Source: an uncultured Clostridia bacterium (GTDB lineage: Bacteria > Bacillota > Clostridia > TANB77 > CAG-465). From it: a DNA stretch of 64,000 nucleotides. The stretch is from positions 12,723 through 76,722 of the forward strand of contig CAKPEI010000001.1 of NCBI GenBank assembly GCA_934149365.1, written 5' to 3'. Position 1 is the stretch's first letter, and the number at the start of each line of letters is the position of its first letter. This document shows positions 1 through 64,000 of this stretch, piece by piece. A model generated the notes under the pieces. The model searched no databases, was not told the DNA's origin, and saw only the letters and a list, made by a program, of their open reading frames with translations. Both the position numbers and the translations under genes were made by a program.

Positions 1-905
1 CATTAAGTGCTCAAAGTATTACACCTAGTAACCCAACTACTCCAAGCACTCCAAGCACTCCTAGTACTTCAGCAGATAGAGTAAGACCATCAGTTTCAGT
101 AAGTGCGCCAAGTGCAACAACTATAAATGTTGGTGGAACAGTTAAATACACTATAACTTTTGCAGATAATACTGCTGTAACAAGAGTTAATTTATCATCA
201 GCATATGTTAACTTAAATGGTTTCACAGCTGATGTTGCAGTATCAGGAAGTGGAAATGCTAGAACTGTTACATTATCAAATGTACAAGGTACAGCTGGTA
301 GAAAAACAATATCTATAAAAGCGGGAGCAGCAGAAGATGCAGCGGGTAACGCTTCAATAGCAACACCAAACAGTGTATCTTTTACTTTAGTTTCAAATAG
401 TGCGTCTAGTAGATCTGATAATGTAAGACCATCAATATCTATAAGTGAACCTAGTGTAAGAGAAGTGTATGCTGGTGGCTCAGTTTCTTATGTTATAACT
501 TTTGCAGACAACAGAGCAGTAACAAGAGTTAACTTATCACAAGCATACTTAATCTTCAATGGTTTCACAGCTGATGTTACAATAACAGGAAGTGGAAACA
601 CTAGAACAGTTACATTATCAAATGTACAAGGTGAAGTAGGAAAGAATTACAACATAGTTGTAAAAGCAGGAGCAGCTGAAGATGCAGCAGGTAACGGAAC
701 AATACAAACTCCTCATTCAATATCTTTCCAAATAATACAAAAAGGAAGTAACTCAACACCAAATACAAACACAAATGATTCAAGCAAATTAGATGGAGAA
801 CCTAATACAGGTGTAGAAAGCTTACCAGTACTACCAATAATGGGTGGAGCTGCAGCAGTTCTTACAACAATAGGTTATGTAGTTACTAAAAAAATATATG
901 GCTAA
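1..905 (+). CDS. C-terminal part of a large repetitive cell-surface protein (5' end outside window); tandem ~115-aa repeat domains; C-terminal hydrophobic anchor with KK tail
   Basis: Open frame continues from the window edge (codon phase from nt 3) to TAA at 903-905. Two ~345-nt direct repeats encode ADN.AVTRVNLS.AY...FTADV..SGSGN.RTVTLSNVQG...KAGAAEDAAGN. Ends ...LPVLPIMGGAAAVLTTIGYVVTKKIYG. Confidence 0.6.
   Translation, partial: LSAQSITPSNPTTPSTPSTPSTSADRVRPSVSVSAPSATTINVGGTVKYTITFADNTAVTRVNLSSAYVNLNGFTADVAVSGSGNARTVTLSNVQGTAGRKTISIKAGAAEDAAGNASIATPNSVSFTLVSNSASSRSDNVRPSISISEPSVREVYAGGSVSYVITFADNRAVTRVNLSQAYLIFNGFTADVTITGSGNTRTVTLSNVQGEVGKNYNIVVKAGAAEDAAGNGTIQTPHSISFQIIQKGSNSTPNTNTNDSSKLDGEPNTGVESLPVLPIMGGAAAVLTTIGYVVTKKIYG
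100..790 (+). repeat. two tandem ~345-bp coding repeats inside the surface protein gene
   Basis: Units starting near 100 and 445 are alignable (ataacttttgcagataat.../ataacttttgcagacaac..., ...ggtttcacagctgatgtt...). Confidence 0.6.
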
Positions 906-914
906 AATAAATTA

Positions 915-947
915 AAGAGATGCGAAAAAGCATCTCTTTTTTGTGTT
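915..947. terminator. bidirectional rho-independent terminator between convergent genes
   Basis: Hairpin aagagatgc-gaaaaa-gcatctctt followed by a T-run. Confidence 0.5.
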
Positions 948-2103
948 ATATTTTAGCATCTGTTGGTATCTCATTATATGGTAAGGCACCATAAACTAAG
1001 ATACCAATATTATCAGAATAAATTTTATTAAATTGAGATATTGGCAGAGGATTTACTCCTATACCTGCTTCTATTGTATAACCCGGTTTGTTGTACGTTT
1101 GTATATACCAATCTTTGAGTCCAGCGAAACTAGATGAAAAAGGTGTTGTCTCTACAGAGTAACCACTAACTTTTGAAAATATATTTGCATATTCGGATGA
1201 ATACTTAGGTGAATAATTTAAAAAGTTAGGATATATAACTGCTCCCTGTGTATGGTAAGTAAGCATTAAAGAAAAAGAATTAGAATGTATAAAATCATAA
1301 ATTGCTAAAGCTTCAGGAGCTTCTAGTGGAAAATTACCCACAAAATCTCTAGGGGCAGGAGAGGTATAACCATTTGAATATTTTATTTCCTTCGCTTCTT
1401 CCCATTTTGCTGGAAATTGAAGGTTTAAATCTATTCCTTGTATGTTTGCTTTCCAACCATCAGGAAATGGAATTGAAGGGTAGTTTTGAGCTATATTCTT
1501 AGCATATATATATTCATTTGAATGAGTATCAATATCCTTTGTGACTAAGTCTACACCATCAGGATTTAACATTGGAACAATGTATATTGAAGAAAGTTCA
1601 TATATTTTTTTAGTTGGAATGTTATATATGCTTTCTTCTTTGAGGTAAGCATCACAAAAATCTTGTATAAATTTCATGAGTACAGGTGAAGTTATCCATT
1701 CATTCGCATGGGTAGAGGCAACATATATCACTTTATTTTTACCGTACCCTATTTGTATATACGGAATTTCTTTTCCCATTACGCTTGTTCCAATGTTTCC
1801 AAAGTCCAGGAATGTATATTTTAATCTAAATCTTTGTAAATTTAACAGCATAATATCATAAGAATAAGGTATATCTGTTGTAATAGTGGCATATGGGACT
1901 AATGCATTCCAAGTAGATACATCTACAATACCAGTTGTATCTAAGCTTGTTTTTTCTTGAAATGCTACAACTGCATTTTTTGTGTTATTGCCAAATATTC
2001 CATCTACATTGCCTGTATATGTTCCGATATTTTTAAGAAGTAATTGTAAGTATTTGACTTGATTTGAGCGACTTCCAAATTTTAATGTTTTCAATATAAT
2101 CAC
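946..2103 (-). CDS. gamma-D-glutamyl-L-diamino acid endopeptidase-like peptidase (N-terminal peptidoglycan-binding domain plus M14 zinc carboxypeptidase domain)
   Basis: 385 aa. N-terminal KYLQLLLKNIGTYTGNVDGIFGNNTKNAVVAFQ resembles a PG-binding domain. HANEW zinc-binding motif and M14-like downstream sequence. Confidence 0.65.
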   Translation of the reverse strand: MIILKTLKFGSRSNQVKYLQLLLKNIGTYTGNVDGIFGNNTKNAVVAFQEKTSLDTTGIVDVSTWNALVPYATITTDIPYSYDIMLLNLQRFRLKYTFLDFGNIGTSVMGKEIPYIQIGYGKNKVIYVASTHANEWITSPVLMKFIQDFCDAYLKEESIYNIPTKKIYELSSIYIVPMLNPDGVDLVTKDIDTHSNEYIYAKNIAQNYPSIPFPDGWKANIQGIDLNLQFPAKWEEAKEIKYSNGYTSPAPRDFVGNFPLEAPEALAIYDFIHSNSFSLMLTYHTQGAVIYPNFLNYSPKYSSEYANIFSKVSGYSVETTPFSSSFAGLKDWYIQTYNKPGYTIEAGIGVNPLPISQFNKIYSDNIGILVYGALPYNEIPTDAKI

Positions 2104-2156
2104 CTATTTTAATATATGTGTATTTAATAAATATATGAAATTTGTAAAATAAAATA

Positions 2157-2185
2157 TTGACTAAAATAAAAATATATAGTAAGAT
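2157..2185 (+). promoter_or_regulatory. sigma-A-like promoter TTGACT-17-TAAGAT for the leader ORF / pilin-like gene 1
   Basis: TTGACT at 2157-2162, 17-nt spacer, TAAGAT at 2180-2185. An identical promoter recurs at 4324-4352. Confidence 0.5.
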
Positions 2186-2221
2186 AAATACATAAAAAAT
2201 ATCACAAGAGGTGAAAATAAA

Positions 2222-2302
<81 letters not shown>

Positions 2303-2375
2303 AAATGAGCTAGATAGAGGTTTCTGCGCTCAAAAAACAGATGTATTGGATAATAGAAAGTTAGTTATACAGTAA

Positions 2376-2400
2376 TGTATAGCTAGCTTTTTTGCGTGTT
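2376..2400 (+). promoter_or_regulatory. conserved palindrome/T-tract element TGTATAGCTAGCTTTTTTGCGTGTT between leader ORF and main gene
   Basis: Nearly identical at 4547-4570, 26109-26130 and 37676-37699. AGCTAGCT palindrome followed by T6. Confidence 0.5.
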
Positions 2401-2417
2401 AATGGAGGAAGGTATAT

Positions 2418-4313
2418 ATGAAAACGAAGGTAAAATTAAAAAATGGAATATCACTAATAGTACTAGTGATAACAATAATAGTAATGATAGTATTAGCAGG
2501 AGCAGTGATACTAGCATTAAGCAATAGTGGAATAATAGAAAAAGCAACAAGCTCGGCATTTAAGACGGATGTAAAAACAATAAAAGAAGAATATGAATAC
2601 AAAATGGCAGAGCTAAAGCTAAATGATGAGACATTTGACCAAGCGACATTAAATGCTTCAGATACAACATTAAGTTATAATACAAAAACAGAAGAAGGTG
2701 GAAACCTATACAGTATAGTGCCGACAGCAGAAAAGTATAAAGATGAGTTTGAAGTAAGAGATGGAGTGCTAAGATACAAAGGAGAAAATTACAAAAAGTT
2801 AAATTGGGCAGAAGAAGTAGGAATAACAACAAATAGATATGAAATAGTAGATGGAGTATTATTATCATCAAACGCAAACTTGCTACTAGTGGGAACAGAT
2901 GGTAAGATAAGAATACCAAGTAATGTAGTAAAGATAGGAGAGGGAGCATTTAGTAATGTAGACGGATTAAAAGAAGTAACAATACCTGGCAATGTAAAAG
3001 AAATAGGACAAAACGCATTTTCAAGTAACAAAACATTAGAAAAAGTTGTAATGGAAGATGGTGTTAAAACAATAGGTAAGAGTGCTTTTAATCATTGTGT
3101 TTCACTTAAAAGTGTAACAATGACAGATAGTGTTACTGAACTTGGTAGTTTATCTTTTGACTTTTGTTTTAAGCTTGAAAATATTATATTATCAAATAAT
3201 ATAACTAAAATAACTACTAATTTTGGATATTGTTATGAATTAAAGGAACTAAAATTGCCTAAAAATATAACTGAAATAAAAAGTTCTTTTAAGTATGCAA
3301 ATATTAATAAATTAACAATACCAAAGAGCTTATCAAGCATAGTAGATTGTTTTAGTGAAGTAAATGAAATAACAATAGAAAGTGGCAATAACTATTTTGA
3401 GGTTGATGATGGAATACTTTACACTAAGGGAAAAGGAGAATTAATATATATCACTAAATCTAAAAGAGATGAAACTTCGATAACAATACCTGAAAAGGTT
3501 ATTACCTTGAATGCTAATGCATTTTCAAATAGTAAGTTTGAAGTAATAAACTTACCATCAACACTTACTGAAATAACAGGATATTTTAGTTCTAAAAATT
3601 TAAAAGAAATAAATATTTCAGATAGTAATACAATATATAAAAGTAGTAATGGTTCGCTATATAATAAAAATATGACAGAAACAATAGCAATAATATCAGA
3701 TGAAAAATTGGTTAATGTACCAAATGGTGTTACAACAATAGGTTCAAATTCGATGATATTATGTCAAAATGCTGAGAAAATAGTTTTTCCCGAGAGTGTA
3801 ACTACAATATTAGGAAATGCTGTTGCAGCTAGTACTACAGAAATTGAATTGGGGTCAAAAGTAAGCAACATAAAAGAGCTTCCGTTTGGCGCAAATAATA
3901 TTGTAGAAAAAGTTACTATAAATGCTGGTAATCAAACATATTCAGCAGATAATAACTATATATACAAATTAAATTCATCAAAACAAAAAGAAAAAATAGT
4001 TTATGCAATAACTAAAGAAAAGGAACTAACTGTGCCAGATGGAATTGATGAAATATGTGATTATGCCTTTCATAACAAACAAATTACCAAAGTTATTTTA
4101 CCTAATACATTGAAGAAAATAGGAATAGCTAGTTTTTCAGCATCTCTTTTAGAAAATATAGAAATACCAAGTAGTGTTGACACTATAGGAAGTGATGCAT
4201 TTGCTACTTCTACGTTAAAAGAAATAAAAATAAATAAGAAAAAAGGAAGTATAAGTGGAGCGCCTTGGGGAGCTCCAATAGGGGAAAGAGCAATAACATG
4301 GACTCAAAATTAA
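2418..4313 (+). CDS. secreted/surface protein: non-canonical prepilin-like N-terminus plus BspA-type leucine-rich repeat domain (family A, copy 1)
   Basis: RBS GGAGG. N-terminus MKTKVKLKNG|ISLIVLVITIIVMIVLAGAVILALS. Repeated IP.NV..IG..AF......L..V motifs typical of BspA-like LRR. 631 aa. Confidence 0.8.
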   Translation: MKTKVKLKNGISLIVLVITIIVMIVLAGAVILALSNSGIIEKATSSAFKTDVKTIKEEYEYKMAELKLNDETFDQATLNASDTTLSYNTKTEEGGNLYSIVPTAEKYKDEFEVRDGVLRYKGENYKKLNWAEEVGITTNRYEIVDGVLLSSNANLLLVGTDGKIRIPSNVVKIGEGAFSNVDGLKEVTIPGNVKEIGQNAFSSNKTLEKVVMEDGVKTIGKSAFNHCVSLKSVTMTDSVTELGSLSFDFCFKLENIILSNNITKITTNFGYCYELKELKLPKNITEIKSSFKYANINKLTIPKSLSSIVDCFSEVNEITIESGNNYFEVDDGILYTKGKGELIYITKSKRDETSITIPEKVITLNANAFSNSKFEVINLPSTLTEITGYFSSKNLKEINISDSNTIYKSSNGSLYNKNMTETIAIISDEKLVNVPNGVTTIGSNSMILCQNAEKIVFPESVTTILGNAVAASTTEIELGSKVSNIKELPFGANNIVEKVTINAGNQTYSADNNYIYKLNSSKQKEKIVYAITKEKELTVPDGIDEICDYAFHNKQITKVILPNTLKKIGIASFSASLLENIEIPSSVDTIGSDAFATSTLKEIKINKKKGSISGAPWGAPIGERAITWTQN

Positions 4314-4323
4314 TTAAAAAACA

Positions 4324-4352
4324 GTTGACTAAAATAAAAATATATAGTAAGA
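4324..4352 (+). promoter_or_regulatory. sigma-A-like promoter TTGACT-17-TAAGAT (copy 2)
   Basis: Identical to the 2157-2185 promoter. Confidence 0.5.
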
Positions 4353-4390
4353 TAAATACATAAAAAAACATTACAAGAGGTGAAAATGAA

Positions 4391-4540
<150 letters not shown>

Positions 4541-4546
4541 AAAATA

Positions 4547-4570
4547 CATAGCTAGCTTTTTTGCGTGTTA
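4547..4570 (+). promoter_or_regulatory. conserved ATAGCTAGCTTTTTTGCGTGTTAA element (copy 2)
   Basis: See 2376-2400. Confidence 0.5.
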
Positions 4571-4583
4571 ATGGAGGAAAGTA

Positions 4584-6503
4584 ATGAAGGTAAAATTAAA
4601 AAAAGGAATATCACTAATAGTACTGGTGATAACAATAATAGTGATGATAGTATTAGCAGGAGCAGTGATACTAGCATTAAGTAATAGCGGAATAATAGAA
4701 AAGGCAACAAGTTCAGCATTTAAGACGGATGTAAAAACAATAAAAGAAGAATATGAATATAAAATGGCAGAGCTAAAGTTAAATAATGAAACATTTGACC
4801 AAACAACATTAAATGCGTCAGATACAATGCTAAGTTATAATACAAAAACAGAAGAAGGTGGAAACCTATACAGTATAGTGCCGACAGCAGAAAAGTATAA
4901 AGATGAGTTTGAAGTAAGAGATGGAGTACTAAGATATAAGGGAGAAAATTACAAAAAACTAAATTGGGCAGAAGAAGTAGGAATAACAACAAACAGGTAT
5001 GAAATAGTGGATGGAGTATTGTTATCATCAAACGCAAACTTACTACTAGTAGGAACAGACGGTAAGATAAGAATACCAAGTAATGTAGTAAAAATAGGAG
5101 AAGGAGCATTTAGTAATGTAGATGGATTAAAAGAAGTAACAATACCTGGTAATGTAAAAGAAATAGGGCAAAATGCATTTTCAAGTAACAAAACATTAGA
5201 AAAAGTTGTAATGGAAGAGGGTGTCACAACAATAGGATTAGGAGCTTTTTATAACTGTACTTTGTTGAAATCTGTAAGTATGACAGATAGTGTGGTTACA
5301 TTAAATGAACAATCATTTAATGGGTGTATCTCATTAAGTGATATAAAATTATCAAATAATATAACTGAAATACCGTATAATTTTTCTGGATGTTCTAGTT
5401 TAAATCAATTTAAATTACCGACTAGTGTTAAAAAAATATCAAATATATTATGGAATACTGCTGTAAAAGAAATTTATTTACCTAGTAGTTTGGAAACAAT
5501 AGGCGGAGGATGTTTTAGAGGGACTAGCCTTAGTAAGATAACAGTTGATAAAGATAATATTAATTTTGTGGTTGAGGATGGAATATTGTACGGTTCTGGT
5601 AAAACATCTATTATATATTTGACAGCAGATAAGAAAAAAGAAGAAAGTATTACAATTGCAGAAGGCGTAACAAAATTAGATGGAATAATTTTTGCAGAAA
5701 GTAGTATACAAAATATATCTTTACCGTCGACCTTGACAACAATAGAAAACTACTTTTCATCTGATAATATAAAAAGTATAACAGTAGCAGAAGGCAATAA
5801 GTATTTTGCTAGCAAGGATGGATCTTTGTATAACAAAGATATGACAAAAACAGTAGCAATAATATCAGACGAACAAAAAATTACTATACCAGAGGGAGTT
5901 ACCTCAATAGGTAGTTATTCACTATATTTATGTAAAAATGCTACTGAAGTAGTATTTCCTGAAAGTCTTAAGAGTATGGGGGCTTATTCAATAACACATG
6001 GTAATAAGTTAACTGCAGTAGAGAAAGTGTCTATTGGAGCTAGCGTTAATGATATAGCACATTTAGCTTTATATAATGGGTATAAGCTAAAAGAAGTTAA
6101 TATAAATTCTGCAAATAGAACATATAGTGCAGATGGCAATTTTTTATACAAATTAAATAGTAGTGGTGTTAAACAGGAAATAGTAGAGGCGATTGTTAAT
6201 GAATCAAATGTAACAATACCGGAGGGAATTAAAAAAATAGGAAAATATGCTTTTTATAACAATAAAATTGTAAACATAACATTACCTAGCACGTTAACTG
6301 AAATTAGTGATAGTGCATTTTCATCATGCTATTATTTAAATAATGTGCAAATACCAAGCGGTGTAGATACTATTGGTAGTAATGTTTTTTCAGCTTGTAG
6401 ATCTCTTAAGAGTGTAAAGATAAATAGGAAAAAAGGAAGTATAAGTGGATCTCCATGGGGAATACCAATAGGGGAAAGAGCAATAACATGGGCTGAAAAT
6501 TAA
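4584..6503 (+). CDS. secreted/surface protein: prepilin-like N-terminus plus BspA-type LRR domain (family A, copy 2; tandem paralog of 2418..4313)
   Basis: 639 aa. First ~210 codons nearly identical to copy 1. LRR region diverged. Last ~24 aa conserved (KKGSISG.PWG.PIGERAITW). Confidence 0.8.
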   Translation: MKVKLKKGISLIVLVITIIVMIVLAGAVILALSNSGIIEKATSSAFKTDVKTIKEEYEYKMAELKLNNETFDQTTLNASDTMLSYNTKTEEGGNLYSIVPTAEKYKDEFEVRDGVLRYKGENYKKLNWAEEVGITTNRYEIVDGVLLSSNANLLLVGTDGKIRIPSNVVKIGEGAFSNVDGLKEVTIPGNVKEIGQNAFSSNKTLEKVVMEEGVTTIGLGAFYNCTLLKSVSMTDSVVTLNEQSFNGCISLSDIKLSNNITEIPYNFSGCSSLNQFKLPTSVKKISNILWNTAVKEIYLPSSLETIGGGCFRGTSLSKITVDKDNINFVVEDGILYGSGKTSIIYLTADKKKEESITIAEGVTKLDGIIFAESSIQNISLPSTLTTIENYFSSDNIKSITVAEGNKYFASKDGSLYNKDMTKTVAIISDEQKITIPEGVTSIGSYSLYLCKNATEVVFPESLKSMGAYSITHGNKLTAVEKVSIGASVNDIAHLALYNGYKLKEVNINSANRTYSADGNFLYKLNSSGVKQEIVEAIVNESNVTIPEGIKKIGKYAFYNNKIVNITLPSTLTEISDSAFSSCYYLNNVQIPSGVDTIGSNVFSACRSLKSVKINRKKGSISGSPWGIPIGERAITWAEN

Positions 6504-6521
6504 GAAAATCACCTTGAATAG

Positions 6522-6549
6522 TTGACATTTCTTAAATATGTGGTATACT
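6522..6549 (+). promoter_or_regulatory. promoter TTGACA-16-TATACT (extended -10 TGg) for the rplJL operon
   Basis: Consensus hexamers read directly. Confidence 0.5.
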
Positions 6550-6559
6550 ATTATAGTAA

Positions 6560-6719
6560 TTATTTATTACCATAGACAGTAGGTTACTTAAAATATTAAG
6601 TTAGAAATCCTACCGAGGTGAAAGTTAATATTGATAATAGTTCTTATGAATTGATATAGATATATACTATCACCTTGTGGTGATAGTATTTTTTATCTTA
6701 GAGGAGGTGCAAAAGCGAA
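6560..6719 (+). ncRNA. probable ribosomal protein L10 leader (autoregulatory 5' UTR)
   Basis: ~160-nt untranslated leader between the promoter and rplJ. Inferred from the known L10(L12) leader architecture, not from a structure check. Confidence 0.35.
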
Positions 6720-7229
6720 ATGCCAAGTGCAAAAGTTTTAGAAAAGAAACAAGCTCAAGTAAAAGAGATTGCTGAAAAGCTTTCAAAATCTAAGATGACT
6801 GTATTTACAGATTACAGAGGTATCACTGTTGAAGATGATATGAATCTTAGAAAAAAATTAAGAGAAGCTGGTTGTGAATGTGCAGTAATCAAGAACACTA
6901 TTTTAAAACTTGCTGCAAAAGAAGCAGGAATTGAAATAAATGAAGACACATTTGAGGGGCCAACATCAGTTATATTTAGTTATGATGACGTTGTAGCACC
7001 AGCTAAAGTTGCATATGAATATGCAAAAGACCATGAATTCTACAAATTTAAAGGTGGAGTTATGGAACAAAAAGAAGTGAGCAAGGAAGAAATGATGAAA
7101 CTTGCAAAACTACCTTCAAAGGAAACACTTCTTACTATGCTTGCATCTGCATTGCTTGGAAATATACGTAACCTAGCAGTTGTAGTAAATGAAGTAGCAA
7201 AGCAAAAAGAGGAAACAGCTAGTGCCTAA
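6720..7229 (+). CDS. rplJ: 50S ribosomal protein L10
   Basis: 169 aa. RBS GGAGGTG. Sequence characteristic of L10. Confidence 0.9.
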   Translation: MPSAKVLEKKQAQVKEIAEKLSKSKMTVFTDYRGITVEDDMNLRKKLREAGCECAVIKNTILKLAAKEAGIEINEDTFEGPTSVIFSYDDVVAPAKVAYEYAKDHEFYKFKGGVMEQKEVSKEEMMKLAKLPSKETLLTMLASALLGNIRNLAVVVNEVAKQKEETASA

Positions 7230-7254
7230 AAGACTGGCTATTTAGTAAAAGTAA

Positions 7255-7638
7255 ATGGAGGAATTTAAAATGGAAAAGATTGAAAAAATATTAGCTGATA
7301 TCGAAACTTTAACAGTTATCGAATTATCTGATTTAGTAAAAGCTATCGAAGAAAAATTTGGAGTATCTGCACAAGCAGCAGTAGTTGCAGTAGCAGGTGG
7401 AGCAGCAGCAGGAGCAGCTGAAGAAAAAACTGAATTCAACGTTGTATTAAAAGATGCAGGAGCAACTAAAATACAAGTTATAAAAGCAGTTAGAGAAGCA
7501 ACTGGTTTAGGATTAAAAGAAGCTAAAGATTTAGTTGATACAGCTCCTAAGACAGTTAAAGAAAATATGCCTAAAGAAGAAGCTGAAAAACTAGTAGAAG
7601 CTTTAAAAGCAGCTGGTGCAACAGCAGAAATGCAATAA
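7255..7638 (+). CDS. rplL: 50S ribosomal protein L7/L12
   Basis: 127 aa. N-terminal dimerisation helix, Ala-rich hinge and C-terminal domain ([12 protein letters not shown]). Confidence 0.92.
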
Positions 7639-7645
7639 TCTAAGA

Positions 7646-7680
7646 TATAAAAAATTACCCACTGTATAGTGGGTATTTTT
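7646..7680. terminator. rho-independent terminator (bidirectional)
   Basis: Hairpin tacccactgtatagtgggta followed by T8. Confidence 0.6.
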
Positions 7681-7691
7681 TTTGTATATTA

Positions 7692-8645
7692 TTAGATGTT
7701 TTTATGTGTTAGTTCTTCCATAGTAAGTAAGTATTCCCATTTTTTATCTACTTCCTTTTGGAATTCTTGTATCATCCATTCATTTCCAGGTTTAAACATA
7801 TGTGCAAATCTTTTTTGTGGTTTTAAAAATTCTTCTACTGGAAGTTTTTTTGCAGGTTTGTAATTAATTGTATAAACACCATCTTTAATTTCATATAAAG
7901 GCCAAAAGCATGTATCTACAGCTAACTTAGAAATTTCCATAAGCATATCTGTAGGATATCCCCAACCACGTGGACAAGGGGATAGAACTGCCATAAAACA
8001 AGGACCTTCGGTATAAATTGCTTTTTCTGCTTTCTCATGTATATCTTTAAAATTACCTATTAATGCTGTTTGGGCAACATATGCTGTGTTATTCTTTGCC
8101 ATTATTTCAGTTAAATCTTTTCTTGGTTGGACTTTACCAGGCAATACTTTACCTGCAGGTGCAGTTGTTGTATCTGCAAAGTGTGGAGTAGCAGAGGAAC
8201 GTTGTGTTCCGGTATTCATATATGCACCATTGTCATAGCATACATATACCATGTCATGACCTCTTTCCGTAGCACCAGAAAGAGCTTGAAGTCCAATATC
8301 ATAGGTTCCACCGTCACCACCAAAGGCAACAAACTTAACATTTTTATTTTTTAATTTTCCTTTTTTCTTTAATACGTTGTATGCTGTTTCAGCTCCAGAA
8401 CAAGTAGAGGCAGCATTTTCAAAAGCACTATGAATAAAGGAACTGTTTTTCCATGTAGTATATGGGTATATGCAAGAAGAAACTTCTAAACAGCCAGTAG
8501 CTGAAGTTACTACAACATCGTCTTCATCTTTTAAAGCTGACAATACACCTCTTACCACAACTGGAGCACCACATCCAGCACACATTCTGTGACCAGAAGT
8601 AAATCTTGTTTTCTTTTTTACAACTTCTTTTAAATTATATGCCAT
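7692..8645 (-). CDS. 2-oxoacid:ferredoxin oxidoreductase beta subunit (TPP-binding; POR/VOR type)
   Basis: 317 aa. CAGCG...GDG TPP-binding motifs. Confidence 0.8.
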   Translation of the reverse strand: MAYNLKEVVKKKTRFTSGHRMCAGCGAPVVVRGVLSALKDEDDVVVTSATGCLEVSSCIYPYTTWKNSSFIHSAFENAASTCSGAETAYNVLKKKGKLKNKNVKFVAFGGDGGTYDIGLQALSGATERGHDMVYVCYDNGAYMNTGTQRSSATPHFADTTTAPAGKVLPGKVQPRKDLTEIMAKNNTAYVAQTALIGNFKDIHEKAEKAIYTEGPCFMAVLSPCPRGWGYPTDMLMEISKLAVDTCFWPLYEIKDGVYTINYKPAKKLPVEEFLKPQKRFAHMFKPGNEWMIQEFQKEVDKKWEYLLTMEELTHKNI

Positions 8646-8657
8646 TTAATTTACCTC

Positions 8658-9830
8658 CTAATCTCTTACTCCAAGATAGTAAGTCGTTTTTTCTGCTTTA
8701 CCATCTTTTGCAATTCTAGATAAGTTTTCAAAAACACTTTCAATATCACTAGTTTTTACATCCCTACCACCTAGACCATAAATGTAATTTACAGCTGGAA
8801 CGTGAATATTTTTTGAGTAAAGAGCACTAGTAACTTCTGAAAATAGAGGACCAGAAAAGCCGTTACAACTATCTGCTTTGTCCATTATAGCTAAAGCTTT
8901 AACATTTTTAATACTTTCTGCTAATTCATCTACAGGCAAAGGTCTAAAAGCTCGAGGTTTTACAAGACCTGCTTTAATTCCATTAGCTCTTAGATTATCT
9001 ACAACATCCTTTGCAGTTCCAGCGGTGGAGTTAAGTACGACAACAGCAACATCAGTATCATCCATTTTATATTTTTCTATTAAATCATACTTTCTTCCAG
9101 AGATTTTTTCGAATTCTTTTGACACTTTGTTAATAATTTCTTTGCTATCTTTTATAGCATCAGCAAGTTGCTTTCTATGTTCAAAGAAATAGTTTTGTAA
9201 GTCTAGTGGTCCCATTGATATATATTCTTCAGGATTTAACAAATAATGTTCCGGTTTATATTCACCAACAAATTCTTTTACCACATCATCTTCTAAAAGT
9301 TCTATATTTTCTACGGAGTGAGATGTTATAAATCCATCGTAGCAAACCATCACAGGCAGCATAGCAGTTTCGGCTATTTTTACAGCCATAATTAAATTAT
9401 CATATGCTTCTTGGTTTGATTCACAGTATAATTGAATAAAACCACAATCTCTTGCACCCATTGAATCAGAATGGTCATTATGTATATTTATTGGAGTTGA
9501 TACAGCTCTATTTACGCAAGTTAAAACAATAGGAAGTCTCATACCACTTGCTATGTATAACATTTCATACATAAGTGATAAACCTTGTGAGGAAGTTGCA
9601 CTCATGACTCTAGCTCCAGCTGCTGATGCACCAATACATGCAGACATAGCACTGTGCTCACTTTCTACTGGTATAAATTCTGTGTCTACAGAACCATTTG
9701 CAATAAAATTAGAAAAATATTGCGGTATTTCAGTAGATGGTGTTATAGGGTAGGCAGGAACAACGTCAGGGTTTATTTGTTTCATAGCAAATGCTACAGC
9801 TTCATTTCCACTTAATCTTTCTCTAATCAT
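8658..9830 (-). CDS. 2-oxoacid:ferredoxin oxidoreductase alpha subunit
   Basis: 390 aa. Characteristic porA/vorB-like sequence. Confidence 0.8.
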   Translation of the reverse strand: MIRERLSGNEAVAFAMKQINPDVVPAYPITPSTEIPQYFSNFIANGSVDTEFIPVESEHSAMSACIGASAAGARVMSATSSQGLSLMYEMLYIASGMRLPIVLTCVNRAVSTPINIHNDHSDSMGARDCGFIQLYCESNQEAYDNLIMAVKIAETAMLPVMVCYDGFITSHSVENIELLEDDVVKEFVGEYKPEHYLLNPEEYISMGPLDLQNYFFEHRKQLADAIKDSKEIINKVSKEFEKISGRKYDLIEKYKMDDTDVAVVVLNSTAGTAKDVVDNLRANGIKAGLVKPRAFRPLPVDELAESIKNVKALAIMDKADSCNGFSGPLFSEVTSALYSKNIHVPAVNYIYGLGGRDVKTSDIESVFENLSRIAKDGKAEKTTYYLGVRD

Positions 9831-9843
9831 AATAATCTCCTTT

Positions 9844-10128
9844 TTATTCTTCTTTCATTTCTATAGCTTTAAAAGGGCATACCTTTGCACATACGCCACA
9901 ACCTTTACATTTATCATAGTCAAAGCCCAACATTTTATCGTTTTCATCATGTAATATTGCATTGTCAGGGCAGGGCATAACGCAAAGCATACAGTGTTTA
10001 CATTTTTCATCTAAATGTATAGGCTTTTTATTTCGCCATTTTCCAGTATTAAATAGTTCAGAATTACCATCTTGTAATATATTGCCACCAATTGGTAAAT
10101 CTTTAGCACTCATTTTGTCGTTTATCAT
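9844..10128 (-). CDS. 2-oxoacid:ferredoxin oxidoreductase delta subunit (2x[4Fe-4S] ferredoxin)
   Basis: Two CxxCxxCxxxCP motifs. Confidence 0.8.
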   Translation of the reverse strand: MINDKMSAKDLPIGGNILQDGNSELFNTGKWRNKKPIHLDEKCKHCMLCVMPCPDNAILHDENDKMLGFDYDKCKGCGVCAKVCPFKAIEMKEE

Positions 10129-10129
10129 T

Positions 10130-10702
10130 TTAGTTACCTCCTTTAACTTCTTGCCATGCTCTTCTTACAGCTTCCATATTTGGCTCTATTACATCAGGTT
10201 TTTTTGCAAATTTATGTTTAAAGGAAGCTAACATGTTTTTCTCTAAATCTTCTTTACTCATTATGTTTGTTATTTTTATAACGGCAGAAAGTAGAGAAGT
10301 GTTAGGAAAATTTGCACCTAAACAGTCTAAGCTTATTTTCGAGGCATCTATAGTGTAAATATTACCAGAGTAATTTGGTAAATTTTTTTTAATTTCACTT
10401 TCTCCTAAATTTGTATTTATTATTAAGGCTCCATTTTCTTTTAGTCCGTTTGTGACATCTACAGTAGAAAGTAGGGTGTCATCAACTACGACAACATAAT
10501 CTGGCTCATAAATATTAGAGTGATTTCTAATTGGTTTATCACTTATTCTGTTGTAAGCAGTTATTGGAGCGCCCATTCTTTCTGGTCCATATTCAGGAAA
10601 GCCTTGAATGTATTTTCCTGTATTAAAAGCAATATCAGCAAGTAGTAAAGATGCAGTTTTAGCACCTTGGCCACCTCTTCCATGCCATCTTATCTCTATC
10701 AT
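10130..10702 (-). CDS. 2-oxoacid:ferredoxin oxidoreductase gamma subunit
   Basis: 190 aa. MIEIRWHGRGGQGAKTASLLLA is typical of the gamma subunit. Confidence 0.8.
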   Translation of the reverse strand: MIEIRWHGRGGQGAKTASLLLADIAFNTGKYIQGFPEYGPERMGAPITAYNRISDKPIRNHSNIYEPDYVVVVDDTLLSTVDVTNGLKENGALIINTNLGESEIKKNLPNYSGNIYTIDASKISLDCLGANFPNTSLLSAVIKITNIMSKEDLEKNMLASFKHKFAKKPDVIEPNMEAVRRAWQEVKGGN

Positions 10703-10825
10703 AATTACCTCCTTGTTAAATACTATTATGTTACTTAATAAGTATATAACTAATAGATATTTAAGTCAATAAAGAGGTATGAAAGATGACAAAATCAGAG
10801 CATTGTTTTGACAATTTTTTTAAAT

Positions 10826-10891
10826 AGTATTCACATAATGAATAAAAACGTGTATAATGAAAGCGGCGCTATTTAAGCGCCGCTCTTCGTA
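10826..10891 (+). promoter_or_regulatory. promoter-like TTCACA-17-TATAAT followed immediately by a GC-rich perfect hairpin (agcggcgct-attta-agcgccgct), upstream of comEC
   Basis: Read directly. The hairpin is a GC island within AT-rich intergenic DNA. Confidence 0.35.
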
Positions 10892-10939
10892 CACATTTTT
10901 CTATTATAAATTTTTATAAGGTCGGATTCGTAATTCTTG

Positions 10940-11095
10940 AAAAATCTCATCATTTAATTACTAAGTAAATCCAGAACCAAAAGTCCGCATATTTCATTTC
11001 CCCTTTGAACAGTTAAGTAAAATTTAAATTCATACTATGTTTTTTATTTACTAAGTAAATCCACAACTAAATCGCCGCAAAACATATCCTCCTTC
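10940..11095 (+). repeat. two diverged ~45-nt direct repeats (TTACTAAGTAAATCCA.AAC.AAA...CCGCA) in the comEC 5' region
   Basis: Copies at ~10944-10990 and ~11044-11090, about 80% identical. Confidence 0.5.
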
Positions 11096-11244
11096 TTTAA
11101 TATTCTAATACTAAAATGCCGCTGGAAAAAAATTAAATCTTATGATGATTTAATACAATCATAGGCTATTCCCTCCCATAAAAATTATTTTGTGGAGTAA
11201 TGTAGTTTTAAACTACATGCTTAGTATAACATAAAAAGATTAGT

Positions 11245-13491
11245 ATGTCAATAGTTAACATAAAAATATTGAAAGAAGGTGAAAAAATTAATAAAAAAGT
11301 TGTAACAATAGCTATATTAATATGTGTTTTAAATGTAATATATAAAATATATAGTTATTCATTTAAGTATAAATCAGATGAACAAAGTAAAATGTATGAA
11401 GTAATGGTTATAGAAAAACAAAAGCAGACTGATAATAAAGTAGTGTATTTATCAAAAATAGGAAAAGATAAGTTTTTACTTAATATATACTTTAAGAATA
11501 AGTATGGAGAAAATAATAACTTCACAGAAGAAGAAATTAAGCAAATACTTGCATATAATTATGGAGATCGTTTAAAAATTGAAGGAAAAATTACGATTTC
11601 AGAAGCTCTTGGTAATATTGGCGAGTTTGATTATAGAAAGTATTTAAATTCAAAAGGAATATATGGGACACTCGATGCGTATAAAGTTCAATATGTGGAA
11701 AACTATGCAGATAAATTAGGTAAAATTGTATATTTAGTGCGTGATAAAATATCAAATATATATACAAAAAACTTAGGTGAAAAACAAGCTGGTTTGCTTA
11801 AAGGAATGATATATGGTGATACTAGAAATTTAGATGATGAAATTAAAGAAGAATTTCAAAATATAGGAATAAGTCACATAACAGCAGTTTCTGGTTCTAA
11901 CTTAAACACTTTATTACTTATTATGGGAATAGTTATGTATAAATTTAATAAAAAGAGAATATATGTGATAATTCAAATAATTTGCATAGTTATGTTTTGT
12001 TTAATTTCAGGTTTAGAGCTTTCTGTTTTACGTGCTGGTATTATGACTACAATACTTATCATTGGAAAAATTAGAAATACAAAAATAAATATATTTAAAC
12101 TACTTTTAGTAACTTTTGCAATAATGATTTATATAAATCCATTTAGAATATTTAATGTTGGAATGATTATGTCCTTTTTATCTATAATTGGATTATCTTT
12201 GTTTAGTAAAAAGATATATAATTTTTTAGAAAGTAAAATTAAATGGAAAGTTAAAAACAAAAAGGTAGTTGGCATTCTTTGTAAAATAGCTAATGCAATT
12301 TCTATAACATTTGCTATAAATATAACCACACTTCCTATAACTATTTATTCATTTAACAGATTTTCTCTAATTAATGTTTTGTCTAATTTGTTAGTTTCAT
12401 TCTTATCTGATAGCATTTGTATATTAGGAATAATATCAGTTATATTAGTAAAAATTCCTTATCTATCAACAGGTATATTTTATACTTTGAATTTTCTAAT
12501 ATCTGCATTGATATATATTGCAAAATTTCTAGATAAAATCTCGTTTTTAATAAATCTTAAATCAATTCCGTTTTATATAATATTAATATATTATTTTTAC
12601 ATATTTGCTTTTTCTTTAAGCAAATATATTTTAACAAGTCATAAAAGGTTTGAAAGTGTGTATAAAAAGACAAGAAGAGGAATAGCTATATTGTTTATAT
12701 TTTGCATTTTATTTTGGCATATTAATATTATTTTCTTAGATAATTATGTGTATTTTTTTAATGTAGGACAAGGTGAAATGGCTTTAGTAAAAGAAAATAA
12801 CACATATGTAATGATTGATTGTGGTTCAATAACAAATGATACTTCGTATATATTTGATAGCTTTGCCAAAAAACAAAATATAAATAAAATAGATGTGATT
12901 ATACTTTCACATTTCCATAGTGATCATACAAATGGAATAGAAAAAATATTGGAGAAATATAAAGTTTCATATTGTATATACGCTTATCCTGCTAGTTTTG
13001 AAAATGAAGAATATATAAAAACTATGGAGGTTATTCAAAAGAATAATATTAAATGCATAGTTGTAAAAGAAAAGGACAATATAAAAATAAATAACATAGA
13101 TATAAGTGTTTTATCTCCTGGTCTTAGCTACGTTTATGGCAGAGATAATGATGAAAGTGAAAACATTAATTCTTTAGTTTTTAATTTAAATATTAGAAAA
13201 AAGAATTTTCTCTTTACAGGTGACAGCGTAGTAAGAAGTGAAACTAAAATACTTGAAAATATTAAGTACATGAGAATATCTAAATTTGATATTTTAAAAG
13301 TTGCACATCACGGTTCTAAAACTTCCACATCTGATAATTTTATTCAAAATATACTTCCTAAAGCTGCAATTATATCGTCTAAATACAAAGTATATAAACA
13401 CCCTAGTAAACAAACAATTAACATTCTAAATAGATATAATGTGATTACATATATAACAGAAAAGTGCGGTGGGATAAAATATATTATTTAA
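11245..13491 (+). CDS. comEC: DNA internalisation competence protein ComEC/Rec2 (competence domain plus metallo-beta-lactamase domain)
   Basis: 748 aa polytopic membrane protein. C-terminal HFHSDH MBL motif. Confidence 0.8.
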   Translation: MSIVNIKILKEGEKINKKVVTIAILICVLNVIYKIYSYSFKYKSDEQSKMYEVMVIEKQKQTDNKVVYLSKIGKDKFLLNIYFKNKYGENNNFTEEEIKQILAYNYGDRLKIEGKITISEALGNIGEFDYRKYLNSKGIYGTLDAYKVQYVENYADKLGKIVYLVRDKISNIYTKNLGEKQAGLLKGMIYGDTRNLDDEIKEEFQNIGISHITAVSGSNLNTLLLIMGIVMYKFNKKRIYVIIQIICIVMFCLISGLELSVLRAGIMTTILIIGKIRNTKINIFKLLLVTFAIMIYINPFRIFNVGMIMSFLSIIGLSLFSKKIYNFLESKIKWKVKNKKVVGILCKIANAISITFAINITTLPITIYSFNRFSLINVLSNLLVSFLSDSICILGIISVILVKIPYLSTGIFYTLNFLISALIYIAKFLDKISFLINLKSIPFYIILIYYFYIFAFSLSKYILTSHKRFESVYKKTRRGIAILFIFCILFWHINIIFLDNYVYFFNVGQGEMALVKENNTYVMIDCGSITNDTSYIFDSFAKKQNINKIDVIILSHFHSDHTNGIEKILEKYKVSYCIYAYPASFENEEYIKTMEVIQKNNIKCIVVKEKDNIKINNIDISVLSPGLSYVYGRDNDESENINSLVFNLNIRKKNFLFTGDSVVRSETKILENIKYMRISKFDILKVAHHGSKTSTSDNFIQNILPKAAIISSKYKVYKHPSKQTINILNRYNVITYITEKCGGIKYII

Positions 13492-13575
13492 TGTAAAAAA
13501 ATGTATAAAATGAATATTTAACCAATTATTTACAAACACTATAGTTGTGAATAAAAAGGTTAGGTGAAATAAGTT

Positions 13576-14178
13576 ATGGAAGATAGAAAGAAACTATATC
13601 AAGTTTTTGTTATTGTTACTATGTTAGTATTATTAACAGGTGGCATATTTATTGGAATGGCAATATCTAAAAACGATGTCGAAAATGAAAACGAAAATGC
13701 AAATATTCAGGATAAAGTAGAAGAAGTTAGTAACAAGAATATTGAAGTGTATAATAAGGTGTACGATGATAAAGAGGAAGATGTGCAAATTGTATATGTA
13801 GACATATATAAAGATTGTAATCATAGAGAAGAAAATAAAAGTAATGAATATGGTGTGAATTTTGAAAATGTTAAAGAAAGAGAATTAAGTAAAATTGAAA
13901 AAGAAAAAAGCGGGTATAAAATGGTAAAATCTGAAGATGGAGTATTAATGTTTGAAAAAGTATATGATTGCAAATGTCAAAATCATTATATGCTAAAATT
14001 TGATGGAGAAGTAGTTGCTATATATAGATACAATGAAAATGGTGAGTATGAGAAATACCAAGATACAGATATACAAAAAGAAGGAATAAGACCGGACTTA
14101 TCTTTTAGGTTATCAGAGGGAATAGAAGCAGAAACATTAGAAGAATTATATATGTTTTTAGAAGAACTTGAAAGTTAA
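13576..14178 (+). CDS. hypothetical membrane-anchored protein
   Basis: RBS AGGTGA. N-terminal transmembrane segment. 200 aa. Confidence 0.6.
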   Translation: MEDRKKLYQVFVIVTMLVLLTGGIFIGMAISKNDVENENENANIQDKVEEVSNKNIEVYNKVYDDKEEDVQIVYVDIYKDCNHREENKSNEYGVNFENVKERELSKIEKEKSGYKMVKSEDGVLMFEKVYDCKCQNHYMLKFDGEVVAIYRYNENGEYEKYQDTDIQKEGIRPDLSFRLSEGIEAETLEELYMFLEELES

Positions 14179-14234
14179 ATATTGTAATATGGCATTTCCT
14201 GTGAGATAATAGCTATAGTTAGGAAGTGTTAAAA

Positions 14235-14534
14235 ATGGGATTAAAAGAAATTCAAAAAGAAGTGTATCAAAACAAAGTAAATAAGGGTTTTAATATAACA
14301 AATGTAGATAAAGAATTCTGTCTGCTATATGGTGAAGTTGCGGAAGCTTTTGAAGCATATAGAAAGAAAAAATCTGATTTAGGAGAAGAACTTGCAGATG
14401 TTGCAATATATCTTTTAGGTTTATCTGAAATACTAGGTATAGAGTTGCAAGATGAGATAGAAAAGAAGATGAAGAAGAACGAAAAAAGAGTATATAAAAA
14501 AATAGATGGAGTTACTACAAGAATTAGCGATTAA
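14235..14534 (+). CDS. small MazG-like nucleotide pyrophosphohydrolase
   Basis: EVAEAFEAYRK...EELADVAIYLL motif pair. ATG at 14235 preferred, with RBS AGGAAGTG. Confidence 0.6.
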   Translation: MGLKEIQKEVYQNKVNKGFNITNVDKEFCLLYGEVAEAFEAYRKKKSDLGEELADVAIYLLGLSEILGIELQDEIEKKMKKNEKRVYKKIDGVTTRISD

Positions 14535-14636
14535 AGGGATGGATGACATATTAATTGACATAACAGTGACAAAATGATATAATATTACTGTAGGCGAAAT
14601 TTATCCTATAATAATTATTAAAAGGAGACTAGTAGT

Positions 14637-15557
14637 ATGAACGTTGTTATTGTAATTATCGGTTTGGTTTTGCTTGTTGGAGGTATCTGCCTTGCAATAT
14701 TTAAACATGTTGATGAAGGCCAGTGCCCTTGGTGGAGCAAACTTGCTATTGTGCTTGGTTTGGTTTTATCCTTGATCGGAGCATCGTTTCAAATTATTCC
14801 TACTGGTTACAGCGGGGTAAAAACAACATTTGGACAGATTTCAAGTGAAGTTTTACCTCGGGGATTTAATTTTAAGATTCCTTTTGTGCAGAGCATAAGA
14901 ACTGTAAATAATAAGCAGCAGGACAAATTGATTGAAACGCAAATTTGGGGAGAAACAATAGAAAAGACACCGGTGTATGCAAGTGAAACAATTGTCACTT
15001 ATCAGATTATGCCAGATGCAGCAGCATGGATATTTTCAAATGTTTCAAACCCGGATGAGGTTATCACAGAGTCACTTGTGGCTTCGGCGGAAAAATCAGC
15101 TATGGTAGAACTTTCGGCAAATGAGGTTACTAATCGTTCTAAGATAGAACCTTTAACAAAAGAAAAGCTCGCAAGTTCAATAGCTGAGAAATATGGTGAA
15201 GGCAAGATAACTATAGTCAAGGTCGTTATAAATCAAATGGACTTTGAAGAAGCATATAACCAGGCTATTGCAGAAAAATCCATAGCTCAGCAAAAGCAAG
15301 AAAAACAGGAAATTGAAAACAAAACGGCTGTTGCAAAGGCAGAAGCAGATAAAAAGGTAACAATTACAAATGCTGAAGCAAAAGCAGAGTCTACTCGTAT
15401 TTCAGCAGAAGCAGAGGCAAATGCGAACAAGTTGTTACAAGAATCACTTACGGATCCTATTTTGAAATCTAAATTTTACGAAAAATGGGATGGCAAGCTT
15501 CCTCAGGTCATGGGGGAAAAAGCAACAATTGCTAACATAGCTGCAGAAGCTAACTAA
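14637..15557 (+). CDS. SPFH/band-7 (prohibitin-like) family membrane protein
   Basis: N-terminal transmembrane segment, SPFH domain, coiled-coil tail. 306 aa. Confidence 0.7.
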   Translation: MNVVIVIIGLVLLVGGICLAIFKHVDEGQCPWWSKLAIVLGLVLSLIGASFQIIPTGYSGVKTTFGQISSEVLPRGFNFKIPFVQSIRTVNNKQQDKLIETQIWGETIEKTPVYASETIVTYQIMPDAAAWIFSNVSNPDEVITESLVASAEKSAMVELSANEVTNRSKIEPLTKEKLASSIAEKYGEGKITIVKVVINQMDFEEAYNQAIAEKSIAQQKQEKQEIENKTAVAKAEADKKVTITNAEAKAESTRISAEAEANANKLLQESLTDPILKSKFYEKWDGKLPQVMGEKATIANIAAEAN

Positions 15558-15670
15558 ATTTGAAAGAATGTCCTAAATTTTAGGGCATTCTTTTATGCAA
15601 ATAATTGATTTTTAAGCGGGTATATAATATAATATCTAAGTAGAAATGAAACTTTTATGGAGGAAATTGA

Positions 15671-17443
15671 ATGGAGAAACTTAATTTAAGAGATAAATAT
15701 ATAGAATTTTTTGAAAGTAAAAATCACGTTAAGATACCGTCTGCACCAGTAGTGCCAGAAAATGATCCTTCGGTTCTTTTTAATACTGCAGGAATGCAAC
15801 CACTTGTTCCATATTTAACTGGACAAGATCATCCATATGGAAAAAGACTTTGTGATTATCAAAAATGCGTTAGGACAAATGACCTAGACAGTGTAGGTGA
15901 TACTACACACCATACATTTTTTGAAATGCTTGGAAATTGGTCACTTGGAGATTACTTTAAAAAAGATGCAGTTGCATATAGCTTTGAATTTCTAACAAAA
16001 TGGCTTAATATACCAGTAGAGAGATTAGCAGTTACTGTTTTTAGAGGAAATGATTTAGTTGAAGCAGATAACGAAACAGCTGGCTATTGGAGAGAAGCTG
16101 GAATATCAGACAAAAGAATAAAATTTATGGGTGAGGATGACAACTGGTGGCCTAATATGGAACTTACTGGACCTTGCGGACCAGACACAGAAATATTCTA
16201 TTTTAGAAGCAATGATGAAATTCCAGAAGAATTTGACCCTGAAGATGATAGATGGGTAGAAATTTGGAATAATGTATTTATGCAATATATGCATGAAGAT
16301 GATGGCTCTTTTTCAGAATTAAAAAGGAAAAATGTTGATACTGGAATGGGAATGGAAAGAGTTACAGCAATACTTGAAGGTGTAAATGACAACTATATGT
16401 CTTCTATTTGGAAAGATATAATAGAAAAGATAGAAGAAATATCTGGTTTACCATATGAAGGTAACGAAAAAGCAATGAGAGTTATAGCAGACCATTTAAG
16501 ATGTGCTGTGTTTATAAGTGCAGACCCAGCTGGTATTAAACCTTCTAATACAGATCAAGGCTACATTTTAAGAAGATTAATAAGAAGAGTAATACGTTAT
16601 GCAAGAAATTTAAATATAGACATAAATAGTGATTGGGAAAGAGAAATAGCTCTTTTGATAATGTCAAAATATGAGAACTACTATTCTGAAATTAAAGAAA
16701 ATAAAGAAGTTGTTCTTGAAGTTTTAAAAAGCGAAAAAATTAAGTTTAATAAAACCTTAGAAACAGGTTTAAAAGAATTTTCAAAAATATCTGAAAACCT
16801 AAAAAGACAAGGAATAAATAAACTAAATGGTAAGACTATATTTAGACTATATGATACATTTGGATTTCCACCAGAAGTTACAAAGGAACTTGCAGAAGAG
16901 GCGGAATTTGAGTGTGATATGGAGGGCTTTGAAAAATTCTTTAAGGAGCACCAGGAAAAATCTAGACAAGGTGCTGAGCAAAAATTCAAAGGTGGTTTAG
17001 CAGATCATTCAGAACAAACAATTAAATATCATACAGCAACACATTTACTTAATGCGGCATTAAAAATTGTTGTTGGTAAAGATGTTCATCAAAAAGGTTC
17101 AAATATTACTACAGAAAGAATGAGATTTGATTTTTCTTGTGACCATAAGCTTACTGATGATGAGAAAAAACAAACTGAGGATTTGGTTAATAAATGGATA
17201 GAAGAAGGTCTGGATGTAACAGTTGCTGAAATGAAAAAAGAAGATGCAATTAAATCTGGAGCTGAATGTATGTTTGTTGAAAAATATCCTGATGTTGTAA
17301 CTGTTTATACAATTGGAGATGTTTCAAAAGAATTATGTGGTGGACCACATGTGAAGAACACAAAAGAGTTAGGACACTTTAAGATAAAGAAAGAAGAAGC
17401 TAGCTCTGCAGGAGTAAGAAGAATTAAGGCTATATTAGAATAG
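15671..17443 (+). CDS. alanine--tRNA ligase-like protein (catalytic plus editing domains, lacking the C-terminal C-Ala domain)
   Basis: N-terminus matches the AlaRS class II core (FNTAGMQP..., GNWSLGDYF). HTATHLLN...CGGPHV editing motifs. Only 590 aa. Confidence 0.7.
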   Translation: MEKLNLRDKYIEFFESKNHVKIPSAPVVPENDPSVLFNTAGMQPLVPYLTGQDHPYGKRLCDYQKCVRTNDLDSVGDTTHHTFFEMLGNWSLGDYFKKDAVAYSFEFLTKWLNIPVERLAVTVFRGNDLVEADNETAGYWREAGISDKRIKFMGEDDNWWPNMELTGPCGPDTEIFYFRSNDEIPEEFDPEDDRWVEIWNNVFMQYMHEDDGSFSELKRKNVDTGMGMERVTAILEGVNDNYMSSIWKDIIEKIEEISGLPYEGNEKAMRVIADHLRCAVFISADPAGIKPSNTDQGYILRRLIRRVIRYARNLNIDINSDWEREIALLIMSKYENYYSEIKENKEVVLEVLKSEKIKFNKTLETGLKEFSKISENLKRQGINKLNGKTIFRLYDTFGFPPEVTKELAEEAEFECDMEGFEKFFKEHQEKSRQGAEQKFKGGLADHSEQTIKYHTATHLLNAALKIVVGKDVHQKGSNITTERMRFDFSCDHKLTDDEKKQTEDLVNKWIEEGLDVTVAEMKKEDAIKSGAECMFVEKYPDVVTVYTIGDVSKELCGGPHVKNTKELGHFKIKKEEASSAGVRRIKAILE

Positions 17444-17802
<359 letters not shown>

Positions 17803-17803
<1 letters not shown>

Positions 17804-18723
17804 TGGTAAGACTTATTATTGCTAACCCATATGCTGGAAACAAAAGAGGAAGTAAATATGCCAGGACAATGGAAAAGGTATTTGACAATTTAAAAAAAGA
17901 AGGTAGTTGTCAAAATGATAATATTTTCATTGAGTTTACAGAATATATAGGACATGCTACTGAAATAGTTTTAGAATATGGTATTATGTATAGACATGAT
18001 ACTGTGGTTGTATACTGTATTGGTGGGGATGGTACTGTTTCAGAGATTGCTACAGCAATTAATGGAAAAGACAATATGTCTATGGTAGTAATTCCAAAAG
18101 GTACGGGAAATGATTTTTCTAAGGCAATAAACTCATATAACAGTATTAGGAAATTAGTTAAAACTAGTTTGACTAAAAATCCAGAAAAAGTTGATTGCAT
18201 AGAGGTCAAAAATAAAGTAGTTACTAATATGATAAATACTGGCATAGATGCTGCAATAGTAGCAAATTTAAGGTATTTTAGAAAGATCCCTTTTATATCT
18301 GGAAAAATGAAGTATAAATTATCTATACTATATACTGTATTTACGCCTAAAATATATAACATGAAGATAAGAGTAGATGATAAAGTATATAAAGGGAAGT
18401 ATACTTTAGTTGCTATTGGAAATAATAAATACTGTGGTGGAGGCGTAAATATTTTACCTAATGCCAATATTCAGGATGGTATGTTAGATGTATGTATTGT
18501 TAAGAATACTACATTACTTCAAAAGATAATGTATTTACCAAAAATTACAAAGGGAAAACATGAAAATTTAGCAATAGTAAAGATACTAAGAGGGAAGAAT
18601 ATATCTGTAGCTTCTAATAGAAAATTACCTGTAAGTTTTGATGGAGAAGTTCAATATATTAAAGGCTTTAGAGCAAAAATATCTGAAAAGTCACTTAATG
18701 TTATAAAAACACTTGACAAATAA
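17803..18723 (+). CDS. diacylglycerol/lipid kinase family protein (DagK/YegS-like)
   Basis: GGDGT motif (VVYCIGGDGTVSE). 306 aa. Start overlaps the upstream stop. Confidence 0.8.
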
Positions 18724-18752
18724 CATAAAATTTTGTAAAATAAATAGTGCGT

Positions 18753-18830
18753 GGTGGGTATAGCTCAGTTGGTTAGAGCGCTGGTTTGTGGCACCAGAGG
18801 TCATGGGTTCGAATCCCATTACCCACCCCA
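18753..18830 (+). tRNA. tRNA-His (anticodon GTG) with G-1
   Basis: Cloverleaf folded by eye: acceptor GTGGGTA/TACCCAC, anticodon stem CTGGT/ACCAG, loop TTGTGGC, encoded CCA. Confidence 0.85.
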
Positions 18831-18843
18831 CTAAAACAAATAT

Positions 18844-18918
18844 TGGGATGTAGCCAAGCGGTAAGGCACCACACTTTGACTGTGGCATTCGTTGGTTCGA
18901 ATCCAGCCATCCCAGCCA
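18844..18918 (+). tRNA. tRNA-Gln (anticodon TTG)
   Basis: Acceptor TGGGATG/CATCCCA, anticodon stem CCACA/TGTGG, loop CTTTGAC, encoded CCA. Confidence 0.8.
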
Positions 18919-19010
18919 ATTATTAATCTTGGAAGACCTTTATGTAGAGGAATTTCAAGTTTTTTTATGCAAAGTGTTAAAATTTAGAAGTAGTTAAGAG
19001 GTGTAAAAAA

Positions 19011-19433
19011 ATGAACAAAGAAGAAATAGAAGTTAAATATGAGATAAATGCAGAAGATTTTTGCAAAATAAGAGAAAGTCTAAAATGGAACAAGTTAGAT
19101 GAAAAACAGGTAGAAAAAGCCATAAATAATTCTATGATAAATATATCTGTAATGTGTAATGGCAAATGTGTTGGAGTAGGTAGAATTGTAGGAGACTCTG
19201 TTTTAAAAGGGATGCTTACGGATATAATGGTAATGAAAGAATATCAGGGAAAAGGTATAGGCAAATTAATTGTAACAGGTTTATTAAACAAACTGGATGA
19301 ATGGGTAAAAGAAGGAGAAGCTTTTCAATTAGAGGCTAATCCTACATTTGGAAATAGAGAATTCTATATTAAATGTGGGATGAAATACAAACCACAAAAT
19401 CAAGATGGTGTATATATTTGGATAAATAGATAA
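19011..19433 (+). CDS. GNAT-family N-acetyltransferase
   Basis: Acetyl-CoA binding motif QGKGIGKLIV. 140 aa. Confidence 0.8.
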   Translation: MNKEEIEVKYEINAEDFCKIRESLKWNKLDEKQVEKAINNSMINISVMCNGKCVGVGRIVGDSVLKGMLTDIMVMKEYQGKGIGKLIVTGLLNKLDEWVKEGEAFQLEANPTFGNREFYIKCGMKYKPQNQDGVYIWINR

Positions 19434-19435
19434 AA

Positions 19436-19471
19436 AAGTCAGCTGGAAAATTAATTCCAGCTGATACTTTG
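19436..19471. terminator. bidirectional terminator
   Basis: Hairpin cagctgga-aaattaat-tccagctg with flanking A/T runs. Confidence 0.55.
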
Positions 19472-19472
19472 T

Positions 19473-20177
19473 TTAGGAGATAGCTTTCTCACCGTTTGAG
19501 AAAGGAACAAATTGGTATTCTTCTCTGTACCCAGCGTTTGATAACAGGTCATATATTCCGTCAAAATATTTTACTGTATATGTTCGACCATCATCTGACT
19601 GAATAACAAGTGTACCATTGTTCTGTCCGTAAGTACCTATGAGCTTTTCTGCCTCGCTTGTTATAAAGCAATTGTTAATGTTAGGTTCAATTGTTGTTTC
19701 ATAATAAAAATGCTTTACTTCAATGCCACCGACAGGAATTTCTTTTGCTCTTGTTAAGATTTCTTGAGGAAGCGGTTTTACGTTGCGACTTCTTGCAATT
19801 TTTCTTGCCTTTTCTCTTGTATTATCCCATCTTAACTGTTCACATCTTGCATTAAGATTGCGCCAAGTTTCTCGCATGTTTTTAGGATAATCCCAGTTAG
19901 AAAAAGGAACGAAGATGTTCTTCTGAATAAAACCTTTTGCTTTCAAAATTTCAACGAAATTTTCAACATAAGGTATAACATAGTTTACAAGATCTTCGTC
20001 AACGAAGGTTAAGGTGCCGTTGTTCATGTTGTAAATCATTGCTTCCCGAGTAGGAATTACTGTTGATTCTTTATCCCATTGAGGATATACTGCTATAATC
20101 CCGCATGCAGGAATCTTAAATGCCATTTCTTTGAGCTCTGCAAAGTTTTCCGGTCTGTTTGTTGTTACGTTTGTCAT
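19473..20177 (-). CDS. hypothetical protein (compositionally GC-richer than flanks)
   Basis: 234 aa. RBS AAAGGAG. No recognisable domain. Confidence 0.6.
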   Translation of the reverse strand: MTNVTTNRPENFAELKEMAFKIPACGIIAVYPQWDKESTVIPTREAMIYNMNNGTLTFVDEDLVNYVIPYVENFVEILKAKGFIQKNIFVPFSNWDYPKNMRETWRNLNARCEQLRWDNTREKARKIARSRNVKPLPQEILTRAKEIPVGGIEVKHFYYETTIEPNINNCFITSEAEKLIGTYGQNNGTLVIQSDDGRTYTVKYFDGIYDLLSNAGYREEYQFVPFSNGEKAIS

Positions 20178-20295
20178 AATGAATTCTCCTTTTCTGCCTA
20201 CACATTAAATGTGAGGTCTTTAAAAATATTTTTAATATATAATAACAGGTTGCCCTGATTATTATCTTTCCTGATATATATTAATATAACATCAT

Positions 20296-20340
20296 ATAAA
20301 TATAACATACATTAATTATACCACATTTTACATAAAAAAT
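20296..20340 (-). promoter_or_regulatory. conserved promoter module (minus strand TTGATT-17-TGgTATAAT with TTTACATAAA-type spacer), family copy A
   Basis: Plus strand CATACATTAATTATACCACATTTTACATAAAAAATCAA. Near-identical modules at 23255-23305 and 43432-43475. Confidence 0.5.
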
Positions 20341-20428
20341 CAATTTTGGAAGGCTTTATGGCCCTTGTGAATAAAAGGAATAACCTTTCATATAAATGGT
20401 AATATATCAAAAAAGGAGAATATGTAAT

Positions 20429-21367
20429 ATGAAAGATATAAGAGGTGACATGCATGTTGATACAATTGAGTTTGCACTAGATAATAACATGAAGTTAGAT
20501 GATAGAAAGCTTGAATTTAACATGTTTGATATTAATGAGTATTTGCCATATATACAATTTATGGCATGCTTTGTTCATGATAAATATATTGATAGGGGAT
20601 ATGAAAGGTATAAAAGTATACTAGATTGTTATAATACCTCACTAAATAACTTTAGTAAGGTAATAAAGATAGAAGAAAAAGAAGATATTGAAAAAGTAAG
20701 AATAAATAATAAATTAGGAACGTTACTTACTGTTGAAAATGCAGTAGCATTAGACGGAAGACTGGAAAATGTATATAACATGTATGATGACGGCGTAAGA
20801 GTTATGGGTATAACCTGGAATTTTGAAAATCAGTTAGCAACAGGTTGTATGTCAAAATATGATACAGGGCTTACAGAATTTGGTGCTAAATGTATAAAAG
20901 TAATGAATAAAATTAACATGATAGTAGACGTATCACATGCTTCTTTAAATACATTTTGGAATATAGCGAAAATTACAGACAAACCTATTGTTGCTTCACA
21001 TTCTAATGTGTATAGTTTATGTAAGCATAAAAGGAATTTGAAAGATAATCAGATAAAAGAAATTGCTAAACTTAATGGAATTATTGGAATAACATATAGC
21101 AAAGATTTTTTAAGCAATAGTAACAGTGCTACAATAAATGATGTTATAAAGCACATAAGGTATGTTAGTGATTTGGTAGGAGTAAAACATGTTTGTTTAG
21201 GAAGTGATTTTGATGGAGTTGATGTGGAAAAACTTCCAGAAAATTTAAAAGGCGTAAAAGATATAAATAAAATAGAGGAATGTTTAACACTAAATAGTTT
21301 TAATAAAAATGAGATAAAAGATATAATGGGAGAGAATTTAAGTAGATTTTTAATGGAAAATATATAA
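20429..21367 (+). CDS. membrane dipeptidase (peptidase family M19)
   Basis: HVDT, DVSH and GSDFDG motifs. ATG at 20429 with RBS AAAGGAG preferred over the upstream in-frame start. Confidence 0.75.
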
Positions 21368-21370
21368 AAA

Positions 21371-21396
21371 AATACCTGCTAAAAAGCAGGTATATA
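21371..21396. terminator. rho-independent terminator
   Basis: Hairpin acctgct-aaaa-agcaggt after an A-run, followed by T/A. Confidence 0.5.
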
Positions 21397-21399
21397 TAT

Positions 21400-21474
21400 T
21401 GGCTGGGGTACTAGGATTCGAACCTAGGAATGTCGGAATCAGAATCCGATGCCTTACCACTTGGCGATACCCCA
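21400..21474 (-). tRNA. tRNA-Gln (anticodon CTG)
   Basis: Reverse complement folds with acceptor TGGGGTA/TACCCCA, anticodon stem TCGGA/TCCGA, loop TTCTGAT, CCA encoded. Confidence 0.8.
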
Positions 21475-21628
21475 AAACATAGACATATTATACTATTTTA
21501 TTTTTCAGTTTTCAATATATAACTGCTTTATTTCTAAAATTTGTTTATAGGTTGAAATTTGAGCAAAGATATAATATAATAGCAAGCATATAGAGATATA
21601 ATTTAATTATATCATACCAGGAGGTATT

Positions 21629-22756
21629 ATGAGAGTACTAATACTTTATGCTAAAGCTGGTAATGGACATTTTAAAGCGGCTGAAGCAATTAAAGAAAAA
21701 TTAAATGAACATTATAAAGATGTAGAGGTTGTATTTGAAGATGGATTAGAATATTCTAGTAGAATAGCAAATCAAATAGTAGTTAAAGGCTATGCTAATA
21801 TGACAAAATTAATTCCAAGTATGTGGGGAGCTATATATTCAAAGGCAGATACTAAAGAAAAAACAACACTAAATGAGATTGCTAAATTAATACATAAGGG
21901 ACTTACAATAAGACTTAAAAAATTACTAAGAGAAGTAAGACCTGATATCATTGTATCAACGCATCCATTTGTTTCTAAGACATGCGCATACTTAAAGAAA
22001 AAGAATAAAACAGATGCTAAGATAGTAACAATACTTACTGATTATGCAGTGCATAATATGTGGCTTGAAGATAATAAATATTATGATAAGATATTAGTTG
22101 CAACAGAGGAAATGAAGGATGATTGTATAGAATCATACAATATAGAAGAAGAAAAAGTTGTAGTTACAGGTATACCTACATCACTAAAATTCGCTGAAAA
22201 ATATGACAGAGAAAAAACACTTAAAGAATATGGCTTGGAAGATAAACTTACGTTCCTATTTTTTGCAGGTGGTGGTCAAGGCATAGGTCAATCTAAAGAT
22301 ATATTTGAAGAATTGTTAAATATAGATGGCGATTTTCAAGTTGTTGCAGTATCTGGTAAAAATGAAAAGCAAAAGGCTAAGTTTGAAATAATGGCAAATA
22401 GTTGTAATAAAAAAATTGTGGTACTAGGTTATACTAATGATGTACCTGCACTTATGAATATGTGCGATTTTGTTATATCTAAACCAGGTGGGCTTACTTC
22501 AACAGAATGTTTAGTTATGAATAAACCTATGATTATAATAAACCCAATACCAGGTCAAGAAGAACAAAATGCAATATATTTTACAAACAACGGAACAGCA
22601 ATAAGAGCTTATGAGGGGGAGCCATTACGCCACCCTATAAATACACTTGTAAAAGATAAGTTTAGAGTAAATCAATTAAAAGAGATGTGTAAGAAAATAG
22701 CAAGGCCAAATGCGGTAGATGAAATTGTAAAAAACATAATAGAATTATATGAGTAA
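21629..22756 (+). CDS. processive diacylglycerol beta-glucosyltransferase / MGDG-synthase family glycosyltransferase (UgtP-like, GT28)
   Basis: 375 aa. N-terminal MRVLILYAKAGNGHFKAAEAI is typical of the family. Confidence 0.75.
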   Translation: MRVLILYAKAGNGHFKAAEAIKEKLNEHYKDVEVVFEDGLEYSSRIANQIVVKGYANMTKLIPSMWGAIYSKADTKEKTTLNEIAKLIHKGLTIRLKKLLREVRPDIIVSTHPFVSKTCAYLKKKNKTDAKIVTILTDYAVHNMWLEDNKYYDKILVATEEMKDDCIESYNIEEEKVVVTGIPTSLKFAEKYDREKTLKEYGLEDKLTFLFFAGGGQGIGQSKDIFEELLNIDGDFQVVAVSGKNEKQKAKFEIMANSCNKKIVVLGYTNDVPALMNMCDFVISKPGGLTSTECLVMNKPMIIINPIPGQEEQNAIYFTNNGTAIRAYEGEPLRHPINTLVKDKFRVNQLKEMCKKIARPNAVDEIVKNIIELYE

Positions 22757-22757
22757 A

Positions 22758-22792
22758 GTAAAAGGGCAAGAAATTATTATTCTTGCCCTTTT
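22758..22792. terminator. bidirectional terminator
   Basis: Hairpin aagggcaagaa-attattat-tcttgccctt plus T-run. Confidence 0.6.
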
Positions 22793-22797
22793 TCACG

Positions 22798-23214
22798 CTA
22801 CATAGCGTAATAGTAATTACCTTCGTATTCAAATTGATAAGCAGTAGAAAAATCTCTAACGTACCGAATGTCAACTATTTCTTGTGGTGTTGAAATATCG
22901 TCTGCTAATTTTTCTCTACTAAATTCAGGAAAACATATCTTTATAATTTCCTTAAGTGTTGAAGGCCCGCTTCCTGAGTAACCTGCCGTTAAATCCAAGA
23001 AAACAGCAGTGCCATCTTCAAAGAACAGTTTTGCGGGAGCCTCATTATTAATACCTTTCATAACTTCATAGTTTATTGTAATAAGTTTTACTTTATTTGG
23101 ACATATAATTTGTGAAGCTACAAGCCGCTTGAAATTATTGAAAATCGTATCTGTTGATCCCCTAAGATGAATAAAAGTTTTAATGCTTATTGTTTTTAGA
23201 TTTTTGCTTTCCAT
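22798..23214 (-). CDS. hypothetical protein
   Basis: 138 aa. RBS AAGGAG. No recognisable domain. Confidence 0.55.
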   Translation of the reverse strand: MESKNLKTISIKTFIHLRGSTDTIFNNFKRLVASQIICPNKVKLITINYEVMKGINNEAPAKLFFEDGTAVFLDLTAGYSGSGPSTLKEIIKICFPEFSREKLADDISTPQEIVDIRYVRDFSTAYQFEYEGNYYYAM

Positions 23215-23254
23215 GGTTTAAACACTCCTTAAAATAATTATATTTTTAATTTTA

Positions 23255-23305
23255 AAACAAATACCATATATATTTTACCATGTTTATGTAAACAAGTCAA
23301 ATTTT
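23255..23305 (-). promoter_or_regulatory. conserved promoter module (minus strand TTGACT-17-TAAAAT with TGTTTACATAAAC spacer), family copy C
   Basis: Alignable to the 20296-20340 and 43432-43475 modules. Confidence 0.45.
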
Positions 23306-23368
23306 AAGCAAAAGATATATCACTATTTGATAAAATGTGATATAATATGCTAAAAAGGAGAGTAAAAA

Positions 23369-24661
23369 TTGAAAGTCGCTTTTTATACATTAGGCTGTAA
23401 AGTAAATCAGTATGAAACAAACCTTTTAAAGGAAAGGTTTGAAGAAAATAACTATGAAGTTGTAGATACAAGCCAAAAGGCAGATATATATTGCATTAAT
23501 ACATGTTCTGTAACTAATATGAGTGATAGAAAAACAAGGCAAGCTATAAACAAAGTTAAAGCTCAAAATCCTATGGCAATTGTAGCAGTACTTGGTTGTT
23601 ATGCACAAAGTTTAAAAGAAAAAGCAGAAGAAATTAATGCGGATTGTATAATTGGAAATGATAATAAAAATGAAGCTTTTGAAATAATAGAAGAATGTGT
23701 AAATAGAAAGAAGAAAAAGTTTACACATATAATAGATATTTCAAAGGAAAGAAAATATAGAAGTCAAGGAACACTTAAGCATGGCTATGAGATAAGAGAA
23801 AATATAAAAATAGAAGATGGGTGTAATAATTTTTGCTCTTATTGTATAATACCATATGTTAGAGGAAGAGTAAGAAGTAGAGATTTAAAAGAGATAATAG
23901 AAGAAGCTAAAAATCTTGCTAAAAACAGAGTTAAAGAAATTGTCTTAGTTGGAATAGAAGTTGCTTCATATGGTCAAGATATAGAAAACAAAGTAGATTT
24001 GATTAATGTAATAGAAGAAGTTTCAAAGGAAGAAGGAATAGAAAGAATTAGAATAAGTTCTATAGAGCCTAGGTATTTAAGTAAAGAAAATATTAAAAGG
24101 TTATCAAATATTCCTAAGTTTTGTGAACATTTTCATATATCTATGCAGAGTGGTTCAAAAGAAGTACTAAAAAGAATGAATAGAAAATATGATAATGAAT
24201 ATTTAATAGAAGTTTGCAAAAACATAAAAGAAGTCTTTAAAAATGCAACAATATCTGTTGATGTTATAGTTGGCTTTCCAGAAGAAACAGATAGAGAGTT
24301 TGAGGAAACTGTGCAAACTATAGAAAAAATGGGACTTATGAAATTGCATGTTTTTAAATACTCTAAGAGAAGTTTTACCGTTGCAGCTAGGATGCAAGGA
24401 CAAGTAGACGGTAACGTAAAAAAACAAAGAAGTAATAAATTAATAAAGATAAGTAATAAATGTACTAAAGATGTTTTATCTGAGTATTTAGGTAAGACAG
24501 AAAAAGTACTTTTTGAGTCATATAAAAAAGAGTATTTGTATGGTTACACTAAAAATTATATAATGTGCAAGGTAAGAGGTGATGAAAGTTTATGTGGCAC
24601 GATACAAGACGTGGTTTTAACCTCATTAGAAAAAGAGCAAATGCTAGGAACAATAAAATAA
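23369..24661 (+). CDS. mtaB: tRNA threonylcarbamoyladenosine methylthiotransferase (MiaB-like radical SAM, MtaB type)
   Basis: CxxxCxxC radical-SAM motif (CNNFCSYC). UPF0004 N-terminal domain. TRAM-like C-terminus. TTG start with RBS. Confidence 0.8.
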   Translation: MKVAFYTLGCKVNQYETNLLKERFEENNYEVVDTSQKADIYCINTCSVTNMSDRKTRQAINKVKAQNPMAIVAVLGCYAQSLKEKAEEINADCIIGNDNKNEAFEIIEECVNRKKKKFTHIIDISKERKYRSQGTLKHGYEIRENIKIEDGCNNFCSYCIIPYVRGRVRSRDLKEIIEEAKNLAKNRVKEIVLVGIEVASYGQDIENKVDLINVIEEVSKEEGIERIRISSIEPRYLSKENIKRLSNIPKFCEHFHISMQSGSKEVLKRMNRKYDNEYLIEVCKNIKEVFKNATISVDVIVGFPEETDREFEETVQTIEKMGLMKLHVFKYSKRSFTVAARMQGQVDGNVKKQRSNKLIKISNKCTKDVLSEYLGKTEKVLFESYKKEYLYGYTKNYIMCKVRGDESLCGTIQDVVLTSLEKEQMLGTIK

Positions 24662-25824
24662 AGAAAGTAGAGCTATCTGTTATAGCAACATTAATCGTAA
24701 TGGTTTGCCTTTTAACAAGCTATGGAATATATAGTGTTGTAAGGACAAATAAAGCAAATGGCAATGCAGAAAGTAAAGTAGAAGAAAGAGCAAATGTTGA
24801 TATATACGGTAAAGAAGATAAGAATGAAGAAAAAGCTGATATAAAAGAGATAAAAGAAGAGGAGAAAATTGATAATACTTCAAACTCAAATTCTGATGTT
24901 ATTAAGATAACAGCACTTGGAGAAATAATGCTTGGTAAGAATAATATACCTCAAAGTAGTTATGCACTAGCGTTTAAAGAGGTGGCTTCATATACAGAAA
25001 AATCTGATTACACCGTAGCAAGTTTAGCAACTAATATAACTAGTGTAAAAGATTTATCTAATACAAAAACAAAATATATAGCAAATGAAGATATAGTTAA
25101 TGCTTTTTCTGCTCTTAATGTAAAGGCTCTAAATGTAGCCACAGACCATATGCTTGATTTTTCAAAAAATATGTTTACTAGTACTATTGATACATTGAAG
25201 AAAAACAAGATAGATGTAATAGGACTAGAAAATGATATTGTGTATGCTGAAAAAGATGGTATAAGAGTTGCATTTATTGGTGTAAATAACGTAGTTATAG
25301 GAAGTGCTAAAGATTATATTGATGCGGGAATGTATATATATGATTTAGGTAAAGTAAAAAATAGTATTAAAGAGGCTAAGACTAAAGCTGATGCAGTTAT
25401 AGTAATGACTCATTATGGTAAAGAGAATGCACACGAAGTAACTGACGTAATGAGATGGTTCTCAAGAGAAATAATAGATGCAGGAGCAGATATGGTACTT
25501 GGTGGTCACTCAATTGGAATATACCCTGTAGAAGAATATAATGGAAAAATAATAATATATAGTCTAGGTTACTTAATACATGATACAAATAATGAAAGTG
25601 GTAAGAAGTCAGCTGTATTTAACATTGATATAAATACGGAAGGTAAAGTAAAACAATTAGAAATTATACCTACATATATTGATAACAAAGTATCAGTTAA
25701 GATGTATAAAGATATAAATGAAGAGAAGAGTAAAAAACTACTAGAAGAATTAAACAATGGTTCTAAACTTTCTAGTTATACATCAGAAATAAAAAATGAT
25801 ACGTTAATTATTAAGGCAAAGTAA
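24592..25824 (+). CDS. CapA/PGA_cap family metallophosphoesterase-like membrane-anchored protein
   Basis: N-terminal transmembrane segment. DH/GGHS metallophosphatase motifs (VMTHYGKEN, LGGHSIGIY). Start 24592 overlaps mtaB by 70 nt, with RBS GAGGTGA 9 nt upstream. Confidence 0.6.
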   Translation: MWHDTRRGFNLIRKRANARNNKIKKVELSVIATLIVMVCLLTSYGIYSVVRTNKANGNAESKVEERANVDIYGKEDKNEEKADIKEIKEEEKIDNTSNSNSDVIKITALGEIMLGKNNIPQSSYALAFKEVASYTEKSDYTVASLATNITSVKDLSNTKTKYIANEDIVNAFSALNVKALNVATDHMLDFSKNMFTSTIDTLKKNKIDVIGLENDIVYAEKDGIRVAFIGVNNVVIGSAKDYIDAGMYIYDLGKVKNSIKEAKTKADAVIVMTHYGKENAHEVTDVMRWFSREIIDAGADMVLGGHSIGIYPVEEYNGKIIIYSLGYLIHDTNNESGKKSAVFNIDINTEGKVKQLEIIPTYIDNKVSVKMYKDINEEKSKKLLEELNNGSKLSSYTSEIKNDTLIIKAK

Positions 25825-25866
25825 TATTACAATAAAATTACAAATAAAAAAATAACACAAAAAGTG

Positions 25867-25895
25867 TTGAAAAAAGTTTTAATATAAAGTAGAAT
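25867..25895 (+). promoter_or_regulatory. promoter TTGAAA-17-TAGAAT for leader ORF / family B gene (copy 3)
   Basis: Identical hexamers and spacing at 37455-37483. Confidence 0.5.
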
Positions 25896-25946
25896 AAAAA
25901 CGTAGAAAATAAAAAGAAAGAAAAAGAAAAGTAAAGAGGTGAAAAT

Positions 25947-26027
25947 ATGTTAACTAAAGAGCATGCAAACAGTATAACTCTAGAGAGAGAGAGAGAGAGA
26001 GAGAGAGCATACAATTTAAAAATATAG
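25947..26027 (+). CDS. leader peptide ORF MLTKEHANSITL(ER)4AYNLKI containing the (GA)13 tract
   Basis: RBS AAAGAGGTGAAAA. ATG 25947. Stop TAG 26025-26027. Confidence 0.5.
   Translation: MLTKEHANSITLERERERERAYNLKI
25982..26007 (+). repeat. dinucleotide microsatellite (ag)13 inside the leader ORF
   Basis: 26-nt perfect tract. Confidence 0.95.
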
Positions 26028-26108
26028 CTACAAAAGTAGCTGCGTTTTGCGTGCAGAAAATAAAAGAGAATAGTAATGTAAAAGAAGTTAGTTAGACAGA
26101 GTAGAAAG

Positions 26109-26130
26109 TATAGCTAGCTTTTTTGCGTTT
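26109..26130 (+). promoter_or_regulatory. conserved GTATAGCTAGCTTTTTTGCGTTTAA element (copy 3)
   Basis: See 2376-2400. Confidence 0.5.
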
Positions 26131-26235
26131 AACTAGAAAGTAAAACAAAAATTAATTAAGGTATAATCATGATAGTAAATCATGTAAATATACAAAAAGT
26201 TTTGTTCAAAAGAAAAAAATAAAGGGGGAAAAAAT

Positions 26236-27432
26236 ATGAGAACAAAAGTTAAACTAAAAGGCGGAATATCATTAATAGTATTAGTAATAACAATAATAGT
26301 AATGATAATACTAGCCGCAGCAATAATATTATCGCTATCAAACAGTGGAATAATAGGAAAGGCAAATAAAGCAAAGACAGATACAGACATATCAAATGCA
26401 AAAGACTTAGTGGCTATGGCTCATGCAGACTGGATGCTAGATGAGGCAAAGATAAAAGAGAACGATGATACAATAACATCATTTAGTAACTATGCAGAAA
26501 AGAAATTACAAGAAGCAGGATATAAAGTAGGAGCAGGAGAAGGAGCATATACAGTAACAGAAGATGGAGAAGTATATACAGGTCTAACAGAAACAGCAAG
26601 AGCAGGAATAACAGCAGGAATAAAAATAGGAGATGAAGTAAAGTATAATGCAGTACTAACAGCAAAAAGAACTACAACAGACGGAAGTGAACAAAGTTCA
26701 ACAGGAGCAGCAGATATTACGAAGAAACAAACAGTAAAAACAAATACAAGCTATACATGGAAATATATAGGATTAGGAGAAGATGGAAGTTTACTTATAG
26801 CGCCAGATATGACAGGGACAATAGGAGCAGACTATAAATTAATATTAGGATATAAAGGAGGTTATATAAATGGACCAAAAATGTTAAATACAATATGTGA
26901 TATTTTATATACAGTAGAGGGAAAAGGAAAAGCTCAAAGTATGAATATAGACATAGTAAACAAAATATTAGAATATAATGGACCAAAAGGAAGATACTAT
27001 GATGCAAGTAGTAATACAGTAGAAACAACAGAAGCAATGACAATAGCAGAATTGGAAACAAAATTTAATAGTAAATTAGCAAGAGATTATGTGCCAGAGG
27101 GGAAAGATTTAGGAGAATATAAATCAGACTATTATTACATAAACAAAACATACCATGCAAGCAGAATAACCAAAGATACAGTGAAACAAAATCTAGTATA
27201 TCAAGCAAATACATATTGGCTTGCTTCTCCGTGTGTCGATGCGAATTTGGACATCGGTTATGCGAGTTTCCATGTACGCTGCGTTAACTCTACTAGCGTG
27301 GACGCGACCAACATGTTCAATCCGTATGTCTCCGATAGTAGCTTTCCCTGCGCTGTCCGTCCGTATGTTTCTCTAACATCTAATGTCCAGAAAACAACAG
27401 AAAATGGAAAAACAGTATGGACATTAAGCTAG
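26236..27432 (+). CDS. secreted/surface protein: prepilin-like N-terminus plus C-terminal YWLASPCV domain with candidate variable region (family B, copy 1)
   Basis: RBS AAGGGGG. N-terminus MRTKVKLKGG|ISLIVLVITIIVMIILAAAIILSLS. 398 aa. Confidence 0.8.
   Translation: MRTKVKLKGGISLIVLVITIIVMIILAAAIILSLSNSGIIGKANKAKTDTDISNAKDLVAMAHADWMLDEAKIKENDDTITSFSNYAEKKLQEAGYKVGAGEGAYTVTEDGEVYTGLTETARAGITAGIKIGDEVKYNAVLTAKRTTTDGSEQSSTGAADITKKQTVKTNTSYTWKYIGLGEDGSLLIAPDMTGTIGADYKLILGYKGGYINGPKMLNTICDILYTVEGKGKAQSMNIDIVNKILEYNGPKGRYYDASSNTVETTEAMTIAELETKFNSKLARDYVPEGKDLGEYKSDYYYINKTYHASRITKDTVKQNLVYQANTYWLASPCVDANLDIGYASFHVRCVNSTSVDATNMFNPYVSDSSFPCAVRPYVSLTSNVQKTTENGKTVWTLS
27239..27372 (+). other. candidate DGR-type variable region (GC-rich, NNC-codon-rich 3' segment)
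   Basis: Composition shift (gcg, ccg, cgc, gac, gtc codons) in an otherwise AT-rich gene. Differences from paralogs fall at first/second codon positions. Confidence 0.45.
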
Positions 27433-27588
27433 GAACAAAACTATGAAAAATAGGCGCTTCTAAAAGTGTAAATCATATAGGTGTGCATAAAGTGCCTGAA
27501 TACAGATGTTTTAGTTGACACATTTAGTCATGTAGACAAACTCTATCGTCTATGAGGCTATTTTTATGATTAAATTTTTATGAAAATA

Positions 27589-27762
27589 TTGATAAATTTT
27601 TTAAAATGTGGTATATTAACACTACAGATTCAATATGCATATTGATATTTATAGCTAAATAGATTAGAATACCCTTGCTACAGTAGGGACTTAAAAAAGT
27701 AGGAGTATCCTTGCCAGAGTAGGAATTAGAAAAGTGATTGCCATAAAAGGTAGTCACTTTTT
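27589..27762 (+). ncRNA. candidate small RNA / structured leader: promoter TTGATA-17-TGgTATATT to a rho-independent terminator, with internal direct repeats CCTTGCYASAGTAGGRA
   Basis: Promoter at 27589-27617. Terminator hairpin agtgatt-N11-agtcact plus T5 at 27733-27762. No ORF. Confidence 0.35.
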
Positions 27763-27915
27763 AAAAGCAAAAATATAACTCAATTATAAATTTATAAATC
27801 ATAAGACTATCTTTTTACATATGTTACAACAATGTATATTTTTTGTAATTATTCTACAAAAAAGTATACATTGTTTTCTTTTTTTGATATAATGTATATG
27901 TAATAATGCGATGGA

Positions 27916-30132
27916 GTGATAAAGAAAATGTTTAAGGGTATATTTAAAAGAAGAAAGGTTGCATATGTAGGGCTCATGCTTGGCGCGTTTTGTGTGTTTG
28001 GTAAGTGTTATGCTGCAAGTTATGCGACTTCAACGATTTCAGATAGCTTCCCAGCAAGTTATCAATCATATATAAATAGATTAAAAAGTAGTCATCCTAA
28101 TTGGAATATTAAGGCTTTTTATACACATTTAGATTGGAATACAGTTCTTAATTCGGAGTCAAAAGGAACATATTCAAGAGTTCAAAATTCGGCATATGGT
28201 GATGCATGGAAAAGAACAGAAGCAGCAAATGATAGTTCATATAATGCAGCAGGTTTTGTACTTGCTTCAAGAGCTGCAGTAGCATATACATTGGACCCAA
28301 GGAACTTCTTAACAGATGAAGGAATATTTCAATTTAGGGTAATAGATAAAGATGTGGCTTCGGATACAGAAACTGCTGTAAAAGAAGTTGCACATAGTAC
28401 ACCAATGTACACAAATGATTATGCTAGTATTATAAAGAAAGTGGGAAATGATAAGAATATAGCTCCAACTTTTATAATATCAAGAATAAGACAAGAAACA
28501 GGTTGTGATACTGTAAATAACGGAAGTATAAATGGTAAAAACTCTAAATATCCTGGTTATTATAACTTCTTTAATATTGGAGCAAGAGATGGAAATGGAG
28601 CTGTACAAGCTGGTATAAATTTAGCACATACTAATGGATGGAATACACCAGAAAAAGCTATTGCAGGTGGAATGGACTGGCTAAACAAAAACTATGTTAA
28701 ATGGGGACAAAGTACAGTATATTTCCAAAAGTTTGATGTAGCAAACCCATATGGTAATGCAACAACGCTTCTTTCTATGCAGTATATGTCTAATATATCT
28801 GCACCAATGGGAGAGGCCAAAATTGCATATAAAGGAATTGAGAGGGCAGGTATATTAAATAACACATACACTTTCTATATTCCAATATATGATAATATGC
28901 CATCAATAGCTTCACCTAGTCCAACTATAGGGTACTATGAAAATGATAGCACAATGGTATATCTAGATGACCCAGATACAAATGATAGCTACGATACTTT
29001 TAAAATAAGGTCAACAGCGGACTCTTCTAGTTCTAGTAATGTAGTGTATACATTAAAAGAGTCTAGTGATATAAATAAAAAGACAGCAATGACAAGAATA
29101 AAAAAAGGCATTGATACTGGTTGGGACTATGTTGAGTTTGAAGTAAATGGTCAAAAGATAGAAGGCTATGTATGGAACTATTATGTATTTGAATATTCAT
29201 ATACTAAAGTAACAGCAATATCTTTAGATAGTGCAAACAAAACATTAAAAGTAGGCGATACTTTTAAACTTTCAGCTACAATAGAACCTTCAAATGCTAA
29301 ATTTAAGGATGTAACATGGAGTAGTTCAAATAATAACGTGTTAACAGTAGACAGTAATGGTAATGTTAAAGGAGTTGCAGCAGGTTCAGCTATTGTAACT
29401 GCTACAACAAAAGACCAACAAAAAACAGCTACATGCACAGTAACAGTTACTGATAAAGACCCAAGTATATCTTTAGATAAAACTAAATACAGTGTAGTGA
29501 GTGGAAAGTTAACACCTTTTAGTGTTGATATAGAATATACTGACGTGTCAGATTATGATGTGAAAATAGAGGATGAAAATATTGCTAAAATTCAAGATGG
29601 AAAAATATTAGGAGTTAAAGAAGGAACAACTAAATTAATTGTTACTTTAAAAGGAACTAATATAAAGGCAGAAGCAGAGATTAATGTAATTGAGATAAAA
29701 GAGGGAGATATAGTAATTGATAGTTCTTTAGATGTGAATAATGATGTTGTATCAAATATATCACCTGAAACAAAAGCACAAGATATAATTGGAAAAGTTC
29801 AATCTTCATACACAGTAGCATTAAAAAATAAATCAGGAGAAACATTAACAGGAGATGCTTGTGTTGGAACGGGAAGTAAAATTCAGATTTTAGATAATGC
29901 AGGTACGGTTATATATGAGTACACAGTTTTAATATATGGAGATGTAACTGGTGATGGTAAAATAACTTCAAAGGACTATATGGCAATTAAAAATCATATA
30001 ATGGGAACGGCTACAATTACAGGAATAGAAGCAAAAGCAGCAGACAGTTTTAGAGATAATAATATAACTTCAAAAGACTATATGATTATTAAAAATCATA
30101 TAATGGGAACATCTGTGATTAGTCAGAAATAA
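27916..30132 (+). CDS. secreted multidomain protein: GH73-like glucosaminidase (putative peptidoglycan hydrolase) domain, Big_2 Ig-like domains, C-terminal type I dockerin
   Basis: Signal peptide. RQETGCD...YNFFNIGA (GH73-like). Big_2 (VTWSSSNNNVLTVDSNGNVKGVAAGSAIVTATT). Dockerin repeats GDVTGDGKITSKDYMAIKNHIMG twice. 738 aa. Confidence 0.7.
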   Translation: MIKKMFKGIFKRRKVAYVGLMLGAFCVFGKCYAASYATSTISDSFPASYQSYINRLKSSHPNWNIKAFYTHLDWNTVLNSESKGTYSRVQNSAYGDAWKRTEAANDSSYNAAGFVLASRAAVAYTLDPRNFLTDEGIFQFRVIDKDVASDTETAVKEVAHSTPMYTNDYASIIKKVGNDKNIAPTFIISRIRQETGCDTVNNGSINGKNSKYPGYYNFFNIGARDGNGAVQAGINLAHTNGWNTPEKAIAGGMDWLNKNYVKWGQSTVYFQKFDVANPYGNATTLLSMQYMSNISAPMGEAKIAYKGIERAGILNNTYTFYIPIYDNMPSIASPSPTIGYYENDSTMVYLDDPDTNDSYDTFKIRSTADSSSSSNVVYTLKESSDINKKTAMTRIKKGIDTGWDYVEFEVNGQKIEGYVWNYYVFEYSYTKVTAISLDSANKTLKVGDTFKLSATIEPSNAKFKDVTWSSSNNNVLTVDSNGNVKGVAAGSAIVTATTKDQQKTATCTVTVTDKDPSISLDKTKYSVVSGKLTPFSVDIEYTDVSDYDVKIEDENIAKIQDGKILGVKEGTTKLIVTLKGTNIKAEAEINVIEIKEGDIVIDSSLDVNNDVVSNISPETKAQDIIGKVQSSYTVALKNKSGETLTGDACVGTGSKIQILDNAGTVIYEYTVLIYGDVTGDGKITSKDYMAIKNHIMGTATITGIEAKAADSFRDNNITSKDYMIIKNHIMGTSVISQK

Positions 30133-30151
30133 ATAATAGGAGGAATATATA

Positions 30152-31501
30152 ATGATTAAAAACAAAAGAATAAAATATTTATCAATATTTATGTTGATGT
30201 TTGTGTTTGCTATAACTAACTTTGTGTATGCAGCAGGAAGCTTTAGTGTAAGTGCTAACAAAACATCATTAAATCCTGGAAATACAGCAACTATAACAAT
30301 AAAGACAAATAATTGTGCAGGTAAGTTTAGTGTTTCATCATCAAATACTTCAGTTGCAACTGTATCTACAGGTTCAACTTGGGTAGATGGAACTGCTACA
30401 ATAACAGTAACAGCTAAAGCAAATGGAAGTGCTAATATAACGGTGACACCAGTTGATGTGTCTGATACAGACTTAAATGATGTTACTGGTAGTAAATCAG
30501 TTACTATAAAAGTAACAACACCTTCTAGTAATACAAATACTAACAAGCCAAGTAGTGGTAGCAATTCTAATAGTAATACAAACAAGAATAACAATAGCAA
30601 TAAAAATAATACAAGTTCAAAATCTTCAAATGCTAATCTTAAAAATATGATACTTAGTGTTGAAGGCCTTTCACCTGCATTTGCTAAAAATATCACATCG
30701 TATTCTCTAAAAGTTGGGGAAAATGTGGATACAATAAAGGTAAATGCTTCAGTTGAACATAATAGAGCTTCTTATTCAGTATCAGGTAATACTAATTTAA
30801 AAGTTGGAGAAAATATAATTACAGTAAAAGTAACAGCAGAAGATGGTACTGTAAAAACATATAAAATAACTGTACTTAAATCAGATGATCCAGTAAAATC
30901 TGATGCAACACTTTCTTCTGTTATAATTGAAGATGTAAATTTAGGGCAGGCATTTGACCCTAATGTTACTGAGTACAATGCAGGAGATATAACTGTTAAA
31001 TCAAGTAAGCTTAATATTTTAGCTTATCCAAATAATGATAATGCTAAAGTTGAAATATTAGGTAATGAAAATTTGGGCGTTGGTGAAGGAAAAATAACAA
31101 TAAGGGTTACATCTGAAAATGGAAAAGTAACTAAAGATTATGTAATAGCTTTTAACAAACTTTATGCAGAAACTAATGCAAACAATGTGGATATATATGG
31201 TGATTCTTTAAGAGCAAGAGAAAATAACAAACCATCATTTTGGTCAAAACTAAAAGATTGGTATGAAGCAAACTTAAAAGAACACATGACAGTTATTGTG
31301 CTATATGTATTTGTTTGGGTAGAATTTTTACAAGTAGTATATTTATATGAAAGATTAAGAAAATATGAAGATTTAGATAAAATAACTGTTGGTAAAAGAA
31401 TAAATAGAGAAGATAAAAAAGAAAAAGCTCCAAAGGAAGAAAAACCAAGAAGAGCAAAACAAAATCCTGTATTCCCTGAAGAAACAGAAAATAAAGAATA
31501 G
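30152..31501 (+). CDS. membrane-anchored partner protein: N-terminal Ig/cohesin-like domain, Ser/Asn/Thr linker, two cadherin-like beta-sandwich domains, C-terminal transmembrane anchor and charged tail
   Basis: Signal peptide. L..LS...G.LSP.F......Y...V cadherin-like repeats. C-terminal transmembrane segment IVLYVFVWVEFLQVVYLY then a KE-rich tail. 449 aa. Confidence 0.65.
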   Translation: MIKNKRIKYLSIFMLMFVFAITNFVYAAGSFSVSANKTSLNPGNTATITIKTNNCAGKFSVSSSNTSVATVSTGSTWVDGTATITVTAKANGSANITVTPVDVSDTDLNDVTGSKSVTIKVTTPSSNTNTNKPSSGSNSNSNTNKNNNSNKNNTSSKSSNANLKNMILSVEGLSPAFAKNITSYSLKVGENVDTIKVNASVEHNRASYSVSGNTNLKVGENIITVKVTAEDGTVKTYKITVLKSDDPVKSDATLSSVIIEDVNLGQAFDPNVTEYNAGDITVKSSKLNILAYPNNDNAKVEILGNENLGVGEGKITIRVTSENGKVTKDYVIAFNKLYAETNANNVDIYGDSLRARENNKPSFWSKLKDWYEANLKEHMTVIVLYVFVWVEFLQVVYLYERLRKYEDLDKITVGKRINREDKKEKAPKEEKPRRAKQNPVFPEETENKE

Positions 31502-31512
31502 TGTAAATAATT

Positions 31513-31550
31513 GGGTATAAATGCAAAATATGTGTTTATACCTATTTTAT
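31513..31550 (+). terminator. rho-independent terminator
   Basis: Hairpin ggtataaa-tgcaaaatatgtg-tttatacc then T-run. Confidence 0.5.
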
Positions 31551-31680
31551 ATATTTTTTCTATATAAAAATATATCTAAATTTAAGTAAATGAATTAATA
31601 TATTTAAAGTTGTAAATAATAATATGTATAAATATTTTTATTTATAGCTTTATTTTTTTTACTTAGGAAAGGAGTTATTA

Positions 31681-33888
31681 ATGAATGAAAAAAGGGTAAT
31701 TAGTTTAAATAAAATGATAGCTTTAATATGTATGCTATGTACTTTTTTTATAGGAAGTAAAGTTTTTGCTGCAACTAAGAGTGTAGGAATAGATAGTTTT
31801 CCAAGTAGTTATCAAATATATTTAAAACAAATTCAAAAGCTCCATCCTAATTGGACATATACAGCACTAAATACGGGGATTGATTGGAATACGGTCATAA
31901 AAAACGAAGGACCTAGTGTAGATTTAAAAAGAAGTGCTATAGGAATTTCATTTGCTGATGTGTGGAAATGGAAAAATAGCAATGGTGCATATAATTTAAT
32001 AGAGCCAGGTTGGGTAACAGCATCTGAGCTTGCTGTGGCATATAGTATGGACCCAAGAAAATACATAAATGAAATGCAAATATTTCAGTTTGAAACTTTA
32101 AATTATGACTCTAGTGTCCAAAATCAAACAGGTGTAGAAAAGATATTTTATGGTACTTTAATGTACCAAAAAAATATCTCATATATAGATACAAATGGGA
32201 AAACTCAAACAATAAATAAAACGTATAGTAAAGTGGTAATGGAAGCTGCTGCAAAATATGGAGTAAGTCCATATCATTTAGCGTCTAGAATAAAACAAGA
32301 AACAGGTTGTGATATACAAAATAACACATCTATAAAAGGAAATGTGTCTGGCTATGTTGGACTATATAATTATTTTAATATAGGAGCAACGGGAGGAAGT
32401 AATCCTGCTATATCAGGACTTGCATATGCAAGAAGTGTAGGATGGACCACTCCGGAACTTGCAATAAATGGTGGTGCAGAGTTCTTATCTCAGAAATATA
32501 TAAATAAAGGGCAATATACTACATATTTGCAAAAATTTAATGTAAATGATAATAGTTCATATAGCTTATACACACATCAATATATGCAAAACATATTAGC
32601 TCCATCTTCTGAAGCTGTAAATACTCATAGTGCCTATTCTAAGATGGGTTTACTTGACATACCTTTTAATTTTGTAATACCAGTGTATGACAATATGCCA
32701 AACTTACCTGTAGATATATATACAGAAAATCCATCTGACTATGTGAAAGATAGCACAAAAGTGTATTGTACAAGTAATTTAAATATAAGGTCGGGAGCCG
32801 GAACTGGTAACAGTGCATTACTCACAGCACCTAAAGGCACAGTTATGACTAGAATAGCAAGAGGTGTTCAAGCAGGAGAAAGATGGGATAAAGTAAGGTT
32901 AGATACAGGACTTGAAGGTTATGTATTCCAGAGCTATATTAAAGAATGTTCATATACTAAGGTAACAGGTGTACAAATTAGCAGTGATGAAATTGATGTT
33001 GAAGTGGGAAAAGAGACTAGTCTAAAAGCAGAAGTATTACCAAGTAATGCTACATACAAAGATGTTACATGGAGTTCAAGTGATAGTAACATAGTAAGTG
33101 TAAGTCAAGACGGAAAAGTAACTGGAGTAAAAGAAGGTATGGCATATGTAACTGTTAAGAGTGATGACCAACTAAAAGAAGCAAGATGTGTTGTAAATGT
33201 AGTAAAGAAAAAAGAACCAAAACTAGAACTTGATAAAGATACATATATTGTTTTAAAAGGAAAGTCTACTAAACTTAATATAACTACATTAAATGTTGAT
33301 AACCCAGAGTATGAAATAGCTGTTCAAAATGAAGAAATTGCTAAAGTAGAAGAAAATAAAATATATGGAATAGAAGAAGGAGAGACAAATATAACAATAT
33401 CACTTGTAGGTACAACTCTAAAGGTTCAAGCTAAAGTTAAAGTAGTTGATATAAAAGAAGGAGAAATAAAAATTAATGAAAGTATAAAAGTAGAAGAAGA
33501 TATTATTAGTAAAATAGAACCAGAAACTACAATCTCAAGCATATTAGATAAAATTGAAACCTCATATGATGTGAAAGTAAAAGAGAAATCAGGAAAAAAT
33601 TTAGGTGAAAATGATATTGTTGGAACTGGAAGTAAAGTTCAGATTTTAGATAGTGCAGGTGCGGTAATATATGAGTATACAGTTTTAATATATGGAGATG
33701 TGACTGGTGACGGAAAAATAACGTCAAAGGATTATATGGCAATTAAAAATCATATAATGGAAACAAGCAGGTTAAATAAAATAGAACAAAAAGCAGCAGA
33801 TAGTTTTAAAGATGGCAATATAACCTCAAAGGATTATATGATAATAAAAAATTACATAATGGGTGTAAGTAAAATAAATCAAGAGTAA
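31681..33888 (+). CDS. second GH73-like/Big_2/dockerin secreted protein (paralog of 27916..30132)
   Basis: 735 aa. Same domain order. Dockerin GDVTGDGKITSKDYMAIKNHIME...DGNITSKDYMIIKNYIMG. Confidence 0.7.
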   Translation: MNEKRVISLNKMIALICMLCTFFIGSKVFAATKSVGIDSFPSSYQIYLKQIQKLHPNWTYTALNTGIDWNTVIKNEGPSVDLKRSAIGISFADVWKWKNSNGAYNLIEPGWVTASELAVAYSMDPRKYINEMQIFQFETLNYDSSVQNQTGVEKIFYGTLMYQKNISYIDTNGKTQTINKTYSKVVMEAAAKYGVSPYHLASRIKQETGCDIQNNTSIKGNVSGYVGLYNYFNIGATGGSNPAISGLAYARSVGWTTPELAINGGAEFLSQKYINKGQYTTYLQKFNVNDNSSYSLYTHQYMQNILAPSSEAVNTHSAYSKMGLLDIPFNFVIPVYDNMPNLPVDIYTENPSDYVKDSTKVYCTSNLNIRSGAGTGNSALLTAPKGTVMTRIARGVQAGERWDKVRLDTGLEGYVFQSYIKECSYTKVTGVQISSDEIDVEVGKETSLKAEVLPSNATYKDVTWSSSDSNIVSVSQDGKVTGVKEGMAYVTVKSDDQLKEARCVVNVVKKKEPKLELDKDTYIVLKGKSTKLNITTLNVDNPEYEIAVQNEEIAKVEENKIYGIEEGETNITISLVGTTLKVQAKVKVVDIKEGEIKINESIKVEEDIISKIEPETTISSILDKIETSYDVKVKEKSGKNLGENDIVGTGSKVQILDSAGAVIYEYTVLIYGDVTGDGKITSKDYMAIKNHIMETSRLNKIEQKAADSFKDGNITSKDYMIIKNYIMGVSKINQE

Positions 33889-33902
33889 AGGAGAAAAAAG
33901 AA

Positions 33903-35126
33903 ATGAAAATTAACAAATTAAATTATTTAAGAATATTTGCTATTCTTCTAGTATTTTTTGTAGTAAGCAAGGTGCAAGCTGCGGGAACATTTAGTGTAAG
34001 CACAAACAAAACATCTTTAAAGCCAGGAGAAACTGCAACAGTTACAATAAAAACTAATAACTGTGCTGGAAAATTCGGAATAAGTTCATCTAACACTGGA
34101 GTTTTAACAGTATCTACAGGTTCAACTTGGGTAGATGGAACAGTAACAGTTACAGTAACTGCAAAAGCTAATGGAACAGCTAGTATATCAGTAAACCCAA
34201 TTGATGTATCAGATAATGATTTAAATGATGTAAAGGGAAGTAAATCAGTTAGTATAAAAGTAGCAACTCCACAAACTACTACCACTCCAAGTACGTCTGG
34301 CACTACAGGAAGTAATAAAACTACGGGAACAACTAAACCTTCTACTAGTAAAACTAGTACTACTACAAAATCAGTAAGCAATAATGCGTATTTAAAAGAA
34401 TTTCGAGTTGATAGACCTGGCATTTCACCTAGTTTTAACAAAAATACATTTAACTATTCTATTACAGTTGATGAAAGTGTAGATAAACTAAATGTAACTG
34501 CAGTTCCAGAAAACAGTAAGGCAAGTGTTAGTATAACCGGAAACACTGGTTTAAAAACAGGTGATAATGTTATAACGGTAAAGGTTGTAGCAGAAGATAA
34601 AAAAACAAGTAAAGTGTATAAAATATTTGTAACAAAAGCAGATGATGAAGCAAAATCTAATGCGTATTTACAAAACCTAATAGTATCAAATATGACACTA
34701 ACACCAGAATTTTCTAAAGAAATTTTTGAATATAGTTTAGGAGACATTTCATATGATGTGGAAAAACTTGAAATATCTGCATTTCCAGTTAATGAAAAAG
34801 CTAAAGTTGAAATAACTGGAAACGATAAACTTGTGGTTAATGAAAATACTATAAAAATAACAGTAACATCTGAAAACTCTAAAGTTCAAAAGGTATATAC
34901 ATTAAAGGTAAACAAAAAAGAGGGTGTAAGTAAAGAAGAAAACAAGCAATTGGAGAGTAAGGAAGAGGAAAGTATGCTTGTTGATAAGTGGTCCAATATT
35001 AAAATAGCATTGAAGGAAAAAGCCCCTATACTTTGGTTATATGCTTTTGTTTGGGTAGAATTTTTACAAGTAGTATATCTATATGAAAAGCTTAAGAAAA
35101 AAGATGATGTAACTCATATAAAATAA
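33903..35126 (+). CDS. second membrane-anchored cohesin-like/cadherin-like partner protein (paralog of 30152..31501)
   Basis: 407 aa. Same architecture and the same C-terminal transmembrane motif FVWVEFLQVVYLYEKL. Confidence 0.65.
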   Translation: MKINKLNYLRIFAILLVFFVVSKVQAAGTFSVSTNKTSLKPGETATVTIKTNNCAGKFGISSSNTGVLTVSTGSTWVDGTVTVTVTAKANGTASISVNPIDVSDNDLNDVKGSKSVSIKVATPQTTTTPSTSGTTGSNKTTGTTKPSTSKTSTTTKSVSNNAYLKEFRVDRPGISPSFNKNTFNYSITVDESVDKLNVTAVPENSKASVSITGNTGLKTGDNVITVKVVAEDKKTSKVYKIFVTKADDEAKSNAYLQNLIVSNMTLTPEFSKEIFEYSLGDISYDVEKLEISAFPVNEKAKVEITGNDKLVVNENTIKITVTSENSKVQKVYTLKVNKKEGVSKEENKQLESKEEESMLVDKWSNIKIALKEKAPILWLYAFVWVEFLQVVYLYEKLKKKDDVTHIK

Positions 35127-35129
35127 ATA

Positions 35130-35154
35130 AAAGCTCCTTATTTAGGAGCTTTCG
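35130..35154. terminator. bidirectional terminator
   Basis: Perfect hairpin aaagctcc-ttattta-ggagcttt. Confidence 0.6.
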
Positions 35155-36444
35155 CTATATTTTTAGTCTTTCTAAAATTTCATTTACAGTTTGTTTTAAC
35201 TTTTCTTCATCTATATTTAAAAGTAGCTTTCTGTCTTGCATAATTACCTCACCATTTATAATGCTAGTTATAACGTGGTAGTTACGAGTATTATGTACAA
35301 TTTGTGAGAAAACATTTGCAGTAGGGAAAACGGCTATGTCGTTATAGTCTAAAACTATAATGTCAGCTTTTTTACCTACTTCTATAGAACCTATTTTATC
35401 ATCTAAGCCAAATGCTTTTGCACCATTTATTGTAGCAAGTTTTAATACATCATAAGAATTTAATATGGTAGGGTCTTGATATAATCCTTTTTGTAATAAA
35501 TCAACAAAAGCTATGTGATAAAACATATCTACATTTATTGCAGAGCCAGAGCCGTCTGTTCCAATACAAACATTAATGTCTTTGTCTAAATACTTTGAAA
35601 TAGGGGCAATACCACAACCTAAGTTAAGGTTACTTACAGGGTTATGAGCTATACTAACATTTGGGTATTTTCCCAAAAGTTCTACTTCATCATCATCCAA
35701 AAAAGTACAATGAGCAAGAATTAATTTGCATTTCAAAAGTCCTAGTTTTTCTAATATATATGCAGGCTTTAAACCGTATCTTTCTTTTAAAGTCTTAACT
35801 TCATCTGTGTTTTCTGCTAAATGAACGTGTATTGGTAAATCATACTTAAGAGCTATATCTCTTAAGCTTTCTAAATATTCAGCAGAACAAGTATATAGAG
35901 AATGAGGTGCTACAGAGAACGTTATTAAATCAGATGTGTTTACATTCTCATTATATAATTTTTTAAATATATTAACTCTTTCTTCACCTTTTCCATCTAC
36001 ATCCATTGTGCAGTTGGTAAATATTTCTCTTACTTTACATTCCTTTATTGCATTTATACTTTCTAAAGAACCAAAATAATGGTCTGCAGATGTAGTAGTT
36101 CCAGACTTAATACTTTCTATTAAAGAAAGTAGTGTTGTATAATAGATTTCCTTATGCGTCATTCTATCTTCGATAGGCCAGATTTTTTTAGTAAGCCAGT
36201 CTTGAAGAGTAAGGTTATCATTAGTACATCTAAATATACTCATACCCAAATGAGTATGACAATTTACAAGGCCAGGCATTACAATTTTATTCTCTGCATT
36301 TATTAGTATATCATACTTACCGGTATAATTTTCTTCTAAGCTAGTTATTGTATCATCTGTAATAACAACATCCATTTTTTCTATTTTTTCTTTTCTTTTT
36401 TCATCCATAGTTATAACTAGTCCATTTTTTATTACTTTAATCAT
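35155..36444 (-). CDS. amidohydrolase, 5-methylthioadenosine/S-adenosylhomocysteine deaminase-like (MtaD/TRZ-ATZ family)
   Basis: PGLVNCHTHL metal-binding motif. ATG at 36444 with RBS GGTGA preferred over the upstream TTG at 36489. Confidence 0.7.
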   Translation of the reverse strand: MIKVIKNGLVITMDEKRKEKIEKMDVVITDDTITSLEENYTGKYDILINAENKIVMPGLVNCHTHLGMSIFRCTNDNLTLQDWLTKKIWPIEDRMTHKEIYYTTLLSLIESIKSGTTTSADHYFGSLESINAIKECKVREIFTNCTMDVDGKGEERVNIFKKLYNENVNTSDLITFSVAPHSLYTCSAEYLESLRDIALKYDLPIHVHLAENTDEVKTLKERYGLKPAYILEKLGLLKCKLILAHCTFLDDDEVELLGKYPNVSIAHNPVSNLNLGCGIAPISKYLDKDINVCIGTDGSGSAINVDMFYHIAFVDLLQKGLYQDPTILNSYDVLKLATINGAKAFGLDDKIGSIEVGKKADIIVLDYNDIAVFPTANVFSQIVHNTRNYHVITSIINGEVIMQDRKLLLNIDEEKLKQTVNEILERLKI

Positions 36445-36557
36445 AATATCACCATAATGTATTATATAATAAAGGATGAAATAAAGCAAAAAAATAGGAT
36501 AAAAATTTGATGTAAATTATATTAAATGATATAATTTACGTGCAGGAGGTAAAAGTA

Positions 36558-37247
36558 ATGAAGATAAACAGAATAACTGTGTATTTACTTACACTTTTAA
36601 TAATTATTATTTTAGCTATAACTGTAGTAATATTTAATTATACTAGGTTAGAAAAGATAGAAATAAAAGAAAAGGTAAATAAAACACCAAAAATAGAAAG
36701 TAATGTAAAAGAAAAGATTACTACTAAAAAAAGAGAAGAATTAGATATAGTCTATGAATATATAATAAATGAAAATGAAGAAATAGCAGCTTGTGCAAGT
36801 GATTACGCAATGGGCAAAATTGCGCTTCAAATGTATAAATCTAGTGATAGTGGTAAAACATTTAAGCTTGTAACAGAAAACTTTATAGAGGTAAATGCAA
36901 AAGCAGAATATGTATTTTTAAATGAAAACATTTGCTTTATATCAAATCCTTTAAATGGTAGAGATAATGCAGAATTAATAATGACAAAAGATGGTGGAAA
37001 GACTTTTAATGTAGTAACATTTGAAGCTCAAGAATTAGAAGAAGATAATGGTGTAAAATTAGAATGGTCAGATGTTTATGATTATTATGAGTTACCAATA
37101 GTAGATAAAAATATAATTACAGTATATGTATCAGAAGGAGCTGACTGTGATTATAAAGGGGGAAATACTGCAGCTAAATATGTTTCAACAGATATGGGGA
37201 ATACTTTCACTTTTAAAGAAATAGTTCAAAGAGAAAAAGCAGAATAA
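36558..37247 (+). CDS. membrane-anchored BNR/Asp-box repeat protein
   Basis: N-terminal transmembrane segment. Three S/T-x-D-x-G-x-T-F motifs (SSDSGKTF, TKDGGKTF, STDMGNTF). ATG 36558 with RBS GGAGG. Confidence 0.6.
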   Translation: MKINRITVYLLTLLIIIILAITVVIFNYTRLEKIEIKEKVNKTPKIESNVKEKITTKKREELDIVYEYIINENEEIAACASDYAMGKIALQMYKSSDSGKTFKLVTENFIEVNAKAEYVFLNENICFISNPLNGRDNAELIMTKDGGKTFNVVTFEAQELEEDNGVKLEWSDVYDYYELPIVDKNIITVYVSEGADCDYKGGNTAAKYVSTDMGNTFTFKEIVQREKAE

Positions 37248-37249
37248 AA

Positions 37250-37277
37250 AAATCTGCACTATATAGTGCAGATAATA
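37250..37277. terminator. rho-independent terminator
   Basis: Hairpin tctgcactatatagtgcaga after A-run. Confidence 0.5.
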
Positions 37278-37279
37278 AA

Positions 37280-37354
37280 TGGTGACCCCTACGGGAATCG
37301 AACCCATGATTCAGCCTTGAGAGGGCTGCGTCTTAACCGCTTGACCAAGGGGCC
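37280..37354 (-). tRNA. tRNA-Glu (anticodon CTC)
   Basis: Reverse complement folds: acceptor GGCCCCT/AGGGGTC, 3-bp D-stem GTC/GAC as in tRNA-Glu, anticodon stem CAGCC/GGCTG, loop CTCTCAA, CCA encoded. Confidence 0.7.
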
Positions 37355-37454
37355 ATGTCACGAAAAGTATTATATCAAAATATGGACAGGTTGTAAATAG
37401 CAGAATGAAAATATTACAGAAAAATTACAAATAAATAAAATAACACAAAAAGTG

Positions 37455-37483
37455 TTGAAAAAAGAAATAATATAAAGTAGAAT
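37455..37483 (+). promoter_or_regulatory. promoter TTGAAA-17-TAGAAT (copy 4)
   Basis: Same as 25867-25895. Confidence 0.5.
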
Positions 37484-37523
37484 AAAAACGTAGGAAAGAA
37501 AAATAACAAAGGAGTGAAAACAA

Positions 37524-37595
<72 letters not shown>

Positions 37596-37675
37596 TATCT
37601 AGAAATAAACTAGATAGAGGTTTTTACGCGCAAAAGACATATTATTAGATAATATAAAGTTAGTTATACAGTAAA

Positions 37676-37699
37676 TGTATAGCTAGCTTTTTTGCATTT
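37676..37699 (+). promoter_or_regulatory. conserved TGTATAGCTAGCTTTTTTGCATTTAA element (copy 4)
   Basis: See 2376-2400. Confidence 0.5.
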
Positions 37700-37772
37700 A
37701 AAGCAAGGTATAATCATTGCATTAAGCAATGTTAATATACAAATTAAGTTTTATATGAAATGGGAGGTAAAA

Positions 37773-38942
37773 ATGATGAAAAACTTAAGAAAAAACAAAA
37801 GCGGAATATCACTGATAGTATTAGTAATAACAATAATAGTAATGATAATACTAGCAGCCGCAATAATACTATCACTATCAAATAGTGGAATAATATCAAA
37901 AGCAAACAAAGCCAAAACAGATAGTGATACAGCAAATTTAAAAGAGTATGTAAATACACTAAGAGCAGAATGGGAGTTAATGACAGCAGAAAAACAGGCA
38001 GAAGAAGGTTCATTTGTAGATTATGCAAATTCAAAGTTAGCTGAGAAAGGTTATAAAGTAATGCTATCAGATGACGGAGTACTAATGAATGAAGCAGCGA
38101 CAGCTGCAGTAAAAGCAGGAATAAAAGTAGGAGATACAGTAACAGGGTATACATTGGATGTGGCTACATATACAACAGACGGAAGTGAGAATACATGTGA
38201 TGCAAAAAAACAAGAAGAAACAGATCCACAACCACAAGAAGTAACAGCAAATACGCAGCTAAGATGGAAATACTTAGGAGTAAATGCAAATGGAGAACTA
38301 GAAATAATGGCAGATTTAGGAACAACAGAAGTTGCAGCAAATACAAAAGTAACATTAGGCGGAAAAGGTGGTTATTTAAAAGGACCAGATATGTTAAATA
38401 CAATATGTGAAAAATTATATTCAAAAGATGGAGTAGGAACAGCAAGAAATATGAATATAGATGATGTAAATAATATATTGGGTTATATAGGAGAAAAGGG
38501 ATCATATTACTATATTGATGACGAGTACACACCAACTAAAGAAGCAAAAACAATAGCTACGTTAGAAAGCGAATTAGGAATGACATTAGATGGTAGAACA
38601 ACACCAGATGGAAAAGACTTAGGAATGTACTATTTAGATTATTACAATATAAGTAGAACAGATGATGTAAAAAAGATGAAAAAACCAGGGAATGTGGATT
38701 TAGTATACAATGCTAAAAATGAATACTGGCTTGCTTCTCCGTGTGTCTCTGCAATGTTCTTCGGCAACATGGCGACTTTCAGTGTTCGCTATGTTAACTC
38801 TGCTGCTGTGGGCGGGAACGGCGTGTTTAGTTCGTATGACTACTTTGCCGGCCATACTTATGCGGTCCGCCCTGTAGTAACTTTAAATTCTAATGTTAAA
38901 TTAACACCAAATGCAGATAAAACAGAGTGGGGAATAAGTTAG
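37773..38942 (+). CDS. secreted/surface protein: prepilin-like N-terminus plus YWLASPCV C-terminal domain with candidate variable region (family B, copy 2)
   Basis: ATG 37773 after RBS GGGAGG. The ORF-track start 37692 runs through the RBS. N-terminus MMKNLRKNKSG|ISLIVLVITIIVMIILAAAIILSLS. Confidence 0.8.
   Translation: MMKNLRKNKSGISLIVLVITIIVMIILAAAIILSLSNSGIISKANKAKTDSDTANLKEYVNTLRAEWELMTAEKQAEEGSFVDYANSKLAEKGYKVMLSDDGVLMNEAATAAVKAGIKVGDTVTGYTLDVATYTTDGSENTCDAKKQEETDPQPQEVTANTQLRWKYLGVNANGELEIMADLGTTEVAANTKVTLGGKGGYLKGPDMLNTICEKLYSKDGVGTARNMNIDDVNNILGYIGEKGSYYYIDDEYTPTKEAKTIATLESELGMTLDGRTTPDGKDLGMYYLDYYNISRTDDVKKMKKPGNVDLVYNAKNEYWLASPCVSAMFFGNMATFSVRYVNSAAVGGNGVFSSYDYFAGHTYAVRPVVTLNSNVKLTPNADKTEWGIS
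38748..38880 (+). other. candidate DGR-type variable region
   Basis: 16 of ~41 codons are NNC. GC-rich patch. Confidence 0.45.
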
Positions 38943-39121
38943 GTGTAAAAGTTTGAATGCAGATGTTTAGTTGACATTTACAATATATATTTAGTCATGT
39001 AGGCAAATTATCTTGTCTATGTGGCTATTTATTTTTGCTTTTTTTATTTTGTATCACCTGATATCTTGCGTTTGGATAGGCTATGTGATAATATATTGAT
39101 ATATTAAATGAGGTGGAATTT

Positions 39122-39838
39122 ATGATAGAAGTAAAAAATTATACAAAGATATATAATGGTGATAAAAAGGCTGTAGATAATATTTCTTTTACCGCTGAAA
39201 CTGGTGAGATATTTGCATTTATAGGGCATAATGGAGCAGGTAAAACTACAACTATAAAGTCTATAGTTGGAATACTAGACTTTGAAGAGGGAGATATTTA
39301 TATAAATTCAAAGTCTATAAAAGAAAAGCCTATTGAATGTAAAAAGGAGATAGCATATATACCTGATAACCCAGATTTATATGAAAATTTAACAGGTATA
39401 GCTTTTATTAATTTTATATGTGATATATATGATGTTGCAAAAGAGAGAAGAGAAGAAAGAATAAAAAAATATGCAGATAAGTTTGAAATAACTGCAAATT
39501 TAGGTGATACTATTGAGTCATATTCTCATGGTATGAAACAAAAGCTTGCTATAATTGCAGCTTTAGTTCATGAGCCAAAGGTTCTTGTTTTAGATGAGCC
39601 TTTTGTAGGTTTGGACCCAAAAGCTGTTTTTGATTTAAAAGAAATTATGAGGGAAATGTGTGATAATGGGGCTACTATATTTTTCTCTACACATATTTTA
39701 GAGGTAGCAGAAAAACTTTGTGATAAGGTTGCTATTATTAAAAGAGGTAAGCTTGTAAAGGTTGGAAAAATGGAAGAAGTAAAAGGTGATACTTCTCTTG
39801 AAAATGTATTCTTAGAATTAGATGGAAAGGGTGAATAA
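39122..39838 (+). CDS. ABC transporter ATP-binding protein
   Basis: Walker A GHNGAGKTT, signature SHGMKQKL, Walker B VLVLDEP. ATG 39122 after RBS GAGGTGG. Confidence 0.85.
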   Translation: MIEVKNYTKIYNGDKKAVDNISFTAETGEIFAFIGHNGAGKTTTIKSIVGILDFEEGDIYINSKSIKEKPIECKKEIAYIPDNPDLYENLTGIAFINFICDIYDVAKERREERIKKYADKFEITANLGDTIESYSHGMKQKLAIIAALVHEPKVLVLDEPFVGLDPKAVFDLKEIMREMCDNGATIFFSTHILEVAEKLCDKVAIIKRGKLVKVGKMEEVKGDTSLENVFLELDGKGE

Positions 39839-39841
39839 CTT

Positions 39842-41455
39842 ATGGTAAAAAACAAATTATTTACACTTTTAAAAGCATCTATGTCTGGAAATATGAATAT
39901 ATTTAAGGTTGGAAGAAAGAAAAAGAAAAGTGTAACTGGAAAAATAAATAGAGTATTAACTTTAACATTTTTTACATTATTATTAATGAGTTTATTTGGT
40001 ATGTATGCCAAAATTATTATAGAGCCATTAAAAAACTTTAACATGGCTCATATGGCAATAACTTTGTTTGGACTTGTAACTACTATAATGATATTTATTC
40101 AAGGAGCTTACAGGTCGCAGGGAATTTTATTTGATGCAAAAGATAGTAATATGCTTTTTGCTATGCCCATTAAAAAGAGTACTATTTTTGCAGCAAGGCT
40201 TATTAAATTAATAACTTTCCAATATATGTGGAATTTTATTATAATGCTGCCAACTGTAGTTGTTTATGCTTTTAGTATAAAGCCGGAATTTACTTTTTAT
40301 ATTACAGCTTTTGTAATGATAATAACACTTCCAATTATACCTACCATTGTAGCTTCTATTTTTGGATATATAATTCAAAGTATATCTTCAAAATTTAAAA
40401 TGAAGAAATTTGTTCAAATGATAGGAACAATTATATTTACAATTTTATTAATGTACATTAGTTTTAATACAAATGATTACTTGGAAAATATAGTGGCTAA
40501 AGCTCAGAGTTTAAACGAAATAATAACTAATATTTATTACCCTATGGGAATATATGATACATGTTTGATTACTTTTAGTGTATCAAAATTACTAGGCATA
40601 TTGCTAGCAAATATATCATTAACAGTGTTATTTGTATTAGTATTTAGCCATTCATATTATAGAGTGGTTTCAAGACTTTCTGAAAAGCATTCTAGTGCTA
40701 ATTATCAAATAAAAAAGTTAAAATCAAATTCTGCTTTTTGGGCGTTAACTAAAAAGGAATTAAAGAAATATTTTAGTACTCCAGTGTACGTATTTAACAC
40801 TATAGTAGGACCTGTAATGCTTTTAATTGCAAGTATATATGCGCTAATATCAAAAGAAAAACTATTAAGTAGCGTAGCTACTGAACTTGGTGGACTTGAT
40901 ATAACTAATTTTGTAGGTAAGTTTCATATAATATTTATGGTGTTTGCAATAGGTGTTGCTACAACAACAGCATGTTCAATATCTATAGAAGGTAAAACAT
41001 TTTGGCTTACAAAAAGTTTACCAGTAAGTGAAAAGAAAATATTCTTAGCCAAGATTATGGTTAATTTATTTATAACTATACCAGCTACAATAATGTCTAC
41101 AATAGCTTTTTCATATGTGTTTAAACTTCCAGTTATAGACATTATATATTGTCTAGCTTTTGCAGTTATTATTCCTTTTATGGTGTCTATGCTAGGACTT
41201 ATAATAAACTTAAAATATCCAAAAATGAATGCTGTCTCAGATACAGCTGTTGTAAAACAAAGTGCTAGTACAATGATAACAATGTGCTCAGCATTTGCAT
41301 TAGCAGGAATACCAATTGCTATTTGTGGAATATTAAAAATACAGAACTTAGATATGTATATAGGAATAATTTTAGGTGTATTTACATGTTTTACAATAAT
41401 TTTGTGGAAAATATTAACAACTTATGGTATAAAATTGTTTAGAGATATTAATTAA
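39842..41455 (+). CDS. ABC-2 type transporter permease (multi-transmembrane)
   Basis: 537 aa highly hydrophobic. Translationally coupled to the ATPase gene. Confidence 0.65.
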   Translation: MVKNKLFTLLKASMSGNMNIFKVGRKKKKSVTGKINRVLTLTFFTLLLMSLFGMYAKIIIEPLKNFNMAHMAITLFGLVTTIMIFIQGAYRSQGILFDAKDSNMLFAMPIKKSTIFAARLIKLITFQYMWNFIIMLPTVVVYAFSIKPEFTFYITAFVMIITLPIIPTIVASIFGYIIQSISSKFKMKKFVQMIGTIIFTILLMYISFNTNDYLENIVAKAQSLNEIITNIYYPMGIYDTCLITFSVSKLLGILLANISLTVLFVLVFSHSYYRVVSRLSEKHSSANYQIKKLKSNSAFWALTKKELKKYFSTPVYVFNTIVGPVMLLIASIYALISKEKLLSSVATELGGLDITNFVGKFHIIFMVFAIGVATTTACSISIEGKTFWLTKSLPVSEKKIFLAKIMVNLFITIPATIMSTIAFSYVFKLPVIDIIYCLAFAVIIPFMVSMLGLIINLKYPKMNAVSDTAVVKQSASTMITMCSAFALAGIPIAICGILKIQNLDMYIGIILGVFTCFTIILWKILTTYGIKLFRDIN

Positions 41456-41469
41456 AGGATAGGTGAGAT

Positions 41470-42831
41470 ATGAAAATTATAAAAGAGATAAATAAGTACA
41501 TATTTAGAGGTTATGATATTAGAGGAATATATGGAGAAGATTTAAACGAAGATGTAGCTTACACAATAGGTAAGGGCTTTGGCTCATATATTCAAACATT
41601 AGGAAAGAAAATAGCTGTTGTAGGTCATGATAATAGAAGTTCTTCACCAGTTCTTTCTAATGCTTTTATTAAAGGTGCAGTAGAAACTGGTATTACAGTG
41701 TATAACATTGGTCTTGTAACTACTCCTATGTATTATTTCTCATGGGAAAATTTAGGTGTTGTATCTGGTGCAATGATAACTGCAAGTCATAACCCCAAAG
41801 AATATAATGGCTTTAAGATAGCTTTTGATGAAAGAGGAAATGCTTGCGGAGAAATGATACAAGACTTTAGAAGATACATTGAAAAAGGCGAGTTTATAGA
41901 AGGCGAAGGAAAAGTAATAGAAAAAGATATAAAAGAAGAGTATCTAAAGCTTTTAAAGAGTAGTATTGATTTAGGAAAAAGAAGAGTAAAAGTAGTACTA
42001 GATGCTGGAAATGGAACTGGCTCTGTTGTTATAAAAGAGGCGTTTGAAGGTTTAAATATAGATGCAGAATATATATTCTGTGATAGTGACCCTGATTTCC
42101 CAAACCATCATCCAGATCCATGTGTTGAAGCTAACTTAGAAAAATTAAAAGCTAAAGTAAAAGAAGTGCATGCAGATATAGGACTATCTGTAGATGGTGA
42201 TGCAGATAGAGTAGGTGTAGTAGATGAAAATGGAACTTTTGTACCAGTTGATTATCTTATGATAATAATGTGGAGAGACATCTACAAAAATGTTAGAAAT
42301 AAAAAAGCTTTATATGATGTAAAATGTTCTAAATCATTAGCAGACGAATTAGATAAGTTAGGTATTGAAAAGGTTTGTTATAGAACAGGTAATTCATACA
42401 TGAAAGCAATGATGAAAGAGGGGGATTTCGACTTTGGTGGCGAACTTTCAGGACATATATTCTTTAGAGATAAATGGCCTGGCTTTGATGATGGAATATA
42501 TGGCTGTCTTAGATATGTAGAAATATTATCTAAAACGGATAAAAAGTTTTCAGAGCTTTTAGATGGAATAACTAGATATTATTCAACACCTGAATTAAAG
42601 ATAAAATCAACAGACGAAGAAAAATTTAATGTTGTAGAAAAAGTAAAAGAGTATGCAATTTCTAAAGGGTACAAAATGAATACTATAGATGGAGCAAGAG
42701 TAGAATTTGAAGACGGATGGGCTTTGGTCAGAGCCTCAAATACAGGACCTGATTTAACTATGAGATTTGAAGGAATTACAGAAAAAAGAATGAACGAAAT
42801 TAAAGATGAATTTATGGAATTAATAAAATAA
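41470..42831 (+). CDS. phosphomannomutase/phosphoglucomutase (alpha-D-phosphohexomutase family)
   Basis: FRGYDIRG and TASHNP active-site motifs. 453 aa. Confidence 0.8.
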   Translation: MKIIKEINKYIFRGYDIRGIYGEDLNEDVAYTIGKGFGSYIQTLGKKIAVVGHDNRSSSPVLSNAFIKGAVETGITVYNIGLVTTPMYYFSWENLGVVSGAMITASHNPKEYNGFKIAFDERGNACGEMIQDFRRYIEKGEFIEGEGKVIEKDIKEEYLKLLKSSIDLGKRRVKVVLDAGNGTGSVVIKEAFEGLNIDAEYIFCDSDPDFPNHHPDPCVEANLEKLKAKVKEVHADIGLSVDGDADRVGVVDENGTFVPVDYLMIIMWRDIYKNVRNKKALYDVKCSKSLADELDKLGIEKVCYRTGNSYMKAMMKEGDFDFGGELSGHIFFRDKWPGFDDGIYGCLRYVEILSKTDKKFSELLDGITRYYSTPELKIKSTDEEKFNVVEKVKEYAISKGYKMNTIDGARVEFEDGWALVRASNTGPDLTMRFEGITEKRMNEIKDEFMELIK

Positions 42832-42837
42832 CATAAA

Positions 42838-42876
42838 GAATGCTTCCCTTTATTACAAGGGAAGCATTTTTTAGAT
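42838..42876. terminator. bidirectional terminator
   Basis: Hairpin aatgcttccctt-tatt-acaagggaagcatt plus T6. Confidence 0.6.
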
Positions 42877-43395
42877 TTTACTTAAGTGCTGCATTTCATT
42901 TAAGAACTTGGTAAGGTTGTTTAAATCTTCCATAAGAGAGGTGCATAAAGCGTAGTAGCTTGCTTCATCAAACGTATCCAAGTTGATTTGCTTGGGTGGA
43001 AAATCTTCTTTTTTGAGAGATTCTTCAAGTACTTCCTCCACACGCGAGATAGATTTGGGGTAGTGTGAAAATTCAGCGTTCATCACATAAATCGTATCAA
43101 GCATTGCAAAAGGTTTCTCACCAAATGACTTCATGTACAAGTTCGGTGCCTTGACATATAGCGCAAGTTTTACACGAGCCATTTCCTTTTTGAATGTCGC
43201 CGGGTTTAAATCTTTGCTGTAAATGTCGACATCAGTAAGACTCTGCAAATATTCCTTGTCAGATGCTATAAAGCCGCTTATTTCTTCTTTCATAACAAGC
43301 TCCATTTCATGGTTTAATCTTTCAAGTTCAATCCGCTTTTCTTCTTCTCTCAATAACTCCTTAGCTCTTTTTCTGTTCTTAAGTAGATAAAACAT
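42871..43395 (-). CDS. hypothetical protein (GC-richer module)
   Basis: 174 aa. RBS GGAGG 8 nt upstream. Confidence 0.6.
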   Translation of the reverse strand: MFYLLKNRKRAKELLREEEKRIELERLNHEMELVMKEEISGFIASDKEYLQSLTDVDIYSKDLNPATFKKEMARVKLALYVKAPNLYMKSFGEKPFAMLDTIYVMNAEFSHYPKSISRVEEVLEESLKKEDFPPKQINLDTFDEASYYALCTSLMEDLNNLTKFLNEMQHLSKI

Positions 43396-43431
43396 ACATG
43401 TTCCTCCAATATAATTATATATTTGATTTAT

Positions 43432-43475
43432 AATAAATCATACATTAATTATACCACATTATGTAAACAAAATCA
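43432..43475 (-). promoter_or_regulatory. conserved promoter module (minus strand TTGATT-17-TGgTATAAT, spacer TTGTTTACATAA), family copy B
   Basis: Plus strand CATACATTAATTATACCACATTATGTAAACAAAATCAA. Confidence 0.5.
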
Positions 43476-43630
43476 AACAAACTTGCATCTAGAGTATAGT
43501 ATATTGATTGAATATAACTCTTATGATATTATATAGGCATGAGATTAGAGCAAAATATAATTAAAAAACTCTTTTATTTTACAAAAATATGTAATATAAT
43601 AAGAGTAGTAATTTATTGGAGGAATATTAT

Positions 43631-44671
43631 ATGGAAAAATACGAAGATATAAAGAAACACGTAAACATTCTTTTAGTTGATGATGATGTTGATTATATTG
43701 AAGTTACAGCATTTTTCTTAAAAAGTAAAGGATATAACGTAGATATTGCAACAAGTGGAGAAGAGGGTATAGAAAAAGTAAAAAAAGGAAATGTACATAT
43801 TGTATTACTTGATTACTATATGCCTGGTCTTACTGGAGAAGATGTTATAAATAAAGTAAGAGAATTTAATAAAGAGATAATTATAATAATGCAAACAGGT
43901 TTCTCAGGACAACAACCACCTGCAGAAACATTACAAAGATTAAATATACAAAACTATCATGATAAGTCAGATGGAGCAGATAAGCTACTTTTACAAGTAA
44001 TGTCAGCAGTTAGAATATTCAATCAACAAAACGAAATATTATTAAGTAGATACAAAGTTAATGCAATTGGTAAACTTATAAAAGGAATAGCAGAGGATAT
44101 GAAATCGCCGCTTATGTCTATAAGTGCGGGTATAGAGGCTTCTAATACTCTTATAGAAGACGCTCAAGATGGTATTGATAGAGATACAATTAAAGATTTG
44201 AAAAAATTCTATGAAAACAACAAAGTTTACTTAGAGAAAATAGATAAAGTGTTATCTGCAATAATTCTTCAGACAGGTGATAAAAATACAGATGAGTATT
44301 TAACAGAAAAAGATATAATAGAAAGAATAGACTTAATACTTTCAAATGAAATAAAGACAAGTGGTGTGTTGTTAGAAAAAGAAATAACAATAAAACCAAA
44401 TACACTTATTCATGGACATATTAGTGATGTTATATTTATTTTATGCGAACTTTTAAATAACTTAATGAAAGTATCTAGTATAGGAGATAACATAAAGTTA
44501 TCATTAAAAGAAGATGAAACATTCTGGTACATCTCTGTGGAAAATGAGAATATAAGTAAATTGGATGCAAGCGAACTTTACCTTATAAACAACATAATAT
44601 CTACATTGGACGGAATATACATGGAAAATGTACAAGAAAAGATAGTAATAGGAATAGAGAAAAGGTCATAA
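43631..44671 (+). CDS. response-regulator receiver domain protein with C-terminal histidine-kinase-like ATPase region (atypical hybrid)
   Basis: REC motifs LLVDDD...D...K. C-terminal region resembles a HATPase_c N-box (ELLNNLMK). ATG 43631 after RBS GGAGG. Confidence 0.6.
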   Translation: MEKYEDIKKHVNILLVDDDVDYIEVTAFFLKSKGYNVDIATSGEEGIEKVKKGNVHIVLLDYYMPGLTGEDVINKVREFNKEIIIIMQTGFSGQQPPAETLQRLNIQNYHDKSDGADKLLLQVMSAVRIFNQQNEILLSRYKVNAIGKLIKGIAEDMKSPLMSISAGIEASNTLIEDAQDGIDRDTIKDLKKFYENNKVYLEKIDKVLSAIILQTGDKNTDEYLTEKDIIERIDLILSNEIKTSGVLLEKEITIKPNTLIHGHISDVIFILCELLNNLMKVSSIGDNIKLSLKEDETFWYISVENENISKLDASELYLINNIISTLDGIYMENVQEKIVIGIEKRS

Positions 44672-44904
44672 TAATATTATATATTAAGAATAGAGCATAT
44701 CGTTTAGATATGCTTTTTTTGAGGCTTTTAATGGAGAAATTTGGTAATAAAACACCATAATTCTAAGCAGATAGACATATTGTAACATTATTGTAATTTT
44801 TGTGACAAAAAGTTGCAAAAAATGTTGACAAACATACCTTAAGATAGTATACTTCCTTTAAGTGTAAGTAGTAGAGATAATTGCTAAGAAAGGAAGTGCA
44901 AGTT

Positions 44905-45993
44905 ATGCCAAAATCCACAAACAAAAAAGAAGATAAAAAGGTAGAAAAGAAAGGAAAGTTTACAAATATGATTAAAGACAAAAAAATAATAATGATTGCT
45001 ACTGCGTTATTATTGGTGATTATAGGGGTAATAGCTTTTGTTTTGATTAAGTTATCAAATAATCCTACTGTTATTAGTATTAATGGTACTAAATACAACA
45101 AGTCAGATTATATGATATATTTAAGACTTGCTAAAACTAACTTATTTGATGAAAATACTACTGACTTACCAGAGGCAACTTTAAATACGATAGCCGATAA
45201 AACAACTAATACAACAGTTGAAAATTACCTAAGAGGAAAGGTAGAGGAGAGTATAAAAGTTGCTGGTGCAATAGAGACAATGGCAGAAGAAAATAATATT
45301 TCTCTAAATGATGAACAGTTAAAGAAACTAGAATCTGACAAGAAAAAATATGTGTCAAATTTAGGCGGTCAAAAGAAATTTAATGAGTTCTTAAAGAAAA
45401 ATAGAACTACAGAAAAAGCTTACGATAAAATGGCAAGAGTAGATGCTTTATATAAAGAAGTATTTAACTCTCTTTATGCAGAAGGTAAGAAATATGATTT
45501 GACTGAAGACGAGAAAAAACAAATAGAGAAAGATTATTATCAAAATTACAATAAAATAAAACAAATTGTACTATACACAGTTGATACAAGTACAAAAGAG
45601 CCATTAAGTAATTCTGTTGTGGAACAAAAGAAATTACTTGCTGAAACACTTCGCAGTATGATAACAGATGTAAATGAATTTGATAGCTACATCAAAAAGT
45701 ATAGTGACGATGCAATAAATGCTGAGCCACCATATGATATGTACTTTACTTCAAATCAAGTATTAAAAGAAATACAAGATACTGTAAGTACACTAAAAGA
45801 TGGAGAGATAAGTAATGTCTTTAAATCAACATATGCATATCATATTGTGTTTAAAGAAAAATTAGATGATGGCTATTTAGTAACTTTGTATAATAGCAAA
45901 AGAGAGGAAAAATTCTTGAAAGCTATATCTGATAAAATTGACGATTCTGTTATTATAATGGAAAATGAATTCACAAAAGTAAAAATTAAGTAA
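44905..45993 (+). CDS. PrsA/SurA-like foldase (parvulin-type peptidyl-prolyl isomerase), membrane-anchored
   Basis: N-terminal transmembrane segment. SurA-N-like helical region. C-terminal parvulin-like GEISNVFKSTYAYHIVFK. Confidence 0.55.
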   Translation: MPKSTNKKEDKKVEKKGKFTNMIKDKKIIMIATALLLVIIGVIAFVLIKLSNNPTVISINGTKYNKSDYMIYLRLAKTNLFDENTTDLPEATLNTIADKTTNTTVENYLRGKVEESIKVAGAIETMAEENNISLNDEQLKKLESDKKKYVSNLGGQKKFNEFLKKNRTTEKAYDKMARVDALYKEVFNSLYAEGKKYDLTEDEKKQIEKDYYQNYNKIKQIVLYTVDTSTKEPLSNSVVEQKKLLAETLRSMITDVNEFDSYIKKYSDDAINAEPPYDMYFTSNQVLKEIQDTVSTLKDGEISNVFKSTYAYHIVFKEKLDDGYLVTLYNSKREEKFLKAISDKIDDSVIIMENEFTKVKIK

Positions 45994-46019
45994 AGTATGT
46001 TGAATAAAGGAGGAATTAT

Positions 46020-47792
46020 ATGGAAAATATCAAACATACAGACAAAAGTTCTAAAATTTTTGCTGTAGTTTTATCAGTAGCCGTAGTACTAGTAGCAGCG
46101 ATTGTGCTAGGTATTATAGGAATGAACAGCTTAAATGGTAAAGTTGAAACTACTGAACAGCACGCATTAAAATCAGTAGCAAACGATGAAGAAAATGTGA
46201 AAACTTTAGGTAGCATTCAAAAAGAAATTGACGTTGTTAAAACAGAAGTAAATGAGGTTAAAGCTAAAGCTGATGAAAATATATTATCATCAGAAGAAAA
46301 CCTAACTGAAATAAACAATGTTAAAGAAAAAATAGTTAGTATCAAAAATGATATAAATAGTGTAGTAGCAAAAGAAGCAACTGTAAAAGAAAAAGCAGAT
46401 GAACTTCTAGATACATTAAATAAAATGGAAGAAAAATTATATGCTACAATAGAAACACTAAAAACTGAAGCAAAAGCATATATAGATACTACAAAAAATG
46501 AAATAAATACAAATACAGATACAAAAGTATTGGCTGCACAAACTGCTATAAATACAAATGTAGATGAAAAATACGTTTTATTAAATACTAGAATAGCAGA
46601 TGCAGAAGCTGCAATAAACGCAAATACAGATGCAAAAATATCAGCAGCGCAAACAGCAATAAACGCAAATACAGATGCAAAAGTATCAGCAGCGCAAACA
46701 GCAATAAATGGAAATACTGATGCAAAAATATCAGCAGCGCAAACAGCAATAAATGCAAACACAGATGCAAAAGTATCAGCAGCCCAAACTGCAATAAATG
46801 GAAATACAGACGCAAAAATATCAGCAGCGCAAACAGCAATAAATGGAAATACAGATGCAAAAGTATCAGCAGCCCAAACTGCAATAAATGGAAATACTGA
46901 TGCAAAAATATCAGCAGCGCAAACTGCAATAAATGGAAATACTGATGCAAAAGTATCAGCAGCACAAACAGCAATAAATGCAAATACTGATGCAAAAGTA
47001 TCAGCAGCCCAAACTGCAATAAATGGAAATACTGATGCAAAAATATCAGCAGCACAAACAGCAATAAACGGAAACACTGATGCTAAATTAGCTGCAAGCT
47101 TTACAGATTTAAAAACTGATTTAAATACTGAATTTTCAAAAATATCAGATAGATTTGATGATGTGGACACTGCTTTATTTAATTTAAAATCTGACGTAAC
47201 TTCATTGCTAACAGCTAATACAACTGTAGGAACTAAATTAACTTCTATAGAAACAAAAGTTACTTCAATAGAAGGAAGTGTCTTAGGTATAAACACAACA
47301 CTTGCTGGAATAAATACGAGCATAACAGGAGTTAATACAACACTTACTGGAATAAATACAAATATAACAGGAGTTAATACATCCCTTATTGGTATTACAA
47401 GTAGTTTAACCGGTGTAACTACTACACTTACTGGAGTAGATGGTAAGTTAGATACAGCTAATTCAAACGTATCAGCAATAAACACAACAGTAACAGGTAT
47501 AAACAGTAATGTATCAATAGCTTTAACAGAAATTTCTGAATTAAAAAATAAAGTTGCAAATATAGGAAGTGGAATGACTGGTATAAGCTCAAAAATTGGA
47601 ACAGCTGCAGATACTAGTGCTAGCACAACATTATTTGGAAAAATGGCAGGTATAGTAAATGATGTATCTGGAATAAATGCTAAACTATCTACAATGGATG
47701 GTAAATTAGATAGCATAATGACTAATACTAACTGGCTTGGAACTTTAACAGATGCTCAAATAAACAAATTAAAAACAATATTGAATAGTTAA
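46020..47792 (+). CDS. membrane-anchored repetitive coiled-coil protein with ~14 tandem 13-aa repeats (SAAQTAINGNTDAKI/V) and a second T-G-I/V-N-T-S/T repeat region
   Basis: RBS GGAGG. N-terminal transmembrane segment. 39-nt periodic DNA from ~46600 to ~47100. Confidence 0.75.
   Translation: MENIKHTDKSSKIFAVVLSVAVVLVAAIVLGIIGMNSLNGKVETTEQHALKSVANDEENVKTLGSIQKEIDVVKTEVNEVKAKADENILSSEENLTEINNVKEKIVSIKNDINSVVAKEATVKEKADELLDTLNKMEEKLYATIETLKTEAKAYIDTTKNEINTNTDTKVLAAQTAINTNVDEKYVLLNTRIADAEAAINANTDAKISAAQTAINANTDAKVSAAQTAINGNTDAKISAAQTAINANTDAKVSAAQTAINGNTDAKISAAQTAINGNTDAKVSAAQTAINGNTDAKISAAQTAINGNTDAKVSAAQTAINANTDAKVSAAQTAINGNTDAKISAAQTAINGNTDAKLAASFTDLKTDLNTEFSKISDRFDDVDTALFNLKSDVTSLLTANTTVGTKLTSIETKVTSIEGSVLGINTTLAGINTSITGVNTTLTGINTNITGVNTSLIGITSSLTGVTTTLTGVDGKLDTANSNVSAINTTVTGINSNVSIALTEISELKNKVANIGSGMTGISSKIGTAADTSASTTLFGKMAGIVNDVSGINAKLSTMDGKLDSIMTNTNWLGTLTDAQINKLKTILNS
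46600..47100 (+). repeat. 39-bp tandem coding repeat array (~13 units)
   Basis: gcaaatacagatgcaaaa(a/g)tatcagcagc(g/c)caaac(a/t)gcaataaa(c/t)g units read directly. Confidence 0.85.
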
Positions 47793-47807
47793 TTTATGTA
47801 AATAGTA

Positions 47808-47842
47808 AAGGTGCTGAGGTAATTATTACCTTGGCACCTTTT
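47808..47842 (+). terminator. rho-independent terminator (long hairpin)
   Basis: aaaggtgctgaggtaat-tattaccttggcaccttt. Confidence 0.6.
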
Positions 47843-47975
47843 CTATGTAACACCGTTATATTATTTACATAAAAGTTGAAAAAACAATATATATGTGATA
47901 TAATAAAACAGAATTTTAAAGTTGTTAAAACTTAAATAAGGGATAATGAAAAAATAACATAAGGAGGACTGTGGT

Positions 47976-48464
47976 ATGATTGGCTCTTTTACTGAAAAAC
48001 ACCGGGAGATTTCTGATTATTCAATGTATAGGAAAAAACTGTTTGAGGTGTGCAGAATTATTCACCAAGATTACAGCTTGTTAGAGCGCGAATTTTGTAT
48101 TTTAGAAAGATTTATCGTTTCAACTGAAAAATGCGAAGTTGCGTACAGAGCAGAGGATAGGAGAATGATTTTTTGGCACATGAAAGATGTTGACTGGCTT
48201 GACGATATCACGGTGCTGAAAATAGTAGTAGAGAAGCTTGAAGAATGTTTTGTTGGGGCTAAAGAAGAACTCTTTTGCGGGATTGACTTTTTTAATTTCT
48301 TAAATGAACTTTCAGAAAAAGACGGAAAAATAAGTGAAGTTGAATATATCTGGAAAGCTAAGAAAGTCATAAATTCTATTGAAGTTCAATTCGGGAAGAT
48401 TGCTTCAACCGATGATTCGATGAAGCAGATTGCTATTTTAAAGGGAATGCTAGCATTAATCTAA
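47976..48464 (+). CDS. hypothetical protein (GC-richer)
   Basis: 162 aa. RBS AAGGAGG. Confidence 0.6.
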   Translation: MIGSFTEKHREISDYSMYRKKLFEVCRIIHQDYSLLEREFCILERFIVSTEKCEVAYRAEDRRMIFWHMKDVDWLDDITVLKIVVEKLEECFVGAKEELFCGIDFFNFLNELSEKDGKISEVEYIWKAKKVINSIEVQFGKIASTDDSMKQIAILKGMLALI

Positions 48465-48471
48465 AAAACAA

Positions 48472-48502
48472 AAAGATGTCTTGATTTTAAGGCATCTTTT
48501 TT
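48472..48502 (+). terminator. rho-independent terminator
   Basis: Hairpin aagatgtct-tgatttta-aggcatctt plus T-run. Confidence 0.5.
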
Positions 48503-48573
48503 CTTGACTTTTTTAAACATTTGATATACTATTATTATAGTTATATGAAGGTACGTTTTTGGGGGAAGATATA

Positions 48574-64000: not shown

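Follow-up and report, generated by a model that had tools for sequence, protein, structure and literature searches.

The sequence element at positions 2376-2400 of the analysed stretch of DNA (64 kb from an uncultured Clostridia bacterium, referred to as the window) is very probably part of an intrinsic (Rho-independent) terminator hairpin, and it recurs in four modules, each of which is located directly upstream of a gene predicted to encode a surface protein. Each of these modules (M1 to M4) appears to follow the same layout, comprising a sigma-70-type promoter-like site, a leader ORF bearing a dinucleotide repeat, the predicted terminator and the surface-protein gene (Table 1). We consider it likely that the modules mediate slipped-strand phase variation by a repeat-gated, ribosome-dependent anti-termination, so that each of them would represent a self-contained stochastic ON/OFF switch.

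The element itself reads TGTATAGCTAGCTTTTTTGCGTGTT. A search of the window for the motif GTATAGCTAGCTTTTTTGC allowing for up to three mismatches resulted in four matches, all of them on the plus strand (2377, 4546, 26108 and 37677; the copy at 4546 has two mismatches, ACATAGC...), compared to 0.07 expected matches, and none of 100 dinucleotide-preserving shuffles reached four. All four copies are preceded by a short leader ORF and followed by a surface-protein gene, in agreement with the recurrence in four leader modules that was described in the first-pass annotation of this DNA. The distance to the start codon given there (15-100 nt) is roughly right, as the end of the T-tract and the ATG are separated by 24, 21, 111 and 79 nt in M1 to M4, respectively.

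The motif was found to correspond to the 3' arm and the U-tract of a longer hairpin in which the partner arm AAAGTTAGTTATAC pairs with GTATAGCTAGCTTT. Since the pairing involves two conserved G·U pairs, the hairpin is invisible as a DNA palindrome. The 5' arm, located at 2357-2370 in M1, had been missed in the first-pass annotation. In all four modules a stem of 14-17 bp is followed by U6, with folding energies of -16.5 to -20.2 kcal/mol and z-scores of -2.8 to -4.9. When both strands were compared, the sense folds ranged from -10.7 to -18 kcal/mol and the antisense folds from -1.4 to -8.6 kcal/mol. Because the antisense folding is weaker by 8-12 kcal/mol, the structure exists only in the RNA of the plus strand. 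The stem is AU-rich with three G-C pairs and two G·U pairs. A consensus terminator scan identified M4 as terminator-like (15 pairs), while a simple terminator scan made no call at M1 or M2. According to a search against Rfam none of the leaders matched a family at the gathering thresholds, and no match with E ≤1 was obtained for the region 25850-26260.

A sequence with an A6 run, GCGCTCAAAAAAC, had been reported upstream of the element at the first two loci, where it is indeed located (2326-2338 and 4494-4506, about 38 nt upstream). The suggested pairing of its A6 with the T6 was not supported, however, as the A6 is unpaired in the fold of the full leader and is not conserved in the relatives or in M3 and M4, which carry GCGTGCAGAAAAT and ACGCGCAAAAGAC at this place. 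Instead, the first Us of the T-tract pair with AAAG/AGAAG directly 5' of the stem.

The conservation of the hairpin was analysed in 14 modules representing at least four lineages, namely the four modules of the window, six relatives detected via the DNA pattern in the related MAG E03__bin236 and in two metagenome contigs, and four divergent modules detected independently via the leader peptide. In all 14 modules 11-14 core pairs are kept. The lower five pairs are invariant, whereas the stem positions 6-14 vary yet stay paired by double compensatory changes, giving rise to the apical-stem variants UAUAC/GUAUA, UAUGUA/UACAUA, UUAUAUC/GAUAUAG, GUAUAUCU/AGAUAUAU and GUGCACU/AGUGUAU. The covariation was read from a base-anchored pair table, the apical stem being misplaced in the MAFFT alignment of the hairpins; on the imperfect alignment RNAalifold identified 16 pairs, three of them with compensatory changes.

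The first-pass annotation had put forward both an attenuator or terminator-like RNA element and an operator for a shared regulator. The former proposal is well founded, as the motif forms one half of a strand-specific stem-loop with U6 that is maintained via compensatory changes. The latter, a DNA operator formed by the inverted repeat containing AGCTAGCT, would agree with the near-invariance of the motif in four places and with the exact 8-bp palindrome AGCTAGCT inside it. However, the symmetry of the inverted repeat depends on two G·U pairs that are present only in the plus strand RNA and turn into C·A mismatches on the other strand, where the fold is accordingly weak. Taking into account that the apical stem changes its sequence while keeping its pairing, which is typical of an RNA structure rather than of a protein-binding site, and that the stem is always followed by U6, an operator function is extremely unlikely. 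The 8-bp palindrome is incidental to the longer stem of the terminator and does not represent the functional unit; at the U-tract of this terminator transcription would presumably end. A near-identical hairpin that is not preceded by a leader module was detected in the related MAG (L005), for which reason the hairpin sequence may also act as an ordinary terminator.

The leader ORFs harbour perfect dinucleotide tracts, and in the whole 64-kb window dinucleotide tracts of at least six units occur in these four leaders only. Each tract follows the leader ATG at a distance of approximately 70-85 nt from the preceding -10 hexamer and belongs to an ORF separate from the main gene, whose ATG is located approximately 125-230 nt further downstream. 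The modules therefore correspond neither to the promoter-spacer type of simple sequence repeat, in which the repeat is found between or upstream of the promoter hexamers, nor to the intragenic type, in which the regulated gene itself carries the repeat in its coding region. No GCAGA array was detected in the window. The long tract in every leader ORF is a further feature that had escaped the first-pass annotation, which drew no connection between the element, the (AC)n or (AG)n tract and the geometry of the reading frames.

Table 1. Coordinates of the predicted features of the four modules in the window. Functions and ON/OFF states are predictions.
Module	Feature	Position	Strand	Remarks
M1	P1 promoter-like site, TTGACT-17-TAAGAT	2157..2185	+	geometry conserved, sequence changed, in all modules
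M1	RBS AAGAGGTGA	2206-2214	+	
M1	leader ORF from its ATG up to TAA 2373-2375 (loop), the stop of the long frame	2222..2375	+	present 16 units: stop TAG 2300-2302, 26 aa, predicted OFF; 14 or 17 units: reaches 2373, 49 or 51 aa
M1	(AC)16 tract, putative slippage site	2258..2289	+	
M1	hairpin A, ATCTAG-N7-CTAGAT	2297..2315	+	possible pause site; 5' arm holds TAG 2300-2302, other short frame stops just upstream at TAA 2293-2295
M1	intrinsic terminator (predicted)	2355..2393	+	loop GUAA and U6; stem of 17 bp if the A·U pairs formed by the U-tract are counted; approx. -18 to -20 kcal/mol
M1	flagged element	2376..2400	+	part of the M1 terminator: 3' arm (GTATAGCTAGC), U-tract (2388-2393) and the tail GCGTGTT
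M1	main gene	2418..4313	+	631-aa BspA-type LRR surface protein, hydrophobic pilin-like N-terminus (by sequence)
M2	P1 promoter-like site, TTGACT-17-TAAGAT	4325..4353	+	
M2	leader ORF	4391..4540	+	at present in long frame: 49 aa, TAA 4538-4540 in loop, predicted ON
M2	(AC)16 tract	4427..4458	+	10, 13, 15 or 16 units in other samples
M2	intrinsic terminator (predicted)	4523..4562	+	apical stem compensatory relative to M1 (UAUGUA/UACAUA)
M2	main gene	4584..6503	+	639-aa BspA-type LRR surface protein
M3	P1 promoter-like site, TTGAAA-17-TAGAAT	25867..25895	+	10/12; sole plus strand promoter-like site upstream of the gene
M3	leader ORF from its ATG up to TAG 26093-26095 (5' arm), the stop of the long frame	25947..26095	+	present 13 units: stop 26025-26027, predicted OFF
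M3	(AG)13 tract	25982..26007	+	
M3	intrinsic terminator (predicted)	26081..26124	+	one G·A mismatch; stem perfect in ortholog L022
M3	main gene	26236..27432	+	398 aa, N-terminal module shared with the other main genes, no Pfam domain
M4	P1 promoter-like site, TTGAAA-17-TAGAAT	37455..37483	+	
M4	leader ORF	37524..37648	+	present 15 units: stop TAA 37593-37595, predicted OFF; longest frame: TAG 37646-37648, 13 nt before the core stem
M4	(AC)15 tract	37560..37589	+	
M4	intrinsic terminator (predicted)	37656..37693	+	terminator-like by consensus scan, 15 pairs
M4	main gene	37773..38942	+	389 aa, N-terminal module shared with the other main genes

The consequences of changes in repeat number were analysed by simulating the gain and loss of one and two repeat units. 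In 13 of the 14 modules the leader ORF extends to the hairpin in exactly one of its three frames, and its stop codon is then located at +6 to +24, counted from the first position of the 5' arm. Translation in the remaining two frames would end 46-70 nt ahead of the stem. The long-frame TAA of M1 directly abuts the element, consistent with the previous observation that a third-frame leader ORF ends there. The exception is M4, the switch of which is probably weakened since even its longest frame stops ahead of the core stem. In the relatives the stop of the long frame may also be located in the 3' arm (...KLVIQSKMYS-stop) or beyond the U-tract, which is then translated (...CIASFFAFN-stop; IASFFAF = ATAGCTAGCTTTTTTGC). 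In shuffled sequences of the same AT-rich composition a frame remained open over the distance to the hairpin in only 12-35% of the trials per module.

The leader ORFs are presumably translated, as indicated by a signature that is limited to a conserved RBS (of the AGAGGTG type in each of the four modules), an ATG and an open frame. The long frame of the leader lacks an excess at the third codon position (42/46/44). Due to this flat pattern the sequence of the leader peptide seems to be irrelevant and the open frame alone appears to matter. Selection at the protein level was considered and rejected on the basis of the same test, and the leader peptide is probably not functional in itself.

Based on this geometry we propose the following mechanism. 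Replication slippage would add or remove 2-nt units and thereby shift the leader ORF among its three frames. In two of them the ribosome would stop just past the repeat, 46-70 nt before the stem, so that the hairpin could form and transcription would be terminated (OFF). In the third frame the ribosome would enter the 5' arm and stop in the loop or in the 3' arm, which would block the hairpin and allow read-through into the surface-protein gene (ON). With only one of three frames being long, OFF would be the default state. At the repeat numbers present in the window M2 is predicted to be ON, and M1, M3 and M4 are predicted to be OFF.

Folding of the full-length leaders retained the terminator and revealed neither a competing antiterminator nor a rival helix on the 5' arm. 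It is therefore the ribosome itself that would serve as the antiterminator, and read-through would presumably depend on its presence in the 5' arm. Directly after the repeat a small hairpin (ATCTAG-N7-CTAGAT) holds short-frame TAG stops; at the same place modules of the (AG)n type carry a different sequence, TAGCTAC-AAAA-GTAGCTG. The small hairpin is followed by a U-rich run, and it may possibly pause the polymerase so that the ribosome can catch up.

Read in the frame of the leader ATG, the (AC)n tract codes for (Thr-His)n, which could also be taken to indicate an amino acid-sensing attenuator of the his/thr type with a Thr-His run that stalls ribosomes during starvation. However, the tract is a perfect dinucleotide repeat at the DNA level without synonymous codon variation, its number of units differs between strains, and the sister type encodes (Glu-Arg)n. 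Taking also into account the lack of a predicted alternative antiterminator hairpin, and that the downstream genes are predicted to encode adhesin-like surface proteins rather than biosynthetic enzymes, sensing of amino acids is hardly credible as the function of these leaders.

A second possibility accepts the switch as such and assigns the OFF state mainly to Rho-dependent polarity or mRNA decay following the early release of the ribosome, with the hairpin playing a secondary role. Approximately 70-90 nt of untranslated RNA would be exposed in the short frames, and the (AC)n tract is C-rich and free of G, resembling a Rho loading (rut) site. In contrast, the (AG)n modules have no C in the tract despite sharing the same architecture, the hairpin with its U6 is the most conserved element of the modules, and the long-frame stop is placed precisely on the hairpin. 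A predominantly Rho-dependent OFF state seems quite unlikely for these reasons, and we favour termination at the hairpin in the two short frames.

Variation of the repeat number was detected among assemblies from other human gut samples, including those of the Hadza, that encode M1 and M2 proteins with 100% identity. The M2 tract consists of 13, 15 or 16 units in these assemblies, of which 13 and 16 units correspond to the long frame and 15 units to a short frame. The M1 tract has 16 units in each of the seven complete copies, which indicates that switching is not extremely fast. One contig (L015) is cut inside AC tracts at both ends, and in two others (L018, L019) an AC tract is located at most 25 nt from a contig end. 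Furthermore, a profile search with the long-frame peptides identified at least 168 protein clusters (E ≤0.01) in public metagenomes. Their ORFs comprise 40-90 aa with motifs including SRNxLD and FCxQK, and they belong to two types, (Thr-His)n derived from (AC)n and (Glu-Arg)n derived from (AG)n; the number of dipeptide repeats ranges from 0 to about 6. Within the 90% clusters identical flanks are accompanied by repeat numbers that differ by multiples of three units; 10, 13 and 16 units were found for the M2-type leader with identical flanks, and similar series for other leaders. Two short-frame products match the predicted OFF peptides. The 168 peptide clusters and the modules L028-L031 were recovered via their long ORF and can therefore not be used to estimate ON/OFF ratios. 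The repeat numbers are consistent with slippage, which would presumably take place within populations.

The repeat is decayed or deleted in three independent modules among the relatives, being interrupted in L001, reduced to three units in L004 and deleted in L023. Each of them has become fixed in the long frame, whose stop is located in the loop of the hairpin. Such a fixation would be expected with the long frame as the state in which the gene is expressed. The sequenced 5' portions of the genes downstream of these modules are open and have kept the N-terminal module of the family.

These observations also bear on the question whether the hairpin acts as a constitutive and partly leaky terminator or attenuator that lowers expression, or responds to some other signal, with the tract and the leader frame having no effect. 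Such a role would be compatible with the solid evidence for the hairpin and the U-tract, with the occurrence of the hairpin alone in L005 and with the invariance of the M1 tract in seven copies. However, it would explain neither that the tract and the terminator occur together in all four modules of the window and in all relatives, nor that even in divergent sequences the long-frame stop has stayed within the hairpin, nor that the long frame is fixed in every copy that has lost the repeat. A constitutive attenuator is thus unlikely, and a function of the hairpin as part of the repeat-gated switch seems to be the better explanation.

A scan of genomes detected the exact hairpin pattern in one other species only, with five of the ten matches being attributable to chance, and only two of the seven matches in a scan of metagenomes were real.

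Sigma-70-type promoter-like sites were identified upstream of all leaders, and the relatives keep their geometry but differ in sequence. No promoter-like site was detected between the terminator and the main gene in the four modules of the window. In M1 and M2 this interval spans only 21-24 nt and holds the RBS. An internal promoter in M3 and M4 was considered on account of the conserved sequence GGTATAAT, which resembles a -10 box, and was rejected since there is neither a consistent -35 box nor a match in the promoter scan; GGTATAAT is instead part of a covarying hairpin. In some relatives (L001, L029-L031) the interval from the module to the gene contains an additional promoter-like sequence, which may read TTGCAA-17-TGnGAAATAAT. 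The switch may therefore only modulate expression in these relatives.

The existence of such sequences, together with the at least 168 clusters of small ORFs with recognisable motifs, might point to the leader ORF and the terminator being an independent small-protein or small-RNA gene, with the surface-protein genes relying on promoters of their own. This seems very unlikely given the flat codon positions of the leader ORF, the absence of a promoter-like site from the short interval in M1 and M2 as well as from M3 and M4, and the location of the module, which in every case immediately precedes a member of the same paralogous family.

The products of the main genes start with a common hydrophobic N-terminal module, (K/R)-G-I-S-L-I-V-L-V-I-T-I-I-V. 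M1 and M2 are predicted to encode BspA-type leucine-rich-repeat proteins (PF13306, E-values of 1e-66 and 7e-78), with which the M3 and M4 proteins share just the N-terminal module. The N-terminus may be described as pilin-like from the reading of its sequence, a qualification that follows from the lack of a match to the pilin models of Pfam and NCBIfam. An exact look-up of the M3 protein returned nothing on record. One related locus adjoins a gene of the T2SS-F/PilC type. The window includes a fifth paralog (at about 53.7 kb), which is preceded by a promoter-like sequence of its own and is devoid of the tract, the leader and the hairpin.

[quoted passage not shown] Stops at, inside or after the hairpin enable the ribosome to prevent hairpin formation, resulting in high expression, whereas stops at least 28 nt upstream lead to termination and low expression, and the repeat number differs between isolates (PMC3894217). 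The modules described here resemble these loci in the succession of a leader ORF with a repeat unit whose length is not a multiple of three, a stem-loop terminator and a surface-protein gene. The short-frame stops at 46-70 nt upstream lie beyond the distance of 28 nt, the long-frame stops are located at the hairpin, and the repeat number varies between otherwise identical sequences. However, there is no sequence homology to pil1, and dinucleotides (AC or AG) take the place of the pentanucleotide GCAGA. Furthermore, the one long frame in three makes OFF the predicted default, whereas out-of-frame changes in pil1 give ON. The cassette precedes many paralogous single genes (four in 64 kb) that are predicted to encode LRR surface proteins or surface proteins without known domains, in contrast to the sortase-pilus operons of pil1, and it includes extra conserved hairpins in an uncultured gut Clostridia host. 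While the switch in S. gallolyticus has been proven genetically, the present one is predicted from its sequence. The kinship to pil1/pil3 is one of mechanism and not of descent.

A ribosome that follows closely behind the RNA polymerase decides on the formation of the terminator hairpin in the pyrBI leader of E. coli, where no antiterminator RNA is involved, and in the leader-peptide attenuators of trp and his. These attenuators sense the supply of nucleotides or charged tRNA and thus mediate a reversible physiological response. In the modules described here the input would be a heritable frameshift of the repeat, and no antiterminator of the 2:3 type is predicted.

Phase variation of BspA-like surface proteins by (CA)n repeats has been proposed for Candidatus Mycoplasma girerdii (Costello et al. 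2017, PMC5476646). Length variants were detected in metagenomes and their effect was inferred by translating the repeat-affiliated ORF; in the worked example the frameshift truncates the BspA-like protein itself (PMC5476646). Both systems have in common a CA/AC repeat, BspA-type LRR surface proteins and a large paralogous family. The repeat of the present modules differs in being located in a separate upstream ORF, from which it is predicted to act via the terminator.

With the opa genes of Neisseria the modules would share the combination of several paralogous surface-protein genes, each with its own repeat switch, and the resulting combinatorial expression. In opa the CTCTT repeats are part of the region encoding the signal peptide and cause a translational frameshift within the gene, without a leader ORF or a terminator. 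Another phase-variable surface protein in Clostridia, as is predicted for the present family, is CwpV of Clostridioides difficile. Its expression is decided by the formation of a terminator in the 5' leader, but the underlying event is a site-specific DNA inversion by a recombinase rather than repeat slippage or leader translation.

A literature search for a closer precedent retrieved only S. gallolyticus (Danne 2014) and the intragenic (CA)n repeats in Ca. M. girerdii, and in the literature searched the pili of S. gallolyticus represent the sole experimentally worked-out terminator switch with a repeat in the leader. Hence, the proposed switch is a known mechanism in an unrelated sequence, and its own features are the dinucleotide repeats, the one-in-three logic and the cassette copied before many paralogs. 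The appearance of the same logic in an unrelated sequence suggests a recurrent solution, which in this case extends over an entire family of surface proteins with an adhesin-like character, in an uncultured bacterium detected in gut metagenomes of the Hadza and of other humans. In our estimation there is an even chance that a single portable cassette, made up of the promoter, the leader ORF with its repeat, the pause-like hairpin and the terminator, has spread before many paralogous surface-protein genes and provides them with independent default-OFF switches, resulting in a combinatorial, opa-like variation via termination. If the model holds true, this would be the first combinatorial system of surface variation at the level of termination that is driven by dinucleotide repeats, and the pil1-type mechanism would be a general one that evolved independently in Firmicutes commensals rather than a streptococcal curiosity.

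According to the model the state of each gene could be read from the sequence as the repeat count modulo 3. Such a predictor could be applied to metagenomic reads in order to follow the switching of surface antigens of an uncultivated commensal in vivo. For annotators it may serve as a warning that ORFs of this family annotated as "hypothetical proteins" of 40-60 aa are predicted to be regulatory leaders; in the case of the M2 leader an ORF of 49 aa or 47 aa has also been called by gene callers in other assemblies.

The surface-protein family shows three architectures, in which the cassette (promoter-like site, leader ORF with its dinucleotide tract, and terminator) abuts the RBS, is followed by a second stem-loop (hairpin B), or is followed by both hairpin B and a second promoter. 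The third is inferred from a second promoter-like sequence, TTGCAA-17-TGnGAAATAAT, which lies downstream of the terminator, between cassette and gene, in the related modules L001, L029, L030 and L031. Hairpin B is located 10-35 nt 3' of the terminator and has the layout GGTATAA-CATGAT-loop-ATCATG-TAAATATAC. It was detected in two of the modules of the window, M3 and M4, and in the relatives L001, L007, L010, L022 and L028-L031, and is absent from the modules M1 and M2. Its stem is conserved through compensatory changes (CATTGC/GCAATG in M4, CACAAT/ATTGTG in L028, CATAGT/ACTATG in L030) and no U-run comes after it; hairpin B might represent an RNA stability or processing element.

A small hairpin (hairpin A) occurs in all four modules directly 3' of the dinucleotide tract and contains TAG stops of short frames, the leader reading frames that end upstream of the terminator stem. 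Its sequence differs between the (AC)n and (AG)n leader types while its position is the same. Hairpin A is followed by a U-rich run and GC resembling the tail of the main terminator, and the M3 copy was flagged as terminator-like. Hairpin A could act as a pause site or be left over from a duplicated terminator.

Features located in the window and in the related contig L031
Feature	Module or contig	Position	Details
Hairpin A	M1	2297-2315	
Hairpin A	M2	4465-4483	
Hairpin A	M3	26025-26042	
Hairpin A	M4	37597-37615	
Hairpin B	M3	26160-26193	
Hairpin B	M4	about 37707-37739	
Fifth paralog	window	53616-54901	
L10 leader	window	6552-6704	RF00557, 60.4 bits
45-nt tandem repeat	window	46611-47087	10.6 copies, 91% matches; inside ORF 46020-47792
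Big_2/dockerin type I ORF	window	27916-30132	
T2SS-F/PilC-type gene	L031	1-941	PF00482

Module M2 and its ortholog L023 each contain two ATGs 5 nt apart (window 4386-4393 in M2). The upstream ATG (4386) opens a 13-aa ORF ending before the repeat and is a possible competitor of the leader start at 4391.

The fifth paralog of the family lacks the leader cassette and is preceded by its own promoter-like sequence (TTGCAA-17-TGaAATAAT), the same as that of L001 and L029-L031. Relative to the conserved N-terminal module its ATG (53698) lies 1 nt out of frame; the ORF picks up again at 53765. This paralog is either a pseudogene, a product of misassembly or a further switch acting by frameshift.

In L031 the T2SS-F/PilC-type gene is located upstream of two paralogs, a position hinting that a type IV pilus-like system may take the proteins of this family as substrates. 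The ribosomal protein L10 leader lies upstream of rplJ (6720-7229) and directly 3' of the M2 gene. The ORF carrying the tandem repeat probably encodes a repetitive surface protein, and the domains of the Big_2/dockerin ORF suggest a scaffold context, cellulosome-like or at the cell surface, in the genome of this Clostridia bacterium.

Follow-up and report, generated by a model that had tools for sequence, protein, structure and literature searches.

The window, a 64-kb stretch of DNA analysed as a whole, carries five paralogous genes in which the sequence G-ISLIVLVITIIVM is invariant and lies 3′ of a short basic leader. The five genes are scattered among housekeeping genes, without minor-pilin operon context.

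2418..4313, + strand: gene 1, pilin-like N-terminus (leader MKTKVKLKN-G, then ISLIV...), approximately 120 aa, and a BspA-type LRR_5 solenoid
4584..6503, + strand: gene 2, tandem paralog of gene 1 with a diverged LRR part
26236..27432, + strand: gene 3, pilin module (helix 13–76 and small head), middle domain, and C-type-lectin-like YWLASPCV domain
37773..38942, + strand: gene 4, architecture of gene 3, leader MMKNLRKNKS-G
53699..54901, + strand: gene 5, architecture of gene 3; ATG +1 out of frame with the ORF from the Gly codon
2445..2537, + strand: class III signal-peptide-like core of gene 1, Gly-1 and a 30-residue alpha1N segment
Starts at 4605, 26263, 37803, and 53726: equivalent alpha1N segments of the other genes

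Architecture of the five genes

Genes 1 to 4 share the sequence GISLIVLVITIIVMI(I/V)LA(A/G)A(I/V)IL(A/S)LSNSGII directly after the leader Gly. At the DNA level, a degenerate 38-nt motif marks all five alpha1N segments (copies at 2445, 4605, 26263, 37803, and 53726), with a chance expectation of 0 in 100 shuffles. The sequence-only reading had assigned a leader ending in Gly, followed by a hydrophobic stretch, to each of the five genes; this stands for the ORFs 2418–4313, 4584–6503, 26236–27432, and 37773–38942, and fails for gene 5. The ATG of gene 5 at 53699 lies 28 nt, not 27, 5′ of the GGA Gly codon, and its frame closes after approximately 34 codons; the long ORF (53726–54901) has the internal Met at 53765 as its first in-frame start. 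This out-of-frame state is present in four other strain assemblies too. A programmed +1 frameshift at the rare CGG codon (4 of 17,489 codons) and a plain 1-nt insertion were both considered as possible origins of this state and are inseparable, because any C before GGA makes CGG in the shifted frame. Only genes 1 and 3 conform to the leader consensus originally quoted, M(K/R)TKVKLK(N/G)G; the leader reads MKVKLKKG in gene 2 and MMKNLRKNKSG in gene 4.

The presence of two cargo classes behind one leader, as first proposed, is confirmed: LRR_5 in genes 1 and 2 (E = 1.2e-66 and 7e-78, respectively)—BspA-type LRR, which we take to be IPR026906—and the YWLASPCV domain in genes 3 to 5. The first approximately 213 aa of genes 1 and 2 are nearly identical. 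The AF2 model of gene 1 is confident for the LRR region 160–620 and of low confidence for residues 1–160 (shallow alignment). In the AlphaFold model of gene 3 (pLDDT 90), an N-terminal helix of 64 residues is followed by a small head, and the chain ends in a C-type-lectin-like domain. The hydrophobic stretch of approximately 24 to 25 invariant or near-invariant residues belongs to one continuous helix to residue 76, and the pilin trait of approximately 21 hydrophobic residues opening an alpha1 helix of approximately 50 residues, with a globular head after it, is present in this model. A Foldseek search with it against the PDB and BFVD yielded no significant whole-chain match.

Conservation at the DNA level across the two cargo classes, which had been taken as a sign of recombination, is indeed present between genes 1 and 3—90% and 87% identity across the first 60 nt past Gly, 67% further 3′, and then <50%. 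Most of it goes back to protein constraint and codon bias, because the L113 paralog keeps 32 of 33 residues identical despite 17 of 99 nucleotide differences. In the five window copies, 39 of 40 Ile codons are ATA, compared with 66% genome-wide; some concerted evolution among these copies is therefore likely.

The N-terminal segment and the type IV pilus machinery

Clustered at 50% identity, the family comprises approximately 25,000 clusters, 3,622 of them at E ≤ 1e-10, with an invariant 14-residue sequence throughout. Among the best 142 family representatives, the −1 position holds Gly in 139 cases and Ala in 2, and the leaders of the family representatives are 3 to 10 aa long and rich in K/R/Q/N, which is also true of four of the five window genes. 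The cargo of the 142 representatives includes LRR_5 (28 of 142) and, in addition, DUF285, DUF6273, Big_2, and FGE-like domains. That the family is modular and recombining is borne out: the alleles of gene 5 are swapped wholesale between strains (dS of 0.16–0.7, while gene 4 is identical), and genes 1 and 2 form a mosaic. A motif scan of viral_contigs gave no match; a phage family, considered as a candidate, was therefore ruled out. Relatives carry >20 paralogs per genome, and the window has 5 in 64 kb; such numbers far exceed the usual minor-pilin sets and count against a pilin reading.

The proposal of a type IV prepilin-like N-terminus draws support from the same alpha1N on operon pilins, T4P adjacency, an in-register profile match, and the structure model, and none from prepilin models or from a peptidase. 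The N-terminal profile, compared with the PDB (177,635 sequences), has Geobacter PilA-N as its best two matches, at E = 0.014 and 0.055. The alignment places KKG-FTLIE over KKG-ISLIV, in register at Gly-1, and continues through alpha1C. The prepilin models PF07963 and TIGR02532 (= IPR012902), a comparison that the sequence-only reading had suggested, are without match at E ≤ 1; Pfam/NCBIfam contributes a weak GspG match for gene 4 only (E = 0.14), and the membrane-anchored families SAG1386/EF1546 and FliL match weakly on the same N-terminal stretch. Position +5 is Val throughout the five window genes and, among the 142 top family representatives, in 139. The missing Glu5 had been interpreted as the mark of a GspK-like tip pilin. 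This does not hold, as Val +5 occurs across the whole lineage, the small, presumed major pilin included; the only acidic +5 of the lineage is found in a pseudopilin fused to a PilD-N homologue. In known bacterial T4P, Glu5 forms an inter-subunit salt bridge (PMC10191384), and the lack of Glu5 even in the presumed major pilin counts against the pilin reading. The core reading—a Glu5-less prepilin-like N-terminus, modular adhesin-type cargo, and a recombining family—is supported.

T4P machinery, whose absence from the genome had been named as an argument against pilins, was found in what is very probably the same species. In eight loci from related Clostridia MAGs (L009, L010, and six GTDB genomes), an identical alpha1N is carried by pilins of 107 to 137 aa within PilMN-PilO-p117-pilin-A24N-p143-p58-PilB-PilT-PilC operons; these operon-bearing genomes also carry many scattered large paralogs. 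In this machinery, PilB carries an MshEN domain, PilT is a retraction ATPase, PilC has two domains, and PilM-N/PilO are also present. In a further T4P locus (L113–L115), two motif-bearing proteins of 610 to 619 aa lie immediately 3′ of pilC in the order pilB-pilT-pilC. As judged by contig-level links (PilB P0188 and the window's exact MreB), this locus very probably belongs to the window's own species. The paralog P0404 is located on the same record as the PilB locus L115, NODE_162 (173,804 bp). The 21 kb of the species' T4P locus seen contain no PilMN, PilO, or small pilin, and no T4P assembly genes lie inside the 64-kb window itself. A weak Laminin_G_3/ConA-like match (E = 0.004, below the Pfam cut-off) is found in p378, the operon's minor pilin in this species. 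The context of P0006 is uninformative, and this gene is probably broken.

The search for pilD, which the sequence-only reading had suggested, gave a homologue that has the methylase N-domain but lacks the peptidase domain. This operon protein (A24_N_bact, E = 3e-31) has four invariant Cys, is fused to a pseudopilin, and shows neither a Peptidase_A24 domain nor a conserved catalytic Asp. No GxGD-type prepilin peptidase or Peptidase_A24 domain occurs in 1.06 Mb of related DNA, and no archaeal-type peptidase was seen. Since the PilD homologue found is of the methylase-domain type only, leader cleavage is a step that we infer. The lack of a catalytic prepilin peptidase in the DNA covered, the missing Glu5, the dozens of copies per genome among housekeeping genes and far from T4P genes, and the weak SAG1386/EF1546 and FliL matches would all suit an uncleaved signal anchor, that is, a pilin-derived helix now tethering surface proteins to the cytoplasmic membrane independently of a pilus. 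However, a plain anchor needs neither 14 invariant residues over approximately 25,000 clusters nor a conserved Gly/Ala at −1; the operon pilin bears the identical helix, paralogs lie directly 3′ of pilC, and the methylase-domain PilD homologue is retained in the operon, implying a processed N-terminus. On balance, such an anchor is unlikely.

The cleavage missing from the PilB/PilT/PilC system could also be provided by the ComC peptidase of a Com system, which the presence of ComEC in the window (11245–13491) makes probable, with the five proteins then belonging to another type IV filament—a competence or short secretion-type pseudopilus. Yet the alpha1N sits on the pilin of the PilBTC operon, two paralogs lie in that operon in the window's species, and no Com pilin genes were seen, which leaves this filament very improbable. 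Removal of a Sec signal peptide by SPase I after ALS/SLS, yielding soluble secreted LRR and lectin proteins, would agree with the small −3 and −1 residues (A-L-S, S-L-S) after the hydrophobic stretch but is barely credible, as the stretch of approximately 24 to 25 residues is modelled as a continuous helix to residue 76, whereas Sec h-regions span 7 to 15 residues and are poorly conserved, conservation runs past the putative site (SNSGII.KA..A), and the T4P operon link is left unexplained. The five gene products are probably modular adhesins of type IV pilin-like build, in a class that lacks Glu5 and is specific to the lineage.

Repeat-bearing leaders and probable lectin-domain diversification

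Four of the five genes have an upstream leader peptide with an (AC)n or (AG)n repeat in it and, further on, a terminator.

2222..2302, + strand: leader-peptide uORF of gene 1, 26 aa, MLTKELETIGRVTHTHTHTHTHTSNI, (AC)16.5 at 2258–2290, short frame
2360..2393, + strand: terminator-like hairpin and U-run in the gap from the uORF to gene 1, dG −13.2
4391..4540, + strand: leader-peptide uORF of gene 2, 49 aa, (AC)16.5 at 4427–4459, long frame
25947..26027, + strand: leader-peptide uORF of gene 3, 26 aa, (AG)13 at 25982–26007, short frame
37524..37595, + strand: leader-peptide uORF of gene 4, 23 aa, MSTNARKTIGRVTHTHTHTHTHK, (AC)15.5 at 37560–37590, short frame

The stop codon of the gene 2 uORF falls within the terminator hairpin at 4528–4556; the hairpin of gene 3 is weaker (about 26087–26118), and that of gene 4 lies at about 37659–37687. 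This SSR leader design is kept in 24 loci, the four window genes included. The leaders have a strong Shine-Dalgarno sequence and a conserved peptide N-terminus. Past the repeat, two of the three frames close 5 to 29 nt on; the remaining one runs as far as +52 to +88 and ends at or inside the hairpin, which spans +58 to +104. The hairpin stem shows compensatory changes in 6 of 13 pairs, and the repeat length varies between strains. The upstream leaders belong to no Rfam family. By analogy, we infer that the SSR leader and terminator may together form an attenuator switch of the S. gallolyticus pil1 type.

Genes 3 to 5 carry a C-type-lectin-like domain with a C-terminal variable-region-like segment, for which the differences from the template repeat (TR) of the species' diversity-generating retroelement (DGR) are listed below.

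27219..27370, + strand: DGR variable-region-like segment of gene 3, aligning to the species' DGR template repeat (22/44 at TR adenines versus 14/105 elsewhere, Fisher p = 5e-6)
38729..38877, + strand: DGR variable-region-like segment of gene 4 (26/44 versus 16/105, p = 2e-7)
54685..54830, + strand: DGR variable-region-like segment of gene 5 (26/42 versus 12/104, p = 2e-9)

Taken together, the three segments differ from the TR at 50 to 62% of adenines versus 11 to 15% elsewhere (p ≤ 5e-6). In the window's species, the paralog P0404 adjoins a bAvd-TR-RT arrangement (bAvd, RVT_1), and its TR and variable region (VR) differ at 28 of 44 adenine positions and at 0 of 105 others. As judged from these alignments, the YWLASPCV domain is of the DGR target type, and an apparently active DGR lies beside a paralog in the same species. 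The 64-kb window contains neither TR nor RT, and current DGR activity at the window genes is unsupported, the strain differences in genes 3 and 5 falling outside the VR. New findings are the size of the family, the DGR targeting of the YWLASPCV domain, and the repeat–leader–terminator arrangement upstream of four of the five genes. This very large unannotated family looks made for switchable, fast-evolving surface adhesion.

Proposed mechanism and comparison with known systems

For modular pilin-like adhesins, the following mechanism is proposed. The N-terminus would act as a class III signal peptide with 3 to 10 basic residues, Gly-1, Ile1...Val5, and approximately 24 hydrophobic residues that would start an alpha1 helix of approximately 64 residues. 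The protein would enter the membrane in pilin fashion via the alpha1 N-terminus—the leader probably being removed at Gly—and the invariant alpha1N may then allow for loading into a pilus or onto its tip by PilB/PilT/PilC(/PilMN/PilO) encoded elsewhere. This pilus would be retractile and built of the small pilin bearing the same alpha1N. The binding parts would be the C-terminal modules, namely the BspA-type LRR solenoid of genes 1 and 2 and the C-type-lectin-like domain of genes 3 to 5. Each gene could be turned ON or OFF separately by its leader (AC)n/(AG)n repeat, which, following the pil1 precedent, would set whether the ribosome reaches the terminator. In addition, cassettes may be replaced via recombination in the conserved 5′ end, and the lectin-type cargo may undergo adenine-directed hypermutation by the DGR.

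A wider reading, put forward tentatively, is that of a distinct type IV filament subclass in uncultured low-GC gut Clostridia: all subunits would be Glu5-less (Ile1/Val5), PilD would keep nothing but its methylase domain, joined to the only acidic-+5 pseudopilin, the alpha1N would serve as a universal adaptor for dozens of adhesin modules per genome, an (AC)n attenuator or leader frameshift would switch each gene, and the lectin modules would be DGR-hypermutated. If true, the canonical salt bridge between Glu5 and the N-terminus would be dispensable for the assembly of this bacterial T4P, which would also have a programmable adhesin repertoire; filaments so assembled would challenge the Glu5 requirement in bacterial major pilins. 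One adhesin scaffold would combine three diversification layers—SSR/attenuator switching, cassette exchange, and DGR hypermutation—in human and animal gut Clostridia that are abundant but uncultured, and the family may offer a handle on attachment and on immunity or phage evasion in these bacteria. IPR012902-based surveys of pilins and modular pilins miss the approximately 25,000-cluster family because no curated prepilin model recognises its N-terminus.

Modular pilins of Streptococcus sanguinis are PilB with a vWA domain and PilC with a ConA-like lectin domain, and a pilin combined with IPR026906 is among the 15 commonest modular-pilin architectures (Raynaud et al. 2021, PMC8179133). [quoted passage not shown] Unlike the S. 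sanguinis proteins, which have Glu5 and match IPR012902, the present ones have Val5 and match no prepilin model; they are encoded by scattered multi-copy genes rather than by two to three operon genes, and the presumed major pilin also lacks Glu5. The IPR012902-defined survey of modular pilins (PMC8179133) would have missed them.

The absence of an acidic residue at +5 is shared with GspK/PilK-type pilins and with S. sanguinis PilA, whose class III signal peptide is degenerate and also escapes bioinformatic tools (PMC9934059, PMC10191384). In those systems, however, only a single capping subunit lacks Glu5, whereas here all do, barring the PilD-N-fused pseudopilin. Neither the alpha-domain nor the HIJK operon context of GspK is found. 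Archaeal type IV pilins and archaellins carry class III signal peptides processed by PibD/FlaK. The short basic leader, the Gly/Ala at −1, and the hydrophobic helix without Glu5 are common to these archaeal proteins and the present ones, but the machinery here is bacterial and T4aP-like.

With a paralog next to bAvd-TR-RT, the lectin-type members resemble DGR variable proteins of the C-type lectin fold, that is, Bordetella phage Mtd, Treponema denticola TvpA, and Legionella LdtA; the carrier, in contrast, is a type IV pilin-like module in Clostridia. The idea of a DGR-diversified pilus adhesin is shared with the type V pilus adhesins of Bacteroides, a report that makes no mention of type IV pili or Clostridia (bioRxiv 2024.11.15.621889). 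GspG-type pilin domains are listed in a DGR survey only as rare VR carriers. The three window genes have no adjoining RT and show 11 to 15% non-adenine differences from the TR.

Phase variation of S. gallolyticus pil1 was established experimentally and depends on GCAGA repeats in a leader peptide and on a terminator (Danne et al. 2014, PMC3894217). The likeness lies in an SSR within a leader-peptide ORF followed by a stem-loop, with the long frame alone bringing the ribosome into the terminator. The repeats here differ in being dinucleotides, (AC)n or (AG)n, that encode (Thr-His)n or (Glu-Arg)n, and the predicted switch sits on many single pilin-like genes in several species rather than on one sortase-pilus operon. 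Genes 1 and 2, finally, resemble BspA-like surface proteins in their strong LRR_5 solenoids. Elsewhere, BspA-like LRR_5 proteins use Por/T9SS, LPXTG, or choline-binding anchors; here, in contrast, a pilin-like N-terminus would take the place of the anchor.

Five paralogs and their N-terminus

The window is a chromosomal fragment of 30% GC that carries housekeeping genes (L10/L12, PFOR, ComEC, AlaRS-like, MreBCD and PBP2), and genes identical to its own are present in gut metagenomes (Hadza and other ENA). The ORFs at 2418, 4584, 26236 and 37773 (genes 1–4) open with a short, basic leader that terminates in Gly, followed by ISLIVLVITIIVMI(I/V)LA(A/G)A(I/V)IL(A/S)LSNSGII. A degenerate 38-nt form of this motif occurs exactly five times in the window, with a chance expectation of none. 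The sequence-only reading had placed the leader at the start of all five genes, which holds for these four but not for gene 5. Here, the ATG at 53699 has a strong Shine–Dalgarno sequence and lies 28 nt, not 27, 5′ of the Gly codon; hence, an internal Met is the first in-frame start available to the long ORF. The same N-terminus does precede two types of cargo, as proposed: LRR_5 repeats in gene 1 (E = 1e-66) and gene 2 (E = 7e-78), and the C-type-lectin-like YWLASPCV domain in genes 3–5. Conservation at the DNA level between the cargo classes, put at the first ~100 nt, amounts to 90% and 87% over the first 60 nt past the Gly codon but decreases to 67%, then to under 50%, further downstream. 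Much of it is constraint on the protein: in a paralog from another locus, 32 of 33 residues are retained despite 17 nucleotide differences. In codon choice, the five window copies are more alike than genome usage predicts.

The curated prepilin models PF07963 and TIGR02532 give no match to the N-terminus at E ≤ 1. Querying with its first 66 residues yielded numerous small proteins (106 to 116 aa) that start with MKKG followed by ISLIVLVITIIVMIIIAGAII and have variable C-terminal halves; some JGI annotations name them PilE or PulG. Among all PDB sequences, the best matches of a 100-residue N-terminal profile are two Geobacter PilA-N chains (E = 0.014 and 0.055), with the register kept at the cleavage Gly and the alignment extending through α1C; MshA is likewise among the matches. 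In the AlphaFold model of gene 3 (50 homologues, pLDDT 90), residues 13 to 76 form a helix, accompanied by a small head and a large C-terminal portion. The noted absence of Glu5 is borne out: position +5 is Val in 139 and position +1 Ile in 136 of the 142 top family representatives. Its reading as a trait of GspK-type tip subunits fails, because Val5 is family-wide and also found on the presumed major pilin. In known systems, the GspK-like tip subunit is a single Glu5-less cap.

Further genes lie between and beside the paralogs. Four Sec-signal protein genes in two repeated pairs (27916–35126, between genes 3 and 4) carry Big_2, Dockerin_1, Cadherin-like, and SH3_3 domains; together they may constitute a cellulosome-like or surface-assembly module. 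A 45-nt tandem repeat (46611–47087; 10.6 copies, 91% matches) lies inside a 590-aa ORF (46020–47792) with an N-terminal TM segment and no Pfam match, a repetitive surface or coiled protein. Gene 5 is immediately preceded (52452–53531) by genes for an Rce1-like CPBP intramembrane protease and a 93-aa membrane protein, neither of which shows any sign of processing the family.

Pilus operons and proposed prepilin processing

Two small pilins with the family N-terminus lie within classic type IV pilus operons of the order PilM–N fusion, PilO-like, p117, small pilin, A24_N_bact protein, two pilin-like ORFs, PilB, PilT, and PilC. The exact 14-residue motif occurs in GTDB species genomes at no fewer than 100 loci from at least about 14 genomes. 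Among the matches listed, every source is "MAG: Clostridia bacterium", with up to >20 copies per genome in proteins of 124 to 779 aa, and a small copy occupies the same pilus operon in six of the genomes. The PilB of a relative (L088) led, at 90% identity, to P0188, a PilB very probably of the window's species: its longest contig measures 386,617 bp, exactly as does the longest one bearing both a gene 3 homologue and an MreB identical to the window's. Its Hadza loci encode an A24N homologue, a 378-aa pilin-like protein (L113:8623–9759; MSLKSKRG, then ITVTS...), a 65-aa pilin-like ORF, PilB, PilT, and PilC, with two proteins of 610 to 619 aa (N-terminus ISLIV/ISMIV) 3′ of PilC; PilMN, PilO, and the small pilin were not seen in 21 kb of these loci. 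One such locus (L115) and the paralog P0404 share one record, NODE_162 (173,804 bp). The window's species therefore very probably possesses type IV pilus machinery, with two paralogs adjoining, contrary to what would have refuted the sequence-only reading.

The pilD-type peptidase that was to be sought is represented in part. The operon homologue keeps the zinc-finger methylase domain (A24_N_bact, E = 3e-31, four invariant Cys) but has neither a peptidase domain nor a conserved catalytic Asp (alignment A9: L113:7824–8618, L009:10506–11333, and five more), and a search of 1.06 Mb of related DNA found no catalytic A24 peptidase. The C-terminal half of the homologue, tethered to the methylase domain by two TM segments plus a K-rich loop, resembles a pseudopilin and has a conserved Gly−1 and E/D at +5—the sole acidic +5 in the system. 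The main rival reading, in which the N-terminus is an uncleaved membrane anchor of pilin descent, is rather unlikely. We infer that the leader is cleaved because of the Gly/Ala at −1, the form of the leader, and the retained methylase. In the window, ComEC (11245–13491; DUF4131, Competence, and Lactamase_B domains) implies a DNA-uptake system, with Com pilins and a ComC peptidase probably elsewhere in the genome.

Proposed layers of diversification

Three diversification layers are proposed for the family: recombination, a diversity-generating retroelement, and phase variation. That the family recombines is supported by gene 5, whose alleles differ by a dS of 0.16 to 0.7 between strains with identical gene 4, and by the tandem genes 1 and 2 (2418–3060 versus 4584–5220), which are nearly identical over the first ~213 residues, diverged in their LRR parts, and 65% identical overall. 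Such a mosaic points to gene conversion at the 5′ end or to diversifying selection acting on the LRR. Every strain allele of gene 5 retains both the broken leader and the open reading frame, a state that is fixed across five strain assemblies. In the gene 3 family, the internal Met is the called start in 40 of 120 clusters. Leaders out of frame by one base also occur at L005–L008, L113/L114:16498–16526, L116:5937–5962, L014, L085, and L094; the ORFs downstream of such leaders (including window 53699–53765) are open for 284 to 615 codons. Such leaders might mark an OFF phase or a silent cassette; alternatively, a rare CGG codon could allow +1 frameshifting.

Elements associated with variation (window positions unless a locus is named)
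L116:6001–9362 (Hadza NODE_162, same record as L115): diversity-generating retroelement (DGR) beside P0404, with bAvd, template repeat (8024–8182), and RVT_1
2222–2393: repeat-bearing leader and hairpin, gene 1
4391–4562: the same, gene 2
25947–26118: the same, gene 3
37524–37693: the same, gene 4

Downstream of P0404 come a MutS_I fragment, bAvd, the template repeat, and the RVT_1 reverse transcriptase. The variable region spans the YWLASPCV...AVRPVV segment. It departs from the template at 28 of 44 adenines and at none of the 105 other positions, and the DGR looks active. The equivalent segments of genes 3–5 differ from this template at 50 to 62% of adenines versus 11 to 15% of other positions (p ≤ 5e-6), which may be a historical or trans DGR signature. 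The 64-kb window contains no template repeat or reverse transcriptase, and strain differences in its genes lie outside the variable region.

The window has only four dinucleotide microsatellites, three (AC)n and one (AG)n, all upstream of genes 1–4, where they may drive phase variation. Each lies within a small ORF with a strong Shine–Dalgarno sequence and a conserved peptide start, encodes (Thr-His)n or (Glu-Arg)n, and is followed after 58 to 80 nt by a strong hairpin and U-run. Of the three reading frames that exit the repeat, two meet a stop codon within 5 to 29 nt and one enters the terminator; this pattern holds at 24 loci in several species. The terminator stems show compensatory changes. 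Repeat length varies between strains. Related loci totalling 1.08 Mb contain 36 such repeats, of which 33 lie upstream of a family member.

Comparison with known systems

The N-terminal profile matches 25,552 representative clusters at E ≤ 0.001 and 3622 at E ≤ 1e-10, almost all at residues 1 to 105 of proteins of 104 to 660 aa. Of the 142 best-scoring representatives, LRR_5 is present in 28; others have DUF285, DUF6273, Big_2, or FGE-like domains, and the majority have no known domain. That a pilin-like prepilin N-terminus is fused to adhesin cargo in a recombining set of real paralogs is probably right. The family would consist of modular type IV pilins marked by a signal that lacks Glu5 throughout the lineage, by an unusual PilD homologue, and by several layers of variation. 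It matches the concept of modular pilins put forward by Raynaud et al., whose survey (PMC8179133) was keyed on IPR012902 and would therefore have missed it. The 378-aa operon protein, with a weak Laminin_G_3/ConA-like match (E = 0.004, below the Pfam cut-off), recalls the architecture of S. sanguinis PilC. The leaders of genes 1–4, with a repeat in a leader peptide ahead of a terminator, share the design of S. gallolyticus pil1; experiments on that system showed that a longer leader peptide destabilises the terminator (PMC3894217). By this logic, gene 2 would be ON and genes 1, 3, and 4 OFF in this assembly.

Follow-up and report, generated by a model that had tools for sequence, protein, structure and literature searches.

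A sigma-A-type promoter with a conserved spacer motif in front of single accessory genes of uncultured gut Clostridia

Results

Three single-gene units and their promoters

The DNA analysed here (the window) is a stretch of 64,000 nucleotides with a GC content of 30.0%. Its source is an uncultured bacterium of the human gut that occurs in Hadza and other metagenomes. Three genes on the minus strand are each preceded by a copy (A, B or C) of a shared element of about 35 bp, found where the first-pass annotation had placed it. Its reading as a minus-strand promoter with a core motif in the spacer also stands, since all three copies are of the sigma-70 type with an extended -10 region and a 17-bp spacer. 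A fourth gene lies on the plus strand. The features are listed in order of position.

19438..19465, unstranded: bidirectional terminator of gene 1, common to the convergent GNAT gene, 100% identical in four lineages
19473..20177, minus strand: gene 1, 234 aa, GC3 0.30
20178..20314, minus strand: predicted initial transcribed region of gene 1, TAATGTATG, and 5'UTR of ~130 nt
20315..20343, minus strand: promoter A, TTGATT-TTTTATGTAAAATGTGG-TATAAT, with -35 TTGATT at 20343-20338, a 17-nt spacer, and TGG before the -10 TATAAT at 20320-20315
20328..20335, unstranded: spacer core of A, TTACATAA on the plus strand and TTATGTAA in promoter sense, Type I orientation, offset 2
22760..22793, unstranded: bidirectional terminator of gene 2, AAAAGGGCAAGAAATTATTATTCTTGCCCTTTTT (sequence read directly), common to the MGDG synthase gene
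22798..23214, minus strand: gene 2, 138 aa, an orphan, GC3 0.24
23272..23300, minus strand: promoter B, TTGACT-TGTTTACATAAACATGG-TAAAAT, a 17-nt spacer with TGG
23284-23291, minus strand: spacer core of B, TTACATAA in promoter sense, offset 3
42834..42873, unstranded: bidirectional terminator of gene 3, common to the phosphoglucomutase gene
42871..43395, minus strand: gene 3, 174 aa, GC3 0.41
43448..43476, minus strand: promoter C, TTGATT-TTGTTTACATAATGTGG-TATAAT, a 17-nt spacer with TGG
43459-43466, minus strand: spacer core of C, TTACATAA in promoter sense, offset 4
47864..47904, plus strand: promoter region of gene 4, with TTTACATAA at 47864-47872, -35 TTGAAA at 47876, a 17-nt spacer and TGA-TATAAT at 47896-47904
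47976..48464, plus strand: gene 4, 162 aa, GC3 0.36

The promoter anatomy is that of sigma-A promoters. The -35 hexamers TTGATT, TTGACT and TTGATT agree with TTGACA at 4-5 of 6 positions, the spacer is 17 bp in A, B and C, and the -10 hexamers are TATAAT, TAAAAT and TATAAT. TGTGG (A), CATGG (B) and TGTGG (C) abut the -10 as a TRTG-type -16 motif. The pattern TTGAYT-N14-TGGTAWAAT matches A, B and C only (128 kb, both strands) and nothing in 100 dinucleotide shuffles. A generic promoter should stand before most genes, as the first-pass annotation had pointed out, whereas the element occupies the upstream regions of only 3 of the ~40 genes in the window.

Within each of the three spacers lies the 9-mer TTTACATAA or its reverse complement. 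Across the window this 9-mer is not significantly enriched (7 observed versus 3.98 expected), and 3 of the 7 copies fall within the three 14-nt spacers. The cores of A, B and C, as well as that of an orthologue of A, which carries TTACGTAA, all fit TTAYRTAA, a string that is its own reverse complement. What had been described as an inverted core in A is the other orientation of this imperfect palindrome.

Copies A and C are closer to each other than to B. They have an exact 22-mer in common, CATACATTAATTATACCACATT (20306-20327 in A, 43439-43460 in C; 0 expected), so that their identity spans the -16 region to ~9 nt past the -10. Counted over 50 positions from the -35, about 38/50 are identical (~76%), and B is more distant. 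Convergence on the promoter archetype described below could produce such a 22-mer. In another species, a promoter that is identical to A at 34 of 35 positions from the -35 to +6 nevertheless drives a different gene.

The open reading frames of genes 1-3 each have a ribosome-binding site, and each stops at a hairpin that carries T-tracts on either strand and also serves the convergent plus-strand neighbour. Two of the three genes had been described as bracketed by bidirectional terminators; instead, all three end at one, and on the promoter side no gene has a convincing terminator. In the 5'UTR of gene 1, conserved hairpins (CAGG-GCAA-CCTG and CCTCAC..GTGTAGG) directly precede the ribosome-binding site. 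The three genes are unrelated in sequence, as previously noted, and Pfam and NCBIfam hold no match for the proteins of genes 1, 2, 3 or 4. The AlphaFold2 model of the gene 1 protein (pLDDT 95.7) has no fold match in the PDB. The neighbours of the units are AlaX-like, HIT, DAGK, M19 peptidase, MGDG synthase, MtaB and PGM genes. Structured RNAs in place of protein genes were considered and rejected, since Rfam returned no match and dN/dS values of 0.06-0.22 indicate protein-level constraint; within the window Rfam matches are confined to tRNAs and an L10 leader, and related leaders have none.

Base composition sets these genes apart, although less by total GC than had been estimated (~36-40%): genes 1, 2 and 3 have 36.2%, 32.4% and 36.8%, where the mean is 30.7% (sd 3.3). 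GC3 separates them better. Computed gene by gene, it is clearly raised (0.30, 0.24 and 0.41 versus ~0.17 for a typical gene of the window), with both G3 and C3 elevated. Gene 4 had been noted as similarly GC-rich and without the element. The former is borne out by its GC3 of 0.36. The latter is only partly right: its spacer is free of the core and its -35 is TTGAAA, but a copy of TTTACATAA adjoins the -35 at 47864-47872 and an inverted copy is found 70 nt upstream, at 47794-47802. The two copies bracket the preceding terminator.

Recurrence in gut Clostridia

A motif search beyond the window was carried out on 185,579 species-representative genomes with the pattern TTGAYT N{2,4} TTAYRTAA N{2,4} TGGTAWAAT. 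It yielded at least 118 loci, and nearly all of those listed belong to uncultured low-GC gut Clostridia (Scatovivens, Coproplasma, CAG:465); because the loci were chosen by the pattern itself and the list is a lower bound, per-genome frequencies and clade limits are uncertain. Among the matches listed, 106 of 119 (~90%) have a spacer of 17 nt although 15-19 nt were permitted, which argues for promoters and not for chance strings.

The matches follow two archetypes. In the first, TTGACT-TTTTATGTAAAWTRTGG-TATAAT, the core starts at offset 2; in the second, TTGATT-(W)2-4-TTTACATAA-WR-TGG-TATAAT, at offset 3-4. Both place a single G:C pair at spacer position 7-8. The offset varies with the orientation of the core, TG centres lying mostly at offset 2 and CA centres at offsets 3-4. 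At the centre of the palindrome, the promoters listed for low-GC loci have TG in 38 cases, CA in 38, CG in 3 and TA in 15. Outside these promoters, within those loci, the TA centre (TTATATAA) outnumbers all others by 160:81 (binomial p < 1e-12). A non-TA centre (CA, TG or CG) is thus found in 84% of the promoters of low-GC loci versus 34% of the sites elsewhere in the same loci. Selection acts on the spacer core. Orthologous promoters retain it (four gene 1 lineages, the gene 3 relative and the divergent gene 2 allele), and CA and TG centres are far more frequent than local composition would give.

Promoter classes were compared at sites in the fetched loci other than those that had triggered the scan. 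The core is present in 5/36 TTGAYT-N17-TAWAAT sites (shuffle expectation ~0.2) and in 7/44 TG-extended promoters (~0.1), as opposed to 1/59 sites of the TTGACA/TTGAAA class (~0.2). In intergenic DNA outside promoter frames it is not enriched over permuted palindromes (0.246 versus 0.210 per kb), and of the 42 copies left over, about 10 belong to relaxed forms of the promoter frame. A few loci have the core just downstream of the -10. Near-confinement to one frame indicates that the motif is built into a single promoter architecture and is under selection there. Sequence upstream of the -35 has no information content. TGTA at +5 occurs in 18% of the promoters versus 6-8.5% of control promoters; as a class-specific third element it was rejected, given that control promoters have it too.

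Could the three copies simply be near-consensus strong promoters of an AT-rich genome, alike only through their consensus hexamers and TRTG? The sigma-A consensus accounts for 17 of 29 positions, TGTA after the -10 is shared with control promoters, and the thl promoter of C. acetobutylicum has a similar GTGGGTATAATTAAGTTGT. What makes this explanation very improbable is that one 9-mer is found in all three spacers at a per-spacer chance of ~4e-4, that the core counts in the TTGAYT and TG-extended classes compare with ~0.1-0.5 in shuffles while the TTGACA/TTGAAA class stays at its single site, and that the palindrome centre is biased.

A recombination site is a second reading of the same letters. 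The dif or pdif site of Xer recombinases consists of two 11-bp inverted arms around a centre of 6-8 bp. The core TTATGTAAAC resembles the XerD arm of a Firmicute dif (that of B. subtilis is ACTTCCTAGAATATATATTATGTAAACT; PMC4845504), the plus strand of copies B and C reads TTATGTAAACA, and the cassettes could be bounded like pdif modules. A second, XerC-type arm is absent at 6-8 nt on either side, the positions upstream of the -35 are uninformative, and the 3' ends of the cassettes have no copy. With a look-alike of one arm and no conserved second arm, we rejected the Xer/dif reading, which we regard as barely credible.

Further candidates were set aside. A sporulation sigma-E/K -10 on the plus strand (CATACATTA) has no suitably spaced -35, and copy B is without it. 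A DnaA box in TTATACCACA matches at only 6 of 9 positions, the resemblance being a by-product of TGTGGTATAAT. Integron gene cassettes typically are promoterless open reading frames with an attC site that lie beside an integrase, while the units described here have their own promoters, their 3' ends are unrelated terminator hairpins and no integrase is found nearby.

Genes behind the promoter type

In the low-GC loci, which the scan pattern had selected, 38% of the genes downstream of the promoter type are GC3-rich (at least 1.6 times the locus median), versus 7% of all others, and the GC3 of targets differs from that of all other genes with p = 9e-12 (Mann-Whitney). The association follows the core and its centre:

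Core with centre CA, TG or CG (n=58): 50% GC3-rich downstream genes
TTATATAA only: 0/7
TTGAYT without core: 1/19
TG-extended without core: 31%
TTGACA/TTGAAA class: 18%

Genes without the scanned frame behave similarly, the core lying upstream of 6/28 GC3-rich versus 16/278 normal genes (p = 0.009), while two control motifs are flat in the same test. Targets look monocistronic in 46 of 48 cases. The 31 GC3-rich target proteins are mutually unrelated except for two pairs, one of which involves a 26%-identical homologue of gene 1, again behind the core promoter type. Nearly none of the 31 has a match in Pfam, PADLOC or PHROG. Ordinary genes are also driven by the archetype, a P-type ATPase among them. 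Those with normal GC3 encode, for example, a class I tRNA synthetase, an EngA-type GTPase, GatC, Veg, Ham1, a sigma factor and RelA/SpoT-type synthetases; most of the small targets of normal GC3 are domain-less. Thus, the promoter type is not exclusive to orphan genes, though strongly enriched for them.

Import from genomes of richer GC, biased gene conversion at exchanged loci and selection on the mRNA are possible causes of the raised GC3. Highly expressed genes of the window are not GC3-rich. The genes had been suggested to be recently acquired cargo. Their GC3 is atypical, but a recent import is not demonstrable, genes 2 and 3 being nearly without relatives that might be donors. A defence or phage origin of the cargo was rejected: PADLOC and PHROG give no signal, and there are only 15 matches in viral contigs.

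These data bear on the question of a regulon. In that reading, a conserved dimeric DNA-binding protein would bind the palindrome TTACGTAA in the spacer, tolerate one weak half-site and co-repress or co-activate the accessory units. The motif has the form of an operator: the dyad-symmetric TTAYRTAA is kept in orthologous promoters, its two orientations are equally frequent (TG 38 versus CA 38), and rare perfect palindromes (CG) occur. The doubly weak TTATATAA is disfavoured and has no link to GC3-rich genes, the spacer is as conserved as the hexamers in deep orthologues, and GC3-rich genes without the scanned frame have the core upstream more often than normal genes do. Its placement beside the -35 of gene 4 with an inverted copy 70 nt upstream, and just past the -10 in a few loci, would also suit an operator. 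However, outside the frame the core is no commoner than permuted palindromes, its offset depends on orientation, and among the targets no autoregulated transcription factor was found. A literature search for the motif as an operator gave nothing relevant, and it matches no known operator there. A Bacillus mycoides plasmid and an Enterococcus phage have partial look-alikes (TTGATTTTTTATGT...TATAATTAATGTAT) between genes, which suggests a habit common to Firmicute promoters in general. We therefore treat a common regulator of this kind as a tentative possibility.

Orthologues, alleles and the limits of the units

Gene 1 has relatives at 54-59% identity and distant ones at 32-40%, the latter including MAGs of Saccharibacteria and Nomurabacteria. 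One relative at 56% is syntenic with the window, between an M19 peptidase and a GNAT gene, and two others lie between an Smr and a radical-SAM gene. Across four lineages with 56-59% protein identity, alignable DNA begins at the -35, includes the spacer TTTTTAYGTAAAWTRTGR and the -10, and runs on into a conserved leader of ~140 nt. Homology picks up again after the coding sequence, where the terminator hairpin is 100% identical, and stops at the T-tract. The spacer of these orthologues is conserved as strongly as the hexamers. The Saccharibacteria homologues stand behind TTGACT-TTTT...-TGGTATAAT promoters without the core.

Genes 2 and 3 have a far narrower distribution, each being found by word-indexed search only in the species of the window and one relative; a full HMMER pass over 1.84 billion representative proteins gave only 8 members of the gene 3 family. 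In the gene 3 relative (81.6% identity overall), the stretch from the promoter to the ribosome-binding site is at least 90% identical, and further upstream, beyond the -35, the sequences cannot be aligned. At gene 3, eight strains of the species do not differ, and the excess of synonymous divergence of this gene is modest after allowing for codon bias.

The gene 2 unit differs as a block between members of one species. Over 20 kb, a contig from the same species has 97.2% identity, yet across gene 2 and its promoter nucleotide identity falls to ~79%, so that a cassette of 79% identity is set in flanks of 98% identity. The divergent block extends from the terminator to ~10 nt upstream of the -35, which is exactly the unit, and within it the core and the -35 are identical. 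With a dS of 0.86 (0.04-0.07 in the flanks) and a dN/dS of 0.16, gene 2 is a protein gene under constraint, and its allele was either imported or maintained for long. Hypermutation of gene 2 was rejected in favour of an old allele import, given this dN/dS, and so was accelerated protein evolution (dN/dS 0.06-0.22). Head-on orientation as a cause of fast evolution was also discarded: all three genes of the window are head-on, but clade-wide only 21-38% of targets oppose both neighbours.

Promoter-to-terminator units thus behave as evolutionary blocks. It would be tempting to see in the promoter the 5' boundary of a portable unit of promoter, leader, gene and terminator, which moves between sites and genomes by copying or exchange, or a promoter that is itself copied in front of unrelated genes. 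The gene 1 unit occurs in two contexts (M19 peptidase/GNAT and Smr/radical-SAM) with two lineages each, its homology runs exactly from the -35 to the invariant terminator, the gene 2 cassette is replaced as a block within the species, and A and C have their exact 22-mer in common. Atypical GC3 and few relatives fit accessory genes, and gene 1 has its distant homologues in Saccharibacteria and Nomurabacteria. Mobility appears doubtful. Neither flanking direct or inverted repeats nor a nearby recombinase or an empty site were found, and no transposition machinery was seen. For the empty site, a scan of JGI metagenomes with the MGDG synthase found nothing, and among the matches listed no locus of the genome scan is syntenic with A, B or C. 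The eight strains are uniform at gene 3, and only 15 matches are found in 2.9 million viral contigs. The ~76% identity of A and C over 50 nt lies under the threshold of 80% over 50-100 nt used for mobile promoters (PMC3488235). At 56-59% protein identity, differing contexts can arise by ordinary rearrangement with selection on a functional unit. Cassette exchange would fit the way genes 1 and 2 behave as blocks, but ordinary rearrangement and homologous recombination, together with selection on a functional unit, explain this too. Of the proposed mobile cassette boundary, what stands is that the homology of gene 1 between contexts ends at the -35 and at the terminator, whereas repeats, recombinase and empty site are missing.

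Discussion

We show here that three unrelated genes of an uncultured gut bacterium stand behind one promoter architecture, that this architecture recurs in low-GC gut Clostridia, that its spacer centre is under selection, that it is associated with GC3-rich, domain-less genes, and that the units from promoter to terminator behave as blocks. The explanation that we favour, with moderate confidence, is a clade-wide sigma-A promoter archetype that frames autonomous accessory-gene cassettes. The ~35-bp element would be the core promoter of three autonomous single-gene units, read by sigma-A and built from the -35 TTGAYT, a 17-bp spacer, the -16 motif TRTGG and the -10 TAWAAT. Transcription is predicted to start ~7 nt after the -10, inside TAATGTA, and each transcript would hold one gene and end at a bidirectional intrinsic terminator common to the convergent neighbour. 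Sigma-A dependence, start site and strong expression are predictions from sequence; the distance of 46-131 nt to the ribosome-binding site and ATG is compatible with the predicted start. In the spacer, the quasi-palindrome TTTAYRTAAA would put its single G:C pair at about -23/-22 in either orientation. Preferentially, the archetype would frame monocistronic accessory or orphan genes with raised GC3, and the unit from promoter to terminator would be conserved and exchanged as a block.

The spacer, we conclude, is a functional, sequence-specific element. A symmetric dimeric repressor that binds at a fixed position and RNA polymerase, or the shape of the DNA itself, are roughly equal candidates for what reads it. 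The orientation-dependent offset of the core would not obviously be predicted for a purely symmetric reader. A dedicated regulator behind the spacer motif is possible but unproven: the regulator that the first-pass annotation had envisaged is supported in so far as the core is selected and conserved, but none was found, and the motif is nearly confined to one frame. The comparison with known repressors that bind between the hexamers of sigma-70 promoters is similarly divided. As in their operators, a palindrome lies between the -35 and the -10, is conserved in orthologues and occurs in both orientations; unlike in these, near-restriction to one frame goes along with an offset that depends on orientation, and the cognate protein is hypothetical. 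A broader view would combine both themes into a clade-wide control of accessory genes, in which a dimeric protein reads TTTAYRTAAA and the promoter, leader and terminator package orphan genes as exchangeable cassettes. We think this unlikely; if true, it would mean a chromosomal, promoter-defined pool of cassettes under common regulation.

Two kinds of portable units invite comparison with the cassettes. Phage morons are autonomous units of promoter, gene and terminator that have a deviant composition and are inserted between genes. Like them, the units described here are self-contained, with a promoter, one gene and a terminator, differ in composition from their neighbours and sit between genes unrelated to them. 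Unlike in morons, these neighbours are chromosomal housekeeping genes, there is no prophage, viral matches are few and PHROG matches are lacking. Putative mobile promoters have been described as upstream blocks of 50-100 nt that are 80% or more identical and precede genes without homology to each other (Matus-Garcia, Nijveen and van Passel 2012, PMC3488235). The present case is similar in that alike upstream sequences precede non-homologous genes, within a genome and across genera. It differs because the block is ~35-45 nt instead of 50-100 nt at 80% or more, and the resemblance may reflect functional convergence and not copying.

Human and animal guts commonly harbour these uncultured low-GC Clostridia, in which a large fraction of the genes is functionally unknown. 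A promoter signature that recurs across more than 100 species and marks monocistronic, domain-less genes of deviant composition offers a practical way to find accessory and orphan genes and to ask about their co-regulation. If a protein or RNA polymerase reads the spacer motif, it would be a new sequence-specific element of Firmicute promoters and could, in that case, supply portable strong or regulated promoters for clostridial genetics. Blocks from promoter to terminator also bear on how new genes stay expressed and are exchanged without classical mobile elements.

The housekeeping promoter type as such is known, and the selected spacer element tied to orphan single-gene units comes in addition. 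Gram-positive sigma-A promoters with an extended -10 or -16 region (TRTGnTATAAT) include those of B. subtilis veg and of clostridial thl or fdx. The archetype has the same TTGAYT, 17-bp spacer, TRTGG, TAWAAT and TGTA-like start region. Unlike the described sigma-A consensus, it has the selected spacer TTTAYRTAAA with one G:C pair at -23/-22, and, unlike described sigma-A promoters, it goes with single genes that are GC3-rich and domain-less. Among its members is a promoter that drives a veg homologue.

Conserved leader and terminator of the gene-1 family

All members seen of the family of gene 1, the 234-aa reading frame behind promoter A, carry a long conserved 5' leader, and the clostridial loci share a terminator hairpin:

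Window 20178-20312, minus strand: gene-1 leader
L007 862-1004, L009 1738-1880 and L010 1172-1314: leader counterparts at the loci of gene-1 relatives
L158/L161 about 2325-2500: leader of the Saccharibacteria gene-1 homologues
Window 19438-19465 and matching positions in L007, L009 and L010: gene-1 terminator hairpin ATCAGCTGGAATTAATTTTCCAGCTGAC

The clostridial leader is about 140 nt long, with three predicted hairpins. One of the three, CCUCAC..GUGGAGG, is placed directly 5' of the ribosome-binding site and could therefore act as its competitor. The Saccharibacteria homologues have a leader of another type, which is GC-rich, about 175 nt long and kept in two MAGs. Leaders of the gene-1 family have no match in Rfam, and the gene-1 leader is therefore a candidate new cis-regulatory RNA. 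The terminator hairpin is 100% identical across four lineages, while the corresponding proteins are only 56-59% identical, hence conservation is far higher in the hairpin than in the coding sequence.

Promoter A has a close match in another species, an uncultured Clostridium sp. MAG of 26% GC, where the promoter at L079 2594-2640 agrees at 34/35 positions between -35 and +6. The gene behind it (114 aa, GC3-rich) is unrelated to that behind promoter A.

Allelic variation of the gene-2 cassette

Compared with L013, a contig of the same species, the window is 97-98% identical across 20 kb, but the gene-2 cassette (window 22798-23310) exists as two alleles that share only 79% identity. Several further patches of 200-600 nt each are 92-94% identical. 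These patches suggest a recombination mosaic.

Other repeated elements

Repeated leaders and paralogous genes were observed at these positions:

Window 2194-2414, 4363-4583 and 37496-37714: repeated leader, about 220 nt
Window 26236-27432, 37755-38942 and 53765-54901: three paralogous genes, about 395 aa

Within the repeated leader are a perfect (CA)n tract, about 30 nt long, and the conserved hairpin TAGCTAGCTTTTTTGCG. Genes 2418-4313, 4584-6503 and 37755-38942, which are paralogous, each have a copy of this leader upstream. The about 395-aa paralogues, dispersed across the window, are 63-96% identical in parts at the nucleotide level; two of the three have similar upstream leaders, and that at 26236-27432 has an annotation without Pfam in a relative.

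Gene 46020-47792 encodes a 590-aa product with an N-terminal membrane anchor and contains at least 11 tandem 45-nt repeats (46495-47186), the unit being translated as AAQTAINxNTDAK(I/V)S. Its terminator is flanked on both sides by the arms of an inverted repeat, located directly 5' of the promoter for 47976-48464, a GC3-rich gene:

Window 47792-47803 and 47862-47873: perfect 12-nt inverted repeat TTTATGTAAATA / TATTTACATAAA

Follow-up and report, generated by a model that had tools for sequence, protein, structure and literature searches.

Adenine-poor 3′ ends of three surface protein genes in an uncultured Clostridia bacterium are probable remote targets of a diversity-generating retroelement

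The 3′ ends of three paralogous genes (g1, g2, and g3) in a 64-kb stretch of DNA from an uncultured Clostridia bacterium, hereafter the window, very probably represent variable regions (VRs) written by a diversity-generating retroelement (DGR). The genes would be remote targets of this element, and the VRs would form the C-type-lectin-like ends of paralogous surface proteins. In a DGR, a template repeat (TR) is transcribed, and the reverse transcriptase (RT) together with Avd makes a cDNA, misincorporating opposite template adenines. The cDNA replaces the VR and is anchored at a GC-rich element, the IMH, at the VR 3′ end. Only TR codons that contain adenines, mostly AAC and AAT, are randomized, and the scaffold is protected because its codons are free of adenines.

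We propose that a cassette of the lineage, composed of a cis target, a MutS-like gene, bAvd, the TR, a structured spacer RNA, and the RT, would serve a dispersed family of paralogs, with g1–g3 of the window as trans, i.e., remote, members. Such a cassette is presumably present in the source genome beyond the window, and the three copies may have been written some time ago and now be decaying or seldom rewritten. The putative link of the window VRs to the cassette is drawn from sequence comparison with the TR and RT of related contigs. The positions of all features are compiled in Table 1.

Table 1. Target genes, variable regions, and IMH-like boundaries in the window, and template repeat of contig L017
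Feature	Position	Strand	Description
g1, target paralog	26236..27432	+	398 aa; ORF, translation, paralog alignment
g2, target paralog	37776..38942	+	388 aa from second ATG
g3, target paralog	53765..54901	+	378 aa as open frame
VR of g1	27219..27367	+	TR homology; starts at A-free core GCTTGCTTCTCCGTGTGTC
VR of g2	38729..38877	+	TR homology; IMH-like end GCGGTCCGCCCTGTAG
VR of g3	54685..54830	+	TR homology; 3 nt shorter than template; end GCAATTCGCCCCGTAG
IMH-like 3′ boundary, g1	27352-27367	+	GC-rich; TR/VR homology ends there
IMH-like 3′ boundary, g2	38862..38877	+	GC-rich; TR/VR homology ends there
IMH-like 3′ boundary, g3	54815-54830	+	GC-rich; TR/VR homology ends there
TR of L017	1762-1910 of L017		149 nt, 44 adenines; between bAvd and RT

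Three paralogs with adenine-poor 3′ ends

The window has a GC content of ~30% and dense genes, predominantly on the + strand. It contains MiaB-like and GlmM housekeeping genes as well as dockerin/Big_2 surface proteins and is therefore bacterial chromosome and not phage. The g1 product is composed of a hydrophobic pilin-like N-terminal helix, a middle β-domain, and a C-terminal C-type-lectin-like domain with the VR. The amino acid identity of g1 and g3 to g2 is 49–58%. For g2, the start codon first assigned at 37773 moves to the second ATG at 37776; its orthologue P0001 in L001–L003 is 96% identical. The third gene is unreadable from 53699, where it had been thought to begin: this natural ATG is shifted by one base against the reading frame of the rest of the gene, which truncates the signal/anchor helix and makes g3 a probable pseudogene or off state. 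P0113, a protein identical to g3, is located on a 301,600-bp contig (NCBI, ENA), to which the proteins of the source genome map; this 301.6-kb contig carries at least four family paralogs. The contig with the family member P0025 also encodes an exact match to one protein of the window; this match shows relatedness and is no demonstration of a cassette.

All three genes end in the GC-rich, A-poor segments described in the original prediction. As delimited there, the segments have a GC content of 0.49, 0.51, and 0.53 versus 0.30 in the window, ranking in the top 0.1–0.3% among all 134-nt windows, and an A content of 0.17–0.20 versus 0.46–0.48 elsewhere in the same genes, ranking in the bottom 0.1–0.3%. 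Their position required a small correction, as the true starts lie ~20 nt further upstream and the true ends ~5 nt before those first given. The upstream part of g1–g3 consists of 46–48% A and 32–33% GC, the next ~149 nt of 13–17% A and 51–56% GC. This switch in composition falls at the W-L-A-S-P-C-V codons in all three genes, where WLASPCV is coded by the identical adenine-free 21-mer TGGCTTGCTTCTCCGTGTGTC (exact shared stretch 19–21 nt). Within the window, this 21-mer is present at 27217, 38727, and 54683 and nowhere else, with zero occurrences expected by chance.

A codon-by-codon alignment confirms that a conserved framework flanks the variable stretch, with YWLASPCV upstream and (A/C)A(V/I)RP(V/Y)V downstream. 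Pairwise differences between the paralogs amount to 0.41/0.44/0.30 at codon positions 1/2/3 within the variable stretch and to 0.29/0.28/0.33 in the remaining gene. Hence, the first two positions indeed vary more than the third, whereas the claim that third positions are conserved was overstated. The invariant scaffold codons are free of adenines (CTT GCT TCT CCG TGT GTC) in genes that otherwise contain 47% A.

The target family comprises 1326 clusters at 90% identity, almost all of which stem from gut metagenome assemblies in ENA. It has no match in Pfam or NCBIfam, and the C-terminal halves are also blank at Pfam E ≤ 10. When 89 VRs of forty residues each are aligned, 74–89 of the 89 sequences agree in the scaffold columns (A,F,A,F,V,R,V,S,V,F,S,S,A,V). 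The variable columns mostly hold D, Y, G, N, S, C, F, R, and I, residues that derive from AAY codons, and seldom K, Q, W, M, or E.

AlphaFold2 yields confident models, with a pLDDT of 91.5 for full-length g2 and of 93.2 for a C-terminal segment of 204 residues. In line with the fold originally suggested, the C-terminal domain models as C-type-lectin-like, and the VR is predicted to lie on the ligand-binding face. The N-terminal helices H13-36 and H39-68 of the model are long and hydrophobic. A search for type IV pilin features gave no N_methyl domain match, and the sequence G-ISLIVLVITIIV has no Glu at +5. Since only the long N-terminal helix resembles pilin, we call the target pilin-like and not a pilin. 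Among 120 family representatives, 46 start only at an internal Met.

Template repeat and cassette in related contigs

Neither an RT nor a template repeat had been detected in the window, and our searches agree: in a sensitive blastn search of the window, the three regions match only one another, no RT-type YxDD ORF is present, and tblastn of the RT, Avd, and MutS-like proteins returns nothing, so that Avd and the MutS-like gene are absent from the window, too. As no cassette lies inside the 64 kb, the three copies are remote targets, the status already assumed for them.

Searches beyond the window with the 21-mer TGGCTTGCTTCTCCGTGTGTC gave zero viral matches and zero in GTDB genomes, and the three JGI contigs found are all merely further VR copies. 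The TR escaped these scans, since it has GTGCTTGC... at the place where the VRs have TGGCTTGC..., the common core beginning two bases later. A family-alignment search of GTDB genomes returned mainly N-terminal matches in other Clostridia and no cassette; in L005, residues 30–335 were matched at 31% identity. The phage database search yielded nothing relevant, and exact look-ups of g1, P0113, and P0047 yielded no contig. We also considered a cassette deleted beside g1, or syntenic with the L018 position, and rejected it, as the flanks are without homology.

The cassette was reached with a TR peptide, a synthetic query with Asn put at the variable VR columns, which was searched against a protein database. 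The best matches are 78-aa ORFs with 80–92% identity on 0.5–0.7-kb contigs, and in L015 such a 78-aa ORF directly follows the bAvd gene. With the L015 Avd as query, complete cassettes were found. The 78-aa ORFs were considered as real genes and set aside, since L017 and L020 reveal the true 3′ flank of the TR. This flank also bears on the L015 and L022 contigs, which fuse avd-TR to the tail of a target. The simplest explanation of these joins is an assembly path through the TR/VR repeat, although they may reflect a VR/TR recombination circle.

In the human-gut Clostridia contigs L017, L018, L020, and L021, the cassette is arranged in the order cis target, MutS-like gene, bAvd, 149-nt TR, and RT. 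The search for an A-rich repeat beside RT and avd, as proposed in the original prediction, thus led to a 149-nt repeat in related contigs. L017, a 3.2-kb contig from a Hadza gut metagenome, encodes a cis target that belongs to the family, a 144-aa MutS_I protein, bAvd, and a 317-aa RT (RVT_1), with the TR between the latter two. The same cassette is found in L020 and L021, 48-kb and 7-kb contigs from two further samples. L018, from an NCBI Clostridia metagenome-assembled genome, and L019, a Logan contig, are relatives with a 75% identical Avd.

An RVT_1 protein of 316–317 aa is encoded 110–420 nt downstream of the TR in L017–L021, where the distance of 110 nt was measured from the TR ORF in L018. 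The closest solved structure to the RT is the 328-aa 8ub7_A (E = 8.5e-28), with group II intron RTs at 9e-12. We take 8ub7_A, whose PDB name is only “Reverse transcriptase”, to be the Bordetella phage DGR enzyme bRT. The Avd gene, directly upstream of the TR, matches PF22296 (bAvd); against NF033474, Avd scores 39.8 bits (E = 4.3e-10), which is under the curated 80-bit cut-off. In L016–L021, the gene between cis target and avd codes for a MutS_I protein of 144–163 aa. L020 and L021 have another small gene of this type (MutS_I/MutS_C), which lies upstream of the cis target and is encoded on the opposite strand. In three loci, the sequence that directly follows the TR matches Rfam RT-14 over its full length but below threshold (31–36.5 bits; gathering score 48.1), which would fit a structured spacer RNA. 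The TR itself exists in variants: 17 of 148 positions are different between the TRs of L022 and L020. When the L022 variant was tried as a better template for g1 and g2, the fit was worse.

The homology of TR and VR stops exactly at the short GC-rich motif for which an IMH function had been suggested. The IMH consensus is GCGGTTCG(C/T)CCCGTAG; the window VRs end in CG(C/T)CC(C/T)GTAG, g1 in CCGTATG. Beyond this motif the flanks differ, with the VR core followed by TTTCTCTAAAA and the same core in the TR by CTTCTATAAAC. Directly past ...CCCGTAG, the VRs of L017 and L020 run on with TTTCTCTAAAATC and their TRs with CTTCTATAAACTGAGG. The IMH core carries 2–3 changes in g2 and g3 and ~5 in g1. In g1, divergence from the template affects the 3′ third of the VR and the IMH-like end (GCTGTCCGTCCGTATG), and the first 110 nt of the VR share 85% identity with the TR. 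A BPP-1-type GC-rich hairpin was sought 3′ of the VRs, and none was found.

Adenine bias and age of the window copies

The changes between TR and VR are listed separately for adenine and other sites in Table 2. In the cis VRs, they occur exclusively at TR adenines. L020 and L021 have identical TRs and 25 VR differences, 25/25 of them at TR adenines, compared to one difference elsewhere in ~3.7 kb. The cis target of the lineage is thus hypervariable between samples. As these VRs differ at TR adenines only and the contigs are near-identical elsewhere, the retroelement is active in the lineage. The proteins P0011 and P0015 share 328 identical residues and differ in 17 of 40 VR residues. In 60 unique family VRs, A-to-N changes of the TR can produce a mean of 36.8 of the 40 residues, versus 20.5 (maximum 25.9) in a column-permuted null, and 16 of the 60 VRs are fully TR-compatible.

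Table 2. Changes relative to the template repeat at TR adenines and at other sites (window VRs: L017 TR as reference; Fisher test, adenine versus other sites)
VR	Adenine sites changed	Other sites changed	p
L017, cis VR	19/44	0/105	
L020, cis VR	25/44	0/105	
L021, cis VR	29/44	0/105	
L011, remote paralog VR of a related genome	20/44	3/105	
L014, family VR copy on a 1.4-kb JGI contig	28/44	7/105	
g1 (window)	21/44	14/104	2.9e-5
g2 (window)	26/44	14/105	3.2e-8
g3 (window)	26/42	10/104 + 3-nt deletion	2.3e-10

In the window VRs, mismatches to the TR are concentrated at adenines, as expected for DGR targets from the outset, but each copy additionally carries 10–14 non-adenine changes, and under a strict rule that admits A-to-N changes only, these VRs would fail. 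Fresh VRs have 0–3 such changes. In the window they are mostly private to each copy.

A rival explanation involves no retroelement. The tips could have diverged by mutation, diversifying selection, and gene conversion, with the NNC codons and high GC content reflecting an amino-acid preference of a binding surface. Mosaic recombination among the paralogs is indeed real, as g2 and its orthologue differ at 16 positions within a 73-bp tract (37992-38064) and at none in the next 710 bp, and the differences between orthologous g2 and g3 VRs are not adenine-specific. Nevertheless, we regard this explanation as extremely improbable. Selection at the protein level cannot explain the choice of adenine-free synonymous codons in the scaffold, and in relatives a matching A-rich template adjoins Avd and RT. 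Further, the mismatches of all window VRs are A-biased (p ≤ 3e-5), and those of the cis VRs are confined to adenines.

If the VRs were written by a DGR, they could also be active remote targets that are rewritten episodically, and a TR variant in the cassette of their own genome would then account for most non-adenine mismatches. The DGR of the lineage is demonstrably active on its cis target, the IMH cores of g2 and g3 are nearly intact, and TR variants exist, that of L022 accounting for 4/4 “incompatible” residues of P0101. The recurrence of “incompatible” residues in columns 7, 35, and 23 suggests templates with AAC at these positions. Moreover, fully TR-compatible VRs also occur in non-cis tail classes (P0005, P0020, and P0089); as the g2 and g3 tail classes both include such members, they still qualify as possible targets. 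In the cis-like class with the SLK... tail, the median number of TR-incompatible residues is 1, in the g2 tail class it is 6, and in the g3 tail class 4. However, a single variant TR cannot explain non-adenine mismatches that are private to g1, g2, and g3. Nor has the orthologue of g2 been re-randomized in strains whose identity over 19 kb is 97.4% (2.6% genome divergence): of the 10 VR differences between g2 and P0001, 3/10 fall on TR adenines, which is the chance level. The 39-residue VR of g3, a frameshifted gene, recurs in the same or nearly the same form in five protein clusters and in L012, in two versions that are three positions apart; in L012, it is joined to an N-terminal half that is a different mosaic. 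Finally, in five readable multi-member clusters, proteins of the same 90% cluster have the same VR, bar one member with a single-residue difference. On balance, we consider ongoing episodic rewriting of the three copies rather unlikely.

We therefore favor the reading that the g1–g3 VRs are genuine remote DGR targets, now probably ageing and perhaps retired, and that, as far as sequence comparison can tell, their rewriting today is probably absent or rare. In the comparison of orthologues and clusters, the window's own g2 and g3 VRs are not hypervariable between strains, and the re-diversification between related strains that had been anticipated does not occur in the orthologues of the window genes. 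Decay would be clearest for g3, with its 5′ frameshift and the 3-nt deletion in the VR, and for g1 with its degraded IMH. Indels are not a normal product of retrohoming, and the g3 VR has one.

Relation to known retroelements and implications for the target family

The kind of system described here is already known; what is new concerns the target family and its host lineage, how many paralogs are dispersed, and the decay series that can be seen among them. DGRs that contain an MSL gene form “Architecture D”, and the Legionella DGR carries such a gene (Wu et al, 2018; PMC5758913). The lineage cassette resembles this architecture in its small MutS_I accessory gene on one strand with avd, TR, and RT, in a target that ends in the VR, and in its chromosomal location, which is not phage-associated. 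It differs in its host, uncultured low-GC gut Clostridia, in targets that lack a Pfam domain and have a pilin-like helix, and in the extra opposite-strand MutS_I/MutS_C gene of L020 and L021.

One cassette that serves several dispersed paralogs with C-type-lectin-type VRs is also found in the Treponema denticola DGR (TvpA). The seven non-adjacent targets of the Treponema DGR were recognized by A-to-N-only differences from the TR (PMC5758913); in contrast, the window copies are not A-to-N-only matches. The Treponema element has an HRDC accessory gene, the lineage described here MSL and Avd. With the BPP-1 DGR (Mtd/bRT/bAvd), the cassette shares adenine-specific mutagenesis, Avd, and a TR that precedes the RT; in both, the VR belongs to a C-type-lectin fold at the C-terminus and has a GC-rich IMH at its 3′ end. 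Unlike the lineage cassette, the BPP-1 element is phage-borne, has a single adjacent target, and is devoid of MSL. DGRs of gut Bacteroides diversify the C-type-lectin heads of type V pilus tip adhesins (bioRxiv 10.1101/2024.11.15.621889). These belong to another phylum, are located on conjugative elements, and are not described with a many-membered family of dispersed paralogs; the N-terminal module here is a hydrophobic helix without lipobox.

With this analysis, a large unannotated protein family of uncultured low-GC Clostridia from the human gut gains a mechanism, and its likely role is to provide variable tips for ligand binding. Because the TR repeats many VRs, the closest cassettes lie mostly on contigs of 0.5–7 kb, the 48-kb L020 being the exception. 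Short contigs tend to be dropped by binning, and metagenome-assembled genomes can then seem to hold “orphan” VRs. As the family includes VRs that are fresh, ageing, or frameshifted, it offers a natural series on the recruitment and retirement of DGR targets.

A one-base frame change in the A-rich stretch before the signal/anchor helix is found in g3 and also in the actively diversified cis target. A single chromosomal MSL-Avd-TR-RT cassette might serve the whole dispersed family of adhesin-like proteins and act together with on/off switching of individual members by one-base frame changes, and retired VRs might serve as an archive of specificities. We consider this combination quite improbable; if true, on/off phase variation would join the sequence variation generated by the DGR, and the retired VRs of the family would constitute a standing archive.

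Start-codon frames and the shared N-terminal module

At the 5' end (53699-53765) of g3, one of the three paralogous DGR target genes of the window, 28 nt separate the annotated ATG from the GGAATATCA... codons for G-I-S-L, and the annotated start is therefore out of frame. The same holds for the actively diversified cis target of the related contigs L020 and L021 (2940-3010), in which this distance amounts to 25 nt. Both frame offsets reside in an A-rich stretch, which reads …AGAAAGC in g3 and …CAAAAAGC in the L020/L021 cis target, in contrast to the in-frame …CAAAAGC of the paralog g2. An internal methionine (MIIL…) serves as the sole called start in 46 of the 120 family representatives. The offsets of g3 and of the L020/L021 cis target could reflect frame-dependent switching between on and off states, recoding at this site, or the presence of several pseudogenes.

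Two tandem genes of the window carry the same N-terminal module, while their bodies differ beyond it (Table). In L011, a related genome, the module is fused to an FGE-sulfatase-type C-terminus (5179-6312), and this fold is another classic DGR-target fold. The anchor or pilin-like helix is a module common to several surface-protein families of the window's organism.

Features of the window and of related contigs
Feature	Location	Strand	Remarks
Tandem gene pair, 631 and 639 aa	window 2418-4313 and 4584-6503		share N-terminal module KxGISLIVLVITIIVMIVLAGAVILALSNSGII
Ribosomal protein L10 leader (RF00557, 60 bits)	window 6552-6704		upstream of 6720-7229
tRNA genes, four	window 18754-18915; 21403-21474; 37283-37354
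Two duplicated gene pairs	window 27916-30132, 30152-31501, 31681-33888, 33903-35126		between g1 and g2
Tandem array (unit 45 bp, copy number 10.6, 91% matches)	window 46611-47087		inside ORF 46020-47792
Rfam RT-14 (RF02921) match, full-length, sub-threshold	L017 1911-2065		upstream of RT
Rfam RT-14 (RF02921) match, full-length, sub-threshold	L018 10519-10662		upstream of RT
Rfam RT-14 (RF02921) match, full-length, sub-threshold	L020 5158-5313		upstream of RT
Second small MutS_I/MutS_C-like gene, 130 aa	L020 1923-2315	-	upstream of cis target, opposite strand

Cassette accessories and short avd-TR contigs

The RT-14 matches in the cassette-bearing contigs score 31-36.5 bits, below the gathering score of 48.1, and begin exactly at the 3' boundary of the TR. 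This RT-14-like segment probably represents the spacer RNA of the DGRs in this clade. The 130-aa MutS-like gene of L020 is additional to the MutS-like gene inside the cassette.

In two short contigs (L015 1-705, L022 1-604), avd-TR runs straight into the 3' tail and downstream sequence of a target gene, the joining point being the common IMH or unchanged VR bases. Most simply, these joins arose when the assembly passed through the TR/VR repeat, but a circle excised by recombination between VR and TR would have the same appearance. Contigs bearing the closest Avd genes mostly span 0.5-7 kb, the exception being L020 with 48 kb; DGR cassettes are therefore likely missing from genomes binned out of metagenomes.

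Recombination, repeats, and possible surface display

Compared with its orthologue in the related strains L001-L003, g2 contains a mosaic tract: the 73 bp of 37992-38064 show 16 differences and the next 710 bp none, where the background divergence is 2.6%. Such a pattern indicates paralog-to-paralog recombination in the N-terminal helical region. About 420 nt ahead of g2, the opposite strand carries one of the four tRNA genes. The 45-bp array encodes a 15-residue protein repeat; the L001 alignment breaks at this array, and its copy number appears to differ between the window and L001.

In each duplicated pair between g1 and g2, the first gene encodes a protein with Big_2 and dockerin domains and the second a cadherin-like protein. 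The dockerins in this interval would imply cohesin-mediated surface display in the window's organism.

Follow-up and report, generated by a model that had tools for sequence, protein, structure and literature searches.

A probable toxI antitoxin array without its toxN toxin gene in a gut Clostridia species

The best-studied ToxI antitoxin RNAs are those of P. atrosepticum pECA1039, with 5.5 repeats of 36 nt, and of B. thuringiensis pAW63, with 2.9 repeats of 34 nt. In a complete ToxIN type III toxin-antitoxin (TA) locus, a single promoter drives the repeat array and a terminator passes only a fraction of transcription into toxN (PMC5086642, PMC3401426). ToxN is an endoribonuclease which cuts the precursor at A-rich junctions, and the pseudoknot repeats freed in this way bind and inhibit the toxin (PMC5086642, PMC3401426). 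Repeats of this kind are also known from phage: a pseudo-ToxI has been described in escape mutants of the Pectobacterium phage phiTE (Blower et al. 2012, via PMC5086642), and it acts in trans on ToxN made elsewhere. Published surveys of type III systems begin from the toxin protein (PMC3401426, PMC5086642), and orphan toxI arrays are therefore invisible to them. No description of orphan type III RNA antitoxins was found in the type III TA literature examined. A parallel is nevertheless offered by orphan type II antitoxins, in which the antitoxin gene outlasts the toxin and might guard the host against toxins of mobile elements; these antitoxins are proteins, whereas the element described here would be an RNA. 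For type II antitoxins, an 'anti-addiction' role of chromosomal ccd was reportedly put forward by Saavedra De Bast and colleagues in 2008.

The element lies on the + strand at 27589-27762 of the window, the whole 64,000-nucleotide stretch of DNA that was analysed, within a 496-nt intergenic gap between a 398-aa gene on the 5' side and a Big_2/dockerin gene on the 3' side. It shares with ToxI (Rfam family RF02519) the succession of a promoter, tandem repeats of 34-37 nt with A-rich junctions and a Rho-independent terminator, together with a predicted hairpin and pseudoknot pairing inside each unit. Moreover, it is homologous to arrays preceding ToxN genes of the PF13958 family, and toxN occupies the same site in conspecifics. 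It differs from ToxIN in that the window has no toxin gene, the array has only 2.0 units and two of its three A-rich junctions are interrupted, and it differs from RF02519 in scoring below the gathering threshold, as does the whole gut-Clostridia/Bacilli clade. With the phage pseudo-ToxI it has in common the presence of ToxI-like repeats without an adjoining toxN. However, pseudo-ToxI is phage-borne and consists of a short viral repeat expanded under selection, whereas the window element is chromosomal and derives from a complete locus by deletion of toxN. A scan of viral contigs with the repeat core gave two doubtful matches (48 nt and 47 nt, with different periods) and no convincing phage copy.

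From the sequence comparisons set out below, the unit is very probably the toxI antitoxin gene of a ToxIN type III TA locus. The full reading, in which a toxI gene composed of a promoter, two 36-nt pseudoknot-forming repeats and a terminator has had its toxN partner deleted in this strain, is given a probability of about 0.88. The features of this putative gene are as follows.

27589-27617, + strand: toxI array promoter, sigma-70-like with an extended -10 (consensus scan 10/12 plus TG); -35 TTGATA at 27589-27594, spacer of 17 nt, TGn at 27609-27611, -10 TATATT at 27612-27617.
27618-27660, + strand: toxI transcript leader, 43 nt, from alignments to L041, L080, L034, L022 and L178/L181.
27661-27696, + strand: ToxI unit 1, 36 nt, AGAUUAGAAUACCCUUGCUACAGUAGGGACUUAAAA; hairpin CCCU/AGGG; pseudoknot pair A6-U19.
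27697-27732, + strand: ToxI unit 2, 36 nt, AAGUAGGAGUAUCCUUGCCAGAGUAGGAAUUAGAAA; hairpin UCCU/AGGA; pseudoknot pair G6-C19.
27729-27762, + strand: Rho-independent terminator, stem GUGAUUGCC / GGUAGUCAC, loop AUAAAA, U5.

The extended -10 promoter (TTGATA-17-TGgTATATT) had already been proposed in a sequence-only reading of this stretch, and its position proves to be conserved in homologues. Promoter-like sites are not in excess in this AT-rich stretch (9 seen against 9.0 expected from shuffles), so the weight of the call rests on that conservation: the layout of the -35 and -10 elements and the distance to the array are identical in the homologous arrays L080, L034, L178 and L181. Among the six deletion haplotypes of the species, the hexamers and the TG are constant and variation is confined to bases of the spacer. 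Transcription of toxI would be expected to start near 27624. The leader of the window has diverged and is ~23 nt shorter than that of toxN-bearing alleles; no other segment varies as much between conspecific haplotypes, 1-nt and 6-nt indels included. A second promoter-like match within it (27642-27670, TTGATA-17-TAGAAT, 10/12), overlapping the start of unit 1, is probably a chance product of AT-rich sequence.

The terminator recognised in the same reading also holds. Its core stem has 9 bp (27734-27742 / 27749-27757) and can be lengthened to 14 bp (27729-27762); T5 follows, and the RNAfold energy is -17.9 kcal/mol. A simple consensus terminator scanner called no terminator at the unit; folding does reveal one. 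Homologous terminators occur in L041, L022, L034, L080, L178 and L181, and strain variants of the stem (A>G and U>C) keep the pairing, A-U becoming G-U and U-G becoming C-G. Over a stretch of 143 nt the predicted fold is more stable than all of 200 dinucleotide shuffles (z = -4.2). The unit had been described as devoid of ORFs, and indeed none is conserved: the sole frame is one of 59 aa on the minus strand (27578-27757). A coding reading of this frame was rejected, since a 1-nt leader indel in the conspecific contigs L175, L179 and L183 breaks it.

The direct repeats, which form the functional core of the RNA, are two in number, as previously noted; the repeat unit, however, is 36 nt long and not ~24 nt. 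The core, CCTTGCnnnAGTAGG, is found at 27673-27687 in unit 1 and at 27709-27723 in unit 2, head to tail and in exact register. Shuffling the window 100 times never produced this two-core pattern. The two-unit array is missing from the output of Tandem Repeats Finder. The supposed third AGTAGGAG half-copy is the 5' part of unit 2 (AAGUAGGAG), that is, the strand predicted to pair with the loop in the pseudoknot, and does not constitute a separate repeat. Unit 1 is invariant in 12 of 12 deletion-allele sequences (the window and 11 contigs), and in unit 2 a G interrupts the 3' A-run.

Pairing within the units is supported by covariation among 81 distinct family units. Positions 12 and 28 of the hairpin are paired in every unit, as CG in 68 and as UA in 13; the pseudoknot pair 6-19, joining the 5' tail to the loop, is GC in 68, AU in 9 and CG in one. 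The covariation score was reached in 0 of 500 shuffles. The two units of the window themselves illustrate both alternatives, unit 1 pairing C-G at 12-28 and A-U at 6-19, and unit 2 U-A and G-C. The pattern observed at 6-19 fits a pseudoknot.

A scan with Rfam at the gathering threshold found nothing across the region. In a permissive scan, the repeats matched only ToxI (RF02519), as two adjacent matches with a 36-nt period, scoring 16.1 bits for unit 1 and 21.8 bits for unit 2 against a gathering threshold of 50 bits. Such sub-threshold scores are uninformative for this clade, because units adjoining a genuine toxN also fall short (21.5 bits in L047, 26.5 bits in L181). The ToxI units of B. 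thuringiensis are below the threshold as well, at 45 and 33 bits. Unit 2 is ~70% identical to the Rfam ToxI consensus.

A degenerate two-core pattern was searched against one genome per species and returned 86 loci, mostly in MAGs of gut Clostridia, Bacilli and 'Tenericutes', with further loci in Fusobacteriaceae and Bacillus thuringiensis; the comparison sequences are mostly metagenome assemblies. Five of these loci (L003, L016, L051, L059 and L082) were left out because the repeats matched there are unrelated to the family. Because the search pattern derives from the core of the window itself, there is some circularity in the conservation of that core, and independent evidence comes only from linkage to ToxN, homology of the flanks and the covarying positions. 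Arrays of the family have a period of 35-37 nt and 2-4 copies, and a terminator comes next in most loci. An intact ORF of ~165 aa follows ~60 nt past the terminator in 52 arrays; the two such ORFs checked in Pfam are both PF13958 ToxN_toxin (E 1e-39 and 1e-31). A ToxN HMM built from the 52 ORFs was used to classify the 71 assessable genuine arrays. An intact toxN is present in 52/71. In 4/71, all from Fusobacteriaceae, there is a longer ORF with a weakly ToxN-like N-terminus fused to a Fic domain. In 8/71, toxN is broken by a TAA nonsense codon, a frameshift or truncation, and 7/71 have no toxN, the next gene being unrelated (pgsA-like, SleB-like, EngB, RarA-like or topoisomerase-like).

The window unit aligns from promoter to terminator with arrays L041, L080, L022 and L034 (blastn E down to 8e-35). 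A covariance model, R1, was trained solely on 79 distinct units adjoining an intact toxN. A search of this kind had been suggested by the sequence-only reading; it recovers exactly two units in the window, at 49.1 bits (E 1e-5) for unit 1 and 42.0 bits (E 1e-4) for unit 2, the next best match reaching 15.8 bits (64-kb window, 128 kb of search space). The family that it identifies is ToxI and not a new sRNA. Of the earlier proposal of a small RNA, what stands is a non-coding RNA gene of ~140 nt, self-contained in that promoter and terminator are both part of the unit; its novelty does not, the array being apparently of ToxI type.

A toxin gene was sought next to the array and throughout the window. 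There is no ORF at 27763-27927, between the terminator and the dockerin gene, and tblastn with 56 ToxN proteins detected no ToxN homologue in the 64-kb window (best E 0.012). This best match, at 60860-61096, was discarded, as it lies inside a spore photoproduct lyase gene. As the search for a toxin ORF was negative, the element is classed as an orphan toxI and not as a complete type III TA system.

Conspecific contigs (n = 14) were retrieved through exact and near-exact variants of the neighbouring proteins. The cluster of the dockerin protein comprises 22 variants, of which the two most frequent are found on 24 and 18 contigs. An exact look-up of the 398-aa upstream protein gave no match, its C-terminus probably being strain-variable. 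The alleles at the site are the following.

L178: array, terminator, ribosome-binding site and toxN present; a CAA>TAA stop shortens the protein by its 16 C-terminal residues, the conserved FxLLEEK stretch among them.
L181 and L182: toxN frameshifted by a 2-nt insertion near codon 33.
Window and 11 contigs: ~590 nt absent, comprising the ribosome-binding site and the entire toxN.
27758-27787 of the window, + strand: deletion scar, right junction AATTATAAATTT (27782), from global alignment of the window with L181.

In L178, a called ToxN_toxin gene (PF13958) stands at the site; the ToxN HMM matches L178, L181 and L182 and gives 0 matches in the deletion alleles. The two-unit array is thus kept in 15 of 15 sequences (the window and the 14 contigs), and toxN is damaged or gone in the same 15 of 15. 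The sequence-only reading had let its case depend on the recurrence of the repeats in related strains, and they are kept in 14 of 14 conspecific contigs. On the comparison of these alleles, toxN is judged to have been inactivated at least three separate times in this lineage, after entry of the locus. The closest relatives in other species are also decaying, with a nonsense codon in L034, a truncated toxN in L022 and complete loss of toxN in L041. At the sequence level, the RNA-coding half of the locus in the window is structurally intact and the toxin half is gone.

Comparison with sister species indicates how the locus was acquired.

25825-27825, + strand: ~2-kb insertion relative to the sister species, holding the 398-aa prepilin-like, VR-like gene (26236-27432) and the toxI(N) locus.

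In the sister species (L171, L172/L173), whose dockerin orthologues are 72% and 67% identical, a distance of 109 nt separates the PGA_cap gene from the dockerin gene downstream, and the promoter of the latter carries the palindrome seen in the window; neither the array nor the 398-aa gene is present. The absence of both from the sisters indicates that the toxIN locus came into the lineage within the ~2-kb insertion. The dockerin gene of the window starts at ATG 27928, 165 nt 3' of the unit and on the same strand. A 17-nt inverted repeat (27828-27844 / 27859-27875) overlaps the -35 element of its promoter (TATACA-17-TATAAT with TG; 27828-27893) and is near-invariant in the sister species, where protein identity is just 67-74%. 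This inverted repeat is probably the operator of some regulator. Further downstream, a gene pair encoding a Big_2/dockerin protein of ~735 aa and then a cadherin-like protein of ~410-450 aa is duplicated in tandem (27928-31501 / 31681-35126), an arrangement kept in the sister species.

The other gene of the insertion, the 398-aa gene at 26236-27432, has a prepilin-like N-terminus, no Pfam match and an A-poor, GC-rich 3' end, and its C-terminal part is strongly diverged in strain L175. It is one of three paralogues in the window with a prepilin-like N-terminus and no Pfam match (26236-27432, 37692-38942 and 53765-54901). They have in common a GC-rich, A-poor 3' segment of ~180 nt (27220-27400 matches that at 38730 at 114/181 positions and that at 54683 at 90/181), which looks like the variable regions (VR) of DGRs. 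A (GA)n microsatellite of ~14 repeats is present near 25983-26010, within a short ORF (25921-26010). Around its ribosome-binding site and start, this ORF repeats 39 nt of the corresponding region of the 398-aa gene (26210-26248) at 72% identity, as if it were what is left of a further pilin-like gene start.

As to the present status of the array, the window promoter would still fire and give a ~140-nt RNA, ending at the 27762 terminator and having no partner in cis. This RNA would presumably remain unprocessed unless the cell makes ToxN elsewhere. Loss of toxN is harmless and prior loss of toxI would be lethal, so that the antitoxin outlives the toxin, and the array would be an evolutionary leftover of toxin loss. 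On the sequence evidence, such a still-transcribed relic is the most likely status of the array, and the odds are somewhat in favour of an orphan array that has no current function. Several signs of decay are in keeping with this. Unit 2 has the lowest score of the 71 units scored with R1 (42.0 bits, against 58.8 bits for its counterpart in the toxN-bearing allele) and has changed at two positions where conservation within the family is 90% or higher. The A-runs 5' of unit 1 and 3' of unit 2 are interrupted, only the central junction, at 27691-27698, being intact, and ~23 nt have been lost from the leader. The same facts weigh against the idea that the RNA is a functional orphan antitoxin, kept by selection for its ability to neutralise ToxN from another copy, a plasmid or a phage, since unit 2 has drifted at near-invariant positions and two of the three presumed processing sites are disrupted. 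Moreover, the pairing of ToxI with ToxN is highly cognate-specific (PMC5086642), and a partner toxin is absent within the 64 kb. It is nevertheless true that the array is found in 15 of 15 conspecific sequences in spite of a dead or missing toxN. Among the six deletion haplotypes, 10 variant events are counted over the promoter spacer, leader and terminator (102 nt together), whereas the units (72 nt) have none, giving (102/174)^10, or p ~0.005, if the events are independent; the test is weaker if they are linked, as they possibly are, and the events are few. The promoter hexamers, the TG, the pairings of both units and the terminator stem are all intact, changes in the terminator being pairing-preserving. 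In addition, the orphan arrays L004, L023, L029, L041, L056 and L081 score as high as arrays with an intact toxN and share the array alone, their flanks and genomic contexts being unrelated. Several ToxIN loci per genome have been documented (PMC3401426), as is also the case here for L037, L050, L074, L019 and L042, and the phage pseudo-ToxI indicates that repeats by themselves are active in trans (PMC5086642). A trans-acting role retains some likelihood because the units are invariant among the six deletion haplotypes; overall, it is considered possible but rather unlikely. By analogy with the systems cited above, an array acting in this way would be an anti-addiction or immunity element, an interpretation held just as tentatively.

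Two further explanations take the unit out of the type III context. It could control the dockerin/Big_2 cluster downstream, either as an independent small RNA with a regulatory role or as a transcriptional leader or attenuator, given that the unit and the dockerin gene share a strand, with 165 nt between them, and that read-through of the terminator could add to transcription of that gene. However, a promoter of its own precedes the dockerin gene, with an inverted repeat that is conserved in sister species devoid of the array, and in L178 and L181 a toxN of 590 nt separates the array from it. The repeats are absent, and there is no synteny, at 80 metagenomic loci with relatives of the dockerin protein (28-47% identical), which served as a negative control, and Rfam cis-regulatory families gave no match at a meaningful score. 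The riboregulatory leader of the sequence-only reading must therefore be considered very improbable. An element acting at the DNA level is less credible still. Such an element, either a set of AGTAGG sites for a regulator or a DGR template repeat or homing signal, would account for intergenic direct repeats beside a gene with an A-poor, VR-like 3' end. In the repeats, the changes are compensatory (CG/UA and GC/AU), in the manner of RNA pairing and unlike those of a DNA motif, and AGTAGG, previously suggested to be bound by a regulator, corresponds to the 3' strand of the covariation-supported RNA hairpin in the ToxI units. The repeats also adjoin toxN in dozens of genomes without a VR-like gene, and the VR-like segment at 27220-27400 matches those at 38730 and 54683 and not the unit. 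A role as DGR component was rejected on this lack of similarity and because no reverse transcriptase domain was found among the neighbouring ORFs checked; the tie to the adjoining DGR-like gene appears incidental.

The element type, ToxI, is already known; it is the orphan state that is informative. An unexplained sRNA candidate becomes an identified element, in a place where an annotation pipeline would leave the RNA gene unlabelled, the Rfam ToxI model at its gathering threshold missing the entire clade. Persistence of a type III RNA antitoxin after loss of its toxin is seen here within one gut Clostridia species, in which toxN is nonsense-mutated, frameshifted or absent and toxI is always kept. 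In the family as a whole, ~10% of arrays are without any toxN, and in about one in five toxN is broken or missing. It may be asked whether orphan ToxI arrays form a maintained class of chromosomal 'immunity' RNAs against plasmid, phage or paralogous ToxN; this is doubtful, and somewhat more so than a role for the present array. If it were true, the species of the window would be a natural test case, with three independent toxN lesions and a universal array, and functional orphans would amount to RNA-based anti-addiction or anti-abortive-infection elements. If the orphans are non-functional, they provide a clean natural series for measuring the speed of TA locus decay.

Other loci of the family deserve mention. 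The orphan array closest to that of the window, L041, has a Fic/DOC gene directly on its 5' side. In Fusobacteriaceae/Cetobacterium MAGs (L030:2889-4100, L044, L071 and L083), a ToxI-like 36-nt array and terminator precede an ORF of 342-365 aa, the N-terminus of which is weakly ToxN-like (14 bits with the ToxN HMM) and the C-terminus Fic/DOC (PF02661, E 3e-11). Its domain matches suggest a possible type III variant in which ToxN is fused to Fic. In Bacillus thuringiensis strain s1930 (L079:6323-6440), two ToxI units (Rfam scores of 45 and 33 bits) and a terminator are followed by a Toprim/topoisomerase-like ORF and no toxN, an orphan in the very species in which ToxIN_Bt was characterised. Finally, gut Bacilli MAGs (L037, L050, L074, L019 and L042) contain two complete ToxIN loci in tandem, ~700 nt apart. 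One has 36-nt and the other 35-nt repeats in 4 of the 5 cases, both being of 36 nt in L019, suggesting from sequence comparison that these are duplicated systems with diverged antitoxin specificity.

Follow-up and report, generated by a model that had tools for sequence, protein, structure and literature searches.

Tandem operons in an uncultured Clostridia bacterium encode dockerin-bearing GH73-like hydrolases beside membrane stalks with a candidate dockerin receptor

Organization of the locus

When the ORFs of the window (the whole 64-kb stretch of DNA that was analyzed) were listed with their translations, two bicistronic operons were found, which together comprise four ORFs on the + strand (Table 1) and agree with the two tandem enzyme/partner pairs described in the initial annotation. 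A hydrophobic N-terminal signal sequence was present in all four proteins (A1, B1, A2, and B2), as had been proposed for each. For A1, the ATG at 27928 is a more likely start than the GTG at 27916. The genes of pair 1 are separated by 19 nt and those of pair 2 by 14 nt, so that a suggested spacing of 15 to 20 nt holds for the first pair and just misses the second; similarly, an identity of ∼45 to 55%, judged by eye, fits the partners (50% for B1 versus B2) and was too high for the enzymes (42% for A1 versus A2). A promoter scan performed no better than chance (42 found versus 47 expected). BspA-type surface proteins are encoded near the locus.

Table 1. Coordinates of the genes and features of the two operons (positions within the 64-kb window)
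Feature	Position	Strand	Description
A1	27916..30132	+	738 aa; secreted GH73-like glucosaminidase; SH3-like, Big_2, and Ig-like modules; C-terminal type I dockerin
A1 GH73 catalytic core	28264..28887	+	aa ∼117-324; YYNFFNIGA motif; NCBIfam/PDB alignment
A1 catalytic Glu E194	28495-28497	+	RQETG; aligned with SagB E155
A1 Big_2 Ig-like domain	29209..29442	+	aa 432-509; Pfam
A1 type I dockerin, type alpha	29935..30102	+	aa 674-729; Pfam Dockerin_1
B1	30152..31501	+	449 aa; type I membrane anchor; AGGAGG ribosome-binding site upstream
B1 N-domain, type alpha	30233..30517	+	aa 28-122; Big_2-family Ig-like beta-sandwich; proposed dockerin receptor
B1 Ser/Thr/Asn-rich linker	30518..30625	+	aa 123-158
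B1 two Cadherin-like (PF12733) domains	30626..31162	+	aa ∼159-337; Pfam
B1 transmembrane helix	31289..31354	+	aa ∼380-401; conserved polar motif W-V-E-F-L-Q-V-V-Y-L-Y
B1 charged cytoplasmic tail	31355..31498	+	ends in RRxKQNPVFPEE motif, conserved in B1-type orthologs only
Terminator-like hairpin after operon 1	31512..31544	+	follows pair 1
A2	31681..33888	+	735 aa; A1 paralog; GH73-like, SH3_3, Big_2, dockerin
A2 catalytic Glu E207	32299-32301	+	R/KQETG; aligned with SagB E155 (LLETG)
A2 type I dockerin, type alpha	33691..33858	+	aa 671-726; Pfam Dockerin_1
B2	33903..35126	+	407 aa; B1 paralog; membrane anchor with short cytoplasmic tail
B2 N-domain, type alpha	33981..34265	+	aa 27-121; ∼80% identical to B1 N-domain
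B2 transmembrane helix	35028..35093	+	aa ∼376-397; WVEFLQVVYLY motif as in B1
Terminator-like hairpin after operon 2	35130..35152	+	bidirectional; shared with convergent amidohydrolase gene

The enzymes and their dockerins

The glucosaminidase-like domain initially assigned to the large proteins was recovered with the NCBIfam SagB model (E = 9e-16 for A1 and 5e-13 for A2), with scores far under the equivalog cut-off of 425 bits, which indicates family-level similarity and not SagB orthology. Among PDB chains, this domain matched SagB (6u0o/6fxp, E = 7e-15), Atl (6fxo, 7e-11), AtlE (4pi7, 8e-9), and Acp (5wqw, 6e-5), and the Pfam Glucosaminidase model PF01832 gave no match to A1 or A2 at E ≤ 0.1. 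E155 is the catalytic glutamate of SagB (bioRxiv 10.1101/2020.05.21.109470), and the alignment, in which loss of this residue had been named as a refuting outcome, places A1 E194 and A2 E207 at this position. On the basis of family similarity and the retained Glu, the catalytic domain of A1 and A2 is a putative GH73 N-acetylglucosaminidase of the SagB/Atl/AtlE type. The reported Big_2 domains were likewise found by Pfam (E = 2.5e-25 in A1 and 3.4e-18 in A2), along with SH3_3 in A2.

Dockerin_1 (PF00404) matched A1 and A2 with 48.4 and 54.3 bits (cut-off 22.9) over profile positions 1-56/57, the full module. In A1, repeat 1 is DVTGDGKITSKDYMAIKNHIM, with S685/K686 at positions 10/11, and repeat 2 is DSFRDNNITSKDYMIIKNHIM, with S719/K720 at the same positions. 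Repeat 1 (DVTGDGKITSKD) is canonical. Every alpha-type dockerin possesses Phe/Tyr at loop position 3 of repeat 2 (DSFRDNNITSKD); the residue is Phe in the second Ca loop considered here (DSFRDNN), which is consequently not fully canonical. The profile match supports the type I dockerin of the initial annotation, and the Ca site of repeat 2 may be weakened in alpha dockerins. A database search with a 99-aa dockerin region retrieved only nine short fragments and was uninformative on the cargo range of these dockerins.

The membrane partners

B1 and B2 have the architecture that had been outlined for them, with a Ser/Thr/Asn linker, two cadherin-like domains, a C-terminal transmembrane segment, and a charged tail. 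The PF12733 scores were 62.3 and 63.2 bits for B1 and B2 (E = 6e-17 and 3e-17; cut-off 24.2), with two matching stretches in each protein. Each partner contains one C-terminal hydrophobic segment (mean of 2.09 for B1 and 1.64 for B2 by 19-residue Kyte-Doolittle analysis), beyond which lies a tail rich in K, R, and E. The transmembrane helix is under constraint (dN of 0.24) and contains a conserved W-x-E-F-x-Q motif. The tail motif (NP[IV]FP) is conserved in B1-type orthologs (28 proteins within P0001-P0029) and is missing from B2-type anchors. Neither B1 nor B2 resembles a sortase substrate, as no LPXTG-like motif precedes the hydrophobic segment and the conserved tail measures 12 to 48 aa; a lipoprotein anchor was rejected because the sequence has no lipobox. 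Scans of genome and metagenome contigs with single proteins returned mainly distant cadherin-like proteins.

The N-domain of the partners is Ig-like and not a cohesin

The partner N-domain had been described as Ig/cohesin-like. Its Ig-like character was borne out by the match of the B1 domain to Big_2 (PF02368; 26.6 bits, threshold 22.8), by scores of 20.6 to 25.4 bits for the family members P0126, P0139, P0169, and P0217, and by the retrieval of Big_2 repeat proteins when phmmer was run with the domain; the B2 domain did not match Pfam Big_2 despite being ∼80% identical to that of B1. The cohesin part of the description did not hold. The profile search that had been suggested against cohesin models gave no PF00963 match for B1 or B2 at E ≤ 0.1, the alpha-family N-domain profile matched no cohesin among PDB sequences, a local cohesin HMM had zero matches in the 64-kb window, and hhalign comparison of the alpha N-domain family with cohesin-type partners reached a probability of 60% at most. 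The ∼95-aa domain also does not correspond to the ∼140-aa nine-stranded jelly-roll of cohesins. By sequence and by best fold match, the proposed receptor module of the window is not a cohesin. The N-domain class comprises ∼550 clusters at 50% identity, nearly all of which tip a cadherin-like, single-pass membrane stalk.

True cohesins were found at this position in relatives. The partners of three related loci (L014, L017, and L024) carry an N-terminal module that scored 23.5 to 24.8 bits with the Pfam cohesin model (GA of 24.1) and whose PDB sequence matches were cohesins only. Within the clade of the window, partners P0073 and P0091 have a cohesin-type module at the same position, a call that is based on the local HMM (E = 3e-12 and 5.5e-7) and on hhalign (97 and 94%), with no match to Pfam cohesin. 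The elements of cohesin-dockerin surface anchoring would be divided, with a dockerin on the cargo and a transmembrane-bound anchor predicted in the window and a cohesin assigned only in L014/L017/L024 and P0073/P0091.

Dockerins and N-domains co-vary across relatives

In all related loci examined (the two in the window, L001, L002, L004/5, L006, L008, L009, L034-L038, L014, L017, and L024), the gene directly upstream of the partner encodes a dockerin enzyme, at partner identities down to 35%, and the loci with tandem pairs share a common chromosomal context. For 20 pairs, the distances between dockerins correlated with those between N-domains (r = 0.89) and those between GH73 domains with those between cadherin-like domains (r = 0.91), in contrast to cross-correlations of 0.20 to 0.27; the partial Mantel r(DOC,ND | GH73,CAD) was 0.886 (p ≤ 2e-4). 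We distinguished at least six matched dockerin/receptor interface types. Two genomes with two pairs each combine different types, L034 having beta/beta and alpha/alpha and L035 having epsilon/epsilon and alpha/alpha, and the window genome has type alpha in both pairs. In cellulosomes, dockerin positions 10/11, among others, set specificity, and a single cell can contain several orthogonal types. At these positions the dockerin types described here differ (SK, AN/AV, SG, SM, PA, and AS), the residues being identical between both repeats within each type. Cohesin-type and gamma receptors accompany dockerins of the 'DLL' kind, and Big_2-like receptors accompany 'DY[MV]xIKNHIM' dockerins.

These correlations point to a putative, specific pairing of the dockerin with the N-domain, although co-variation by itself does not prove contact between them. 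The dockerin at the 3' end of gene A adjoins, in the DNA, the N-domain at the 5' end of gene B, and some type switches may therefore be single recombination events. Were this the whole explanation, modules ∼100 nt apart would co-vary by block recombination while the dockerin bound another target (such as a canonical cohesin encoded at another locus, a polymer of the wall, or a different surface protein) and the cadherin-like protein served independently as an adhesin, sensor, or spacer. The Big_2-like nature of the N-domain would suit such a linkage artefact, as would the L010 locus, the one case in which dockerin and N-domain are far apart: only the N-domain gave a clear match there, the dockerin not being clearly of the beta type. 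A canonical cohesin could lie outside the 64-kb window.

Comparison of the window's paralogs bears on this question. The dockerins of A1 and A2 differ by a dN of 0.12 and a dS of 0.82 and the N-domains of B1 and B2 by 0.15 and 0.82, whereas the partner signal peptide between both modules has a dN of 0.56 and the remaining domains have values of 0.5 to 0.9. Recent gene conversion was rejected as the source of the conserved modules, given a dS of ∼0.8 in both and the divergence of the intervening signal peptide. More broadly, the flanking dockerin and N-domain are 73 to 97% identical (dN/dS of ∼0.15), and the segment separating them (intergenic region plus signal peptide) is saturated (20 to 38% identity; dN of 0.56), which argues that constraint acts on each module and not on the block; this pattern indicates separate purifying selection on the dockerin and the N-domain. 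Signal peptides were only 20 to 38% identical in all comparisons, so a test of orthology against interface type with this segment was uninformative, a point that leaves the linkage reading some room. Against it, the edges of the blocks fall at the edges of domains in all interface types, homologous operons have a true cohesin at the same position, and no further dockerin or cohesin-like ORF occurs in the 64-kb window. We consider block recombination with an unrelated dockerin target to be unlikely.

Discussion

Given the domain architecture, the retained catalytic Glu, the adjacency of the genes, the co-variation of the modules, the selective constraint on them, and the cohesin that relatives carry at the equivalent position, we favor, as the probable explanation, a polymorphic and dedicated dockerin-receptor tether that holds a peptidoglycan hydrolase on a membrane stalk of the producer's own surface. 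The GH73 enzyme would be exported via Sec, with its SagB/Atl-type catalytic domain at the N terminus followed by SH3-like and Ig-like modules acting as spacers or in wall binding, and then by a C-terminal type I dockerin that presumably depends on Ca. The membrane-distal tip of the partner, its ∼95-aa Big_2-like N-domain, would be the receptor that physically binds this dockerin, raised by a flexible Ser/Thr/Asn linker and the two cadherin-like domains over the transmembrane helix, with its conserved polar residues, and the cytoplasmic tail. Docking would stop the hydrolase from diffusing off and limit where the wall is cut, as would fit an autolysin or wall-remodelling role with peptidoglycan as substrate. 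With at least six matched types, the polymorphic interface would allow some genomes to give their own two pairs orthogonal interfaces; in the window, where both pairs are type alpha, either enzyme could occupy either anchor. Of the dedicated cohesin-dockerin tether originally envisaged, the tether retains its footing in adjacency and in dockerin/N-domain co-variation, but the receptor module in the window is not a cohesin. Comparison supports the tethering idea well, short of proof.

Membrane partners such as FtsEX and SpdC are known to control hydrolases, and offer a loose parallel to a reading in which the partner mainly keeps the hydrolase inactive or off its substrate (as a latch, an inhibitor, or for self-protection) until a signal through the polar transmembrane helix and NP[IV]FP tail releases or activates it. 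Such a role would account for the constraint on the helix and the conserved tail of B1-type orthologs, and the closest solved relative, SagB, is controlled by a membrane partner (bioRxiv 10.1101/2020.05.21.109470). The co-varying contact is nevertheless with the dockerin and not with the catalytic domain, B2-type anchors do not have the tail motif, and no signalling domain is present; regulation or immunity as the main function is improbable in our view, and because it needs the same docking step it refines the tether more than it competes with it. SagB-SpdC of Staphylococcus aureus (bioRxiv 10.1101/2020.05.21.109470; PDB 6u0o) does resemble the proposed tether in that the position of a GH73 glucosaminidase relative to the membrane is set by a membrane protein. 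SagB, however, has its own N-terminal transmembrane helix and binds the polytopic, CAAX-protease-like SpdC through transmembrane and catalytic-domain contacts, whereas the window enzyme is secreted, would be held on a single-pass stalk by its C-terminal dockerin, and is accompanied by no SpdC homolog. A complex of the SagB-SpdC type was rejected, as the enzyme carries no more than a signal sequence at its N terminus and the single-pass partner lacks a CAAX-protease-like domain; the likeness is functional only.

Matched, polymorphic interface types are also reminiscent of polymorphic toxin systems, and with BspA-type proteins close by one might picture stalk-displayed GH73 enzymes that lyse neighboring cells, the interface polymorphism being strain-specific. 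It is nonetheless the tether that is polymorphic and not the catalytic domain, the genes are accompanied by neither an immunity gene nor a secretion system nor any hallmark of mobile elements, the locus is syntenic amid housekeeping genes in tandem-pair relatives, and the closest solved relatives of the enzymes are housekeeping autolysins, all of which makes an interbacterial weapon very unlikely.

The cell-surface tether has partial counterparts among known systems. Cellulosome anchoring scaffoldins (Clostridium thermocellum SdbA/OlpB with type II cohesin and SLH; Ruminococcus flavefaciens ScaE with sortase) likewise receive a dockerin in a cell-bound receptor. Here, in contrast, the cargo is a putative peptidoglycan hydrolase rather than a plant-polysaccharide enzyme, each anchor has one receptor and not an array, a type I transmembrane helix replaces SLH or sortase, and neither sequence nor best fold match identifies the proposed receptor as a cohesin. 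The Clostridium perfringens toxin complexes (NagJ/NanJ cohesin and FIVAR-dockerin; PDB 2w1n, 2vo8) differ from the window proteins in that their modules are ∼135-aa cohesins, join secreted enzymes to one another, and are not membrane anchors. Nearer are the GH73-dockerin and cohesin-cadherin-transmembrane operons of L014/L017/L024 (Eubacteriales, Acutalibacteraceae MAGs), which share gene order, cadherin-like domains, and a C-terminal transmembrane segment with the window. In Ruminococcus bicirculans, a single, non-cellulosomal dockerin/cohesin is reported to be associated with a GH73 enzyme (noted in PMC4611034). This reported pair and L014/L017/L024 resemble the window in that a GH73-type enzyme ending in a type I dockerin is encoded beside a presumed-receptor gene. 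They differ from it in that the proposed receptor of the window belongs to the Big_2 family of Ig domains, is ∼95 aa long, and gives no PF00963 signal, and in that the window dockerin is of the distinct 'DYMxIKNHIM' type. Our literature search on dockerins with peptidoglycan hydrolases, cadherin-like anchors, or transmembrane anchors found no study of such a system, and no precedent was found for a Big_2 domain bound by a bacterial type I dockerin.

Many bacteria that are not cellulose degraders possess dockerins, frequently with no recognizable cohesin, and few of the binding targets are known. The locus provides a concrete and cheaply testable candidate in the form of a small Ig-like module, which shows co-variation with a dockerin and takes the place of the true cohesin of homologous operons. 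We advance only tentatively, at somewhat less than even likelihood, the broader proposal that it represents a new and widespread class of dockerin receptor, in which an Ig domain of the Big_2 family takes the role of a cohesin, physically binds type I dockerins in several orthogonal types, and serves to tether peptidoglycan hydrolases (proteases too in some lineages) to the membrane. If true, this would widen the set of dockerin receptors, give one answer to the dockerins without recognizable cohesins in many non-cellulolytic genomes, supply naturally orthogonal plug/socket pairs usable for protein assembly, and reveal an undescribed Gram-positive way to leash potentially lethal cell-wall hydrolases to the membrane. 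The conserved polar transmembrane helix and cytoplasmic motif of the anchor hint, in addition, at control from inside the cell.

Operon organization of the locus

The four ORFs proposed in the initial annotation, encoding two dockerin-bearing GH73-like enzymes (A1 and A2) and their membrane-anchored partners (B1 and B2), were all present on the forward strand. The predicted within-pair spacing of 15-20 nt held for A1-B1 (19 nt), whereas A2-B2 are separated by 14 nt; both gaps contain a Shine-Dalgarno sequence. Because of these short gaps and the terminator-like hairpin after each pair, the locus is best read as two bicistronic operons. The annotated GTG start of A1 (27916) is overlapped by GGAG, so ATG 27928 is more likely the start. 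Upstream there is an extended -10 box, TGATATAAT. The region (GC ∼30%) sits among housekeeping genes (ComEC, AlaRS, PBP2, PGM, PGA_cap), and the nearest relatives are proteins from uncultured Clostridia MAGs.

The two operons together are flanked by two paralogs (398 and 416 aa, 47% identical, no Pfam family for either) that begin alike: their N-terminal hydrophobic segments of 30 residues are identical (GISLIVLVITIIVMIILAAAIILSLSNSGII) and pilin-like but without the usual Glu5. At the related locus L035, a 368-aa gene without a Pfam match occupies the equivalent upstream position. The window also encodes, in tandem, two surface proteins of the BspA type with leucine-rich repeats (LRR_5; E 1e-66 and 7e-78). 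A few kb past the pairs, on the downstream side, the window and both single-pair loci (L002, L006) each encode an ABC ATPase together with a 12TM_1 (PF09847) membrane protein; L004 has neither between its amidohydrolase and PGM genes.

Coordinates of features in the window and in related loci
Feature	Sequence	Positions	Strand	Description
A1	window	27916-30132	+	GH73-like enzyme ORF
B1	window	30152-31501	+	partner ORF
A2	window	31681-33888	+	GH73-like enzyme ORF
B2	window	33903-35126	+	partner ORF
Hairpin	window	31512-31544		terminator-like, after A1/B1
Hairpin	window	35130-35152		terminator-like, after A2/B2
-10 box	window	27885-27893		extended
Low-dS stretch	window	29833-29916		A1 aa 640-667
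B1 anchor	window	31289-31498		TM and tail
B2 anchor	window	35028-35123		TM and tail
Flanking paralogs	window	26236-27432; 37692-38942		398; 416 aa
LRR_5 proteins	window	2418-4313; 4584-6503		tandem
ABC ATPase + 12TM_1	window	39113-41455
ABC ATPase + 12TM_1	L002	10488-12813
ABC ATPase + 12TM_1	L006	10367-12668
594-aa paralogs	L002	30-5523		three in tandem
Peptidase/anchor pair	L010	5299-9520		reversed gene order
Dockerin protein and cadherin-like protein	L023	320-7289
Second anchor gene	L036	6952-8209		two overlapping ORFs

Domain architecture of enzymes and partners

As proposed, both enzymes contain Big_2 and a full-length C-terminal Dockerin_1 domain (Pfam, 48-54 bits versus a threshold of 22.9); A2 also has SH3_3. 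The Pfam Glucosaminidase model matched neither enzyme at E≤0.1, yet the glucosaminidase-like assignment was borne out by the NCBIfam SagB model (E 9e-16 for A1 and 5e-13 for A2; A1 residues ∼117-324) and by sequence comparison with GH73 enzymes of known structure (SagB, Atl, AtlE, and Acp), which match the same A1 residues and have the YYNF(F/Y)xxGA and GWxTPExAIxGG motifs in common with it. The catalytic glutamate is kept: A1 E194 (RQETG) aligned to SagB E155, the catalytic residue of that enzyme (bioRxiv 10.1101/2020.05.21.109470).

B1 and B2 each possess a cleavable-looking signal peptide, two Cadherin-like PF12733 domains, and, toward the C-terminus, a single hydrophobic helix followed by charged residues, all as described. 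The label "tail-anchored" was wrong, since a signal peptide with a C-terminal helix predicts a type I membrane protein. Sortase and lipoprotein anchoring were rejected, as the sequences have no LPXTG motif and no lipobox. The TM helix motif W-[IVL]-E-F-[LIV]-Q-[IV]-[VA]-Y-L-Y occurs in 50 of 120 anchor homologs, and the cytoplasmic motif RRxK(E/Q)NP[IV]FP[DE]E ends B1-type orthologs (28 proteins within P0001-P0029) and is missing from B2-type anchors. These conserved motifs hint at an intramembrane or cytoplasmic partner; because the polar TM motif and the B1-type tail motif are conserved, one may speculate about oligomerization or control from inside the cell. L036 has its second anchor gene broken up into overlapping ORFs of 286 and 140 aa, reflecting either a frameshift/pseudogene or an assembly error.

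The partner N-terminal domain is Big_2-like

The N-terminal domain (N-domain) of the partners had been called cohesin-like. In the profile search, neither B1 nor B2 matched PF00963 at E≤0.1; instead, the B1 N-domain exceeded the Big_2 threshold (26.6 versus 22.8 bits). When a profile of 14 N-domains was searched against PDB sequences, it retrieved SbsC Ig domains (E 4e-4) but not a single cohesin. The AF2 model (residues 27-125) is highly confident (pLDDT 97) and has eight strands, and Foldseek returned nothing for it at E<1e-3. Among 1.84 billion representatives, phmmer recovered 552 relatives; in nearly all of the matches listed the domain lies at residues ∼25-125 of proteins mostly 400-550 aa long, and six of seven sampled relatives have cadherin-like domains. 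A few long matches are genuine Big_2 repeat proteins. The window domain is thus Big_2-like and not a cohesin. Profile-profile comparison with real cohesin-type partners gave a match that runs from end to end yet is weak (60% probability), so a very remote kinship may exist.

The dockerin and the N-domain are conserved and vary together

Identity between the pairs, judged by eye as ∼45-55%, was 50% for the partners and a lower 42% for the enzymes. In 30-residue windows, the dockerins (73-97%) and N-domains (73-83%) stand out from most other stretches (roughly 20-45%). Each module appears to be held by its own purifying selection, because dN is low at a dS of 0.82 and the signal peptide between them has diverged. 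A single recent gene-conversion tract over both was rejected, given the dS of 0.82 in each and the dN of 0.56 in that signal peptide. Just upstream of the dockerin, 28 codons of A1 compared with A2, a small sample, gave dS 0.19 and dN 0.23 (dS elsewhere 0.6-1.6), which may reflect a short gene-conversion tract or nucleotide-level constraint.

Nei-Gojobori divergence between the window paralogs
Region	dS	dN
Dockerin	0.82	0.12
Partner N-domain	0.82	0.15
Partner signal peptide (between the two)	0.61	0.56
GH73 domain	1.31	0.60
Cadherin-like domains	0.92-1.16	0.49-0.55
TM helix	0.90	0.24

At every related locus recovered, the gene directly before the partner encodes a GH73-like enzyme that carries a dockerin and Big_2/SH3 modules. 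Such loci have either one pair or two in tandem as in the window; those with two share their chromosomal setting, radical-SAM and PGA_cap genes lying upstream, amidohydrolase and PGM genes downstream. At L002 (MAG GCA_028692955.1), three 594-aa paralogs without a Pfam match lie directly upstream of the single pair. Among partner orthologs whose cadherin domains are 77-89% identical, the N-domain is ∼80%, ∼37%, or undetectably similar to that of B1, and the dockerin of the adjoining enzyme shifts with it. Read from the sequences, the matched types are alpha (dockerin ITSKDYMxIKNHIM, N-domain GSFSVS...NCAGKF), beta (YIFANDYVLIRNHIMSDNG, TISG...GDFTGRVNL), gamma (INSGDLLRLVKHLN, ISATKT...NAAAWNL), and delta, epsilon, and zeta. 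They differ at the canonical specificity sites of the dockerin, positions 10/11 in each of its two repeats (SK, AN/AV, SG, SM, PA, AS). Two genomes serve as internal controls: in L034, pair 1 is beta/beta and pair 2 alpha/alpha, and L035 combines epsilon/epsilon with alpha/alpha.

Over 20 pairs, distances correlated between GH73 and cadherin domains (r=0.91) and between dockerin and N-domain (r=0.89), with all cross-correlations between these sets at 0.20-0.27. The partial Mantel value for dockerin versus N-domain, controlling for GH73 and cadherin, was 0.886 (p≤2e-4), and that for dockerin versus cadherin given GH73 was 0.035. Since the dockerin ends gene A and the N-domain begins gene B, a single recombination could swap the two neighbors together, and co-variation is no proof of contact; against such hitch-hiking, the segment between the modules is saturated even where both are 76-82% identical, and the block boundaries match domain boundaries. 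In L010 (uncultured Bacilli MAG CAJTLA010000044.1), the modules lie ∼4 kb apart, the cargo being a dockerin-bearing M6 (immune inhibitor A-type) peptidase and the anchor having a beta-like N-domain, one cadherin-like domain, and a TM helix. Its N-domain is clearly closest to beta (41-47% versus 20-35%), while its dockerin stands at about the same distance from zeta, beta, and alpha, which is weakly consistent with dockerin-receptor matching. Because this anchor adjoins an M6 peptidase, the system is not confined to GH73 cargo.

Cohesins occupy the same position in relatives

Three distant operons from Eubacteriales and Acutalibacteraceae MAGs (L014, L017, L024) have the same gene order and enzyme type (GH73-like domain 33-35% identical, SH3_3, Dockerin_1). 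Their partner N-terminal domains scored 23.5, 24.4, and 24.8 bits against Pfam Cohesin (gathering threshold 24.1), two of the matches being nearly complete, and the only PDB sequence matches of the L014 domain were weak ones to cellulosomal cohesins. In the close clade, partner homologs P0073 and P0091 have cohesin-type N-domains (local HMM E 3e-12 and 5.5e-7; hhalign 97% and 94%), and P0091 adjoins a GH73 enzyme carrying yet another dockerin type. "DLL"-type dockerins (gamma, L014, L024, L038) pair with cohesin-type or gamma receptors; "DY[MV]xIKNHIM" dockerins (alpha, beta, epsilon, zeta, L010) pair with Big_2-like receptors. The window itself encodes just two dockerins and two N-domains, and a search of its 64 kb found no cohesin-like ORF.

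Adjacency, modular co-variation, cohesins at the same position, and this dockerin/receptor split together make the N-domain probably the dockerin receptor. Of the proposed cohesin-dockerin tether, the attachment of the hydrolase to a membrane anchor is likely on comparative evidence, with a Big_2-like receptor in place of the cohesin. That there is a class of non-cohesin dockerin receptors with orthogonal types we put forward tentatively, with slightly more doubt than belief.

L023 is a further variant of the dockerin-cargo and anchor arrangement: a 1750-aa protein with a dockerin and cadherin-like domains precedes another cadherin-like protein, this one with an N-terminal match to the local cohesin HMM (E 3e-7).

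Proposed mechanism and comparison with known systems

We infer that the enzymes would be exported via Sec and would dock on the type I anchors, the C-terminal dockerin fitting into the Big_2-like tip. A stalk made of the Ser/Thr/Asn linker and two cadherin-like domains would keep the docking site off the membrane. The SH3-like and Ig-like modules might provide extra reach or wall binding, and the SagB/Atl-type GH73 domain would cut glycan strands of the producer's own wall in an autolysin or remodeling role. Binding, activity, and physiology are the inferred steps. As both window pairs use the alpha interface, A1/A2 and B1/B2 should be interchangeable; the two pairs of L004, L008, L009, L034, L035, and L037 are predicted to be orthogonal.

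No functional study turned up in a literature search that covered dockerins on peptidoglycan hydrolases, cadherin-like anchors, and TM-anchored cohesin proteins. The system would work like a cellulosome anchoring scaffoldin but with different cargo, a single receptor, TM anchoring, and, in the window, a receptor that profile tests place outside the cohesins. Its likeness to SagB-SpdC goes no further than the positioning of a GH73 enzyme by a membrane protein (bioRxiv 10.1101/2020.05.21.109470).
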